IMG/VR virus record: IMGVR_UViG_2869947659_000006
Origin: a virus
Lineage: Duplodnaviria; Heunggongvirae; Uroviricota; Caudoviricetes
Length of the DNA: 31,837 bases
Reading direction: 5' to 3' (one strand)
Part shown: in pieces, positions 1-31,837 of the stretch
How the letters are laid out: each line of letters starts with the position of its first letter
Numbering within the stretch: position 1 is the first letter of the stretch
The notes under the pieces: model-generated
The model's database searches: none
The model's input: only the letters and a program-made list of their open reading frames with translations
What the model was told of the DNA's origin: nothing
Translations under genes and position numbers: made by a program

Positions 1-375
<375 letters not shown>

Positions 376-1053
376 CAAACGTATGGCGCAGAACGTGTGT
401 GAGTTGACCGCGAGGGAGCACGATAGACGTTTTTTCCATCACGGATAAAAATTGAAAATAGCAGTCTGTGAAGAAATTGAACCCATCAAGCGCCATGATC
501 TCTTCGTAAAGCTCTTTACTGATAGGGATGCTTCTGTTTTTCTTCCCCTTCGTTCTGACAAAGGTAATTCGGTATTTGGTCACCTGTGAGCGGGTAAGAT
601 TTACGGCTTCACGCTAGCGTGCGCCTGTGCTTAAGCATATCTTAACTACCAGTGCCAGAATTGGGTCCTGACGTTTGCAATCAGCCAGCAATTCAACAAT
701 CTGCTCATGGGTAAGCCATGCCATCTCTTTTTCTGCGATGGTGAATTTTCGCATGTTCTCCAGTGGGTTCGGATACGACCATTCGCCCAGACGGGATAGT
801 TCGCTAAAAACACTACTTAGATAGCTTTGCTCCAGGTTAATGGTGACCGGGCTTGCTCCTTTCTTCCATTTCTCGCTGAAGTAGATCCCGCCTGTCAGGC
901 GTTTATCTCGATAGTGGGCAAACATTTTAGAGGTGAGATCGGTTGCAAGAGGATTGCCCAGAGCGTCAACCATCAACAGCAATTTGTCATAGACATGCTG
1001 CCCAGCTGTCAGAGATTTACCATGTAGTTTGAACCATAGCTCAACCACGTCTT
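376..1053 (-). pseudogene. int: P2/186-type tyrosine integrase remnant: N-terminal ~60 codons missing, in-frame TAG at 614-616, C-terminus cut by IS911 after ...LTHVLRHTF
   Basis: ORFs 614..1069 and 284..583 are in the same frame. They align to P2/186 Int motifs (ELW..HG, NPL.NMR, ICLSTGAR, TKGKKNR.VPIS, LTHVLRHTF). The TAG sits where homologs have Trp (GAR-W). Confidence 0.85.
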
Positions 1054-1914
1054 TGAGGTGTACTGGCAATAGCGGACACTACCATTTGTTCTTTTTTGAG
1101 CAGCCATCTGATGATATTTTCCCCTGAAGGCTGCCGGGGAGATATTCCCCAGACGAGAGTGACGACGCTGACGATTGTAGAAAATCTCAATGTATTCCCG
1201 TATTACTGAGATGGCTTCATCCCGGTTATTAAAACGATAGTGGCTCAGGCTCTCATTTTTCAGCGTTCCCCAGAAGCTTTCCATCGGAGCGTTGTCGTAA
1301 CAGTTACCTTTACGCGACATTGATGTTTTCAGACCAGACTGCTCCTGTATGACCCGGTAATCGTATGCGCAGTACTGTGAACCTCGATCAGAGTGGTGGA
1401 TTAGCCCGGCAAGTGGGCGCTGGCTCCTGAGCGCCATAAACAGGGCTTTACCTGTCAGCTCTTTTGTCATGCGCTCTCCCATGGCGTAGCCGACAATTTC
1501 GCACGTATAAACATCTTTGATGCCAGCGAGGTACAACCATCCCTCCTGTGTGGCAACATACGTCAGGTCCGCCACCCAGACCTGATTTGGTGCTGTAGGA
1601 GCGAACGTCTGGTTCAGCAGATTTGGCGCAACTGGCAGATTGTGGTTCGGGTTCGTAGTCGCTCTGAACTTGCGTTTCTGCTTACAGCGTAGCCTTAGCT
1701 CCTTACGAAGACGTGCCAGTCGGTCACGACCAACGATGATGCCATTCTCTGCCAGCTCCGTCTGGAGCCGCCGGGTTCCATATGTTTCGCGAGTGCGGAT
1801 ATGTGCCACCTTAATCTCCAGTTTTAGCCGCTCATCACTTTGTTTTCTGTCTGAGGGTTCATGCTGTACCCAGTTGTAATAACCGCTCCTGGATACACCA
1901 AATACCTGACACAT
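1009..1914 (-). CDS. IS3-family transposase OrfB (DDE catalytic part; made as an OrfAB fusion by -1 frameshift). The reading frame runs ~15 codons past the IS end into flanking DNA.
   Basis: The 301-aa ORF contains HHSDRGSQY and NAPMESFWGTLK, which are typical of IS3-family OrfB. Confidence 0.8.
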   Translation of the reverse strand: MCQVFGVSRSGYYNWVQHEPSDRKQSDERLKLEIKVAHIRTRETYGTRRLQTELAENGIIVGRDRLARLRKELRLRCKQKRKFRATTNPNHNLPVAPNLLNQTFAPTAPNQVWVADLTYVATQEGWLYLAGIKDVYTCEIVGYAMGERMTKELTGKALFMALRSQRPLAGLIHHSDRGSQYCAYDYRVIQEQSGLKTSMSRKGNCYDNAPMESFWGTLKNESLSHYRFNNRDEAISVIREYIEIFYNRQRRHSRLGNISPAAFRGKYHQMAAQKRTNGSVRYCQYTSKTWLSYGSNYMVNL

Positions 1915-2316
1915 CGCTTCAATGGGAAATTGTTGTCGCCATTGTTCGATTAACGCGTATTTTTCAGCGACTCCTGTGCAAAATACGCTGTTGCTTTTTT
2001 TAATATATCTCGCTCAAGGCGAGCTTCATTTAACGCCTTACGCAGTTGCAGAATTTCAGATTCCAGTTCAGCCACCGTGCGGGAACCAGGAGTACCGAGC
2101 CCTTTTCTGGCGGCGGTAACCCATTGTCCTAAAGTGCCTTCAGGAAGGGATAATCGGGAAGCGCCTTCACTGATCGAAAGTTGATTTTCAAGAACCGTTC
2201 TGACAGCTTCGGCTTTGAACTCTTTAGAGTAACGTTGGTTTTTTCTGCTCATTATTAGCTCCTTCTGATGCCATTCTATTTCAGGAAGGAGTGTCCGTTA
2301 AACTCAGGCTACCTCA
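1054..2316 (-). mobile_element. IS3-family insertion sequence, most consistent with IS600 (about 1263 bp)
   Basis: Terminal inverted repeats TGAGGT...CGGACACT at 1054-1080 and, reverse-complemented, at 2290-2316. orfA/orfB are arranged with an A AAA AAG slippery motif (rc of 1994-2000). No matching 3-bp direct repeat flanks the ends. Confidence 0.75.
1950..2252 (-). CDS. IS3-family transposase OrfA (IS600-like)
   Basis: MSRKNQRYSKEFKAEAVRTV...; an AGGAG ribosome-binding site lies upstream on the minus strand; the slippery A6G is near the 3' end. Confidence 0.85.
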   Translation of the reverse strand: MSRKNQRYSKEFKAEAVRTVLENQLSISEGASRLSLPEGTLGQWVTAARKGLGTPGSRTVAELESEILQLRKALNEARLERDILKKATAYFAQESLKNTR

Positions 2317-2330
2317 TCGTTTTTGCTAAG

Positions 2331-2354
2331 GCCCGCCAGAACTGGCGGGCTTTT
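2331..2354 (+). terminator. Rho-independent terminator-like hairpin (GCCCGCCAG/CTGGCGGGC followed by TTTT)
   Basis: Inverted repeat at 2331-2339 and 2342-2350, then a T-run at 2351-2354. It has no upstream plus-strand gene, so it is probably an orphan from the deleted early region. Confidence 0.4.
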
Positions 2355-2417
2355 GCGTAGATCATGCAGGTGCATGAAAACCTCTACATAAAGCGGGCAG
2401 GCGTGGCGGGGATACGA

Positions 2418-2445
2418 TTGCGCGCTAGGTATAAGTGTGTAAAAT
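2418..2445 (+). promoter_or_regulatory. Candidate sigma-70 promoter for the ATPase-HNH operon (-35 TTGCGC, 16-bp spacer, -10 TAAAAT)
   Basis: Read by eye about 40 bp upstream of the ATG at 2488; GAGAGGG ribosome-binding site at 2475-2481. Confidence 0.25.
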
Positions 2446-2487
2446 AATTCCAAAATAAATCATCACTAATGAAGTGAGAGGGTAATA

Positions 2488-4137
2488 ATGTTAGTCAAGA
2501 AAAATAAAAATTATAGTTTATATTTTTTAATTACAAATAATCAACAGATATCTGATTCTGGTAATTATATAAAAATAGTCCCATCAAGAAGCGATTGGAA
2601 TGATTTTGGATATTTGAGTAGAGTCGAAATATCTATTTTTAATAAAAAAGAGTGTAAGGATATAATTTCACTGAATGGTTATATTGGTTTTTTGAATTCA
2701 GAGGAGGAACGAAATGGAAAAGCAGAACTGATAAGGCGAGTGAAGAAAAAGGAAGAATCTAATTTAAAGGATGAGGGGTTTAATGATTATTTTGTCATGC
2801 TTCAGGATATGAATAATTATCGAAGACTAGTAAGATTTTTTGGGGTGAATGAATCCAAATATATATTAAATTTCATTAATGATGTTGTTTCTAAGAAAAG
2901 TGACGCTAGTGCAGAGAATTTGAGGAAAAAAGCAATCTCTTCTGATATCTTTAATAAATCTTTCATTAGAGAGTCTGAGTCGTATTTTACTTTCAAAAAT
3001 GCAGGAACAGTTCTTTCCGGTATTCAATATGAGGAGTTGGGTAATTTATCACAGCACATCAAGATTAGCTATTCGAATAAAGTTAATGAAGAAGATGTAT
3101 CTTATGTTTTTAATTTTGATCACGAGCATGATTTACCAAAAAGAATTTCCATAATTATAGGCGAGAATGGTGTAGGAAAAAGCCAAACGCTTAGAGAAAT
3201 CGCATTGGCTGCGATTAAAGGAAAGGATAATTTGGTGGCTGTAGTTGATTCTAACGGTGTGAGCATTGAAGAACGAATTCAAATTAGTAGGCTCATTGCT
3301 TTTTCTCCAACAAATGAAAGTAAGTGTTCATTTCCAACCGATAAAAGAATAAAATCATTGATATGGTACAAAAGATTGACTTTAAATCGTGAATCAAAAT
3401 CCAAATTAAACTTGAATGATTTAATAGTGCAACTAGCGAGGAGTAACGACGCTATCGGCTATAATCAAAGGTGGAATATATTTGTTGATGCACTGAGTGT
3501 TCTAAATAGTAACAACGATTTAGTAATCAAATGTGGCGGTGAAAATTCACCATTTGTTAAATTAAATGAGCTTAATTCTCGAGGCGAAGAATCTAGACTA
3601 TCATTATATTCTGAAATTATTCTCTCTGGCGAGCCTTTGAGGCTTATTGAAAATAAATGTTACCCTTTGAGTAGTGGGGAAATATCGTTTATTAAGTTTT
3701 GTGTACAAGTCTGTTTGTATATTGAGAATGGGACTCTTCTATTAATAGATGAGCCAGAAACACATCTCCATCCTTCATTTATTAATAAATTTATGGCATT
3801 GCTTGATAATTTATTAGAAAAGACAGGCTCTTCAGCTATCATAGCAACGCATTCGGTTTATCTTGTTCGGGAGGTTTTTAAGGAGCAAGTGACAATACTC
3901 AGAAGACGAGATGATGGGGTAATTGTTAGCGAAAAACCGAGATTGAGTACTTTTGGGGCGAATATAGGAAATATCTCATATTTTGTTTTCGGTGAGAGTG
4001 AACCAACTCAAATTTTAAATAAAGTAAAAAACAATATAATTGCAAAGAATATGTCTTGGGATGATGTTGAATCTAAATATAGCGAGGACTTATCACTTAA
4101 TGTATTAACTGCGTTGAGAAATGAAATGGGCAATTGA
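2488..4137 (+). CDS. ABC-type/AAA_21-like ATPase (549 aa) with an ~210-aa N-terminal domain of unknown function; candidate defence ATPase (PtuA-like)
   Basis: Walker A GENGVGKS, signature-like LSSGE, Walker B LLLIDEPETHLHP, H-loop IIATHS. Strongly AT-rich (about 18% G+C in a hand-counted 60-nt stretch, versus about 58% in a phage structural gene). Confidence 0.8.
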   Translation: MLVKKNKNYSLYFLITNNQQISDSGNYIKIVPSRSDWNDFGYLSRVEISIFNKKECKDIISLNGYIGFLNSEEERNGKAELIRRVKKKEESNLKDEGFNDYFVMLQDMNNYRRLVRFFGVNESKYILNFINDVVSKKSDASAENLRKKAISSDIFNKSFIRESESYFTFKNAGTVLSGIQYEELGNLSQHIKISYSNKVNEEDVSYVFNFDHEHDLPKRISIIIGENGVGKSQTLREIALAAIKGKDNLVAVVDSNGVSIEERIQISRLIAFSPTNESKCSFPTDKRIKSLIWYKRLTLNRESKSKLNLNDLIVQLARSNDAIGYNQRWNIFVDALSVLNSNNDLVIKCGGENSPFVKLNELNSRGEESRLSLYSEIILSGEPLRLIENKCYPLSSGEISFIKFCVQVCLYIENGTLLLIDEPETHLHPSFINKFMALLDNLLEKTGSSAIIATHSVYLVREVFKEQVTILRRRDDGVIVSEKPRLSTFGANIGNISYFVFGESEPTQILNKVKNNIIAKNMSWDDVESKYSEDLSLNVLTALRNEMGN

Positions 4138-5002
4138 AATGAATAAATTAAAAAGACCTGTTTTTAAAGATTATTCTGCATTTAAAAAACTATCTGCAAA
4201 TAAGAGATTAAAACATCATTCTGTTCTGAATGGACAGGATACATTTATACTTAATGCATATAGATCGTACATAAAGAATAAAGGGTATCTTAATGTCAAT
4301 TCTTGTGGCGTATTGAGTAACAATATTGCTGAAGCTTTGAGATATTATTATAACAATCCCGCAAAGTGTTTATCTATAATTGATGATATAAGAGCAGCTA
4401 ATTCTAACTCTCTATGTCCAATGTGTGGTTCAATGCATAGCGGGACTTTGGATCATGTTTTACCCAAGGAAAACTATCCAGAATTTTCTTTATTCACTAA
4501 GAATTTGGTTCCTGCTTGCAAATGTAATACTTTCAAAAGTACTACTATAGCTAATTCTGCAGGCCATCGGATGCTGCATCCATATTTTGATAATATATTA
4601 AAACAAAGATTAATATGTGCTAATTTTTCTAAATTAGGGCGAACACCTACAATTGATGTAAAAATCATAATTGACCCAATGTCACCAGAATATAACAATG
4701 TTAAGTATCATCTTGATAATGTTGTTATCAAGAATAATATTAAGGGGTATTTGTCTGAACAATGGGAGTCGTTTTACTTATATCCTGAGCTTGTTATTAG
4801 AGGACTGAATAAGAGTCTTTCTACTTATAGCGATGTATATGAGTTGTTGACTCGCGAGTTGTTGCTGTTGGATGAAAAACATAAAGGTAAAAATAATTGG
4901 AATTCGGTTTTTGTAGCTGGGTTAATTCGACCTGATGTGATTAGGTGGATACTCTGTGAATTACATTTAGGTAACAGAAGTCCAGACGGTCGTCTCATAT
5001 GA
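4121..5002 (+). CDS. HNH endonuclease-family protein (293 aa); candidate nuclease partner (PtuB-like). Start could instead be the ATG at 4139.
   Basis: CPMCG...GTLDHVLPKENYP...NLVPACKCN is a CxxC...DH...N...CxCN HNH core. It overlaps the upstream ATPase stop by 17 nt and is AT-rich. Confidence 0.75.
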   Translation: MKWAIEMNKLKRPVFKDYSAFKKLSANKRLKHHSVLNGQDTFILNAYRSYIKNKGYLNVNSCGVLSNNIAEALRYYYNNPAKCLSIIDDIRAANSNSLCPMCGSMHSGTLDHVLPKENYPEFSLFTKNLVPACKCNTFKSTTIANSAGHRMLHPYFDNILKQRLICANFSKLGRTPTIDVKIIIDPMSPEYNNVKYHLDNVVIKNNIKGYLSEQWESFYLYPELVIRGLNKSLSTYSDVYELLTRELLLLDEKHKGKNNWNSVFVAGLIRPDVIRWILCELHLGNRSPDGRLI

Positions 5003-5012
5003 TTTTTTGCAT

Positions 5013-5038
5013 CTTCAGCGTGTATCTGCACGCTGAAG
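5013..5038. other. Perfect 10-bp stem / 6-nt loop hairpin between the HNH gene and the portal gene
   Basis: CTTCAGCGTG-TATCTG-CACGCTGAAG. There is a T-run before it but not after, on either strand, so it is not a canonical terminator. Confidence 0.4.
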
Positions 5039-5108
5039 AAATTCATAAAAACTGCTGGCTATTAATAAATTTTTTAGCTGTGTTAAAGAACCTCATTTAG
5101 TGATTACG

Positions 5109-6143
5109 TTAAGTAGCTAGTTTATAACTATCAAATTTAACAATGTTCTCACTTACCAATTTATTTATTTCCATCATTCTTTTTTGTAACGGTATTAACT
5201 CGTTACGTACAAACACCAGGCTCGCCTTCTCCACATCCCCAAACCCCCCGACATTATTAGGCATAATCCCCATCATTTGCGGTGGCACACGATGCGCCGC
5301 CATCATGTCATCCCGGCTCACGTTCTTGATGTTCAGAAACTCATCCTTCGCCGCGACTTCTGACAACGGGATGATCTGAAGCCCGTCCTTTTTGCCGTTA
5401 GGCGAGTACATAAACAGATTGCGGAAGTTACCTGGTCCTTTGGCGCTTTTCATCGCATTGCGGAGGTTGTTCACATCCTCCTGGTTTTGCGCGGCATCGG
5501 TCATGTACATGATGAAGCCTGCATGACTGCCGTTAATGTAATACTATCGGCGGAACAGCGTGGCGGACTCGTTGAGCAGAGCTGACGGAATGGCAGAAAG
5601 GTAACCTGGCAGGCCGTAGATCTCTTGGTTGATGTCCGGTTCCATCAGATGAAAGATGCTTCCTTTCGTGAACTGATACGGCTGCGTGGTCATGCCGTAT
5701 TGCACAAACCAGTAGGTATCCAGGTCTAATCCGCGTCGGGTGTATTTTGCCAGAGCAGGCTCAAGAGCGATGACCTCTCCGAACCGGTTTGTGCGTTTCT
5801 CCAGGTAAGCGTTACCAAATACCAGATAATCCTGCACAAAACGTGAAAAAGCCTGCTGGCTGAGCAGCGGGTGAGGGATGTAGGTACTGATCAGAATGTT
5901 GCATTTCACCGCAATTGGTGAACTGTGATGCACGGCGGCGCGGAAGGTGCGCGCCAGTCCGTCAAAACTCACTGGCGGCTCATACCAGCGATCTGTCTGT
6001 ACGCATTCCACATAGTCCAGTAGTTCACGGCGGTCCAGAACCGGAACGGGATCGCCGAAGCTGAATGCTTCGGCTGAAGTCTGGTTTTTATGCTGGGTCT
6101 GTTTCGTCGCCGCAGCGCGGTTCTTCTTACTCTTTCCCATCAA
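5109..6143 (-). pseudogene. Q: Portal protein (P2 gpQ homolog) interrupted by an in-frame TAG at 5544-5546
   Basis: ORFs 5544..6143 and 5109..5510 are in the same frame (435 nt apart). The read-through sequence is ...ATLFRR*YYINGSHAGFIMYMTDAAQ... Confidence 0.85.
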
Positions 6144-7906
6144 AAAATCTCCACAATATTGCTGGTATTGGCGGACTCGCCCTGCAGCGGTTCGTTAAAC
6201 AGTGCGTGCATTGTTGCCCAAGCCAGATCGGCATGGCTGGCTTCTTCGCTGCGGCTGGCTTCATAGGTCGGGCGGTTGCCGCTGGCGGTGGTGGCGCGAC
6301 GGATTGCCATGAATGACTGCGCAATGTCGGTGTGCCCGGCGTCAAACTCAAGACGGCGGTGGCTGATAATGTCGTAGGCCTTGAGTACCAGGGCGTTTTT
6401 AACGTTGGGGTTGTAGACAAACTCCCGGACGGCAGGAAAAAACGCTTTCACGTTCTCGTAAACCCCGTGACCAACGCCGGTTGAGTCGATGCCGATATAG
6501 GTCACGTTGTACTGTTCAGTCAGTTTTTTGATGGCGTCAGCCTGGGCGCGAAAGTCCATTCCGCGCCACTGGTGACGCTCAAGAATGCGGAACTTACCGC
6601 CTGGCACGGCTGGCGGTGCCACCGCCACGCATCCGGCGCTGTCGCCGTTCTGCGTACCTTTTGCCGGGTCATAACCGATCCACACTTCGCGCCAGCCAAA
6701 CGGGCGCAGGGCCAGTGCATGAAAGTCGGTCCAGACTTCCCAGCTGTCCACCATGCACGCCTGCAATTCGCTGAGCGGGAACACGGACGCGAGATCGTCC
6801 ACGAACTCGCACATCAGCAGGTTCTGGTATTCGTCAGGGCTGTACTCCATGCGCAACTGGTCAAGGTCGAACAGGTTACAGGCGCCGCGCACCGCATCTT
6901 CCACGGTGACTATCTGGCGGTATTGCCCGTCTGCGCACAGCAGGCCGGGGGCCAGATTGCTGTGGGACAGGTCGATGTCCACCTTGTCAGCTTTGTTGCG
7001 CCCACGGTTGAACAGCGCACCGGACCAGAACGGATAAGCACTGTGGGTCAGACTGGATGGTGTGGAAAAATAGGTCTGCCGCCATTTCTTGTGAATAGCC
7101 ATACCGGAAGCCACTTTGCGTAGCTCCTGAAATTTCGGTATCCAGAAATATTCATCCAGATACAGGTTACCGTGATAACTCTGGGCAGTGCGGGCATTGG
7201 TGCCGAGGAAATACAGTGTGGCCCCGTTGGGAAGCACCATCGGATCGCCTTTCAGCTCCACCTCCACTTCTTTGGCAAAGTCGATGATGTACTGTTTGAA
7301 GACGTGGGCCTGTGCCTTACTGGCAGAAAGGAAAATCTGGTTACGTCCGGTAAGCAGGGCGTCAATCAGGGCTTCACGGGCAAAATAGAAGGTCGCGCCG
7401 ATCTGGCGTGACTTCAGCAGGTTGCGGATGCGGTTGGTTTTTCCGGCTTCCCACCAGTGGCGCTGGTAGTTGAACATGGAGGAATGGAAAATTTTTTCCA
7501 GCTTCTCAATCTGGTCATCGGTGAAAACATTCTTTTCAGGCTGACGGCGTGGGCCTTTGTTGCGGTTGGCGACGTTAGGGTTTAAGTCGGCTTCGTTGCC
7601 GCCATTGTTAAACTTGCCGATCCGCGCGTGGCGCTCAGACTGGCGCGCCAGCAGGTCAATCTCTTTGAAATCTTTCCCTTCTTTGTGCTCCTTCATGATG
7701 AGCTGGCAGTAGCGTGCGGCGGTGGTGAGCTGCATCTGATCCAGAGGCCCATAGTCACCCCACTTGTCGTGTTTTTTCCAGCTGTGAACGGTTGCAACTT
7801 TCTCGCCCAGCATTTCAGCAATGCGGGCTACGCGGTATCCCTGAAAGTACAGCAGCATGGCCTGCCGACGGGGATCGAGATCTGCGGGTGTCAGTGTGGT
7901 GTTCAT
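6140..7906 (-). CDS. P: Terminase large (ATPase) subunit, P2 gpP homolog
   Basis: 588 aa; lies upstream of the portal gene on the same strand, as in P2; ATG at 7904-7906. Confidence 0.9.
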   Translation of the reverse strand: MNTTLTPADLDPRRQAMLLYFQGYRVARIAEMLGEKVATVHSWKKHDKWGDYGPLDQMQLTTAARYCQLIMKEHKEGKDFKEIDLLARQSERHARIGKFNNGGNEADLNPNVANRNKGPRRQPEKNVFTDDQIEKLEKIFHSSMFNYQRHWWEAGKTNRIRNLLKSRQIGATFYFAREALIDALLTGRNQIFLSASKAQAHVFKQYIIDFAKEVEVELKGDPMVLPNGATLYFLGTNARTAQSYHGNLYLDEYFWIPKFQELRKVASGMAIHKKWRQTYFSTPSSLTHSAYPFWSGALFNRGRNKADKVDIDLSHSNLAPGLLCADGQYRQIVTVEDAVRGACNLFDLDQLRMEYSPDEYQNLLMCEFVDDLASVFPLSELQACMVDSWEVWTDFHALALRPFGWREVWIGYDPAKGTQNGDSAGCVAVAPPAVPGGKFRILERHQWRGMDFRAQADAIKKLTEQYNVTYIGIDSTGVGHGVYENVKAFFPAVREFVYNPNVKNALVLKAYDIISHRRLEFDAGHTDIAQSFMAIRRATTASGNRPTYEASRSEEASHADLAWATMHALFNEPLQGESANTSNIVEIF

Positions 7907-7952
7907 GGCACAAACCTACAGCCTTGAATGAAGGCTTTCCCCGCCTGCGGTT

Positions 7953-7970
7953 TGTGTGGTTGTCGGTACA
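7953..7970. promoter_or_regulatory. Ogr-type late promoter activator site (TGT-N12-ACA) in the divergent P/O control region
   Basis: TGTgtggttgtcggtACA. P2 late promoters carry this dyad near -55. Confidence 0.45.
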
Positions 7971-8048
7971 AATACCGCGCATTGTTTCACTGCCCCTATC
8001 ACCGCAACCATAAGGCTCCAGTAAGTTTTTTCTAACGGAGCACGGCTC

Positions 8049-8882
8049 ATGACAGTGAAAGCAAAGCGTTTTCGCATAGGGGTGGAAGGTGCCACCACCG
8101 ACGGACGCGAAATCCAGCGTGAATGGCTGGAACAGATGGCAGCCAGCTATAACCCGGCGGTGTATACCGCGCTGATTAACCTTGAGCACATCAAGTCTTA
8201 TCTGCCGGACAGCACCTTTAACCGCTACGGCAAGGTGACGGCGCTGTTTGCTGAAGAAATCACGGAAGGTCCGCTGGCAGGCAAGATGGCGCTGTATGCT
8301 GACGTTGAGCCAACGGAGTCCCTGGTGGAACTGGTGAAAAAAGGCCAGAAATTATTCACCTTTATGGAAGTCAGCCCGAAGTTCGCTGATACGGGCAAAG
8401 CCTACCTGGTCGGCCTAGCTGCCACTGATGACCCTGCCAGTCTGGGCACTGAAATGCTGACATTCAGCGCCAGTGCAGCCCATAACCCGCTGGCAAACCG
8501 CAAGCAGAATCCCGCCAATCTCTTTACCGCCGCAGAGGAAACGGTGATCGAACTGGAAGAAGTCCAGGACGACAAACCGTCCCTGTTTGCCCGCGTCACG
8601 GCGCTGTTTACCAAAAAAGAGCAGTCCGATGACGCCCGGTTCTCTGATGTGCATAAGGCCGTGGAGCTGGTCGCCACTGAGCAGCAGAACCTGAGCGCAC
8701 GCACCGAAAAATCCCTGTCTGAGCAGGAAGAACGCCTGTCTGAGCTGGAGACTGCCCTGCAGGCACAGCAAACCGCCTTTAACGAACTGGTGGACAAGCT
8801 GAGTCATGAAGACAGCCGCCAGGACTACCGCCAGCGTGCAACAGGCGGTAACGCCCCCGCTGACACTCTGACCAATTGCTGA
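8049..8882 (+). CDS. O: Capsid scaffold protein, P2 gpO homolog
   Basis: 277 aa, MTVKAKRFRIGVEGATTDGREI...; GGAG ribosome-binding site. Confidence 0.9.
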   Translation: MTVKAKRFRIGVEGATTDGREIQREWLEQMAASYNPAVYTALINLEHIKSYLPDSTFNRYGKVTALFAEEITEGPLAGKMALYADVEPTESLVELVKKGQKLFTFMEVSPKFADTGKAYLVGLAATDDPASLGTEMLTFSASAAHNPLANRKQNPANLFTAAEETVIELEEVQDDKPSLFARVTALFTKKEQSDDARFSDVHKAVELVATEQQNLSARTEKSLSEQEERLSELETALQAQQTAFNELVDKLSHEDSRQDYRQRATGGNAPADTLTNC

Positions 8883-8898
8883 TGGAGCACAAAACCTG

Positions 8899-9957
8899 AT
8901 GAAGAAGAATACCCGCTTTGCTTTTAACGCTTACCTGCAGCAACTGGCGCGTCTGAACGGTGTGGCAGTTGAAGAACTGTCCAGCAAGTTCACCGTAGAG
9001 CCGTCCGTGCAGCAGACGCTGGAAGACCAGATCCAGCAGTCCGCCGCTTTCCTGACTCTGATTAACGTCACGCCAGTGACTGAGCAGTCCGGTCAGCTGC
9101 TGGGGTTGGGAGTTGGCAGCACCATTGCCGGAACCACTGATACCACTGCGAAAGAGCGTGAACCTGTCGATCCGACGCTGATGGTCGATGTGGAATATAA
9201 ATGCGAGCAGACCAACTTTGACACGGTGCTGACCTACGCGAAGCTGGACCTGTGGGCGAAGTTTCAGGATTTTCAGGTGCGTATCCGTGACGCCATCGTG
9301 AAACGTCAGGCACTGGACCGCATCATGATCGGCTTTAATGGCGTGAAGCGTGCGAAAACCTCCAACCGTAGCGAAAACCCGCTGCTGCAGGATGTGAATA
9401 AAGGCTGGCTGCAGAAAATCCGTGAGGATGCACCGGATCACGTCATGGGCAGCACCACCACGGGCGGTGAAACCACACCGGGCGCAGTGAAAGTCGGGAA
9501 AGGTGGCGAATATGCCAACCTGGACGCCGTGGTGATGGATGCCGTCAATGAGCTTATCGACGTGGTCTACCAGGACGATGACGATCTGGTGGTGATTTGC
9601 GGTCGTGAACTGCTGTCTGACAAGTATTTCCCGCTGGTCAACAAAGAGCAGGAAAACAGTGAAAAACTGGCTGCCGATATGATCATCAGTCAGAAACGCA
9701 TGGGTGGCCTGCAGGCCGTGCGTGCGCCGTTCTTCCCGCCGAATGCGCTGCTGATCACCCGTCTGGATAACCTGTCCATCTACTGGCAGGAAGACACCCG
9801 CCGCCGTTCAGTTATCGACAACCCGAAACGTGACCGGATTGAAAACTTTGAATCCGTTAACGAAGCCTATGTGGTTGAGGACTACCGCTGCGCCGCACTG
9901 GTGGAAAACATCCAGATTAGTGATTTCAGCGCCGCCGCAGCCGAAACCGGAGCGTAA
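8899..9957 (+). CDS. N: Major capsid protein, P2 gpN homolog
   Basis: 352 aa; matches P2 gpN along its length (TRFAFNAYL..., FTVEPSVQQTL, GKGGEYANLDAVVMDA). Confidence 0.9.
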   Translation: MKKNTRFAFNAYLQQLARLNGVAVEELSSKFTVEPSVQQTLEDQIQQSAAFLTLINVTPVTEQSGQLLGLGVGSTIAGTTDTTAKEREPVDPTLMVDVEYKCEQTNFDTVLTYAKLDLWAKFQDFQVRIRDAIVKRQALDRIMIGFNGVKRAKTSNRSENPLLQDVNKGWLQKIREDAPDHVMGSTTTGGETTPGAVKVGKGGEYANLDAVVMDAVNELIDVVYQDDDDLVVICGRELLSDKYFPLVNKEQENSEKLAADMIISQKRMGGLQAVRAPFFPPNALLITRLDNLSIYWQEDTRRRSVIDNPKRDRIENFESVNEAYVVEDYRCAALVENIQISDFSAAAAETGA

Positions 9958-9960
9958 TCC

Positions 9961-10611
9961 ATGAGCCTGAGTCCCGCACGGCAGCATCGCCTGCGCGTTC
10001 AGGCTGAACAGGCCGTCCGTGAGGGTGGCAGTGTTCGCCACGCATCGGGCTATGACCTGATGCTGCTGCAACTGGCGGAAGACCGCCGCCGTCTCAAGGG
10101 CGTTCAGTCCACGGTCAAAAAAGCGGAAATCAAAGTGGAGCTGCTGCCGAAGTACGCCGCCTGGGCGGAGGGTGTCCTGGCTGCCGGAGGCGCTCAACAG
10201 GATGACGTGCTGATGTACGTGATGTTGTGGCGCATTGATGCCGGAGATTATGCCGGGGCGCTGGAGATCGGGCGTCATGCCCTGCGTCATGGATGGGTGA
10301 TGCCGCTGGGCAACCGCAACGTGCAGACCGTGCTGACAGAGGAAATGGCAGATGCAGCGCAGAGCGCAATGCTTGCCGCCACCGGCTTTGATGCCGATCT
10401 GTTGCTGCAGACGCTGGAGCTGACAGACGGTCTGGATATGCCGGACCAGTCACGGGCACGTCTGCATAAAGCGATTGGCGCGGTCCTGAGTGAAAGCAAT
10501 CCGGCTTCCGCCCTTAATCATCTCAACCATGCGTTACAGCTCGCTCCCCGCTGTGGCGTGAAAAAAGACAAACAGCAGCTGGAGCGCAGACTGCGCAATG
10601 ACAGCCGCTGA
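9961..10611 (+). CDS. M: Terminase small (endonuclease) subunit, P2 gpM homolog
   Basis: 216 aa; position and similarity (DDVLMYVMLWRIDAGDYAGALEI). Confidence 0.85.
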   Translation: MSLSPARQHRLRVQAEQAVREGGSVRHASGYDLMLLQLAEDRRRLKGVQSTVKKAEIKVELLPKYAAWAEGVLAAGGAQQDDVLMYVMLWRIDAGDYAGALEIGRHALRHGWVMPLGNRNVQTVLTEEMADAAQSAMLAATGFDADLLLQTLELTDGLDMPDQSRARLHKAIGAVLSESNPASALNHLNHALQLAPRCGVKKDKQQLERRLRNDSR

Positions 10612-10706
10612 CAGAACGTGCCCCCGCGCACGGGCGGCACGGGGTGGCGAAAGGCACAGCCACATCAAAACCCCGTCCACCGCCCTTTATTTCAGGAGAA
10701 AGCAGC

Positions 10707-11171
10707 ATGAAGTTTGTTGCGCCAGAACAGGCACCGGAACAGGCGGAAATCATTAGAAATACGCCGTTCTGGCCTGATGTGGACCTGTCGGAGTTTCGCA
10801 GTGTCATGCGCACTGACGGCACGGTGACGCAGCCGCGTTTAAAGCAGGTTGCACTGTCGGCAATTTCGGAGGTTAACGCAGAGCTGTATGAGTTTCGCAG
10901 ACGCCAGCAGATGCTGGGGTATGCGTCGCTGGCTGAGGTTCCGGCGGAACAGCTGGACGGGAAAAGTGAGCGCATTCAGCACTATTTCAACGCGGTTTAC
11001 TGCTGGGCTCGCGCCATGCTCAACGAACGTTTCCAGGACTATGACGCCACGGCATCCGGTGCGAAGCGGGGCGAAGAACTGGCGGAAGCAAGCGGTGATT
11101 TGTGGCGTGACGCCCGCTGGGCCATCAGCCGGGTGCAGGACGCGCCGCACTGCACAGTGGAGCTTATCTGA
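10707..11171 (+). CDS. L: Head completion/stabilisation protein, P2 gpL homolog
   Basis: Start at the ATG at 10707 (MKFVAPEQ...), preceded by AGGAG. Confidence 0.85.
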   Translation: MKFVAPEQAPEQAEIIRNTPFWPDVDLSEFRSVMRTDGTVTQPRLKQVALSAISEVNAELYEFRRRQQMLGYASLAEVPAEQLDGKSERIQHYFNAVYCWARAMLNERFQDYDATASGAKRGEELAEASGDLWRDARWAISRVQDAPHCTVELI

Positions 11172-11374
11172 TGAAAGTGCGTGCGCATCAGTATGACACG
11201 GTGGACGCGCTTTGCTGGCGTCATTACGGGCGCACGCAGGGTGTCACGGAGCAGGTACTGAAGGCAAATCCGGGGCTTGCCGAATACGGCCCCTTTTTAC
11301 CTCACGGGCTGCAGGTGGAGCTGCCGGACATTCCGACCACCACCACCGTGCAGACCGTCCAGCTATGGGACTGA
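11171..11374 (+). CDS. X: Tail protein X (LysM-like), P2 gpX homolog
   Basis: 67 aa, same size and position as P2 X. Confidence 0.85.
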   Translation: MKVRAHQYDTVDALCWRHYGRTQGVTEQVLKANPGLAEYGPFLPHGLQVELPDIPTTTTVQTVQLWD

Positions 11375-11377
11375 ATT

Positions 11378-11593
11378 ATGACGCTTGAGCGAATCAGCGC
11401 CTTTATCACGTATTGCATCGCCGTCGTGCTGGCCTGGCTGGGCGATTTGTCCATCAAGGATGCCTCAACGCTGGGCGGCCTGATGATTGGTGTGCTGATG
11501 CTGGCTATCAACTGGTACTACAAACACAAAGCCTACCAGCTTCTGCGCGACGGGCAGATCTCGCGGGAGGACTATGAATCCATCAATCGTTAA
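11378..11593 (+). CDS. Putative holin (71 aa, pinholin-like small membrane protein)
   Basis: Two hydrophobic segments; lies immediately upstream of, and overlapping, the endolysin gene. Confidence 0.6.
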   Translation: MTLERISAFITYCIAVVLAWLGDLSIKDASTLGGLMIGVLMLAINWYYKHKAYQLLRDGQISREDYESINR

Positions 11594-12086
11594 ACGCTGC
11601 CTTGTCGGGGCCGTGCTGGCTATTGCTGCCACGCTGCCGGGTTTTCAGCAGCTTCACACCTCCGTGGAGGGACTGAAACTGATTGCCGATTACGAAGGTT
11701 GTCGTCTGCAGCCGTATCAGTGCAGCGCGGGTGTCTGGACCGACGGTATTGGTAATACGTCGGGCGTCATTCCCGGCAAAACCATTACGGAGCGACAGGC
11801 AGCAGAAGGGCTGATCTCCAACGTGCTGCGTGTGGAGCGGGCGCTGGAAAAGTGTGTGAAGCAACAGCCGCCGCAGAAGGTGTATGACGCTGCGGTGTCG
11901 TTTGCCTTCAACGTGGGTACGGGCAATGCCTGCAGTTCCACGCTGGTGAAATTGCTCAATCAGCGGCGCTGGGCGGATGCGTGCCGACAGTTGCCGCGCT
12001 GGGTTTATGTGAAAGGTGTTTTTAATCAGGGGCTGGATAACCGCCGTGCGCGGGAGATGGCCTGGTGTTTACAGGGAGCAAACTGA
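11574..12086 (+). CDS. Endolysin, lysozyme-like with an N-terminal signal-anchor-release (SAR) segment
   Basis: Hydrophobic N-terminus MNPSIVKRCLVGAVLAIAATLPGF; resemblance to the phage 21 R endolysin (GVWTDGIGNT, C-terminal MAWCLQG). Confidence 0.85.
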   Translation: MNPSIVKRCLVGAVLAIAATLPGFQQLHTSVEGLKLIADYEGCRLQPYQCSAGVWTDGIGNTSGVIPGKTITERQAAEGLISNVLRVERALEKCVKQQPPQKVYDAAVSFAFNVGTGNACSSTLVKLLNQRRWADACRQLPRWVYVKGVFNQGLDNRRAREMAWCLQGAN

Positions 12087-12087
12087 A

Positions 12088-12465
12088 ATGAAAAAGAAAT
12101 TAATCAGCGGGCTGTTTCTGATGTTATGGATGGCGCTGTTAATCGCAGCAATGGTGTATCCGCAGGGGATTTTTCCGGTACTGGCAGCGTCCGGCGTTTG
12201 GGTAGCCTGTTTACTGACATGGGCGGTAATTCCGGTAGCACTGGCTTCGTTAATTAAGAATGGCCCGCTCTGGCAGGAGTTGAGGGCATCTTTACTGAAG
12301 ACAATTACCCGAAAAGAAAACGTATTTATCAGCTGGGTGATACGATTGCTGATTGTCGTCAGTCTCGCCTGGACGGGGTGGGCCATTACCCTGGTCTTTT
12401 ATCTGCTGACCGTTATTGCCTTCTGGATCACCCATAATCAGATGGCGCAACAGGTAGCCGCATGA
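12088..12465 (+). CDS. Lysis-associated membrane protein (LysA-like)
   Basis: 125 aa with multiple hydrophobic helices; GGAG ribosome-binding site; sits between the endolysin and Rz-like genes as lysA does in P2. Confidence 0.6.
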   Translation: MKKKLISGLFLMLWMALLIAAMVYPQGIFPVLAASGVWVACLLTWAVIPVALASLIKNGPLWQELRASLLKTITRKENVFISWVIRLLIVVSLAWTGWAITLVFYLLTVIAFWITHNQMAQQVAA

Positions 12466-12890
12466 ACCGGTTGCTGCTGGTTGTGCTGGCGTTATTATTG
12501 GCGGCGCTGGGCTGGCTGACGTGGCGGCTGGCTGATGCCAGCCAGACCATCAGCACGCAGGCAGACGAGCTGCAGAGCAAAAGCCAGGCACTGGCAAAGA
12601 GCAACAGCCAGCTTATCAGCCTGTCCATTCTGACTGAAACCAATAACCGGGAGCAGGCGCGGCTCTATGCCGAAGCAGAACAGACCAGTGTACTGCTGAG
12701 ACAACGACAACGCCGGATTGAGGAACTGAAACGTGAGAACGAGGATTTACGTCGCTGGGCTGATACTCCTTTGCCTGCTGACATTATCCGGCTGCGGGAA
12801 CGTCCGGCACTCACCGGAGGTGCAGCTTACCGTCAGTGGTTGTCCGCGAGTGACGCCGTGTCGGCTGGAGCAGGCAGCGCCGCGCACTAA
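12462..12890 (+). CDS. Rz-like i-spanin (LysB-like)
   Basis: N-terminal transmembrane segment, then a coiled-coil-like periplasmic region; ATGA overlap with the upstream gene. Confidence 0.75.
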   Translation: MNRLLLVVLALLLAALGWLTWRLADASQTISTQADELQSKSQALAKSNSQLISLSILTETNNREQARLYAEAEQTSVLLRQRQRRIEELKRENEDLRRWADTPLPADIIRLRERPALTGGAAYRQWLSASDAVSAGAGSAAH

Positions 12891-13023
12891 CGGTGATCTG
12901 AATGCGTTGCTGGATGAAACGGAGGCCGCCTGGGCGGTCTGTGCAGACAAAGTGGACATGATTATTGCGTGTCAGGAGCGAAACAGTGAACAAACCACAA
13001 TCCCTGCGCCACGCCCTCAATAA
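12733..13023 (+). CDS. Rz1-like o-spanin lipoprotein (LysC-like), embedded in and overlapping the Rz gene in another frame
   Basis: Signal peptide with lipobox LTLSGC; GTG start with GAGGA upstream; 96 aa, as for P2 LysC. Confidence 0.65.
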   Translation: MRTRIYVAGLILLCLLTLSGCGNVRHSPEVQLTVSGCPRVTPCRLEQAAPRTNGDLNALLDETEAAWAVCADKVDMIIACQERNSEQTTIPAPRPQ

Positions 13024-13417
13024 AGCAGTGCCTTATGTCCGTAATAACCCGGACAAACTGCATCTGTTTGTGGATAACGGTTCGCTGGTTGCCTCCGGGG
13101 CTAGCTCCATGTCATGGGAGTACCGCTACACCCTGAACGTGGTGATTGAAGATTTCAGCGGCGACCAGAATCTGCTGATGGCCCCGGTTTTGCTGTGGCT
13201 GCGGGATAACCAGCCCGATGCGATCAATAACCCGGCGTTACGGGAAAAGCTATTCACCTTTGAGGTGGATATTCTGCGCAACGATGTCTGTGATATCAGC
13301 CTTAACCTGCAACTGACGGAGCGTGTGCTGGTCAGCACTGACGGCAGTGTGTCGAACGTTGAAGCGGTAGCGGAACCTGATGAACCTGAAGAAATGTGGA
13401 CGGTGAAACGTGGCTGA
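12986..13417 (+). CDS. R: Tail completion protein, P2 gpR homolog
   Basis: GTG start after AGGAG; KPQSLRHALNKAV...HLFVDNGS matches the gpR N-terminus. Confidence 0.85.
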   Translation: MNKPQSLRHALNKAVPYVRNNPDKLHLFVDNGSLVASGASSMSWEYRYTLNVVIEDFSGDQNLLMAPVLLWLRDNQPDAINNPALREKLFTFEVDILRNDVCDISLNLQLTERVLVSTDGSVSNVEAVAEPDEPEEMWTVKRG

Positions 13418-13853
13418 ATTGCAGAAGGTGGACGACTGGCTGAGTGCATTATTGGCGAATCTGGAGCCAGCCGCAAGAAGCCGCATGATGCGCCAGCTGG
13501 CGCAGGAACTGCGCCGGACACAGCAGCAGAACATCAGGATGCAGCGCAATCCAGATGGCAGCAGTTATGAGCCGCGCAGGGTAACAGCACGCAGCAAAAA
13601 GGGGCGCATCAAACGTCAGATGTTTACAAAGCTGCGCACCACAAAATACCTGAAAACTGCAGCCAGCGCCGATTCTGCCAGCGTACAGTTTGAAGGTAGG
13701 GTGCAGCGCATTGCCCGTATTCACCATTACGGCTTGAGTGATCGCGTCAGTCGAAAAGGTATTTATACCATCTATGCGAAAAGGCAGTTATTAGGTTTTA
13801 ATGTCCAATCTATTGAGTTAATTGAAAGAATGTTCATTAAAAACCTAACTTGA
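13410..13853 (+). CDS. S: Tail completion/virion morphogenesis protein, P2 gpS homolog
   Basis: 147 aa with RVQRIARIHHYGLSDRVSR; the 3' end becomes AT-rich. Confidence 0.85.
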   Translation: MAELQKVDDWLSALLANLEPAARSRMMRQLAQELRRTQQQNIRMQRNPDGSSYEPRRVTARSKKGRIKRQMFTKLRTTKYLKTAASADSASVQFEGRVQRIARIHHYGLSDRVSRKGIYTIYAKRQLLGFNVQSIELIERMFIKNLT

Positions 13854-13931
13854 TTTTTATTTGTTTTCAATTGAGTGGTAATGCTGCCAACTTACTGATT
13901 TAGTGTATGATGGTGATTTTAAGGTGCTTGC

Positions 13932-14207
13932 GTGGCTTCCATTTCCATCAGATGTCCTTCCTGCTCCGCTACTGAAGGCGTGGTGCGTAACGGCAAAAGC
14001 ACTGCCGGACATCAGCGCTATCTCTGCTCTCATTGCCGTAAAACATGGCAACTACAGTTCACTTACACCGCCTCTCAGCCCGGTACGCACCAGAAAATCA
14101 TTGATATGGCCATGAATGGCGTCGGATGTCGCGCCAGTGCACGCATTATGGGCGTTGGCCTCAACACGGTTTTACGTCACTTAAAAAACTCAGGCCGCAG
14201 TCGGTAA
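13932..14207 (+). CDS. insA: IS1 InsA
   Basis: 91 aa, [23 protein letters not shown]... Confidence 0.9.
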
Positions 14208-14629
14208 CCTCGCGCATACAACCGGGCAGTGATGTGATTGTCTGCGCTGAAATGGACGAACAGTGGGGCTACGTCGGTGCTAAATCACGTCAGCGCTGGC
14301 TGTTTTACGCGTATGACAGGATACGGAGGACGGTTGTGGCGCACGTCTTCGGTGAACGCACTCTGGCCACACTGGAGCGTCTTCTGAGCCTGCTGTCGGC
14401 CTTTGAGGTCGTGGTATGGATGACGGATGGCTGGCCGCTGTATGAATCACGCCTGAAGGGAAAGCTGCACGTTATCAGCAAGCGTTACACTCAGCGCATT
14501 GAGCGACATAATCTGAATCTGAGACAACATCTGGCAAGGCTGGGACGGAAGTCACTGTCGTTCTCAAAATCGGTGGAGCTGCATGACAAGGTCATCGGGC
14601 ATTATCTGAACATAAAACACTATCAGTAA
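14126..14629 (+). CDS. insB: IS1 InsB (made as an InsAB' fusion by -1 frameshift at the A6C motif near 14186)
   Basis: 167-aa ORF overlapping insA; TTAAAAAACTC slippery motif. Confidence 0.85.
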
Positions 14630-14639
14630 GTTGGAGTCA

Positions 14640-15653
14640 TTACCCAATTGAGTTAGATATAGATAGGAATGTGTCCCCTATTTCTATAGATAGTTGTTTA
14701 ATTAAATTCATGAAAATTAAATTCTCTTCGTTGCAGTCATTTTTCAGTAGACAGCACGTTGATTGAGTAAGACTAAGGGCTGTAGCATGTGCAGGGTCAA
14801 CTAATCCGAAATTACTTGGACCTATGTTGATGACGTTCTTCAGGTGATGGGGTAGTGACAAGCTATTAGTGATTGTTTTTATATTTACATGGATGTTTTG
14901 GCATGCCCATTTAAAATATGGGCGCATGTGATCTAATTTAACTTCTTTTTCAATTGATTTAAAGCTAGCTTTGTGTTTCTTATCAGTTAAAAATGGTGTG
15001 GCCCAACCATATTGCGAATCAAAACTTCTGCCATATGTTTTAATGGCTTTATCGAACAAGTCTGTTAATTCTCTGGCCTCTTCATTACTGGGCCCTTTCT
15101 CTTGAAGCCTGCTTTCATACTTTTTATGTGACATCATTAGATAATAGCTATCATAAATTTCATGTGCTAAAAATATTTCTGAGCATTTAGGACCATGCTT
15201 GTTGATGAAATGAAGTGTTACATTTGTTTCATGCAGTGCTCTCCATCTTGCATGGGCTGCGTCAGGAAATCCATTTTTTAATAGACATAAAATCTCGTTA
15301 GAAATTGCACATGCCTTTGCGTGTAATCTAATTAGTAATTGCAAATGGTTGTTTGTGTCGGTGTCTTTATCTTGTTGTAAGCTTGTACTATATTTAGAAC
15401 CTTGATTAATACATAACTCTAACAACAACTCTAATAATCCAAAACCATCTCTCCAAATATTAATATGTCTTTTTATGAAATTTTGATGTTCTTGTTCATT
15501 TTGGGCCAGTAATTCTGCTTTTTTTTCTTTAAATTCCGACATGTATTCATTTGCTTTGAAGTCTATGAACTCCCAGTATAGCTTTTCAAAATTTTCTCTG
15601 GTTGCATCGGGAAGACTGTTTTTATTTGAGCTTAACCATTCTTTAAAATCCAT
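14640..15653 (-). CDS. AT-rich cargo protein of unknown function (337 aa) at the P2 S/V (orf30) position; 3' end altered by IS1
   Basis: About 38% G+C in a hand-counted 60-nt stretch. Convergent with S. A possible HEPN-like R-x4-H motif (RWRALH) is a weak hint only. Confidence 0.7.
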   Translation of the reverse strand: MDFKEWLSSNKNSLPDATRENFEKLYWEFIDFKANEYMSEFKEKKAELLAQNEQEHQNFIKRHINIWRDGFGLLELLLELCINQGSKYSTSLQQDKDTDTNNHLQLLIRLHAKACAISNEILCLLKNGFPDAAHARWRALHETNVTLHFINKHGPKCSEIFLAHEIYDSYYLMMSHKKYESRLQEKGPSNEEARELTDLFDKAIKTYGRSFDSQYGWATPFLTDKKHKASFKSIEKEVKLDHMRPYFKWACQNIHVNIKTITNSLSLPHHLKNVINIGPSNFGLVDPAHATALSLTQSTCCLLKNDCNEENLIFMNLIKQLSIEIGDTFLSISNSIG

Positions 15654-15667
15654 TGTGTTCCCCTATT

Positions 15668-15685
15668 TGTACCATGTTTTATACA
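15668..15685. promoter_or_regulatory. Ogr-type TGT-N12-ACA dyad in the 78-bp divergent region between the cargo gene and V
   Basis: TGTaccatgttttatACA, centred about 56 bp upstream of the V start codon. Confidence 0.35.
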
Positions 15686-15731
15686 ACGAACTGTAAGCGA
15701 TTATATGGTTTTTTTCATTCATATTTAATAT

Positions 15732-16310
15732 ATGGACAAAAATCTAACAGAAATCATGCGCCTTATCACCAACCTGATCCGCACTGGGGTAGTCACCGAA
15801 GTGGACAGGACAAACTGGCTTTGCCGGGTGAAAACGGGCGACCTTGAAACCAACTGGATCAGCTGGCTGACGCTGCGTGCCGGGAATGCCCGGACATGGT
15901 GGCGACCATCGGAAGGTGAGCAGGTGGTGCTGCTGAGTATGGGCGGTAATCTGGAAACAGCTTTTGCGCTGCCCGCCATCTATTCGAATCAGTTCGCACC
16001 ACCGTCGACGTCGGCGGACGCCTGCGTGACAGAACATCCTGACGGTGGCTGGTTTGAATACGAACCTGCCACCGGGCGCTGGTATGTCAGGGGCATCAAA
16101 TCCATGGTCATTGAGGCTGCCGATAACATCACCCTGAAAACCAGTGAGTTTGTGCTGGAGGCTGAGTGCACGCGTATTAACAGCGAAGTGGTGGTCAATG
16201 GTGGCGTTACTCAGGGCGGCGGAGCGATGAGTTCTAACGGGATCGTGGTTGATGCGCATCAGCATACTGGCGTCCTGAAAGGCGGCGATACAACCGGAGG
16301 CCCGGTATGA
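15732..16310 (+). CDS. V: Baseplate spike protein, P2 gpV homolog
   Basis: 192 aa; matches P2 V (TNWISWLTLRAGNARTWW.PSEGEQV). Confidence 0.9.
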   Translation: MDKNLTEIMRLITNLIRTGVVTEVDRTNWLCRVKTGDLETNWISWLTLRAGNARTWWRPSEGEQVVLLSMGGNLETAFALPAIYSNQFAPPSTSADACVTEHPDGGWFEYEPATGRWYVRGIKSMVIEAADNITLKTSEFVLEAECTRINSEVVVNGGVTQGGGAMSSNGIVVDAHQHTGVLKGGDTTGGPV

Positions 16311-16666
16311 CGCTTTATAGCGGGATGAACAATACCAGCGGTAAAGCCATTACTGATATTGACCATCTGCGCCAGTCGGTGCGGGACATTTTGCTGACGC
16401 CGCAGGGTAGCCGCATTGCCCGTCGGGAATATGGTTCCCTGCTGTCGGCACTGATAGACCAGCCACAAAATCCGGCATTACGCCTGCAGGTCATGTCGGC
16501 AGTGTATGTGGCGCTGAGTCGCTGGGAGCCACGGCTGACGCTGTATTCCATCACCATTAACAGCAATTTTGACGGTTCAATGGTGGTGGGACTGACCGGG
16601 CGGCGTAATAACGGTGTGCCTGTTTCCCTTTCCGTATCAACAGGAGCAGAGAATGGCAGTGATTGA
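16307..16666 (+). CDS. W: Baseplate protein, P2 gpW homolog
   Basis: 119 aa; ATGA overlap with the V stop. Confidence 0.85.
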   Translation: MTLYSGMNNTSGKAITDIDHLRQSVRDILLTPQGSRIARREYGSLLSALIDQPQNPALRLQVMSAVYVALSRWEPRLTLYSITINSNFDGSMVVGLTGRRNNGVPVSLSVSTGAENGSD

Positions 16667-17561
16667 CCTTTCGCAGTTGCCTGCGCCGCAGATTGTCGAT
16701 GTGCCGGACTTTGAGACGTTGCTTGCCGAACGCAAGGCCGAATTTGTTGCGCTTCATCCGAAAGATGAGCAGGAAGCCGTGATCCGCACGCTGGAACTGG
16801 AATCTGAACCCGTCACCAAATTGCTGCAGGAGAACGCTTACCGTGAGTTGCTTCTGCGCCAGCGCATTAACGAAGCCGCGCAGGCGGTGATGGTGGCTTA
16901 CGCGATGGGCGGCGATCTTGACCAGCTCGCTGCCAACTACAACGTGAAACGCCTGACGGTGACGCCTGCTGATAATGACGCTGTGCCACCCGTTGCGGCT
17001 GTGATGGAAAGCGATGAAGCGTTACGCCTGCGTGTGCCCGCAGCCTTTGAAGGGCTTTCTGTTGCGGGGCCAACTGCCGCTTATGAATTTCATGCCCGAA
17101 GCGCCGACGGTCGGGTGGCGGATGCCAGTGCAACCAGTCCGGCACCTGCAGAGGTGGTACTGACTGTCCTGAGCCGTGAAGGCGACGGAACAGCAGAAAA
17201 AGATTTGCTGGATGTGGTGGAGAAAGCACTGAACAGTGAGAATGTCCGCCCGGTGGCTGACCGTCTGACGGTTCGCAGCGCAGAAATCATCCCGTACCGT
17301 GTGGAAGCCACCATTTTTCTCTATCCGGGGCCGGAAGCAGAGCCGGTAATGGCAGCGGCAAAAGCCAGCCTGCAGAAATACATCGCCAGTCAGACGCGGC
17401 TTGGTCGGGATATTCGCCGTAGCGCCATCTTTGCCGCCCTGCATGTTGAGGGTGTGCAGCGTGTGGAGCTGGCTTCGCCGCTGGCGGATGTGGTTTTGAA
17501 CAAAACGCAGGCGGCATCATGTACGGAGTGGAGCGTGACCAACGGGGGAACGGATGAATAG
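16653..17561 (+). CDS. J: Baseplate protein, P2 gpJ homolog
   Basis: Start MAVIDLSQLPAPQIV... after AGGAG. Confidence 0.9.
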   Translation: MAVIDLSQLPAPQIVDVPDFETLLAERKAEFVALHPKDEQEAVIRTLELESEPVTKLLQENAYRELLLRQRINEAAQAVMVAYAMGGDLDQLAANYNVKRLTVTPADNDAVPPVAAVMESDEALRLRVPAAFEGLSVAGPTAAYEFHARSADGRVADASATSPAPAEVVLTVLSREGDGTAEKDLLDVVEKALNSENVRPVADRLTVRSAEIIPYRVEATIFLYPGPEAEPVMAAAKASLQKYIASQTRLGRDIRRSAIFAALHVEGVQRVELASPLADVVLNKTQAASCTEWSVTNGGTDE

Positions 17562-18159
17562 TCTGCTGCCATCGGGGTCAACTTCACTGGAGCGCCGACT
17601 GGCGCAAACGTGCAGCGGGATTTCTGATCTGCAGGTGCCGCTGCGTGACTTGTGGAATCCGGCTACCTGCCCGGTCAGCTTCCTGCCTTATCTCGCCTGG
17701 GCGTTCTCTGTGGATCGCTGGGACGAGGGCTGGACGGAAAGCGTCAAACGACAGGTGGTGAAGGATGCTTTTTATATTCATCAGCATAAAGGAACCACCA
17801 GTGCCGTGCGGCGGGTGGTGGAGCCGTTCGGCTTCCTGATCCGCATTATTGAGTGGTGGCAGACCGGAGAAACACCGGGTACGTTTCGCCTGGATATCGG
17901 CGTGCAGGACCAGGGCATCACTGAAGATACCTATCTGGAACTTGAGCGACTGATAAGCGATGCCAAACCATGTAGCCGTCACATGATCGGCATGTCCATC
18001 AATCTGCAGACCAGCGGCCCACATTGGGTGGGAGCCGCCAGCTATCTTGGCGAAGAAATCACGATCTATCCGTATATCAACGAAACAATTATTTCCGGCG
18101 GCACCGCGCATGAAGGCGGGGCGGTCCATGTTATTGACACAATGAGAGTGAATCCATGA
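17554..18159 (+). CDS. I: Baseplate protein, P2 gpI homolog
   Basis: 201 aa; position and similarity. Confidence 0.9.
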   Translation: MNSLLPSGSTSLERRLAQTCSGISDLQVPLRDLWNPATCPVSFLPYLAWAFSVDRWDEGWTESVKRQVVKDAFYIHQHKGTTSAVRRVVEPFGFLIRIIEWWQTGETPGTFRLDIGVQDQGITEDTYLELERLISDAKPCSRHMIGMSINLQTSGPHWVGAASYLGEEITIYPYINETIISGGTAHEGGAVHVIDTMRVNP

Positions 18160-19697
18160 GCACAAAATTTTATACCCTGCTGACGGATATTGGCGCGGCG
18201 AAACTTGCCAGCGCCGCCGCGCTCGGTGTGCCTTTAAAAATTACCCATATGGCGGTGGGCGATGGTGGCGGAACATTGCCGACGCCGGACGCAAAGCAGA
18301 GTGCACTGGTAAATGAGAAACGCCGGGCTGCGCTGAATATGCTCTATATCGACCCGCAGAACAGCAGCCTGATTATTGCTGAACAGGTGATCCCTGAAAA
18401 CGAGGGCGGTTGGTGGATACGTGAAGTGGGCCTGTTTGATGAGTCCGGGGCATTGATTGCCGTGGGAAACTGCCCGGAAAGCTATAAGCCGCAACTGGCT
18501 GAAGGCAGCGGGCGTACCTAGACCGTGCGCATGGTGCTGATTACCAGCAGCACGGACAATATCACCCTGAAAATCGACCCTGCCGTAGTGCTGGCAACCC
18601 GCAAGTATGTGGATGATAAGGTACTGGAGCTGAAGGTGTACGTGGATGATCAGATGGCAAAACATCTTGCAGCACCGGACCCGCATTCACAGTATGCACC
18701 CAAAGAAAGTCCTACGTTTACCGGGACACCCAAAGCGCCAACGCCAGCGGCGGGGAATAACACCACGCAGGTTGCGACCACCGCGTTTGTTCAGGCGGCA
18801 CTGACGGCTCTTATTAATGGTGCGCCAGCCACGCTGGACACGCTGAAAGAAATTGCCGCAGCCATAAACAATGACCCGAAATTCAGTACCACCATTAACA
18901 ATGCGCTGGCACTGAAAGCGCCGCTGTCGAGTCCGGCACTCACCGGAACGCCAACAGCACCTACTGCGGCACAGTCGGTCAACAATACACAGATTGCCAC
19001 CACGGCATTTGTGAAATCGGCGATTGCGGCAATGGTGGGTTCTGCACCTGCGGCACTGGATACACTGAACGAACTGGCGGCGGCACTGGGGAATGATCCG
19101 AACTTTGCCACGACAATGCTTAATGCGCTGTCAGGTAAACAACCGCTGGACAATACGCTTACCAATTTGAGTGGAAAGGATGTAGCTGGTCTTCTCACAT
19201 ACCTTGGTTTGGGAGAAGGCTCTGCATTACCTGTTGGTGTGCCTGTTCCGTGGCCTTCAGCCACTCCGCCGACAGGCTGGCTGAAATGCAATGGTGCGGC
19301 TTTTTCTGCTGAAGAATACCCGGAACTGGCAAAGGCTTACCCGACAAATAAATTGCCTGATTTACGCGGTGAGTTTATTCGTGGCTGGGATGACGGACGT
19401 GGAGTGGATAACGGAAGGGGATTATTAACGCTTCAGGACGGTGCGATTGTCAGTCATAACCACTATTGGGGAATCTGGACTTCACGAACTAACGACCAGA
19501 CTCTGGAAAGTTTTACAGGCACCACGATTTTAAAACAAATCACGCCCCTGTCTCCGGCCATTGACTTCGATAATTACCCAATTCCCAACCCGGCTATTAC
19601 AGAGGGTGGTGTTGTTGCGGCAACGACTAAACCTGCAGGTGCGAATGAAACACGCCCACGAAATGTCGCTTTTAACTATATTGTGAGGGCTGCATAA
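18156..19697 (+). pseudogene. H: Tail fibre protein (P2 gpH homolog) with an in-frame TAG at 18519-18521; C-terminal tail-collar-type receptor-binding part lies inside the invertible segment
   Basis: ORFs 18156..18521 and 18525..19697 are in the same frame. P2 H reads AEGSGRWQTCRM; this window reads AEGSGRT*TVRM. Confidence 0.8.
19192..19217. repeat. Left crossover site of the invertible tail-fibre segment (gix/hix-like 26-bp site)
   Basis: TTCTCACATACC-TT-GGTTTGGGAGAA; 14 bp identical to the reverse complement of the site at 21046-21071. Confidence 0.55.
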
Positions 19698-20299
19698 TGA
19701 ATAACGCAGAATTAAACAGTGAATTAATTGCCACTATGGCAGGAGAAATTACTGTTTATAACTTTGATGTCATGAGTCGGGAATATATTTCAGCTTCAAC
19801 TGAATATCTTGCTATTGGTGTCGGCATTCCGGCATATTCCTGTTTAGATGCCCCAGGCGCATACAAAGCTGGTTATGCAATCTGCCGATCTGCAGATTTT
19901 AACTCATGGGAATATGTGCCAGACCATCGCGGTGAAATCGTCTTTAGCACCGAAACAGGAGAATCAAAAGAAATCACAGTTCCGGGTGATTACCCTGATA
20001 ATACAACCACTATCGCCCCGTTAACGCCATACGATAAATGGGATGGTGAGAAATGGGTGGCGGATACCGAAGCACAGCATAGCGCCGCAGTAGATGCAGC
20101 AGAAGCACAGCGCCAGTCACTGATTGATGCTGCAATGGCTTCCATTAGTCTGATTCAGCTGAAATTACAGGCCGGACGGAAGTTGACGCAGGCAGAAACC
20201 ACCCGACTTAACGCCGTGTTGGATTACATTGACGCGGTGGCGGCAACAGATACCAGCACCGCGCCGGATGTCATCTGGCCTGAACTGCCGGAGGCGTAG
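19697..20299 (+). CDS. G: Tail fibre assembly chaperone (P2 gpG / Tfa-like)
   Basis: 200 aa; lies downstream of H. Confidence 0.85.
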   Translation: MNNAELNSELIATMAGEITVYNFDVMSREYISASTEYLAIGVGIPAYSCLDAPGAYKAGYAICRSADFNSWEYVPDHRGEIVFSTETGESKEITVPGDYPDNTTTIAPLTPYDKWDGEKWVADTEAQHSAAVDAAEAQRQSLIDAAMASISLIQLKLQAGRKLTQAETTRLNAVLDYIDAVAATDTSTAPDVIWPELPEA

Positions 20300-20708
20300 G
20301 CCATTCAATATCTGGAGCACTGGAGGTATCAATCAGTTCCAGTGCGTCCAGATAATCCAGCCACAAATTATATTGCGCCAGTTCCTCACCTTTCAGACGA
20401 CCAATAGCGGCTTTACCGGGCCATTGTTTACTGTTCATGTATTCGTTGGCCTGATTAAGCAATAATTGCCTTTCTGATTCTGCCTGTTGAATAAGTTCTT
20501 CATATGATGGTGGAGGTATTAGTGCCCATGTGGGTAATCCATTTTTTCCTGCAACACGAATTTTGTCATCTGGGGGCGTATTGATTGCAAATTCATTATA
20601 AACATCATCACTGACAGCCAGAGCATCATCTGGCCATGAATTTGCATTAATGTAATCATCCTTAAGCGCAGGATTCACAAAAATGTTTAAAGATGGACTA
20701 TAAAACAT
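20271..20708 (-). CDS. Alternative tail fibre assembly chaperone (Tfa') of the inverted orientation
   Basis: 145 aa; C-terminus ...DIEWPTPPA parallels the gpG C-terminus ...DVIWPELPEA; convergent 3' overlap with G. Confidence 0.8.
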   Translation of the reverse strand: MFYSPSLNIFVNPALKDDYINANSWPDDALAVSDDVYNEFAINTPPDDKIRVAGKNGLPTWALIPPPSYEELIQQAESERQLLLNQANEYMNSKQWPGKAAIGRLKGEELAQYNLWLDYLDALELIDTSSAPDIEWPTPPAVQAR

Positions 20709-20709
20709 A

Positions 20710-21045
20710 TTAAACCCCTATAGCGATATAACGACCTAATACAGCATTTGCAGCAGTCGCTATGCTTGAAAAACCGCGGAACTGATTTGATGTAATTGCA
20801 GAAGCCGACAGGATTCCTGCGCCTGAAGGTGTATGCCCCACATGACTAACTATCATCCCATAACATGCTGACGGAAAGGCAAAAGGAAAATCATTAAGAT
20901 ATCCTGCATCTTCACCACCAGACCCACCAAATCTCGCCTGCCCCCACTGAATAATCAGTGTTCTCCGGGAACCTGAAATAATTAACTGAATCGTTACATA
21001 CCCATTCAGGCCAATGACACCCGATGCAGTGCCAGCCAGAGATAA
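20710..21045 (-). CDS. Alternative tail fibre C-terminal segment (Sv'-like), with no start codon of its own; expressed only after inversion fuses it to the constant part of H
   Basis: The ORF runs into the crossover site and encodes ...FLNVGLGELS, matching the H junction LTYLGLGEG. Confidence 0.65.
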   Translation of the reverse strand, partial: LSLAGTASGVIGLNGYVTIQLIISGSRRTLIIQWGQARFGGSGGEDAGYLNDFPFAFPSACYGMIVSHVGHTPSGAGILSASAITSNQFRGFSSIATAANAVLGRYIAIGV

Positions 21046-21071
21046 TTCTCCCAAACCAACGTTTAAGAAAA
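21046..21071. repeat. Right crossover site of the invertible segment
   Basis: TTCTCCCAAACC-AA-CGTTTAAGAAAA; resembles gix (TTCCTGTAAACCGAGGTTTTGGATAA). Confidence 0.55.
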
Positions 21072-21126
21072 TGCAGAGATAATGGCTAACTGGCATCATC
21101 CCCGGTTTTTATTCAGGGGATTGATC

Positions 21127-21693
21127 ATGCTTATTGGCTATGTACGCGTGTCAACAAATGACCAGAACACCGATTTGCAACGTAATGCACTGAACTGCGC
21201 GGGATGTGAGCGGATTTTTGAGGATAAAATCAGTGGCACTAAGCCCGACAGACCGGGGCTTAAAAAACTGCTCAGGACACTATCGGCAGGAGACACGCTG
21301 GTTGTCTGGAAGCTGGACAGACTGGGACGCAGTATGCGGCATCTTGTTACGCTGATAGAAGAGTTGCGCCAGCGTGGTGTGAATTTCCGAAGCCTGACTG
21401 ACAGTATTGATACCAGTACCCCAATGGGCCGTTTCTTTTTTCACGTCATGGGGGCTCTGGCTGAAATGGAACGTGAACTGATAGTTGAACGTACCAGAGC
21501 AGGGCTGGCTGCAGCTCGTGCCAAAGGCAGAGTAGGTGGACGCCGTCCTAAGTTGACCACCGAACAGTGGGCACAGATTGGACGTTTACTCGAGGCCGGA
21601 GAATCAAGACAGCGTATTGCACTGATTTTTGATGTGGGCGTTTCTACCATTTATAGAAAATTTCCGGCGAATGAGAGCAATGAATCGCCCTGA
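21127..21693 (+). CDS. Serine-recombinase DNA invertase (Gin/Hin/Cin/Pin family)
   Basis: MLIGYVRVSTNDQNTDLQ... with the catalytic Ser motif; C-terminal helix-turn-helix. Confidence 0.9.
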   Translation: MLIGYVRVSTNDQNTDLQRNALNCAGCERIFEDKISGTKPDRPGLKKLLRTLSAGDTLVVWKLDRLGRSMRHLVTLIEELRQRGVNFRSLTDSIDTSTPMGRFFFHVMGALAEMERELIVERTRAGLAAARAKGRVGGRRPKLTTEQWAQIGRLLEAGESRQRIALIFDVGVSTIYRKFPANESNESP

Positions 21694-21741
21694 GTCAGTA
21701 TTATTTTGATTTTTCCTGTAAGCGGACAAATACCGTCATTT

Positions 21742-21759
21742 TGTGTGAATAACGACACA
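21742..21759. promoter_or_regulatory. Ogr-type late promoter site (TGT-N12-ACA) upstream of FI
   Basis: TGTgtgaataacgacACA, centred about 85 bp upstream of the FI ATG. Confidence 0.4.
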
Positions 21760-21835
21760 ACTGCGCTTAGCTGTTTGTCAGGCACAATCACTTCAACATA
21801 GGGCGAAGCCTAATCCAATCAGGAGGTTCGCCACT

Positions 21836-23008
21836 ATGGCTCAGGATTACCACCACGGGGTGCGCGTTGTTGAAGTCAACGAAGGCACCCGATCCATTAC
21901 CACGGTGAGCACCGCCATCGTGGGTATGGTCTGCACGGGCGATGATGCCGATGCAAAAATGTTTCCTCTTAATAAACCTGTGCTGATCACTGATGTGCTG
22001 ACCGCCAGCGGTAAAGCGGGTGAGTCTGGCACGCTGGCCCGTTCGCTGGATGCCATCGCTGACCAGGCAAAACCCGTGACCGTTGTTGTGCGTGTGCCGC
22101 AGGGTGAAACGGAAGAAGAAACCACAACCAATATCATTGGCGCAGTGACCGCCGAGGGTAAAAAAACAGGTATGAAAGCCCTGTTATCTGCCCAGTCACA
22201 GCTCGGCGTTAAACCGCGCATTCTCGGCGTGCCAGGTCACGACACGAAGGCGGTAGCTACTGAGTTGCTGAGCGTGGCGCAAAGCCTGCGTGGATTTGCT
22301 TACCTGTCAGCGTATGGTTGCAAGACGGTGCAGGAAGCAATCACTTACCGTGAAAACTTCAGTCAGCGTGAAGGAATGCTGATCTGGCCCGACTTTACTG
22401 GCTGGGACACGGTGCTGAATGCCGAAGCAACGGCTTATGCCACCGCCCGTGCGCTCGGTCTGCGCGCTAAAATTGATGAGCAGACCGGATGGCACAAAAG
22501 CCTGTCCAACGTGGGCGTGAACGGTGTCACCGGAATTTCTGCTGATGTGTTCTGGGATCTGCAGGACCCGGCAACCGATGCAGGTCTGCTTAACCAGAAC
22601 GATATCACCACGCTTATCCGCAAAGACGGTTTCCGCTTCTGGGGTTCCCGCTGTCTGAGCGATGATCCGCTCTTTGCCTTCGAAAACTACACCCGCACGG
22701 CGCAGGTGCTGATGGACACGATGGCAGAAGCGCACATGTGGGCGGTGGACAAACCGCTGAACCCGTCGCTGGCCCGCGACATTATCGAAGGTATCCGCGC
22801 CAAAATGCGTAGCCTGGTCAGTCAGGGCTATCTCATTGGTGGTGATTGCTGGCTGGACGAGTCGGTGAACGATAAAGACACGCTGAAAGCCGGGAAACTC
22901 ACCATCGATTACGACTACACGCCAGTGCCGCCACTTGAAAACCTGATGCTGCGTCAGCGCATCACCGATCAGTACCTGGTGAATTTCTCCAGCCAGGTCA
23001 GCGCGTAA
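21836..23008 (+). CDS. FI: Tail sheath protein, P2 gpFI homolog
   Basis: 390 aa; AGGAGG ribosome-binding site. Confidence 0.9.
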
Positions 23009-23017
23009 GGGGACAAC

Positions 23018-23533
23018 ATGGCTTTACCACGCAAATTAAAACACCTGAACCTGTTTAACGACGGGAACAACTGGCAGGGGATCGTTGAGTCGCTGACGCT
23101 GCCGAAATTCACCCGCAAATATGAGAAGTATCGCGGCGGCGGTATGCCCGGAGCGGTGGATGTGGATCTGGGACTGGATGACAGTGCACTGGATACAGAA
23201 TTTTCCATTGGTGGTACTGAACTGCTGCTGTTTAAGCAGATGGGCAAAGCCACGGTGGATGGCATCCAGCTGCGCTTTACCGGCTCTATTCAGCGTGATG
23301 ATACCGGGGAAGTGCAGGCCGTGGAGCTTGTGGTGCGTGGACGTCACAAAGAAGTAGATTCCGGCGAGTGGAAGACGGGCGAAAGCAACACTACCAAAGT
23401 GACCAGTACCAACAGCTACGCGAAGCTGACCATCAATGGTGAGGTGCTCTATGAAGTGGACCTGATCAACATGGTGGAAATTGTGGACGGTGTGGACCTG
23501 ATGGAAGCGCACCGCAACGCCCTCGGCCTCTGA
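23018..23533 (+). CDS. FII: Tail tube protein, P2 gpFII homolog
   Basis: 171 aa; position and size. Confidence 0.9.
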   Translation: MALPRKLKHLNLFNDGNNWQGIVESLTLPKFTRKYEKYRGGGMPGAVDVDLGLDDSALDTEFSIGGTELLLFKQMGKATVDGIQLRFTGSIQRDDTGEVQAVELVVRGRHKEVDSGEWKTGESNTTKVTSTNSYAKLTINGEVLYEVDLINMVEIVDGVDLMEAHRNALGL

Positions 23534-23587
23534 TGTATCTGAACGGCGCGGAATGCCGCGCCAGAACCTAATTTACAGGACAACAAA

Positions 23588-23890
23588 ATGAGCGATAAGC
23601 AGACTGAAAAGACCATTCAACTGGATACTCCCATCATGCGCGGTAAAACAGAAATTACCGAAATTGTGTTGCGTAAACCGCAGTCCGGTGCGCTGCGCGG
23701 CACACGCCTGCAGGCCATTATGGATATGGATGTGAACGCGATGATGACCGTGATCCCCCGCATCTCCAGTCCGGCACTGACTGCACAGGAAATTGCAGAG
23801 ATGGACCCGGCAGATCTCACTGCCATGTCGGTTGAGGTTGTCACTTTTTTGTTGAAGAAGTCGGTGCTTGCCGGTTTACCGACAGCCTGA
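23588..23890 (+). CDS. E: Tail assembly chaperone, P2 gpE homolog
   Basis: 100 aa; lies upstream of the tape-measure gene. Confidence 0.85.
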   Translation: MSDKQTEKTIQLDTPIMRGKTEITEIVLRKPQSGALRGTRLQAIMDMDVNAMMTVIPRISSPALTAQEIAEMDPADLTAMSVEVVTFLLKKSVLAGLPTA

Positions 23891-24024
23891 CGGTTGACGA
23901 TCTGGTGGCTGATATCGCCACCATCTTTCACTGGCCGCCATCCGTTACTGACGTTATGCCGCTGACCGAAGTGCTGGAATGGCGGGATAAAGCGATTCAG
24001 AGAAGCGGGGCCAGCCATGAGTGA
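23588..24024 (+). CDS. gpE+E' extended chaperone made by programmed -1 frameshift at T TTT TTG (23845-23851)
   Basis: The slippery heptamer is in the zero frame; the -1 frame is open to a TGA at 24022-24024 (...LEWRDKAIQRSGASHE). Confidence 0.7.
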
Positions 24025-27000
24025 CAATAACCTGCGTCTGCAGGTGATTCTTAATGCGGTTGACAAACTCACCCGCCCATTTCGATCCGCGCAGGCCAGT
24101 TCAAGAGAACTGGCTGCTGCTGTCAAAAAATCCCGCGATGCAATAAAGCAGCTTGATCAGGCCGGGAGCAGTCTGGACAGCTTCCGAAAGCTGCAGGCAG
24201 AAAATCAGAAATTAGGCGACAGGCTGAACTATGCCCGCCAGCGTGCAAATTTGCTCAGTCAGGAACTGGGAGCGATGGGGCCGCCTTCGCAACGTCAGGT
24301 TGTTGCTCTGGGCCGTCAACGGCTGGCTGTTCAGCGCCTGGAAGAACGCCAGAAAAAGCTGCAGCAGCAGACGGCGCTTGTGCGTGCAGAACTTTATCGT
24401 GCTGGTATTTCAGCTAATGATGGCGCCAGTGCGACGGCCCGCATTACCCGTGAAACGATGCGTTATAACAGGCAGCTTTCTGAGCAGGAAGCGAGGTTAC
24501 GACGTGTCGGGGAGCAACAGCGAAAAATGCACGCCGCCCGGGGGGCTTACGCCAGGCGTCTTGAGGTAAGGGATCGTATTGCAGGTGCCGGAGCCACCAC
24601 CACGGCTGCAGGGCTGGCAATGGGCGCACCAGTGATGGCGGCAGTAAAAAGCTATACCAGCATGGAAGATGCCATGAAAGGTGTGGCAAAGCAGGTCAAT
24701 GGTCTGCGTGACGATAATGGCAACCGCACTGCGCGTTTTTACGAAATGCAGGGTGCCATCAAGGCTGCCAGCGAACAGTTGCCGATGGAAAACGGTGCTG
24801 TGGACTTCGCCGCACTGGTTGAAGGTGGTGCGCGCATGAACGTCGCAAACCCTGACGACAGCTGGGAAGACCAGAAACGTGACCTGCTGGCCTTCGCCAG
24901 CACGGCGGCAAAGGCGGCAACAGCCTTTGAACTGCCAGCGGATGAACTGTCAGAAAGTCTGGGGAAAATCGCCCAGCTCTACAAAATCCCTACCCGCAAT
25001 ATTGAGCAGCTCGGTGATGCGCTGAACTATCTGGATGATAACGCCATGTCGAAAGGGGCGGACATCATTGATGTCATGCAACGCCTGGGCGGTGTGGCTG
25101 ACCGTCTGGATTATCGTAAAGCGGCGGCGCTGGGTTCCACCTTCCTGACACTCGGCGCTGCGCCTGAGGTTGCAGCCAGTGCAGCAAACGCGATGGTGCG
25201 TGAATTGTCCATTGCCACCATGCAAAGCAAGAGTTTCTTTGAAGGGATGAATCTGCTGAAACTCAATCCAGAAGTGATTGAAAAGCAGATGACGAAGGAT
25301 GCGATGGGAACTATCCAGCGGGTGCTGGAGAAGGTGAATGCGCTGCCACAGGATAAGCGCCTGTCTGCCATGACCATGTTGTTTGGTAAAGAGTTTGGCG
25401 ATGACGCAGCGAAACTGGCAAACAACCTGCCGGAACTTCAGCGCCAGTTAAAACTGACTGCGGGCAATGATGCGCTCGGTTCCATGCAGAAAGAATCCGA
25501 CATCAACAAGGATTCACTTTCTGCTCAGTGGTTGCTGGTCAAAACCGGAGCACAGAACACCTTCAGCAGCCTGGGGGAAACGCTGCGCCAGCCGCTGATG
25601 GATATTCTGTACACGGTGAAAAGCGTCACGGGGGCGTTGCGTCGCTGGGTGGAAGCTAACCCGGAACTGACGGGCACTCTGATGAAAGTAGCCGCTGTGG
25701 TAGCTGCCGTTACCGTCGGCCTCGGCACCTTAGCGGTGGCGCTGGCTGCAGTGCTGGGGCCGCTGGCAGTCATCCGTCTGGGATTCTCTGTGCTGGGTAT
25801 CAAAACGTTACCTTCCGTTACGGCAGCAGTAACCCGAACCAGCAACGCGTTGTCCTGGCTGGCTGGCGCACCACTGGCACTGCTGCGACGCGGGCTTGCT
25901 TCATCGGGCAACGCTGCAGGTTTACTTACTGCGCCGTTGTCGTCTTTGCGCCGCACGGCATCACTGACGGGAAATGTCCTGAAAACTGTAGCAGGTGCGC
26001 CGGTTGCACTTTTGCGGTCTGGATTATCCGGTTTACGTGCGGTTGCTGTGATGTTTATGAATCCACTGGCGGTACTACGCGGCGGACTGGCTGCCACAGG
26101 CACGGTGCTGCGTATGCTCGCATCCGGTCCACTGGCGATGCTGCGCGTTGCCCTGTATGCCGTCTCTGGTCTGTTAGGTGCTCTGCTCAGTCTGATAGGT
26201 CTTGTGGTTACTGCACTGGCGGGTGTGGCGCTGGTTGTCTGGAAATACTGGCAGCCCATCACCGCATTTCTCGGTGGCGTGGTGGAAGGATTCAAAGCGG
26301 CGGCAGGTCCTGTCAGTGCCGCGTTCGAACCGCTTAAGCCTGTGTTCCAGTGGATTGGCGACAAAGTACAGGCGCTGTGGGGCTGGTTTACTGATCTGCT
26401 GACGCCCGTTAAGTCGACCTCTGCCGAACTGCAGAGTGCAGCGGCAATGGGGCGACGATTCGGGGAGGCTCTGGCGGAAGGGCTGAATATGGTCATGCAT
26501 CCGCTGGACTCCCTGAAATCCGGCGTTTCCTGGTTGCTGGAGAAACTTGGCATTGTCAGTAAAGAGGCCGCAAAGGCGAAACTGCCGGAAAGCGTGACGC
26601 GTCAGCAACCTGCGACGGTGAATGCAGACGGTAAAGTGATGATGCCATCGGGTGGTTTTCCGTCATGGGGATATGGCTTTGCGGGGATGTATGACAGCGG
26701 CGGGTATATCCCGCGCGGGCAGTTTGGCATCGTCGGTGAAAACGGGCCGGAAATTGTTAACGGCCCGGCAAATGTGACCAGCCGGAGAAATACAGCTGCA
26801 CTGGCTGCCGTTGTTGCCGGAATGATGGGTGTTGCTGCTACGCCAGCAGAGCTTCCACCGTTGCACCCTTTGGCACTTCCCGCGAAAGGCGGTGAAGCGA
26901 TGGTGAGTCGTGCAGCCACTGTGCCGCCCGTTCAACGGATTGAGGCACCGATGCAGATCATCATTCAAACGCAGCCAGGACAAAGTGCGCAGGATATTGC

Positions 27001-27094
27001 GCGGGAGGTGGCCCGCCAGCTTGATGAACGTGAACGCAGGCTGAAGGCAAAAGCCAGGAGTAACTACAGCGATCAGGGGGGATACGACGCATGA
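24017..27094 (+). CDS. T: Tail tape-measure protein, P2 gpT homolog
   Basis: 1025 aa, coiled-coil N-terminus, hydrophobic repeat-rich centre. Confidence 0.9.
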   Translation: MSDNNLRLQVILNAVDKLTRPFRSAQASSRELAAAVKKSRDAIKQLDQAGSSLDSFRKLQAENQKLGDRLNYARQRANLLSQELGAMGPPSQRQVVALGRQRLAVQRLEERQKKLQQQTALVRAELYRAGISANDGASATARITRETMRYNRQLSEQEARLRRVGEQQRKMHAARGAYARRLEVRDRIAGAGATTTAAGLAMGAPVMAAVKSYTSMEDAMKGVAKQVNGLRDDNGNRTARFYEMQGAIKAASEQLPMENGAVDFAALVEGGARMNVANPDDSWEDQKRDLLAFASTAAKAATAFELPADELSESLGKIAQLYKIPTRNIEQLGDALNYLDDNAMSKGADIIDVMQRLGGVADRLDYRKAAALGSTFLTLGAAPEVAASAANAMVRELSIATMQSKSFFEGMNLLKLNPEVIEKQMTKDAMGTIQRVLEKVNALPQDKRLSAMTMLFGKEFGDDAAKLANNLPELQRQLKLTAGNDALGSMQKESDINKDSLSAQWLLVKTGAQNTFSSLGETLRQPLMDILYTVKSVTGALRRWVEANPELTGTLMKVAAVVAAVTVGLGTLAVALAAVLGPLAVIRLGFSVLGIKTLPSVTAAVTRTSNALSWLAGAPLALLRRGLASSGNAAGLLTAPLSSLRRTASLTGNVLKTVAGAPVALLRSGLSGLRAVAVMFMNPLAVLRGGLAATGTVLRMLASGPLAMLRVALYAVSGLLGALLSLIGLVVTALAGVALVVWKYWQPITAFLGGVVEGFKAAAGPVSAAFEPLKPVFQWIGDKVQALWGWFTDLLTPVKSTSAELQSAAAMGRRFGEALAEGLNMVMHPLDSLKSGVSWLLEKLGIVSKEAAKAKLPESVTRQQPATVNADGKVMMPSGGFPSWGYGFAGMYDSGGYIPRGQFGIVGENGPEIVNGPANVTSRRNTAALAAVVAGMMGVAATPAELPPLHPLALPAKGGEAMVSRAATVPPVQRIEAPMQIIIQTQPGQSAQDIAREVARQLDERERRLKAKARSNYSDQGGYDA

Positions 27095-27576
27095 TGATGG
27101 TGCTGGGATTGTACGTGTTTATGCTGCGCACCGTGCCGTATCAGGAGCTGCAGTATCAACGCAGCTGGCGACATGCGGCAAACAGCCGGGTAAACCGACG
27201 CCCGTCAACGCAGTTTCTGGGACCGGACAACGACATGCTGACGCTTTCTGGTGTTCTTATGCCGGAGGTAACGGGCGGCAGGCTGTCGTTGCTGGCTCTG
27301 GAGCAGATGGCAGAACAGGGAAAAGCATGGCCCCTGATTGAAGGCAGCGGCACGATTTACGGCATGTATGTGATTGAGGGACTGAATCAGACTAAAACGG
27401 AGTTTTTCCGCGACGGTATGCCGCGCCGGATTGAGTTCACCCTGTCGCTAAAACGCGTGGATGAATCCCTGTCCGATATGTTCGGTGATCTCAGTGCGCA
27501 ACTGAATAATCTGCAGGGAACGGCAACATCTGCCTTAAGCGATATCAGTAAAACGGTGGGAGGGCTGCTGTCGTGA
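27091..27576 (+). CDS. U: Tail protein, P2 gpU homolog
   Basis: 161 aa; position. Confidence 0.85.
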   Translation: MMMVLGLYVFMLRTVPYQELQYQRSWRHAANSRVNRRPSTQFLGPDNDMLTLSGVLMPEVTGGRLSLLALEQMAEQGKAWPLIEGSGTIYGMYVIEGLNQTKTEFFRDGMPRRIEFTLSLKRVDESLSDMFGDLSAQLNNLQGTATSALSDISKTVGGLLS

Positions 27577-28673
27577 ATTTCAGCTCTGAACTGCTTAACA
27601 AAGGCAACAAAACTCCGGCATTCAGCATCAGTATTGAAGGCAGGGATATCACCACTGTGCTGGACAACCGCCTGATGGGGCTGACGCTGACGGATAACCG
27701 GGGCTTTGAAGCGGACCAGCTTGATCTGGAGCTGGACGACGCCGATGGAAAAATCGTGCTGCCGCGCCGTGGGGCTGTCATTACGCTGGCGCTGGGCTGG
27801 AAGGGACAGCCGCTTTTCCCGAAAGGGGCATTCACGGTGGACGAGATTGAACACACTGGCGCACCGGATCGCCTGACTATCCGGGCGCGAAGTGCTGATT
27901 TTCGTGAAACGCTGAATACCCGCCGTGAAAAGTCGTGGCACAAGACCACCGTTGGGGAAGTGGTGAAGGAAATAGCTGCGCGGCACAAACTGAAGATGGC
28001 ATTGGGTGAAGACTTGTCGGATAAACTCGTGGAGCATATAGACCAGACTAATGAGAGTGACGGCAGTTTTTTGATGCGGCTGGCGCGCCAGTACGGTGCT
28101 ATTGCGTCGGTGAAAAATGGCAATCTGTTATTCATCCGGCAGGGGCAGGGTAAAAGCGCCAGCGGTAAACCACTACCGGTGATCACTATCACACGCAAGG
28201 ACGGCGACAGTCACCGCTTTACCCTGGCAGATCGCGGAGCTTACACGGGCGTCATTGCCAGCTGGTTGCATACCCGCGAACCCGCGAAGAAAGAAAGCAC
28301 CACGGTGAAGCGTAAGCGCAGGACTAAGAAGCAGAAGAAAGAGCCGGAAGCGAAGCAGGGCGATTACCTGGTGGGTACGGATGAAAACGTGCTGGTACTT
28401 AATCGCACTTATGCCAACCGGAGCAACGCCGAACGGGCAGCGAAAATGCAGTGGGAACGCCTGCAACGCGGCGTTACATCATTCTCGCTACAACTGGCGG
28501 AAGGGCGGGCAGATCTCTACACAGAAATGCCTGTGAAGGTCAGTGGCTTTAAACAGCCGCTAGATGATGCGGAATGGACCATTACGACTCTGACGCATAC
28601 TGTCAGCCCGGATAACGGTTTTACGACCAGTCTGGAGCTTGAAGTGAGGATTGATGATTTCGAAATGGAATGA
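27573..28673 (+). CDS. D: Tail protein / late control gene D homolog
   Basis: 366 aa; GTG start overlapping the U stop. Confidence 0.9.
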   Translation: MNFSSELLNKGNKTPAFSISIEGRDITTVLDNRLMGLTLTDNRGFEADQLDLELDDADGKIVLPRRGAVITLALGWKGQPLFPKGAFTVDEIEHTGAPDRLTIRARSADFRETLNTRREKSWHKTTVGEVVKEIAARHKLKMALGEDLSDKLVEHIDQTNESDGSFLMRLARQYGAIASVKNGNLLFIRQGQGKSASGKPLPVITITRKDGDSHRFTLADRGAYTGVIASWLHTREPAKKESTTVKRKRRTKKQKKEPEAKQGDYLVGTDENVLVLNRTYANRSNAERAAKMQWERLQRGVTSFSLQLAEGRADLYTEMPVKVSGFKQPLDDAEWTITTLTHTVSPDNGFTTSLELEVRIDDFEME

Positions 28674-28763
28674 TTCTTCGCAATGGAGAACTTTTAAGTT
28701 TGCAAAATGGAATAATGCGGTATCATTATTGTGAATTTAGCAAAAATGGGGAGGGCTCGAAAA

Positions 28764-28982
28764 ATGATGATTTGCCCACTGTGTGGAAGTGCCGCCCATA
28801 CTCGCAGCAGTTTTCAGGTATCTTCATTGACCAAAGAGCGTTACAACCAGTGCCAGAACATTAACTGCAGCCATACTTTTGTTACCCATGAAACTTTTGT
28901 TCGTTCGATTGCAACGCCAAAAGAGTCAAATCCGGTTCAGCCGCATCCAATGAAATCAGGACAGGTGGCGCTCTCTCTTTGA
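28764..28982 (+). CDS. ogr: Ogr-type zinc-finger late transcription activator
   Basis: MMICPLCGSAAHTRSS...ERYNQCQNINCSHTF; Cys4 spacing as in P2 Ogr; GGGAGGG ribosome-binding site. Confidence 0.85.
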   Translation: MMICPLCGSAAHTRSSFQVSSLTKERYNQCQNINCSHTFVTHETFVRSIATPKESNPVQPHPMKSGQVALSL

Positions 28983-29067
28983 CGCTGCCGCCATTTTGTC
29001 GCCATCGTTAAAAAACAGTGCTTCTAACATCATGATTTTAAAAGGCATAAATTTCAGACAACAAAAA

Positions 29068-29104
29068 ACCCATCAACCTTGAACCGAAATGGCGGGGTTG
29101 ATGG
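29068..29104 (-). terminator. Rho-independent terminator-like hairpin downstream of ybjL
   Basis: Stem CCCATCAACC/GGTTGATGGG; on the minus strand it is followed by a T-run (plus-strand A-run at 29062-29067). Confidence 0.45.
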
Positions 29105-29217
29105 GCTCCACAAAATGGGGACATCAAAGAAAAGCAGTGGCACTAATTAAGACTGATGCCCTGCGGAAAAGTTCTGCGGTTGTGCAAAAAAATTTCATTT
29201 TCAGGGCAACTTCAGTT

Positions 29218-30903
29218 TTATCCTAATCCTGGCCATACCATGACGATGATTGTCCCTGCCAGCGTCAGCAGGACGTTGGCGATTGCGTAGGTGCCCGCAT
29301 AGCCCAGCGCAGGGATGTTACTGCGAGCTGTATCACTGATGATCTCCATTGCCGGCGCGCAGGTGCGTGCGCCCATCATTGCGCCGAACAACAGTGCGCG
29401 GTTCATTCGCAATACATAAGCACCGAACAAGAAACAGATAACCACGGGCACAAGACTGACAATTAATCCGGCAATCAACATCTGACCGCCAATCGCGCCC
29501 AGGCCGTTATTAATACCGCTACCGGCGCTCAGACCAACGCCTGCCATAAACACCATCAAGCCGAACTCTTTCACCATGCTTAATGCACCTTGCGGAATGT
29601 AACCGAAGGTCGGGTGGTTAGCACGCATAAAGCCCAGCATAATTCCGGCGAATAACAACCCGGCAGCGTTCCCCATGCCGAAACTGAATGTGCTGAACTG
29701 GAAGGTGATCATCCCGATCATCAGCCCAATAACAAAGAAGGCGCAAAATGCCAGCAGGTCAGTGACCTGGCTGTGAATCGAGATAAAGCCGATGCGATCG
29801 GCGATGGTTTTTACGCGACGGGCATCACCGCTGACTTGTAAAACGTCACCTTTGTTAAGCACGACGTTGTCATCTATCGGCATCTCAATCTGGCTACGAA
29901 TGACGCGGTTAAGGAAGCAACCGTGATCGGTCAACTTCAGTTGTGCGAGACGTTTACCTACAGCGTTATGGTTTTTAACGACCACTTCTTCAGTGACGAT
30001 ACGCATGTCGAGAAGGTCACGATCGAAAACTTCTTTACCGTTACGGAAGCTGGGATCGAGTCGGGCATGGGCGTCGGGATAGCCTACCAACGCTATTTCA
30101 TCGCCCATTTGTAGCACGGCATCACCGTCTGGATTTGCCAGAATCCCGTTACGTCGAATACGTTCAATGTAGCAGCCGGTTTGTCGATAAATACCCAGTT
30201 CACGCAGATTTTTGCCGTCGGTCCAGGCCACCAGCTCCGGGCCGACGCGATAGGCGCGGATCACCGGTAAATAAACCTTACGGTTGGCATCAGTGTCCAG
30301 GCCACGTTCGCGGGCGATTTGCTGGGCGCTGGTCTGTAAGTCCTGATGCTGCAATTTCGGCAAGTAACGCGCACCAACAATCAAACTCACCAGACCGATT
30401 AAATAGGTTAAGGCATACCCGAGGCTCAGATTATCCAGTGCCAGTGAGAGCTGCCTGCTTTCCATGCCGGAATGACGCAGTGTATCGCCAGCACCGACCA
30501 GAACCGGTGTCGACGTCATAGAGCCTGCTAACATACCGGCCGTCAGGCCAATATCCCAGCCAAACAGCTTACCTAACCCTAAGGCGATCACCAGCGCACT
30601 GCCAACCATCACCAGTGCTAACATTAGGTAATTTTTCCCATCGCGAAAAAAAATGGAAAAAAAGTTCGGTCCGGCTTCGACCCCGACGCAGAAAATAAAC
30701 AGCATAAAGCCAAGATTAAGCGCATCGGTGTTAATGCTGAAATGTTGTTGGCCTAATAACAGCGATACGACTAAAACGCCAATGGAATTACCCAGTTGGA
30801 TCGAACCAAGTCGTAACTTTCCGAGACATAGCCCAAGCGCGAGGACCACAAATAATAACAGAATGTAATTCCCATTTAACAATTCGGCGACGTTTATATT
30901 CAC
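29218..30903 (-). CDS. ybjL: Putative transport protein YbjL (host gene)
   Basis: 561 aa; recognised as E. coli YbjL; GTG start. Confidence 0.9.
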
Positions 30904-31172
30904 GGAGGCTAACTTCTTGTTTACTAGTAAGCTGTTGAAAGAAATGGTAATTTACGATAATGTTTTTTACCAGAATTCAGGGCGCAGATTCATTCAGCGC
31001 ACCTAAACGATAGTAAAGTAACAATATATTTTACTAGTGTAATCACATTAGGTATCAACGGCTATATGAATTGCGTTGGCCTATATTAGCATGGAATGCG
31101 AAGCGGCTTTATCTTACTGAACGCCACACTGGCGAAAAATGTGTTCGATAGACGCAGTGTCAGGAGGAACGA

Positions 31173-31550
31173 GTGAAACATAAACAACGTTGGGCGGGGG
31201 CAATCTGCTGTTTTGTCCTCTTCATTGTGGTGTGCCTTTTTCTGGCGACGCACATGAAAGGCGCTTTTCGGGCTGCCGGGCATCCTGAAATCGGCTTGCT
31301 GTTTTTCATTCTTCCTGGAGCAGTTGCCAGTTTCTTTTCACAGCGTAGAGAAGTCCTGAAACCTCTATTTGGCGCAATGCTGGCGGCACCCTGTTCAATG
31401 CTCATTATGCGGCTGTTTTTTTCACCGACGCGCTCATTCTGGCAAGAGCTGGCATGGTTACTAAGCGCGGTGTTCTGGTGTGCGCTGGGGGCACTGTGTT
31501 TCTTATTTATCAGTAGTTTGTTTAAACCACAGCACAGAAAAAATCAGTAA
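31173..31550 (+). CDS. ybjM: Inner membrane protein YbjM (host gene)
   Basis: 125 aa; GTG start after GGAGG. Confidence 0.85.
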   Translation: MKHKQRWAGAICCFVLFIVVCLFLATHMKGAFRAAGHPEIGLLFFILPGAVASFFSQRREVLKPLFGAMLAAPCSMLIMRLFFSPTRSFWQELAWLLSAVFWCALGALCFLFISSLFKPQHRKNQ

Positions 31551-31569
31551 AGCCCTCAACGCGAGGGCT
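31551..31569 (-). terminator. Hairpin between ybjM and grxA; likely the grxA terminator
   Basis: AGCCCTC-AACGC-GAGGGCT; a T-run follows on the minus strand after a few nucleotides. Confidence 0.35.
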
Positions 31570-31579
31570 TGTCAGACGA

Positions 31580-31837
31580 TCAGGCGTCCAGATTTTCTTT
31601 CACCCATGCAGCAAAATCGGTATAGCCGCCGATATGTTGCTGATCGACAAAAATCTGCGGCACGGTTTCTACGGGTTTACCTGCCTTTTGTTGTAGATCT
31701 TCTTTAGTGATCCCTTCCGCACGAATATCTACATACTGATACTGAAAATCATCGCGTTCATTGCTCAATTTCTCAGCCAGATCTTTTGCACGCACACAGT
31801 AAGGGCAACCCGAACGACCAAAAATAACGGTTTGCAT
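31580..31837 (-). CDS. grxA: Glutaredoxin 1 (host gene)
   Basis: 85 aa, MQTVIFGRSGCPYCVRAKDLAEKL..., with the CPYC active site. Confidence 0.9.
   Translation of the reverse strand: MQTVIFGRSGCPYCVRAKDLAEKLSNERDDFQYQYVDIRAEGITKEDLQQKAGKPVETVPQIFVDQQHIGGYTDFAAWVKENLDA

Follow-up and report, generated by a model that had tools for sequence, protein, structure and literature searches.

The window, a stretch of viral DNA of 31,837 nucleotides (IMG/VR record IMGVR_UViG_2869947659_000006), opens within an IS911 element and continues through a fragment of an integrase gene, an IS600 element, a predicted cos site, two genes encoding an ATPase and an HNH-motif protein, and the portal and large terminase genes of a P2-like phage (Table 1). 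It belongs to a 186-like member of the P2 family (Peduoviridae) that resides in a Shigella chromosome and is in a late stage of IS-driven decay. The integration site is the 3' end of rybB, between rcdA and ybjL, and RybB, which lies outside the 2317-5108 region, was the only match in an Rfam scan of the window. As the reference intact relative we used the prophage of E. coli UPEC-245U (L001), which occupies the same rcdA–rybB/ybjL site and is 99.6–99.8% identical; the rest of the window prophage is collinear with it through ogr into rybB, ybjL and ybjM. Integration site, integrase and late-gene order are shared with coliphage 186 (Eganvirus) and with 186-like prophages (UPEC-245U, BL21(DE3)). 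However, these relatives carry a cI/apl/cII/fil/dam/A/tum early region of which the window copy has no gene, and the window copy differs further in its amber codons in int, Q and H and in its additional IS911, IS600 and IS1 elements.

Table 1. Features at the left end of the window (dG in kcal/mol).
Feature	Coordinates	Strand	Remarks
IS911, right-hand part	1–375	-	orfA 1–339; simple insertion into the integrase gene
Integrase fragment, residues 61–287 of 350	376–1053	-	99.6% identical to the L001 integrase
IS600	1054–2316	-	1263 bp; terminal repeats; marks the 7.3-kb deletion
Phage right end, last 83 bp retained	2317–2399	+	aligns to L001 12002–12084 and to many P2/186-like phages
Predicted cos core, 55 bp	2371–2425	+	contains the 19-nt cohesive end at 2400–2418; matches to 186, P2 and P4
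Low-GC (28–35%) variable cargo cassette in the cos–Q slot	2427–5160	+	composition; similarity break
ABC/AAA_21-type ATPase, 549 aa	2488–4137	+	PADLOC candidate PDC-M01A; PtuA-like
HNH-motif protein, 287 aa	4139–5002	+	alternative start 4121; PADLOC candidate PDC-M01B
Hairpin, 12-bp stem, in the HNH–Q spacer (5003–5108, 106 bp)	5012–5039		dG -19.6 (+ strand), -18.1 (- strand); z about -5
Portal gene Q, pseudogene	5109–6143	-	in-frame TAG at 5544–5546 (AAG>TAG, residue 199)
Large terminase gene P	6140–7906	-	intact; 99.8% identical to L001, internal stops absent

The element between the integrase fragment and the resumption of phage DNA, originally described as IS600-like, is IS600. IS600, of the IS3 family, is ~1264 bp long, with TGAGG... 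terminal inverted repeats and orfA and orfB in -1 frames, and the element agrees in length, in both repeats (TGAGGTAGCC.../TGAGGTGTAC...) and in its reading frames (orfA 1950-2252, orfB 1009-1914). It shares 99.4% identity with a further IS600 copy from Shigella, and DNA near-identical to it is annotated as IS600 in RefSeq. The 3 bp on its left are CTT and those on its right TCG, so that the 3-bp target duplication is absent, as had been noted at the outset; within the same prophage, IS911 (3 bp) and IS1 (9 bp) do carry their duplications and serve as internal controls. In intact relatives the sequences that flank IS600 lie 7.3 kb apart. Taken together, the missing duplication and the separated flanks are the signature of a deletion rather than an argument against the identity of the element.

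Comparison with L001 maps this deletion to the base: window positions 376-1057 correspond to L001 4023-4704 and positions 2316-13876 to L001 12001-23562, with junction sequences at IS600 of CGTCTTTGAGGTGTACTGG and CTACCTCATCGTTTTTGC, and the intervening ~7.3 kb (L001 4705-12000) is missing from the entire window. The missing span starts at integrase codon 60 and ends 120 bp beyond the tum/dinI-like gene, which is where phage DNA resumes at 2317. The integrase remnant matches nucleotides 181-862 of the 1053-nt L001 gene, residues 1-60 having been lost at the IS600 side; beyond the window edge, the chromosomal record CP026766.1 carries the whole of IS911 with its 3-bp duplication (L001 4023-4025), followed by the last 59 integrase codons and then rcdA and ybjJ. 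The predicted loss of the early region and of the integrase N-terminus is thus borne out, but not the identity of what was lost. A P2-type C-cox-B-A region had been supposed, whereas relatives of the same lineage carry cI, apl, cII, fil, dam, A (with ori) and tum/dinI, and by gene content the lost region is of the 186 type. A native gene order without any deletion is ruled out: wherever a relative has both int and cos, 7.3 kb lie between them.

The deletion stops short of a predicted cos site. We searched with the 19-nt P2/186 cohesive-end consensus, GGCG(A/T)GGCGGGGAAAGCA(C/T), and the sole match in the window (3 mismatches; 0.01 expected by chance) is GGCGTGGCGGGGATACGAT, 83 bp from the end of IS600, with the ATPase gene starting 69 bp downstream. 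The surrounding core matches 186 at 46/55, P2 at 43/55 and P4 at 42/55 positions, while every other position in the window scores below 30/55. A 55-bp core common to P2, P4 and 186 is a published concept (Ziermann & Calendar 1990, as cited in PMC5694545). The core is identical or 54/55 in L001, L002, L008 and L019 (the last from Scandinavium), its position and sequence are kept in L001, L002, L019 and ten Shigella loci, and it is near-identical in BL21 and in Klebsiella phage 4LV2017. Intact relatives likewise keep it in the same place, with the right-end accessory/replication region on one side and the portal gene on the other. By this sequence comparison, the predicted cos survives with its 55-bp core intact. 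The window has lost a GCATG...GCATG motif that P2, P4, 186 and L001 all keep at ~90-110 bp from cos, and packaging reportedly needs more than the 55-bp core. The retained right end also contains a strong terminator-like hairpin (~2328-2353; dG -23.4 kcal/mol, z -4.9).

The original prediction had found no recognisable cos before the portal gene, in an interval (2317-5108) that in fact contains it. What it said of the 106-bp HNH–Q spacer stands, as this has no cos; the site lies elsewhere, upstream of the ATPase and HNH genes. The search behind that prediction had covered the HNH–Q spacer only. The practical value is a correction: in the 186-like lineage cos is to be looked for upstream of the accessory cassette and not beside the portal gene.

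The cassette itself is delimited by its composition and by similarity: likeness to other P2-like phages ends just past the cos core and restarts at 5161-5182, placing the right boundary within the final ~17-24 codons of Q. Intact prophages from E. coli (L001, L002) and Scandinavium (L019) have the order cos–ATPase–HNH–Q as well, and cos, ATPase, HNH, hairpin terminator, Q is the native order of the lineage, not one that arose by the deletion. The hairpin in the HNH–Q spacer probably terminates the converging cargo and Q–P transcripts in both directions; in P2 and 186 the corresponding site behind Q/W holds the terminators tQ/tW. Both cargo genes are intact and 99.9% identical to those of L001 (one residue difference in the ATPase, none in the HNH protein); the cargo has been retained, as proposed.

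The cos-adjacent region between gpA and gpQ has already been described as a hotspot for defence genes (Rousset et al. 2022, PMC9122126; also PMC13586616), and the cosL–Q interval is described as an insertion hotspot in PMC5694545. The window fits this pattern, with a variable, low-GC candidate anti-phage cassette immediately beside cos, between the replication and portal genes. The side of cos differs, however. P2 itself has its cos ~170 bp from Q, with tin and old as cargo to the right of cos, whereas the cargo in the window, in BL21 and in 4LV2017 lies between cos and Q, retron St85 occupying this slot in the latter two; L002 has cargo on both sides. Phage 186 has no genes between cos and W and carries accessory orf97 on the far side of cos, the cos-adjacent slot being the same in 186-like relatives. 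The gpA–gpQ hotspot is divided by cos into two slots. The ATPase and HNH genes are not in the tin/old-type position, between A and cos, but on the Q side of cos, as in L001, L002 and L019.

The ATPase matches PADLOC PDC-M01A (E 3e-55), the PADLOC PtuA profile PDLC00282 (E 1e-31, residues 32-535 of 549) and the Pfam families AAA_21 and AAA_15; its match to the NCBIfam PtuA model is partial only, at 41 bits against a cut-off of 500. The HNH protein matches PDC-M01B (E 1e-33; all 25 listed PADLOC matches are to this profile), and its CxxC...DH...N...CxCN columns are invariant across 22 homologues. It had no Pfam match, neither phmmer nor the 22-sequence profile gave a significant match to solved PtuB structures, and a Foldseek search of the PDB with its AlphaFold model (pLDDT 72, moderate) likewise returned no significant match. 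The cassette resembles Septu (PtuA ATPase and PtuB HNH nuclease) in that its two genes overlap, that the first encodes an ABC-type ATPase (AAA_15/21) matching PtuA profiles full length, and that the partner, of ~290 aa, has a conserved HNH motif. It differs in that its best matches are to PDC-M01 rather than to PtuA and PtuB proper, and in that the HNH protein lacks a sequence or fold match to solved structures. PDC-M01 is an unpublished candidate system whose calls overlap Septu calls in other genomes (PMC11811056). We regard the cassette as a candidate Septu-like two-gene defence system, its putative function being read from profiles only; by analogy with Septu, the ATPase would sense or regulate and the HNH nuclease would be the effector. 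We know of no defence phenotype for a PDC-M01-type cassette.

Decay of the prophage began before the deletion. The integrase fragment has an in-frame TAG at 614-616 (TGG>TAG, residue 208) in common with Shigella relatives (L008, L012, L015 and L016), and the TAG in Q was present in all eight Shigella relatives checked. Relatives that share these amber codons still carry cI, dam, A and dinI, which argues that the prophage was already defective when the early region was lost. Our overall reading, which we hold to be very probably right, is of a 186-like Shigella prophage that underwent early decay and then an IS600-associated 7.3-kb loss, with cos kept and cos, cargo and Q in their native order. 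Nonsense mutations in int and portal gene Q would have arisen in the lineage together with IS gains (IS911 in int, in only some relatives, and IS1 beside a DUF5677 cargo gene). A later IS600-associated event would then have removed the DNA from int codon 60 through tum, ending 83 bp short of cos and leaving a single IS600, without target duplication, between flanks that are non-contiguous in intact relatives. An immobilised prophage that keeps its cargo had been predicted, and both points stand, but the deletion was not the cause, as the amber codons in int and Q predate it.

The deletion structure is real. The window is 100% identical to CP026766.1, a 4.68-Mb record, across 11,048 bp, and the left (int/IS600) junction was found independently in two draft assemblies and one metagenome scaffold, where it was recovered by a look-up of the int fragment with the GTG-1048 start; look-ups with three other int start codons or with the extended orfB gave no match. 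Exact matches to the right (IS600/cos side) junction were sought in species-representative genomes and in JGI metagenomes, and the 49-aa ORF that spans it was looked up; none of these searches gave a match, and within them the junction is present only in the window and its identical record. Short-read assemblers can collapse 1.26-kb repeats, and with the right junction not independently confirmed it could be supposed that two IS600 copies were collapsed into one and that the early region is present but hidden. We consider this very unlikely, given the left junction in three other data sets and the three different complete or partial IS copies set in unique DNA, which, with the 11 kb of identity to a 4.68-Mb record, are typical of a finished long-read assembly. 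Still less credit can be given to the original prediction taken whole, on the reading that the deletion or the cargo insertion removed cos too, that the cargo sat at the tin/old position and that an IS600-mediated loss of C-cox-B-A immobilised the prophage; as to cos, cargo position and timing it is refuted. The cos-free HNH–Q spacer and the arrangement of P2, with cos close to Q and tin/old on its opposite side, speak for it; the cos at 2400-2418, the placement of the cargo between cos and Q in intact relatives, the 186-type early region of the lineage and the greater age of the int and Q ambers all speak against.

How IS600 brought about the loss is a narrower matter. The original prediction of an IS-mediated adjacent deletion, rather than a simple insertion, holds as regards an IS600-associated deletion, but 'adjacent' describes just one of two mechanisms with the same product: recombination between two direct IS600 copies, or intramolecular IS600 transposition. 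If IS600 had inserted twice independently, in the same orientation, into int and at a point 83 bp from cos, RecA-dependent recombination between the copies would have removed the 7.3 kb and left one hybrid copy, a product with a single IS, non-contiguous flanks and no duplication, as is seen. In Shigella, whose genomes contain IS elements by the hundred, loss of DNA between homologous copies is the accepted route (Hawkey et al. 2020, PMC7373316). In sister prophages, IS1, IS911, IS66-family and other IS3-family elements are already scattered over the early region, and the int/IS600 junction is present in several assemblies, although the short left-junction contigs stop inside the IS, so that its far side is not visible. 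Against two copies, IS600 was absent from both sites in all ten Shigella relatives examined, which thus offer no intermediate favouring either mechanism. We give this route about an even chance. An appreciable but smaller probability goes to a single IS600 at one site whose intramolecular transposition removed the neighbouring DNA up to the other, with an identical end product. Tandem-dimer or intramolecular events allow IS3-family elements, IS911 among them, to produce adjacent deletions, but the usual mode of these elements is copy-out/paste-in via a circle, which spares the flanking DNA, and our analysis found no direct evidence for such an event. We infer that homologous recombination between two direct copies is slightly more likely than intramolecular transposition.

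The locus is a known kind of IS-driven prophage decay beside a known defence hotspot and introduces no new principle. As in Shigella genome degradation generally (Hawkey et al. 2020, PMC7373316), expansion of IS1, IS600 and IS911, nonsense mutations and IS-associated deletions occur together, and nothing sets this case apart; it is one further instance, inside a prophage. Its use is as a clean worked example of stepwise decay in a Shigella prophage, nonsense mutations and IS insertions coming before the IS-associated deletion. We also note that the remnant retains the cos-linked Septu-like cassette, an ogr/B-like late activator and a near-complete late region, and that the cI repressor is gone.

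A more speculative reading, to which we attach very little probability, is that the remnant has become a domesticated unit. Late and lysis genes freed of cI might be activated by a superinfecting P2/186-like phage or P4-like satellite and would then act, alongside the cassette, as a decoy or abortive-lysis trap; the ambers in Q and H argue against selection for virion production.

The closest relative of this prophage among complete E. coli genomes is the intact prophage of UPEC-245U (L001), which lies between rcdA and ybjL, carries the same ATPase and HNH genes, and has the order int, ydcA-like, cI, apl-like, cII, fil, three small genes, dam, A, a small gene, dinI/tum-like, and then ATPase, HNH, Q and P. 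Window 376-1057 corresponds to L001 4023-4704 (99.6% identity) and 2316-13876 to L001 12001-23562 (99.8%), and alignment of the whole window gave no match anywhere to L001 4705-12000. Junction sequences compared with those of relatives place the end of phage DNA at 1053 (±1) and its restart at 2317 (±1), and gene-by-gene comparison with the intact relative showed that integrase residues 1-60 are absent. IS600 is flanked by CTT and TCG, without a 3-bp duplication; as controls, the IS911 of the same prophage has a 3-bp duplication (seen when the window is extended with the identical record CP026766.1) and IS1 (13877-14644) one of 9 bp. The deletion is real and mappable to the base. The original prediction of an IS600-associated deletion lacking a 3-bp repeat, with loss of the integrase N-terminus, is borne out, and the alignment it had proposed, to an intact prophage at the same locus, has placed both endpoints.

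Left third of the window (from direct reading of the sequence and an ORF listing) and in-frame TAG codons
Feature	Coordinates	Strand	Remarks
Partial IS911	1-375		
Integrase fragment	376-1053	minus	
IS600	1054-2316	minus	1263 bp; both terminal repeats present
Non-coding DNA			171 bp, between IS600 and ATPase gene
ATPase gene	2488-4137		549 aa
HNH-partner gene	4139 or 4121 to 5002		287/293 aa; abuts or overlaps ATPase gene
Spacer			106 bp, between HNH gene and Q
Portal Q	5109-6143	minus	
Large terminase P	6140-7906	minus	
int residue 208	614-616		TGG>TAG
Portal Q residue 199	5544-5546		AAG>TAG
Tail-fibre H residue 122	18519-18521		CAG>TAG

Misassembly is a very improbable source of this structure: window 1-11048 has a 100% match in the 4.68-Mb record CP026766.1, and the int/IS600 junction recurs in three other data sets, two of them draft assemblies and the third a metagenome scaffold, although the right junction, sought among species-representative genomes, in JGI metagenomes and by look-up of a junction-spanning ORF, was found nowhere else and so lacks independent confirmation. 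A single IS, non-contiguous flanks and the lack of a duplication fit equally well with recombination between two direct IS600 copies and with an intramolecular IS600 event. IS600 is at neither deletion junction in any of the ten Shigella relatives examined, a result that supplies no intermediate for either route and speaks against the two-copy one. We lean slightly towards two-copy recombination because IS density is very high in the same region of sister prophages and because IS3-family elements usually move by copy-out/paste-in, without deletion of adjacent DNA, a habit that also weighs against the intramolecular route. In the window's copy of IS600, a 1-nt deletion near 1100 abolishes the orfB stop (orfB frame 1009-1914), and the transposase frame thereby exits into integrase DNA, gaining about 29 residues.

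L001, a second intact E. coli prophage (L002) and the Shigella copies of the prophage carry Phage_CI_repr, a CII/CP76 protein, Fil, Dam, GPA and a DinI/Tum-like protein, and C, cox and B are absent from all of these. The predicted loss of an early region C, cox, B, A thus stands as a loss but not in its P2-type identity; judged by these relatives, the deleted region was 186-type.

Many Shigella chromosomes, S. boydii Sb227 (CP000036) among them, encode an ATPase identical to this one, and in ten of these the early region is partly kept (cI, apl, part of cII, dam, A, dinI) and riddled with IS1, IS911, IS66-family and other elements. All three nonsense mutations found by gene-by-gene comparison with the intact relative are TAG, and those in int and Q are common to other Shigella copies: the Q amber is in 8/8 relatives checked and the int amber in all four that still hold that part of int. 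The IS911-int junction is common to three relatives. Because these ambers and this junction are shared, the IS600 deletion is a late, lineage-specific step of a long decay, and the prophage was dead before it. The prophage is immobile, as had been proposed, but the deletion is not the cause, the int and Q ambers being older. Stepwise decay agrees with the description of Shigella genomes (PMC7373316), and the prophage is of a familiar kind, decaying through IS activity next to a recognised defence hotspot. The earlier observation is partly confirmed and its interpretation partly supported, and the useful outcome is a corrected place for cos and the cargo slot.

The sequence directly after IS600 reads ...ATGCAGGTGCATGAAAACCTCTACATAAAGCGGGCA/GGCGTGGCGGGGATACGAT/TGCGCGC... 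and, when aligned to the genome ends annotated for 186, P2 and P4, each joined as a circle, this block is plainly homologous to their cos region. At 2400-2418, the 19-nt end has 3 differences from 186 and is the only match within the window (0.01 expected by chance). The 55-bp cos core, defined by P2/P4 identity in work that PMC5694545 cites, falls at 2371-2425; it agrees with 186 in 46 of 55 positions, with P2 in 43 and with P4 in 42, against fewer than 30 anywhere else in the window. The same 19-mer is in the same place in L001, L002, the Scandinavium lactucae prophage and 10/10 Shigella loci. These alignments show that cos is present between IS600 and the ATPase gene, upstream of the cargo, contrary to the claim that no cos-like sequence is recognisable before the portal; only the HNH-Q spacer had been searched, because cos of P2 lies about 170 bp from Q. 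Just 83 bp of right-end DNA is left before cos; the 55-bp core is intact, and a GCATG...GCATG motif about 90-110 bp from cos, which P2, P4, 186 and L001 conserve, is deleted. In the Shigella copy in CP026840.1 (L014), an IS1 at about 9139-9904 is inserted exactly at cos, duplicating window 2392-2401. The HNH-Q spacer carries a hairpin at 5012-5039 (12-bp stem, dG -19.6 kcal/mol, z -5.5), in the position of terminators tQ in P2 and tW in 186.

Likeness to other P2/186-like phages runs from 2317 to about 2427 and, after a gap, resumes at 5161-5182 within the last ~20 Q codons; G+C is 28-35% across 2500-5000 versus about 55% in the phage backbone. The slot between cos and Q holds retron St85 in BL21(DE3) and Klebsiella phage 4LV2017, with cos cores located upstream of the retron, and AIPR/Abi genes in Klebsiella phages. 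In Scandinavium, the same ATPase-HNH pair (82% and 80% identical) follows cos and is in turn followed by Q. The cargo, retained beside Q as predicted, is by this comparison native to the cos-Q slot; the Q-side gene order is native in other prophages such as that of Scandinavium. The gpA-gpQ region is a published P2 defence hotspot (PMC9122126, PMC13586616), and the cosL-Q interval has been termed an insertion hotspot (PMC5694545). L002 has additional genes on the far side of cos too, so the hotspot has two slots; tin/old of P2 fill the other one, across cos from the window's cargo.

The right boundary of the cargo lies inside Q (5109-5182), where the final ~17-24 codons of the portal gene are rich in AT and vary with cargo type among phages. 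At the same site, the BL21(DE3) prophage (L026, NC_012971.2, 3705-5150) bears a separate internal deletion that fuses cII to mid-A, and combines retron St85 in the cos-Q slot with a single gene between dinI and cos. Between S and V of the window lies a second cargo slot, also of low GC (34-38%), which holds a DUF5677 gene (14640-15653) whose last 11 nt are cut off by IS1 (13877-14644); L002 has a different gene there.

The ATPase matches PADLOC PDC-M01A (E 3e-55), the PtuA profile across nearly its full length (E 1e-31), and Pfam AAA_21 and AAA_15. Its partner matches PDC-M01B (E 1e-33), and the CxxC, DH, N and CxCN columns of the HNH motif are invariant in 22 homologues (38-80% identity to the query). 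In other genomes, loci called as PDC-M01, an unpublished candidate of PADLOC, overlap with those called as Septu (PMC11811056). Phmmer, profile and fold searches gave no link between the HNH protein and solved PtuB. The profile matches suggest a Septu-like pair of unproven membership, with a putative defence function.

The ogr-like gene (28764-28982) and ybjL are separated by a RybB sRNA gene (29060-29138, minus strand; Rfam score 105 bits), which places the prophage at the rybB 3' end, between rcdA and ybjL. In 186, CI represses B. Although cI is deleted here, the ogr/B-like late activator is 100% identical to that of the intact relative and the lysis cassette (11378-13023) is whole. A recombinase gene (21127-21693) adjoins oppositely oriented tail-fibre-assembly and gp53-like genes, and the stretch 20271-21693, which does not differ from the intact relative, resembles an invertible segment for host range.

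Follow-up and report, generated by a model that had tools for sequence, protein, structure and literature searches.

Septu and related two-gene modules

Septu systems pair an ABC-type ATPase (PtuA) with an HNH nuclease (PtuB), and in the validated systems neither the ATPase motifs nor the HNH motifs can be dispensed with (PMC13096335; PMC12935923). [quoted passage not shown] A two-gene module in PADLOC, PDC-M01, has been described as an unpublished candidate; its PADLOC calls in the B. cereus group correspond to published Septu calls (PMC11811056). In P2-like prophages the gpA-gpQ hotspot (defined in PMC9122126 and PMC9519451) houses tin, old and many validated systems and lies next to cos (Rousset 2022). 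The Vassallo 2022 list includes no HNH-containing system.

Here a cassette at 2488-5002 is described in a 31,837-nt stretch of viral DNA (Caudoviricetes; IMG/VR record IMGVR_UViG_2869947659_000006), referred to below as the window. The cassette is probably a two-gene module of the Septu family, from the Ea59/Ea31-like clade (PDC-M01), serving as exchangeable cargo of a P2-like prophage at its cos-proximal hotspot. It draws attention to a Septu-related clade that is widespread in Proteobacteria, numbers hundreds of full-length homologues and is set apart from every structurally solved PtuA by its N-terminal domain.

The cassette and its prophage setting

Gene 1 (2488-4137, plus strand) encodes an Ea59-like/PDC-M01A ABC-type ATPase of 549 aa and gene 2 (4139-5002, plus strand) an Ea31-like/PDC-M01B HNH nuclease of 287 aa with a PtuB-like fold. 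The original prediction of an ATPase plus HNH module is borne out by the ORFs and their invariant motifs. With hundreds of homologues that match over the full length, two ORFs of this size in 30% GC DNA cannot be put down to chance. Both genes lie on the plus strand, as predicted, but the proposed overlap disappears. An upstream alternative ATG at 4121 gives a 293-aa product (ORF 4121-5002, plus strand), while the conserved start of gene 2 is the ATG at 4139 (family consensus MNKL...; the RefSeq call agrees). The genes therefore abut (TGA-A-ATG), with no 17-nt overlap. The composition is foreign to the prophage, as had been suggested, with a GC content of 0.28-0.35 over 2501-5000; the structural genes to its right have 0.52-0.61.

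From 2316 to 9000 the window is 99.7% identical to E. coli UPEC-245U, in which the gene order is replication endonuclease, hypothetical gene, DinI-like gene, ATPase, HNH, portal, terminase. This order confirms the predicted P2 tin/old position: the cassette lies in the cos-proximal (gpA-gpQ) cargo hotspot, with the replication-gene side on one flank and portal gene Q on the other. Left of 2316 everything has been replaced by IS elements, which removed the phage early region, and the integrase remnant is therefore the left neighbour in the window only. In intact relatives that neighbour is the DinI-like gene, downstream of the replication gene.

The host P2-like prophage is decaying, and its portal gene carries a nonsense codon. 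Compared with the intact E. coli copy there are 17 substitutions in 6.7 kb; both cassette ORFs are complete, with 1 and 0 amino-acid differences. An intact pair amid a decaying prophage could point to an addiction or toxin-antitoxin-like module, with an HNH toxin, an ATPase as neutraliser and stabilisation of the carrier element as the main effect. Pfam describes AAA_21 as a putative AbiEii toxin of a type IV TA system, and homologues are found beside integrases at the edges of integrative elements. However, the divergence from the E. coli copy is too small for the intactness of the pair to be a sign of selection, and in the related PARIS system either gene can be deleted without toxicity. This explanation is improbable, and antiphage activity would in any case be compatible with it.

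The ATPase

The compact ABC ATPase core of gene 1 (aa 186-505; 3043..4002, plus strand) matches Pfam AAA_21 (3e-16, residues 221-460) and AAA_15 (1.3e-8). All on the plus strand, Walker A is at 3160-3183, the signature LSSGE at 3667-3681, Walker B at 3736-3753 and the H-loop at 3844-3855. In a 57-member alignment Walker A (G225-x-N-G-x-G-K231-S232), the signature (S395-S-G-E398), Walker B (D421-E422) and the H-loop (T454-H455-S456) are invariant. Degeneration of the catalytic motifs on alignment, the outcome that would have spoken against the prediction, was thus not seen. In total 724 homologues of gene 1 were found. The protein belongs to PHROG 8066 (E 9e-211); in PHROGs the pair matched the families 8066 and 18937, to which it is near-identical and neither of which has an assigned function.

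Characterised PtuA proteins have the same intact Walker A, signature, Walker B and H-loop, but their layout differs. The systems compared were those of E. coli ATCC 25922 (PDB 8EE4/8EE7/8EEA), EcB88 and P. rettgeri, to which the window proteins are 10-15% identical. In PtuA the P-loop is N-terminal (EcB88 K43, with Walker B D316), whereas the corresponding residues of gene 1 are K231 and D421. The two Walker motifs are 190 residues apart in gene 1 and 273 in characterised PtuA, and the intervening segment of gene 1 has no helix longer than ~19 residues where PtuA has a long helical insertion. Gene 1 also has an additional N-terminal domain of ~185 aa that characterised PtuA proteins do not possess. 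Given this layout, the PtuA6:PtuB2 assembly may not apply.

Full-length sequence homology of the ATPase to a validated PtuA was not detected, and the likeness is confined to the C-terminal half. The NCBIfam PtuA model scores 41 bits (cutoff 500) over residues 418-537 only, and PDB PtuA 8ee4 aligns to residues 415-548 (E 1.7e-3). The ATPase family profile detects Ec83 PtuA at E 6e-4, which is no improvement on UvrA. Phmmer and family-profile searches of PDB sequences recovered only the generic ABC signature/Walker B region. The single PtuA-named model that matches gene 1 over its full length is PADLOC PDLC00282 (residues 32-535). In structure, PtuA chains are the top PDB matches of the AF2 model (pLDDT 79.6) in Foldseek (E about 1e-8 to 2e-8, TM about 0.3), but these E-values are only ~100-fold better than those of generic ABC transporters, and the matches of the full-length model are dominated by the ATPase core.

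A partial match to NCBIfam TIGR04435, 'restriction system-associated AAA family ATPase' (1.3e-20, residues 392-506), would fit a complex that attacks foreign DNA directly, for example particular modifications or structures, and leaves the host neither killed nor arrested. The island around one homologue also contains GmrSD and MmeI-type restriction genes. At 74 bits, however, the TIGR04435 match falls short of the cutoff of 300 and extends over nothing more than the generic ABC C-terminal motifs. The pair has no conserved methylase or specificity component next to it, and PtuB proteins, the closest structural relatives of the nuclease, come from systems described as abortive or growth-arresting. 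Such a restriction-like action has a low probability.

Searches of Pfam, NCBIfam and PADLOC detected no TOPRIM, DUF4435 or other effector domain in either protein, and they agree with the predicted Septu-like architecture with a long N-terminal domain and no TOPRIM. Matches to AriA, ATPase-Toprim and AbiLi models cover the ATPase part only. Membership in the OLD, Gabija GajA or PARIS AriAB class was considered and rejected: there is no TOPRIM or DUF4435, and the nuclease is an HNH enzyme on a separate protein. P2 Old, GajA and AriAB share the ATPase superfamily (AAA_15/AAA_21) with gene 1, and old is likewise found at the P2 hotspot.

Two further candidates were set aside. The validated Providencia rettgeri Septu had been considered as support because Providencia has homologues of the pair, but its PtuA is canonical, with an N-terminal P-loop at about residue 33. 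For a type I-A retron (Ec78/Eco7, Ec83 PtuAB), no RT-like ORF or retron RNA is present beside the pair; an Rfam scan of the window returned RybB only, and TIGR02646 matched at E 0.075 (NCBIfam).

The terminal regions of the ATPase

In the N-terminal domain (aa 1-185; 2488..3042, plus strand) a beta region of five strands precedes a helical bundle. The stretch before the P-loop had been described as ~210 residues without a recognisable motif. Its lack of a Pfam match holds, since neither the whole protein nor the N-terminal 185 aa alone gave a Pfam hit before residue 213, but the domain is smaller: the ABC fold starts at about residue 188 in the AF2 model, which leaves approximately 1-185. No match to it was detected among PDB sequences. 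Within the family it contains an invariant N38-D39-F40 in a WNDF-type motif, and it can be aligned to lambda Ea59 and to the ATPase of a P4 'Septu' relative. It is almost exclusive to the N-terminus of proteins of 530-580 aa (152 clusters at 50% identity), and distant members are 38% identical with gaps almost absent. The domain is acidic across the family (median pI 5.3) and basic in the present AT-rich copy. At most, the acidity in the family argues weakly against a nucleic-acid-binding role.

At the other end, a three-helix tail (aa 506-549; 4003..4134, plus strand; AF2 helices 508-519, 524-531 and 537-548) follows the core. The weak phmmer alignment to PtuA 8ee4 extends into it, to residue 548. 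By analogy with PtuA the tail is a candidate docking site for the HNH partner.

The HNH nuclease

Gene 2 encodes an HNH (beta-beta-alpha-Me) nuclease with the PtuB fold. Its HNH core (4415-4579, plus strand) has the invariant set C93xxC96, D105-H106, N122, C127xC129-N130 and H147 (287-aa numbering). H106 and N122 stand against H75/N91 or H53 in PtuB proteins. Relative to PtuB, gene 2 carries an extra helical N-terminal region of ~85 aa. A search of PDB sequences with the HNH family profile did not find PtuB.

Relatives in PADLOC, lambda and P4

The five best PADLOC matches of gene 1 are all PDC-M01A models. The model PDLC04242 (E 3.2e-55) covers residues 27-539 of 549 and model positions 31-551 of 566. 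For gene 2 all 25 matches listed are PDC-M01B, with PDLC04270 (E 1.2e-33) covering residues 8-270 and model positions 3-263 of 280. The likeness thus consists of adjacent genes, A then B, and of matches that span almost all of both proteins, including the N-terminal domain of gene 1. For proteins of this length the scores are modest, which suggests that the sub-branch in the window is not among the model seed groups.

Lambda Ea59 and Ea31 match PDC-M01A and PDC-M01B at 4e-201 and 6e-113, and Ea59 matches the PtuA model PDLC00282 at 5e-184. Ea59 (525 aa) resembles gene 1 over its full length (BLASTP 2e-19, residues 21-549 against 6-518; hhalign probability 99.5%), with the WND(F/Y) region included, and Ea31 (296 aa) resembles gene 2 beyond the HNH core (BLASTP 2e-15; hhalign probability 98%, columns 63-271). 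The gene order, ea59 then ea31, is shared, and where the window genes abut the lambda pair overlaps by 4 nt. However, identity to the window pair is only ~24% and ~37%, the N-terminal domain of Ea59 is shorter, and its P-loop is at about residue 190. A literature search found no paper tying ea59 to Septu. A wider search covering PDC-M01, ea59 with Septu, and validated PDC systems found no experimental test of the clade.

The exact protein pair of the window is an uncurated entry in Table S5A of Rousset 2022, which lists P2-hotspot loci. The same work labels as Septu a P4-hotspot system (system 17, 'AAA_15/AAA_21 | HNH_4'), whose ATPase contains the N-terminal domain of gene 1: it has a DDWNDFSF motif, a P-loop at about residue 210, and aligns to residues 31-292 of gene 1 (E 3e-9). 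Its HNH protein aligns to gene 2 at E 2e-12. Like the window pair it is cargo of a cos-adjacent hotspot, but in P4 satellites rather than P2, and identity is ~23-33%. The Rousset 2022 tables give no sign that system 17 was tested. The original suggestion of an undescribed variant is therefore dropped, as PDC-M01A/B, PDLC00282, lambda Ea59/Ea31, the Rousset 2022 Table S5A entry and the P4 'Septu' relative all match. What the pair matches end to end, N-terminal domain included, is a catalogued family and not a characterised system. 'AAA family ATPase / HNH endonuclease' pairs at the P2 hotspot locus can accordingly be given a better label.

The two genes stay together as a conserved unit in an ICE, an integrative element and a GmrSD/MmeI defence island. 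A comparison of four loci showed no similarity among the upstream neighbours and no conserved third gene. Some relatives have N-terminal fusions to AbiJ_NTD3 or DUF4062.

Proposed function

By analogy with Septu, the cassette most likely encodes a Septu-family ATPase-gated nuclease for phage exclusion. For this pair we infer complex formation, ATP gating, a trigger, a substrate and an antiphage phenotype. The ABC ATPase would form ATP-sandwich dimers or higher oligomers and would bind the PtuB-like HNH nuclease through its C-terminal helices, in a complex that keeps the nuclease inactive. During infection a cue from the phage would then alter or dissolve the assembly; the sensor would perhaps be the N-terminal domain, or the cue a change in ATP. 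The released nuclease would cleave nucleic acid, either DNA or, as in characterised Septu, tRNA. Phage replication would halt, with the host cell probably paying a cost. If active, the cassette would be one more entry in the P2 hotspot repertoire.

It is possible, as a tentative reading, that the Ea59/Ea31-like clade forms a Septu subtype with a mechanism of its own, the ~185-aa N-terminal domain being the phage sensor or assembly switch and lambda ea59-ea31 a working member. The domain would then replace the coiled-coil insert or the retron as sensor. If true, this would provide a function for two long-unassigned lambda genes together with a new sensor domain. As lambda has members of the clade, the clade could be studied in the best-understood phage system.

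The lambda genes also allow another interpretation, a module for the phage's own lytic cycle or for competition between phages, with the nuclease acting, for example on host or rival-phage nucleic acid, after induction or infection. In lambda, ea59-ea31 lie in the b region just past att/int, while the window pair is beside the portal gene; their transcription starts from pL early in lytic growth and does not occur from the repressed prophage. Lambda can grow without them (PMC12318184). The window cassette, for its part, adjoins a cos-like sequence. A lytic role is nonetheless unlikely, because many homologues are in non-phage contexts such as the ICE and the chromosomal defence island, where it would make no sense. 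In addition, the P2 hotspot neighbours tin and old work from the prophage, and the cassette has its own terminator-insulated upstream region. Phage exclusion remains the preferred reading.

Flanking elements

Upstream of the cassette, a strong GC-rich hairpin followed by UUUU is present on the plus strand at 2325..2356 (-23.4 kcal/mol, z -4.9), and none of 200 shuffles folded equally well. A simple terminator scan did not list it. As a terminator-like element, it would end the upstream phage transcription unit and insulate the cassette from the IS element, whose end is at 2315. At 2400..2418 (no strand assigned) lies the cos-like sequence GGCGTGGCGGGGATACGAT, so called for what we take to be a resemblance to the 186/P2 cohesive end. 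It would put the packaging site directly beside the cassette. The segment 2316-2437 is conserved in ~1,190 E. coli genomes.

The native upstream region (2419..2487, plus strand) has a Shine-Dalgarno-like GAGAGGG at 2476-2482, 5 nt 5' of the ATG, and is the presumed location of the promoter. A consensus promoter scan of 2419..2487 gave no passing hit. This negative scan, together with the nonsense codon in the portal gene and the IS elements that occupy everything left of 2316, could mean that in this genome the pair is a silent passenger, with intact ORFs that lack expression or function because IS elements are dismantling the prophage. Yet the 172 nt upstream (2316-2487), which include the terminator and the ribosome-binding site, differ from the intact E. 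coli relative at 2383 alone, and the ORFs themselves are complete and nearly unchanged from that relative. A silent passenger is highly improbable.

Downstream, the HNH and portal genes converge, with a perfect 12-bp hairpin between them (5012..5039, no strand assigned; -19.6 kcal/mol, z -5.5). As neither strand shows a U-tract, the hairpin may be a transcript-end or stabiliser element.

The gene pair and its place in a known family

The ATPase gene (2488-4137, + strand) encodes 549 aa. GC content across 2501-5000 is 0.28-0.35, against 0.52-0.61 in the adjoining structural genes, and the sharply AT-rich two-gene island of the original prediction is thus confirmed. The proposed overlap of the two genes is an artefact; it spans 17 nt and arises only when the longest nuclease ORF is chosen (4121-5002, + strand, 293 aa). 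The family consensus (MNKL...) and the RefSeq annotation agree on the ATG at 4139, 1 base past the ATPase stop, and the genes abut. All of the predicted ATPase and HNH motifs are present and invariant in alignments of 57 members per family: Walker A (G225..K231-S232), signature (S395-S-G-E398), Walker B (D421-E422) and H-loop (H455) in the ATPase, and C93xxC96, D105-H106, N122, C127xC129-N130 and H147 (287-aa numbering) in the nuclease. The strands of the ABC fold start at about residue 188 of the ATPase in an AF2 model (pLDDT 79.6). An additional N-terminal domain therefore does precede them, but it comprises about residues 1-185 rather than the ~210 first proposed.

Among PADLOC models, the top matches were the two halves of the candidate family PDC-M01: PDC-M01A for the ATPase (3e-55, residues 27-539 aligned with positions 31-551 of the 566 in the model, therefore including the N-terminal domain) and PDC-M01B for the nuclease (1e-33, end to end). 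A model filed under PtuA, the Septu ATPase, also covers residues 32-535 (PDLC00282), whereas the remaining PtuA models match the C-terminal half only. Pfam detected only AAA_21/AAA_15 in the ATPase (221-460), leaving the N-terminal domain without a match, and found none in the nuclease. NCBIfam matches to the ATPase were partial and sub-threshold (TIGR04435, 74 bits against a cutoff of 300; PtuA, 41 against 500). PHROGs 8066 and 18937, both families of unknown function, match the pair at E ~1e-210.

A tblastn search of phage genomes matched 96% of the ATPase to lambda ea59 and the core of the nuclease to ea31. In lambda (NC_001416, 3486-5950) these genes are adjacent and in the same order as the window pair, with a 4-nt overlap, and encode 525 and 296 aa. 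By BLASTP, Ea59 matches the ATPase at 2e-19 (residues 21-549 against 6-518) and Ea31 the nuclease at 2e-15. Profile comparison gave probabilities of 99.5% and 98%, respectively, and took in the N-terminal region with the conserved WND(F/Y) motif and the nuclease C-terminal domain. Ea59 and Ea31 score 4e-201 and 6e-113 on PDC-M01A and PDC-M01B, so the window pair, Ea59/Ea31 and PDC-M01 form one broad family; we consider this assignment of the pair very secure. Ea59 also scores 5e-184 on PDLC00282, a PtuA-named model which, from these matches, evidently represents Ea59-like proteins.

Relationship to Septu

PDC-M01 is an unpublished PADLOC candidate whose calls often coincide with published Septu calls (PMC11811056). 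In Rousset's P4-hotspot catalogue, 'Septu (Doron et al., 2018)' is the label given to system 17 ('AAA_15/AAA_21 | HNH_4'), which occurs 80 times. The system 17 ATPase shares the N-terminal domain, including a DDWNDFSF motif, carries its P-loop near residue 210 and aligns to residues 31-292 of the window ATPase (E 3e-9); the nucleases align at E 2e-12. The N-extended architecture has therefore already been filed under Septu. Thus the Septu-like reading of the original prediction is supported, while its suggestion of an undescribed variant is not: the pair is catalogued in PDC-M01, PHROGs, Rousset's tables and RefSeq, and the lambda relative is well known, though functionally unassigned. The Ea59/Ea31-like clade appears to have no experimentally tested member in the literature searched, where no paper treating ea59 together with Septu was found, and no sequence match to its N-terminal domain was detected in Pfam or the PDB.

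In Foldseek searches with the ATPase, the PtuA chains of Ec83, Ec78 and E. coli Septu ranked first (E ~2e-8, TM ~0.3, 10-14% identity), with E-values only some 100-fold better than those of ordinary ABC transporters; in sequence the link to PtuA is weak. Validated PtuA proteins start with the P-loop, which lies near residue 33 in P. rettgeri PtuA and at the N-terminus in Septu EcB88 (K43, with Walker B D316; PMC13096335). In the window ATPase, by contrast, the corresponding residues are K231 and D421, and long helices are absent from the insert.

[quoted passage not shown] By analogy, the ATPase would gate a PtuB-like nuclease, its C-terminal three-helix tail (506-549) may be the docking site, and the N-terminal domain could serve as a sensor or as an alternative oligomerisation element in place of the missing helical insert. 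Only the parts list, motifs, homologies and contexts are observed; every functional step of this model is one we infer. An antiphage function of the pair is reasonably likely and the specific gating model less so; the Septu-like explanation overall is modestly favoured.

Homologues and genomic contexts

Searches returned 724 ATPase and 340 nuclease homologues of full length (~545-555 and 287-288 aa) and 38-55% identity in Gamma-, Beta- and Alphaproteobacteria, with many pairs on common contigs. One 100% identical protein (P0121) is named from Shigella dysenteriae, which together with the density of IS elements in the window points to a possible Shigella source. When the N-terminal domain alone was searched against 1.84 billion representatives, 152 clusters were found, and in nearly all of them it forms the N-terminus of 530-580 aa proteins, so it is family-specific rather than a promiscuous module. 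It is usually acidic, and in distant members is 38% identical and almost gap-free, compared with 52% identity for the ATPase core. A few ATPase relatives of 700-812 aa (P0306, P0334, P0338) carry an extra AbiJ_NTD3 or DUF4062 ahead of it; these fusions look like modular additions.

In all four loci examined from distant hosts the two genes abut, and no conserved third gene was found beside them. The loci are a Pseudoxanthomonas ICE (type IV secretion genes, integrase, RES-domain protein), a Salmonella integrative element (integrase, HipA, ArdC, TraI), a Microvirga island (GmrSD, GIY-YIG nuclease, MmeI/Eco57I-type enzyme) and the E. coli P2-like prophages. The lambda ea genes are early lytic transcripts, which suggests that the pair might serve the lytic cycle of the phage that carries it, or phage-phage competition; however, homologues are also found in an ICE and a chromosomal island, and such a role is unlikely. 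That the pair is an addiction module, or a restriction-like, non-abortive nuclease, is in each case rather less probable still. The Septu-like reading explains the combination of a PtuB fold with residence in a defence island and at the hotspot at least as well as any rival.

The insertion site and state of the prophage

Window positions 2316-9000 match a P2-like prophage of E. coli UPEC-245U at 99.7% identity. In this and two other intact relatives the order is replication endonuclease, small hypothetical, DinI-like, ATPase, HNH, portal and terminase. Judged by this gene order, the cassette occupies the cos-adjacent gpA-gpQ hotspot, in agreement with the predicted tin/old cargo position; in P2 itself this hotspot houses tin and old, and P2 relatives carry many validated defence systems there (PMC9122126; PMC9519451). 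Among 5,426 complete E. coli genomes only 3 contain the cassette, while the short flank 2316-2437 is common to ~1,190.

The cassette keeps its native 172 nt upstream, which include a strong terminator-like hairpin (2325-2356, -23.4 kcal/mol, z -4.9) and a ribosome-binding site (GAGAGGG) 5 nt ahead of the ATPase ATG; no promoter upstream of this ATG passed a consensus scan. The sequence GGCGTGGCGGGGATACGAT at 2400-2418 is cos-like, presumably resembling the cohesive end of phage 186/P2. If so, the cassette would have cos on one side and the portal gene on the other, at the far left end of the packaged genome. A perfect 12-bp hairpin (5012-5039, -19.6 kcal/mol, z -5.5), with a U-tract on neither strand, separates the convergent HNH and portal genes.

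The prophage is defective. Its early region is absent and replaced by IS elements (1-2315), including an IS911-like orfA (1-339, - strand) and an IS3-family element (orfB 1009-1914, orfA 1950-2252, - strand), at whose end homology to the UPEC-245U prophage stops precisely (2315/2316). Tyrosine integrase fragments lie at 284-1069 (- strand, Pfam Int_N 1e-30, matching ORF 614-1069); the integrase remnant named as left neighbour is a feature of the present genome but not of intact relatives. Portal gene Q (5109-6143, - strand) is cut by a premature stop at 5546, where an A replaces the T of the E. coli relative (Lys to stop, ~codon 200), and with Q split the present prophage cannot package DNA. 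Compared with the E. coli copy, the ATPase has one amino-acid difference and the nuclease none, but overall divergence is too low (17 substitutions in 6.7 kb) for this intactness to be evidence of selection. That the pair is a silent passenger in a decaying prophage is very improbable.

Other features of the prophage

A second AT-rich patch (13932-15653, GC 0.34-0.38) lies just ahead of a baseplate gpV-like gene. It holds an IS1 (insA/insB-like ORFs, 13932-14629, + strand) beside a gene for a 337-aa DUF5677 protein (14640-15653, - strand, Pfam 2e-28), gave no match in a PADLOC search, and may represent further cargo, inserted where P2 phages vary. The host chromosomal marker RybB sRNA (29060-29138, - strand, Rfam, 105 bits) places the right end of the prophage before about 29 kb. 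Opposed tail-fibre-assembly-like ORFs (19697-20299, + strand; 20271-20708 and 20710-21099, - strand) adjoin a serine DNA-invertase-like gene (21082-21693, + strand), an arrangement that suggests an invertible tail-fibre host-range switch at 19697-21693.

What the first reader, a model, noticed from the sequence alone, without database searches (positions are those of the whole stretch)
14640..15653. Orphan AT-rich 337-aa gene inserted between tail genes S and V (second cargo hotspot), function unknown
P2-like phages have S directly followed by V, apart from a small accessory ORF slot. Here a minus-strand, low-GC gene sits convergent to S and divergent from V. I recognise no motif confidently. 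A single R-x4-H (RWRALH) could indicate a HEPN-type RNase as seen in Abi-like toxins, but that is a weak hint. The position and composition fit a single-gene abortive-infection or defence protein.
Basis: inference. Interest (0 to 1): 0.6.

Follow-up and report, generated by a model that had tools for sequence, protein, structure and literature searches.

The report
DUF5677 cargo gene in P2 prophage
A low-GC gene wedged between two tail genes of a decaying P2-like prophage (probably in Shigella boydii) encodes a widespread protein of unknown function (DUF5677); it sits in a slot where related phages carry single-gene anti-phage proteins, so it is a credible but untested new defence candidate, and an IS1 element has clipped its last three codons.

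Summary
The ORF is real: 14640-15653, minus strand, 337 aa, 33.8% GC against about 50-57% in the flanks. IS1 separates S from the ORF and supplies its stop codon, so the ancestral 339-aa protein lost 3 poorly conserved C-terminal residues.

The gene is not an orphan. It is a full-length member of Pfam DUF5677 (E 2e-28). That family has more than 3700 50%-identity clusters across bacteria and archaea.

The position is the slot that holds the non-essential orf30 in P2. The P2 Orf30 protein is unrelated. In other E. coli P2-like prophages this slot is empty or holds one minus-strand gene: AbiU-like AIPR, FRG (PDC-S15), DUF2971 (PDC-S31), TIR or unknowns.

DUF5677 homologues are solitary cargo in P2-like and lambdoid prophages, a satellite-like island and integrase islands. 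In several genomes they sit inside or next to type I restriction-modification operons.

The RWRxLHE motif is invariant, but the HEPN criteria are mostly not met. A confident all-helical model has no significant structural relative.

Best reading: a stand-alone anti-phage effector with an unknown mechanism, unproven. One distant homologue was not among the active genes in an Enterococcus screen.

The parts
14640..15653 (-). DUF5677 gene as it now reads (337 aa). Native coding sequence is 14645-15653. The last sense codon (14643-14645) is a hybrid and the stop codon (14640-14642) is IS1 sequence.
   Evidence: ORF list; sequence; Pfam PF18928 E 2.1e-28; 335/336 identity to the 339-aa IS1-free allele; exact match to WP_073832208.1 from Shigella boydii.
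14856..15338 (-). Region matching the Pfam DUF5677 model (aa 106-266), the conserved core.
   Evidence: The invariant columns R109, H111, C115, E120, D131, R136, W137, R138, H141, E142, H242, K248, H255 and K259 fall here.
15231..15248 (-). Codons for RWRALH (aa 136-141), part of the family-invariant RWRxLHE motif.
   Evidence: Sequence read directly; invariance in 42 diverse homologues; the motif was also usable as a search pattern across phyla.
13877..14644 (+). IS1 element, 768 bp, with insA (13932-14207), insB (14126-14629) and terminal inverted repeats (13877-13899 and 14622-14644).
   Evidence: Pfam HTH_Tnp_IS1, Zn_ribbon_InsA and DDE_Tnp_IS1; ends read. It is absent from otherwise 97-99.8% identical E. 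coli loci.
13868..13876 (.). Left copy of the 9-bp IS1 target-site duplication CAATTGAGT.
14645..14653 (.). Right copy of the 9-bp IS1 target-site duplication CAATTGAGT.
13857..13868 (-). Orphaned original 3' end of the gene (codons E-N-K-stop), displaced by IS1. It ends 3 nt from the S stop codon.
   Evidence: Reading frame continued across the excised IS1. It matches the 339-aa allele annotated in NZ_CP049845.
15660..15705 (-). Putative own expression signals: a perfect -10 TATAAT (15705-15700) and Shine-Dalgarno AGGGG (15664-15660) upstream of the ATG at 15653.
   Evidence: Consensus scan by script. Inferred only; the standard scan did not list it because the -35 is weak.
15668..15685 (+). 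TGT-N12-ACA dyad, the presumed late-activator (Ogr-type) site of promoter pV. It is centred about 55 nt upstream of the V start codon and marks the right border of the cargo slot.
   Evidence: Sequence. The P2 record annotates an activator site upstream of V and a transcription start at the first base of V. An equivalent dyad follows the S stop directly in an empty slot.
13410..13853 (+). Tail-completion gene S, the left anchor of the slot.
   Evidence: Pfam Phage_tail_S E 1.3e-37.
15732..16310 (+). Baseplate spike gene V, the right anchor of the slot.
   Evidence: Pfam Phage_base_V plus Apex.

Best explanation
The gene is horizontally acquired, single-gene cargo in the P2 'orf30' slot, between the stop codon of S and the activator site of late promoter pV. 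It is transcribed against the tail operons, probably from its own promoter, so it can be expressed in the lysogen as P2's other lysogenic-conversion genes are.

It encodes a soluble, all-helical protein of about 340 aa from the widespread DUF5677 family. The protein has an enzyme-like set of invariant polar residues: R109, H111, C115, E120, D131, RWRxLHE 136-142, H242, K248, H255, K259 and a GxSNxG loop.

The most likely role is a stand-alone anti-phage (abortive-infection or exclusion) effector that protects the lysogen against other phages. I infer that it stays latent until infection and then acts on a nucleic acid or nucleotide substrate through the RWRxLHE-centred site.

Shown: the anatomy, the family membership, the conservation and the genomic associations. 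Inferred: expression, the defence role and any catalytic activity.

The IS1 insertion removed only three poorly conserved C-terminal residues, so this copy is probably still functional, although the prophage around it is defective.
For: 1. Slot: P2 itself has the non-essential minus-strand orf30 between S and V, with the pV activator site and the V-operon start just beyond it. An empty slot shows the S stop codon, 5 nt, the dyad, then V.
2. The slot is variable. 1042 of 5426 complete E. coli genomes match this S-V query and only 4 carry DUF5677. In the sampled listing most slots are empty; others carry one gene. The occupied slots inspected held a single minus-strand gene, apart from an IS1-disrupted TIR locus.
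3. Alternative cargos in the slot match defence models: AIPR to PADLOC AbiU (3.7e-28), FRG to PDC-S15 (8.5e-32), DUF2971 to PDC-S31 (3e-24), and a TIR fragment weakly to SpbK/ThsB.
4. Homologues are solitary cargo in other mobile elements:
   - the S-V slot in Salmonella at 54% identity, and probably Pantoea and Winslowiella (two Phage_tail_S neighbours);
   - an integrase/AlpA/D5-primase island, once beside a PARIS-like ATPase;
   - a lambdoid prophage;
   - an integrase island with a deaminase and a NACHT protein;
   - beside YoeB/YefM, MtlR and FRG genes.
5. No conserved partner gene was found in 51 loci. The only recurrent neighbours are type I R-M genes: hsdM in 6 loci and hsdR in 3. One arrangement is hsdM-hsdS-DUF5677-hsdR, co-directional and overlapping.
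6. Neighbours include OLD/AriA/GajA-type ATPases, Mrr, DUF2971 and transposases.
7. The distribution is patchy across many bacterial phyla and archaea at 30-55% identity.
8. Constraint is strong: 46 invariant columns in 42 sequences, and dN/dS of 0.04-0.24 among close alleles.
9. GC is 0.338, the protein has no transmembrane segment, and a -10 and Shine-Dalgarno sequence are present.
Against: - There is no experimental evidence for any DUF5677 protein.
- The only test found was a Bacillota DUF5677 ORF expressed in E. faecalis against six phages. It was not among the five active candidates.
- The protein has no hit in PADLOC v2 or NCBIfam.
- No solved structure or viral model resembles the confident AF2 model, so the mechanism is a guess.
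- The neighbourhood associations were not compared with a background rate.
- Some homologues are isolated among housekeeping genes.
- This copy is IS1-clipped and sits in a prophage with a nonsense codon in the portal gene.
Confidence: 0.55

Rival explanations
1. One reading: a HEPN-type, metal-independent RNase toxin in which R136 and H141 of RWRALH form the catalytic site, acting as an Abi protein.
For: - R136-x4-H141 is invariant across 42 diverse homologues.
- The protein is all-helical.
- Solitary helical Abi proteins and R-M-linked genes are often HEPN (Anantharaman 2013), and DUF5677 occurs within type I R-M operons.
Against: - The residue after R is an invariant W, not N/D/H.
- The motif lies 7-12 residues into helix 130-153, not at the C-terminal end of helix 3 or in its loop.
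- No Ex3[K/R] motif is seen in the preceding helices.
- No HEPN Pfam family matches any of 42 members at E<=10.
- The PDB profile search gave no hit.
- Many other invariant His, Cys, Glu and Lys residues suggest a larger, different active site.
Confidence: 0.12
2. A non-defence accessory gene. Examples: a counter-defence or anti-restriction factor used by the phage, a regulator, or a host-fitness or virulence 'moron' that shares the slot with defence genes only because the slot tolerates insertions.
For: - P2 Orf30, DUF6216 and a 250-aa hypothetical protein in the same slot have no defence match.
- Some homologues are lone genes among housekeeping genes.
- There is one negative phage-challenge result for a distant homologue.
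- A machine-learning paper on Salmonella clinical severity mentions the domain among its features (I did not read it in detail).
Against: - Placement co-directionally between hsdS and hsdR is hard to reconcile with an anti-restriction role.
- The opposite-strand, own-promoter layout (inferred) suits expression in the lysogen rather than early in infection.
- Occurrence across phyla including archaea and Dehalococcoidia argues against a host-specific virulence function.
- Neighbours are repeatedly defence ATPases, toxin-antitoxin modules and mobile-element genes.
Confidence: 0.25
3. In this particular window the gene is a dead remnant. IS1 clipped its 3' end and replaced whatever lay 3' of the gene, and the prophage is decaying, so whatever the family does, this copy does nothing.
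For: - IS1 lies inside the last four codons.
- The portal gene has an in-frame stop at codon 200.
- An IS3-family transposase and an integrase fragment lie at the left end of the window.
- No complete E. coli genome shares this IS1 junction.
Against: - Only 3 residues are lost (ENK replaced by G), beyond the last conserved columns G326, F329 and L330, in a region that varies in length across the family.
- The rest of the frame is intact, with one substitution relative to the E. coli allele.
- The promoter side is untouched.
- The exact 337-aa protein is seen on 10 contigs from Shigella boydii, so the allele persists.
Confidence: 0.12

Closest known systems
Bacteriophage P2 orf30 (non-essential gene between S and V)
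   Same: The same slot, strand and layout: a single gene convergent with S and divergent from V, lying between the S stop codon and the pV activator site.
   Different: No sequence relationship. A tblastn of the window protein against 50,697 phage records found only Bacillus phage SPR at 27% identity. P2 Orf30 is 261 aa and has no PADLOC match.
P2 lysogenic-conversion defence genes old, tin and fun(Z), and the cargo of the two described P2 hotspots (Rousset 2022; Vassallo 2022)
   Same: Low-GC accessory cargo between conserved phage genes. The cargo is swapped between related prophages and is often a single gene active against other phages.
   Different: A different locus. The S-V slot is not one of the hotspots named in those studies. 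[quoted passage not shown] No phenotype is known for DUF5677.
Single-gene Abi or defence candidates found in the same slot (AIPR/AbiU-like, FRG/PDC-S15, DUF2971/PDC-S31, TIR)
   Same: The AIPR, FRG and DUF2971 genes have the same position and orientation; the TIR fragment is in the slot on the opposite strand. All are of comparable size (about 180-570 aa) and stand alone. FRG and DUF2971 genes also neighbour DUF5677 in other genomes.
   Different: No detectable homology to DUF5677, which matches no PADLOC model.
HEPN-superfamily Abi RNases (AbiD/F, AbiV, AbiU2 and others; Anantharaman et al. 2013)
   Same: Helical, solitary, associated with mobile elements and R-M systems, with a conserved R-x4-H spacing.
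   Different: The residue after R is W. The motif sits inside a helix rather than at the end of helix 3. There is no HEPN profile hit, and the structural similarity is not specific.
PrrC/RloC-type restriction-linked latent nucleases
   Same: In some genomes DUF5677 sits between hsdS and hsdR in a co-directional type I R-M operon. From my own knowledge, this is where prrC sits in the prr locus.
   Different: DUF5677 has no ATPase domain (Pfam finds only DUF5677). Most family members, including this one, are not R-M linked. No anticodon-nuclease activity is known.

Membership tests
Pfam DUF5677 (PF18928) | Match to the family HMM above the gathering score (27.1 bits). | tested here: met
   99.9 bits, E 2.1e-28, model positions 3-160 of 166. 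All 42 aligned homologues also match. RefSeq annotates the IS1-free allele as a DUF5677 domain-containing protein.
HEPN superfamily | Conserved R-x4-6-H motif. | tested here: met
   R136 and H141 are invariant in 42 sequences. The definition comes from PMC3710099.
HEPN superfamily | Polar residue (N, D or H) immediately after the motif arginine. | tested here: not met
   W137 is invariant.
HEPN superfamily | Motif located at the end of core helix 3 and the start of the loop to helix 4, with the His exposed. | tested here: not met
   In the AF2 model (pLDDT 88.5) residues 136-141 lie 7-12 residues into helix 130-153.
HEPN superfamily | Upstream conserved acidic residue, typically in an Ex3[K/R] motif in helix 2. 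| tested here: inconclusive
   Invariant E75 and E120 exist, but neither is followed by K or R at position +4. Spatial proximity to the motif could not be examined.
HEPN superfamily | Profile or structural similarity to an established HEPN family. | tested here: inconclusive
HEPN superfamily | Metal-independent RNase activity. | not testable with these tools
   Needs biochemistry.
Known or candidate defence systems (PADLOC-DB v2.0.0) | Match to any defence-protein HMM. | tested here: not met
   0 families at E<=1.
P2-type prophage hotspot cargo (lysogenic-conversion or defence 'moron') | Lies between two conserved phage genes at a site whose content varies among related prophages. | tested here: met
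   The slot is empty or holds DUF5677, AIPR, FRG, DUF2971, DUF6216, TIR or hypothetical genes between 90-99% identical S and V genes.
P2-type prophage hotspot cargo (lysogenic-conversion or defence 'moron') | Deviant base composition and its own transcription unit, independent of the late operons. | tested here: met
   GC 0.338 against 0.50-0.57. The gene is on the opposite strand to both tail operons, with a candidate -10 and Shine-Dalgarno sequence. Promoter activity itself is inferred.
P2-type prophage hotspot cargo (lysogenic-conversion or defence 'moron') | Confers resistance to other phages. | not testable with these tools
   The only published test of a DUF5677 gene (Bacillota, in E. 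faecalis) was not among the positives.
P2 Orf30 protein family | Sequence homology to P2 Orf30. | tested here: not met
   A tblastn against all phage records, which include P2, returned only Bacillus phage SPR. P2 orf30 encodes 261 aa.
PrrC/RloC-like restriction-linked effectors | Gene embedded in a type I R-M operon. | tested here: not met
   Not met for this copy, which is in a prophage tail region. It is met for distant homologues from about 6 genomes among the 51 loci examined: L066, L067 and L093 are embedded in the operon; L051, L083, L087 and L104 have an hsd gene nearby.
PrrC/RloC-like restriction-linked effectors | N-terminal ABC/P-loop ATPase regulatory domain. | tested here: not met
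   Pfam finds only DUF5677 in this protein and in longer homologues.
   It is absent from the otherwise near-identical E. coli loci.

The most novel reading that the evidence does not exclude
DUF5677 founds a new family of single-protein anti-phage effectors. It has a helical fold not previously described and a new catalytic centre (RWRxLHE plus a His/Cys/Glu/Lys cluster). It is carried as swappable cargo by prophages and satellites, and in some lineages it is wired into type I R-M operons as a PrrC-like back-up. The S-V (orf30) slot would then be a third, so far unexploited, single-gene defence hotspot of P2-like phages.
Probability: 0.4. Interest if true: 0.65.

Novelty: new variant of a known kind. 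Interest (0 to 1): 0.5.

Why it matters
If DUF5677 is a defence effector, three things follow:
- A very widespread family would be added to the catalogue of single-gene immunity proteins. It has thousands of clusters in bacteria and archaea, is absent from PADLOC v2, and has no characterisation in the searchable literature.
- Its fold has no solved relative, so the mechanism would probably be new.
- The S-V slot of P2-like phages would be marked as an easily mined anchor-flanked hotspot. The slot holds one gene in a fixed orientation between two highly conserved genes, and several of its cargos are still unknown (P2 Orf30, DUF6216, a 250-aa protein).

If it is not a defence gene, it is an ordinary prophage accessory gene of unknown function.

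Tried and rejected
- PADLOC and NCBIfam scans of the protein gave no hit.
- A profile search of PDB sequences with a 42-sequence alignment gave no hit at E<=10.
- A Pfam scan of all 42 members at E<=10, looking for weak HEPN or Abi hits, returned only DUF5677 plus scattered noise.
- An exhaustive profile search showed the family is large, but only the 150 strongest hits are listed, so no bridge to other families could be seen.
- Longer homologues and two apparent fusions (840 and 671 aa, with hydrophobic N-terminal regions) contain no other Pfam domain.
- I looked for a conserved partner gene by all-against-all BLAST of neighbours in 51 loci. None was found, so a two-gene system was rejected.
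- Homology to P2 Orf30 was rejected.
- The standard promoter and terminator scan was uninformative.
- dN/dS among close alleles rests on 2-7 substitutions per pair and is weak.
- The supplements of the one paper that tested a DUF5677 gene are not held.
I could not check whether the invariant residues cluster, or superpose them on a HEPN site.
Full report
**1. What is there**

The ORF exists exactly where stated: 14640..15653, minus strand, 337 aa. Its GC content is 0.338. S has 0.498, V has 0.565 and the whole window has 0.508. At that composition a stop-free run of 337 codons has a chance probability of roughly 1e-11 (my estimate), and the protein has hundreds of homologues. It is a real gene. 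Upstream lies S (13410-13853, Phage_tail_S, E 1e-37) and downstream lies V (15732-16310, Phage_base_V plus Apex).

**2.

A complete IS1 lies between S and the ORF, at 13877-14644. It is 768 bp and carries InsA at 13932-14207 and InsB at 14126-14629. It is flanked by a perfect 9-bp duplication, CAATTGAGT, at 13868-13876 and 14645-14653.

The ORF's stop codon (14640-14642) and two bases of its last sense codon are IS1 sequence. Reading the frame across the excised element gives ...ISNSIENK-stop, ending 3 nt from the S stop codon.

Four complete E. coli genomes carry the same S-gene-V locus without IS1. RefSeq annotates a 339-aa 'DUF5677 domain-containing protein' there, 335/336 identical to the window protein. 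IS1 therefore replaced ENK with G. These positions lie beyond the last conserved columns of the family and in a region of variable length, so the protein is probably unimpaired.

The exact 337-aa sequence is WP_073832208.1 from Shigella boydii, seen on 10 contigs. The 339-aa form is common in Salmonella and E. coli.

**3. The slot**

The P2 reference genome has the non-essential, minus-strand orf30 (261 aa) between S and V. This is followed by the annotated pV activator-binding site and a V-operon transcription start at the first base of V.

The window keeps a TGT-N12-ACA dyad at 15668-15685, centred about 55 nt upstream of the V start codon. In an E. coli prophage with an empty slot, the S stop codon is followed after 5 nt by an equivalent dyad and then V. 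Cargo therefore sits precisely between the S stop codon and the late-promoter activator site.

P2 Orf30 is not homologous to the window protein. A tblastn against 50,697 phage records found only Bacillus phage SPR, at 27% identity.

Of 5426 complete E. coli genomes, 1042 match this S-V query and only four carry DUF5677. In the sampled listing most slots are empty and others hold one gene. The other occupied slots I inspected hold:
- AIPR family, which matches PADLOC AbiU at 3.7e-28.
- FRG domain, which matches PDC-S15 at 8.5e-32.
- DUF2971, which matches PDC-S31 at 3e-24.
- DUF6216.
- A 250-aa hypothetical protein.
- An IS1-disrupted TIR gene on the plus strand, with weak SpbK/ThsB-like matches.

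All but the TIR gene are single minus-strand genes. The slot behaves as a small single-gene hotspot in which several alternative cargos are known or candidate defence proteins.

The studies that defined the P2 hotspots describe the old/tin locus, the Z/fun locus and a tail-to-cI locus, not S-V. [quoted passage not shown]

**4. The protein**

Pfam assigns DUF5677 (PF18928) at E 2.1e-28 over aa 106-266. PHROG 27456, of unknown function, matches over nearly the full length. PADLOC and NCBIfam give nothing.

The family is large:
- 275 hits in the word-indexed search, nearly all about 340 aa.
- 3768 50%-identity cluster representatives in the exhaustive profile search.
- Members span Proteobacteria, Bacteroidota, Chloroflexota, Planctomycetota, Nitrospirota, Thermotogota, the candidate phyla radiation (Uhrbacteria), Methanosarcina and Halobacteriota.

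An alignment of 42 diverse members has 58% mean column identity and 46 invariant columns. These include R109, H111, C115, E120, D131, R136-W137-R138, H141-E142, Y215, W217, E235, H242, Y246, K248, H255, K259 and a G278-x-S280-N-x-G283...P287 loop. This looks like an enzyme or a tight ligand-binding site.

The protein has no transmembrane segment. AlphaFold2 with this alignment gives a confident all-helical model of 15 helices (pLDDT 88.5, pTM 0.83).

**5. The HEPN hypothesis**

The R-x4-H spacing is real and invariant. Against the published definition (PMC3710099) it otherwise fits poorly:
- The residue after R is an invariant tryptophan, not N/D/H.
- The motif lies inside helix 130-153 of the model, not at the end of helix 3 or in its loop.
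- No Ex3[K/R] motif is evident.
- No HEPN Pfam model hits any of the 42 members, even at E<=10.

I could not obtain model coordinates, so a residue-level superposition was not possible. I conclude that HEPN membership is not supported. A nuclease-type activity is not excluded.

**6. Genomic context of the family**

Exact-sequence look-ups show homologues as solitary cargo in:
- The same S-V slot of Salmonella P2-like prophages, at 54% identity.
- The cargo end of an integrase/AlpA/D5-primase satellite-like island in Enterobacter, followed by a 777-aa SEC-C protein and, in one strain, a PARIS-like AAA_15/AAA_21 gene pair.
- A Klebsiella lambdoid prophage, between the replication gene P and DinI.
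- A Providencia integrase island, next to a 545-aa cytidine deaminase and a 2147-aa NACHT protein.
- A Kushneria islet with YefM/YoeB, MtlR and an FRG protein.
- Isolated positions among housekeeping genes in Shewanella and Photobacterium.

I also examined 51 loci from different species that had full 10-kb flanks. An all-against-all BLAST of neighbours within about 5 kb finds no conserved partner. The only recurrent neighbours are type I R-M genes, confirmed by Pfam:
- hsdM in six loci and hsdR in three.
- One Dehalococcoidia genome has two copies of a co-directional, overlapping hsdM-hsdS-DUF5677-hsdR operon.
- Fibrella has a 923-aa ORF (possibly hsdR; not scanned), then DUF5677, hsdS, a Schlafen/AlbA2 gene and hsdM.

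From my own knowledge, this is the position that prrC occupies in the prr locus. Among 109 immediate neighbours the commonest families are AAA_21 and AAA_15 ATPases (which hit the AriA, Old, GajA and HEC-01 models), transposases, Mrr, DUF2971 and Phage_tail_S. I did not compute a background rate, so this is qualitative guilt by association.

**7. Expression and state of this copy**

On the minus strand there is a perfect TATAAT at 15705-15700 and an AGGGG Shine-Dalgarno sequence 6 nt before the ATG. Transcription is inferred, not shown.

Among four near-identical alleles dN/dS is 0.04-0.24, but this rests on only 2-7 substitutions per pair.

The surrounding prophage is defective. The portal gene has an in-frame stop at codon 200, and an IS3-family transposase and an integrase fragment lie at the left end of the window.

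**8. Interpretation**

The best-supported reading is a stand-alone anti-phage effector carried as lysogenic-conversion cargo (confidence about 0.55). The mechanism is unknown. I favour a latent enzyme acting on nucleic acid or nucleotides through the RWRxLHE-centred cluster, but that step is inference.

The main counter-evidence is the lack of any positive experiment. A Bacillota DUF5677 ORF was chosen for its association with serine recombinases and expressed in E. faecalis against six phages. It was not among the five active genes. A narrow phage panel and a distant homologue make that a weak negative.

The rivals are:
- A true HEPN RNase (0.12).
- A non-defence or counter-defence accessory function (0.25).
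- Inactivity of this particular copy (0.12).

**9. Novelty and score**

Low-GC cargo between S and V has been known since the P2 genome annotation (orf30), and the family already has a Pfam name. Three points appear not to be described in the literature I could search:
- The S-V slot acts as a single-gene hotspot holding defence-like genes.
- DUF5677 is a recurrent, solitary cargo gene of mobile elements that is sometimes embedded in R-M operons.
- Its confidently predicted fold has no solved relative.

I rate it a new variant of a known kind, namely prophage-borne single-gene defence candidates, with interest 0.5.

Noticed in passing
window 2488-5002 (+): The classic P2 hotspot next to the portal gene holds a low-GC two-gene cassette: a 549-aa AAA_21/AAA_15 ATPase (2488-4137) and a 293-aa partner (4121-5002). 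They match the PADLOC candidate system PDC-M01 A and B (E 3e-55 and 1e-33).
   Followed up: partly
window 5109-6143 (-), stop codon at 5544-5546: The portal gene Q has an in-frame premature stop at codon 200 (...LFRR*YYING...), so this P2-like prophage is probably defective.
   Followed up: yes
window 614-1914 (-): An IS3-family (rve) transposase ORF (1009-1914) lies next to a fragment with only the N-terminal domain of a phage integrase (614-1069). This is further insertion-sequence damage at the prophage end, consistent with a Shigella host.
   Followed up: partly
L002 2760-3457; L003 2991-3688; hit H10 (E. coli P2-like prophages): IS1 has inserted independently into the S-V slot in several other strains that carry different cargo (a TIR gene, a 250-aa hypothetical protein). 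The low-GC cargo seems to be a recurrent IS1 target.
   Followed up: partly
window 14646-15653 compared with L106 and L107: The cargo gene is about 99.4% identical between strains whose whole S-to-V match is only 96.9-97.6% identical. By subtraction the flanks are about 95% identical. This suggests recent cassette exchange between diverged P2-like phages.
   Followed up: partly
L007, L009, L010, L011 9194-11533 (Enterobacter satellite-like island): In the integrase/AlpA/D5-primase island, the DUF5677 gene is always followed on the same strand by a 777-779-aa protein whose only Pfam hit is a SEC-C motif. This may be a lineage-specific partner or a separate cargo gene.
   Followed up: no
L066 7788-9954 and L067 8299-9954 (Dehalococcoidia MAG): The ORF upstream of DUF5677 in the type I R-M operon combines an NTP_transf_2 (minimal nucleotidyltransferase) hit with an HsdS specificity domain. 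This is either a real fusion or two genes merged by my simple ORF calling. The same MAG carries two near-identical copies of the whole operon.
   Followed up: no
P0135-P0267 (about 410-430-aa homologues); P0147 and P0175: A large subfamily has an extra N-terminal extension of about 80-100 aa with no Pfam match. Two proteins (840 and 671 aa) carry long N-terminal regions with hydrophobic, transmembrane-like stretches.
   Followed up: partly

Follow-up and report, generated by a model that had tools for sequence, protein, structure and literature searches.

Is the 1.85-kb segment downstream of the tail-fibre gene H in this P2-like prophage an invertible host-range switch, and what can such a switch still accomplish when the fibre gene that it serves is broken? 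We address this question for a locus in a window of 31,837 nt, that is, the whole stretch of DNA that was analysed. Overall, we consider it very likely, with a probability of roughly 90%, that the locus is a Pin/Cin/Gin-type inversion switch for tail-fibre (host-range) variation within a P2-like prophage tail module, that its H gene has been killed by an amber codon, and that the prophage is otherwise defective. The type of switch is well known, invertible fibre segments in P2-like prophages have been published, and the locus adds nothing new in this respect.

The genes surrounding the segment constitute a P2-like (Peduoviridae) tail module. They carry P2-family domains and follow the order V-W-J-I-H-(chaperone)...FI-FII-E-E'-T-U-D-ogr, as read from the annotation of a 99.9%-identical prophage in E. 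coli UPEC-245U (L001), the Pfam families of the genes in CP026766.1, and the P2 record. The original prediction placed the switch in a P2-type tail module at the position of Z/fun, and comparison with P2 agrees: the P2 record gives the order H-G-fun(Z)-FI, and the place of the non-essential fun(Z) is taken in the window by the second cassette and the invertase. P2 itself shares the tail module around the switch but has a fixed H, a single chaperone (G), and no invertase. No nucleotide-level match to P2 was found across positions 18100-21800.

The segment is bounded by an inverted repeat of 26 nt, the two copies of which are 81% complementary. The left crossover site lies at 19192..19217 (+ strand; TTCTCACATACC-TT-GGTTTGGGAGAA) and encodes ...LTYLGLGE, and the right crossover site lies at 21046..21071 (+ strand; TTCTCCCAAACC-AA-CGTTTAAGAAAA) and is 1 nt off the pixR site of e14. 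Both had been described as gix-like, and they align with gix, cix, and pix from the reference records over the conserved AAACC-NN-GGTTT core. The inner arm of the window sites is exactly that of pix. The central dinucleotide TT is common to the two sites in opposite orientation, reading TT on the + strand at the left and AA on the + strand at the right; the locus thus features the two imperfectly palindromic, inverted 26-bp sites with the same central dinucleotide that characterize Din systems. When a degenerate pattern derived from gix, cix, and pix was scanned across the 31.8-kb window and 100 shuffles, these two sites were the only matches in the window (0.00 expected). No third site, which would allow multi-inversion as in the three-site P2-like locus of E2348/69, was found within the window.

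Between the sites lie two opposed cassettes, each comprised of a fibre C-terminus and a chaperone. The C-terminus now joined to H, Sv (19218..19697, + strand), harbors a Collar domain (PF07484, E 3e-15) and is followed by a TfaE-like chaperone of 200 aa (19697..20299, + strand; Caudo_TAP, E 7e-32). The alternative C-terminus, Sv' (20710..21045, - strand), is silent in the present orientation and features a gp53-like_C domain (PF21882, E 1e-12); its chaperone has 145 aa (20271..20708, - strand; Caudo_TAP, E 9e-33). The Pfam assignments, Collar versus gp53-like_C and two Caudo_TAP proteins, therefore bear out the expectation of two alternative tips, each with a chaperone of its own. The Sv cassette has a close counterpart in e14, with 93% nucleotide identity to stfE at 19192-19410 and 87% nucleotide identity between the chaperone gene and tfaE. 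Both orientations fuse in frame to the constant part of H, as seen in the translation and, for H-Sv', after an in-silico flip, and the fused proteins of 513 aa and 465 aa are annotated in relatives. For example, GCA_021890535.1 carries the same segment at 99.8% identity in flipped orientation, with an intact 465-aa H-Sv'.

Adjoining the segment is an intact serine DNA invertase of 188 aa (21127..21693, + strand), as was also predicted. It combines an N-terminal catalytic domain (Resolvase, E 3e-53) with a C-terminal helix-turn-helix (HTH_7, E 1e-15), the architecture of a Din-system recombinase, and it matches the Gin structures 3uj3/4m6f over residues 1-184 (E 2e-92). Identity is 85% to PinE, 77% to Cin, and 74% to Gin, the catalytic Ser9 is invariant, and the protein belongs to the Gin/Cin/Pin family. 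It carries His106 and Met114; both residues are wild-type, and Fis-independent mutants map to these two positions. A presumed Fis-dependent recombinational enhancer occupies the 5' end of the gene (21145..21216, + strand), proposed from homology since it aligns with the annotated enhancer of P1 cin, which has the same location in the gene. Identity in this region is 78%, a modest excess over the 68% across the rest of the gene, and the block TCAACAAATGA is invariant in all four compared invertase genes. Synonymous conservation is likewise raised in codons 1-12, where 6 of 10 codons are invariant versus about 10% elsewhere, although these numbers are small.

Together, these components suggest the following mechanism. 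The serine invertase would pair the two 26-bp sites, and Fis bound to the candidate enhancer would assist, a dependence that we propose by analogy with Gin, Hin, and Cin. Cleavage is predicted at the central TT/AA dinucleotide, after which the 1.85-kb segment would flip. Because the crossover falls inside the LGLGE codons, each orientation joins one of two receptor-binding C-termini in frame to the constant N-terminus of H, and it also puts that tip's own chaperone gene directly downstream.

Inversion of the locus is evident in close relatives. For E. coli ATCC 8739, two assemblies agree throughout a stretch of 6,702 bp except for an exact inversion with its endpoints inside the sites, and in strain 13TMH22 the chromosomal copy and a 36-kb circular copy differ by an exact flip over 6,697 bp. 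The left site sequence of the window recurs as an inversion endpoint in both strains and the right one in 13TMH22, the sites of which are identical to those of the window and the invertase of which differs at 4 of 188 residues. In a set of 5,426 complete E. coli RefSeq genomes, the locus is present at a coverage of at least 80% in the orientation of the window in 65 and flipped in 45. The original prediction had called for a search for both orientations and an alignment of the crossover core; both orientations occur in close relatives, and the core is conserved.

The lineage that carries the amber codon is represented by a sole complete genome, which shows one orientation. This would fit a frozen switch, in which sites and invertase look intact but no longer recombine, either through lost expression or through a substitution, leaving a fixed fossil. 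One candidate substitution is at residue 40 of the invertase, which is Pro in the window, whereas PinE, Cin, Gin, and the two relatives with demonstrated inversion have Ser, Ala, or Thr at this position (Ser40 in both relatives). We nevertheless consider a frozen switch unlikely. The invertase reading frame is intact and matches its counterpart in the intact prophage L001 without any difference, the recombining sites of 13TMH22 have the same sequence as both sites of the window, and two Logan short-read contigs of the amber lineage stop exactly at 19217, the last base that both orientations share. Such contig ends fit mixed orientations. We do not regard them as demonstrating that inversion continues in this lineage, since the assembly would break in the same way if the genome contained a second prophage with the same end of the constant region. 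In a further assembly (L013), the break lies elsewhere, 44 nt upstream of the site. No lineage-specific SNP near the junction was found that could tag a flipped copy of the amber lineage, and the nearest intact relative is identical inside the segment.

The amber codon itself lies upstream of the switch, in the constant part of H, as the original prediction stated. The P2 H-type tail-fibre gene runs for its N-terminal 121 codons (18156..18521, + strand; PF12571, E 1e-50, profile positions 1-121 of 150) to an in-frame TAG at 18519..18521 (+ strand), with the translation reading '...GSGRT*TVRMVL...'. The remaining constant region, Sc (18522..19203, + strand), continues in frame to the crossover point, and its positions 18700-19150 share 71% identity with the repeat region of the constant part of P1 S. 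A single Pfam domain is split by the stop, with PF12571 profile positions 1-121 before it and 124-150 after it. Position 18519 is T in the window and C in L001, which encodes an intact H of 513 aa, as is usual in its protein cluster. A second relative, L011, likewise has C at this position and differs from the window by just 4 SNPs in 8,387 nt. Comparison with these two prophages gives CAG (Gln) as the ancestral codon. The single change from CAG to TAG at codon 122 cuts the protein inside its baseplate-attachment domain, and the resulting truncation at residue 121 applies in both orientations, so that neither gives a functional fibre. Within the group of host-range switches that includes Mu G, P1 C, and e14 P, the copy in the window counts as pseudogenised.

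Decay extends well beyond H. The portal gene (5109..6143, - strand) contains an internal nonsense codon, translated as '...LFRR*YYING...', with a SNP at 5546 relative to L001. An IS1 element (13877..14644, + strand) that is absent from L001 is recognizable from its InsA/InsB ORFs and a 9-bp target duplication, at which the BLAST blocks overlap by 9 bp, and the early region of the prophage has been replaced by IS elements. In sister genomes, the fibre region has been lost by an IS1-adjacent deletion. The whole P2-like prophage is a dead remnant, and the window offers a natural example of stepwise decay, from nonsense mutations and an IS1 insertion to, in the sisters, the IS1-adjacent deletion. 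Since the fibre is dead and the prophage defective, the switch is a relic, and it is probably a relic that is still able to flip, without phenotypic output, like the P segment of the defective e14 in E. coli K-12.

Alternatively, with the fibre dead and no particles made, the host could be keeping the invertase as a free-standing recombinase that flips a meaningless segment or acts in trans on other invertible segments of the chromosome, the local segment being incidental. Prophage invertases can act in trans on Salmonella flagellar phase variation, and invertases of this family are known to cross-react. The gene is intact in the window, and a copy of 188 aa is also still annotated in sister genomes from which the left site and half of the segment are missing. 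If true, such retention would represent an early domestication of a phage invertase in an IS-rich, probably Shigella-type genome; besides the IS content, the absence of this record from the 5,426 complete E. coli RefSeq genomes suggests a genome of that kind. We regard it as improbable, however, because the prophage acquired its lesions only very recently, with 4 SNPs in 8.4 kb between the window and an intact relative, and selection is thereby not needed to account for an intact invertase. In addition, a search confined to the window found no other target sites there.

It is very improbable that the amber codon is bypassed, whether by a suppressor tRNA, near-cognate read-through, or re-initiation at GTG 18525 or ATG 18531, such that the fibre is usable and the switch matters. 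An amber suppressor that inserts Gln would regenerate the wild-type protein exactly, since the codon was originally CAG, and the two potential start codons lie only 1-3 codons past the stop. Against this, no tRNA gene was found in the window, no Shine-Dalgarno-like sequence was found just upstream of 18525/18531, and a re-initiated product would be without most of the N-terminal PF12571 domain. Furthermore, the prophage remnant is dead through several lesions, of which the broken H is just one, and suppression alone therefore gives no phage; with a nonsense codon in the portal gene and the early region gone, there would be no virion anyway. The deletion of the whole fibre region in sister genomes likewise argues against selection to keep the fibre.

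Finally, it is scarcely credible that the stop arose in sequencing or assembly and that H is in fact intact: only one base is involved in a comparison with prophages that are otherwise near-identical, but the same 121-aa fragment is encoded in a complete genome (GenBank CP026766.1, identical to the window over 12,366 nt) and on contigs from separately assembled read sets, including SRR8186634 and ERR200311, with one such contig found in 6 samples and another in ERR200311. The amber at 18519-18521 is real.

For annotation, we propose that the locus be labelled a pseudogenised P-pin-type host-range switch in a P2-like prophage remnant and that the fragments of H not be called two separate tail proteins. 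An invertible segment can outlast the gene that it serves. Invertible segments also fragment short-read assemblies, and their orientation differs between assemblies of the same strain, which should not be taken for a strain difference.

Among known systems, the Mu G segment was the original point of comparison. Its logic and layout are those of the window, with Sc outside, a segment containing Sv-U and U'-Sv', and the invertase on the right-hand side, but the likeness can be refined. The Mu segment measures 3 kb, its two gix sites are perfect repeats with the core TC rather than the TT of the window, pix, and cix, and its fibre domains differ; sites and invertase of the window are closest to those of e14 P-pin. 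The P1 C segment resembles the window in its TT core, its alternative S C-termini with U chaperones, and its invertase. It is 4.2 kb long, however, cin lies on the other side relative to the fibre gene, and P1 is not P2-like.

The gene order of the window (I, constant part of H, segment, invertase, FI) is that of invertible loci in P2-like prophages of E. coli E2348/69, in Escherichia phages 500465-1 and Cartapus, and in the prophages of ATCC 8739 and 13TMH22, which share 93-96% nucleotide identity with the window over the constant part and the invertase. In the P2-like prophages of E2348/69, inversion has been shown experimentally, and some P2-like loci feature three sites and three alternative tips (PMC4272514). 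All of these listed relatives have an intact H, whereas the window copy has the amber codon and resides in a prophage remnant.

The closest invertase is PinE of the P segment in e14, a defective lambdoid prophage of E. coli K-12. The crossover sites are near-identical to those of the window, with TT as the core in both, and the segments measure 1,854 bp from centre to centre in the window and 1,827 bp in e14. One cassette (the stfE start and tfaE) is common to both, while the Sv'/Tfa' cassette has no nucleotide-level match to stfP/tfaP of e14. The e14 element is lambdoid and the window P2-like, and the constant region is a different gene. Like the prophage in the window, e14 is defective and its fibre gene is pseudogenised, and its P segment still inverts there (PMC4272514).

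Inversion of the segment between 19192-19217 and 21046-21071 is directly visible among relatives of this prophage. When 5,426 complete E. coli genomes were searched with the window and flipped versions at a coverage of at least 80%, the locus was oriented as in the window in 65 and flipped in 45. Between separate assemblies of one strain, ATCC 8739, the only difference over 6,702 bp is an exact inversion of the segment, whose endpoints fall inside both sites, in the 13 bases that run inward from the central TT. Similarly, in strain 13TMH22 the same exact inversion is all that distinguishes the chromosomal prophage from a 36-kb circular record over 6,697 bp; both sites match those of the window letter for letter, and its invertase departs from that of the window at 4 of 188 residues. 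These two comparisons settle inversion at these sites in relatives. The window's own segment, at 99.8% identity, also occurs flipped in GCA_021890535.1, where it completes an intact 465-aa fusion of the tail-fibre gene H with the alternative C-terminus (Sv'). The pattern that would count against an invertible segment, only one orientation and sites without the conserved core, is not what was found: both orientations occur and the core is conserved.

Strain 13TMH22 harbors the same P2-like phage as a chromosomal prophage and as the circular record, deposited as a plasmid (NZ_CP019256.1, NZ_CP019257.1). This double occurrence probably means that the phage genome was excised or replicating, or else that the assembly duplicated it.

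A repeat finder gives the two arms a length of 26 nt, 81% complementarity and a spacing of 1,828 nt, and by repeat statistics alone the pair stands little above other chance inverted repeats of the same output. Their specificity lies in the arm sequence rather than the repeat score. A degenerate pattern derived from the Mu, P1 and e14 crossover sites, TTNTCNNAAACSNNSGTTTNNGANAA (up to 2 mismatches allowed), matches only two places in the entire 31.8-kb window, namely the two arms, and has zero matches in 100 shuffles. Reference sites were taken from the records of Mu, the E. coli K-12 element e14 and P1 (with cix and enhancer annotated), and were compared from outer to inner arm with the central dinucleotide between. 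The left site of the window reads TTCTCACATACC-TT-GGTTTGGGAGAA and the right site TTTTCTTAAACG-TT-GGTTTGGGAGAA; those of e14 read CTCTCGAAAACC-TT-GGTTTGGGAGAA (left) and TTTTCATAAACG-TT-GGTTTGGGAGAA (right), those of P1 CAATCCTAAACC-TT-GGTTTAAGAGAA (cixL) and TTATCCAATACC-TT-GGTTTAAGAGAA (cixR), and both Mu sites TTATCCAAAACC-TC-GGTTTACAGGAA. The window sites thus share the conserved core of gix, cix and pix and carry the same asymmetric central dinucleotide in inverted orientation, the arrangement required for inversion. The original prediction of an inverted 26-bp pair stands, with the refinement that the sites resemble pix of e14 more than gix.

Within the segment, two alternative fibre C-termini are each accompanied by a chaperone, as predicted. 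H is encoded on the plus strand from 18156, is interrupted by a TAG at 18519-18521 and stays in frame beyond it up to 19697, ending in the current C-terminus, Sv, with a Collar domain (Pfam). It is followed by a 200-aa chaperone gene (19697-20299, plus strand). On the minus strand lie a 145-aa chaperone gene (20271-20708) and the Sv' open reading frame (20710-21099), which has a gp53-like_C domain and reads out through the right site; both chaperones match Caudo_TAP. An in-silico flip from one central dinucleotide to the other yields an in-frame fusion, ...LTYLGLGE-LSLAGTAS...IAIGV*, with the 145-aa chaperone gene directly after it. Parts of the locus also resemble e14: stfE is matched at 93% identity by the start of Sv, tfaE at 87% by the gene for the 200-aa chaperone, and pinE at 80% by the right site together with the invertase gene. 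For the second cassette, e14 offers no match at the nucleotide level.

The constant part of H at 18700-19150 has 71% nucleotide identity to the b1/b2 repeat region in the constant part of the P1 S fibre gene, a further sign that unrelated phages have exchanged parts in mosaic fashion.

The predicted serine invertase adjoins the segment as a 188-aa recombinase (21127-21693, plus strand) with Resolvase and HTH_7 domains and 85%, 77% and 74% identity to PinE, Cin and Gin, respectively. It matches Gin crystal structures over residues 1-184 (E 2e-92) and retains the catalytic serine. The stretch at 21145-21216, homologous to the annotated P1 enhancer, has 78% DNA identity to P1 versus 68% for the rest of the gene, and synonymous positions in codons 1-12 are unusually invariant across four invertase genes. 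This conservation is compatible with a putative enhancer, short of proof.

The amber codon predicted in the constant part of H is also borne out. A prophage of E. coli UPEC-245U, 99.9% identical to the window and at the same chromosomal place adjoining ybjL, encodes an uninterrupted H of 513 aa. Base-by-base comparison places a C at 18519 in UPEC-245U and a T in the window, changing CAG (Gln) to TAG; a still closer relative (4 SNPs in 8,387 nt) likewise has the C. Within its protein cluster, H is as a rule the intact 513-aa form. Truncated products occur in independently assembled short-read contigs and in a single complete genome, CP026766.1, which matches the window without a difference over 12,366 nt. 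Because relatives retain the intact gene and the truncated form recurs in these separate assemblies, the stop is real, recent and lineage-specific. It cuts H at residue 121, within the domain used at the N-terminus by P2-type fibres, and splits the Phage_tail_fib profile into positions 1-121 before and 124-150 after. Since the stop lies upstream of the crossover, H is truncated in either orientation. No tRNA gene was found in the window, and the GTG and ATG that come after the stop lack a ribosome-binding sequence in front of them.

Short-read contigs of the amber lineage stop exactly at 19217, the last base common to both orientations. These ends are consistent with a population of mixed orientation; a second prophage sharing sequence at 19217 could produce the same break.

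Other lesions accompany the amber codon. Relative to the intact relative, an IS1 with a 9-bp target duplication is inserted at 13877-14644, and a SNP at 5546 creates a stop within the portal gene (5109-6143, minus strand), the second nonsense mutation of the prophage. At the left end (1-2252), the early (immunity/replication) region appears to have been replaced by an IS orfA (1-339), a fragment of a phage integrase N-terminal domain (614-1069) and IS3-family transposase orfB (1009-1914) and orfA (1950-2252). Two sister genomes, CP162080.1 and CP026731.1, share the IS1 and lack 14647-20198. This 5.55-kb deletion begins at the end of the IS1 and takes out DUF5677, V, W, J, I, H, the left site, Sv and the greater part of the Sv chaperone gene; one crossover site and the invertase remain. 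In a further record, L017, IS1 is joined instead to the portal/terminase region (window 5402-7062). Given the IS1, the portal mutation, the early-region loss and the sister deletion, the amber codon is one step in ordinary prophage erosion.

The DUF5677 gene (14640-15653, on the opposite, minus strand) lies between S-type and V-type genes and may be a further cargo gene; PADLOC gave no match for it. IS1, between it and the S-type gene, clips its last codons (337 aa versus 339 aa in the intact relative). Two cargo genes occupy the P2 old/tin position (2488-5002), one for an AAA ATPase of 549 aa and one for a 293-aa protein that carries an HNH endonuclease annotation in the relative. The pair matches PDC-M01 A/B, a candidate defence system in PADLOC (E 3e-55 and 1e-33), and more weakly Septu PtuA.

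Overall, the original observation is confirmed and its interpretation supported. Three refinements apply: the switch belongs to the pix rather than the gix type, the stop arose when CAG became TAG, and the prophage as a whole is defective. Placement of the extra cassette and invertase at the fun(Z) position is correct, because the P2 record has H, G, fun(Z) and FI in that order. Isolated P2-like phages such as Escherichia phages 500465-1 and Cartapus carry the same module with an annotated DNA invertase (GenBank). Invertible fibre segments, including a three-site version, were found and confirmed in P2-like prophages of E. coli E2348/69, and the P segment of the defective e14 element in K-12 was shown to flip (Goldberg et al. 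2014, PMC4272514). The locus is thus a pseudogenised copy of a known kind of system, already published for P2-like prophages.
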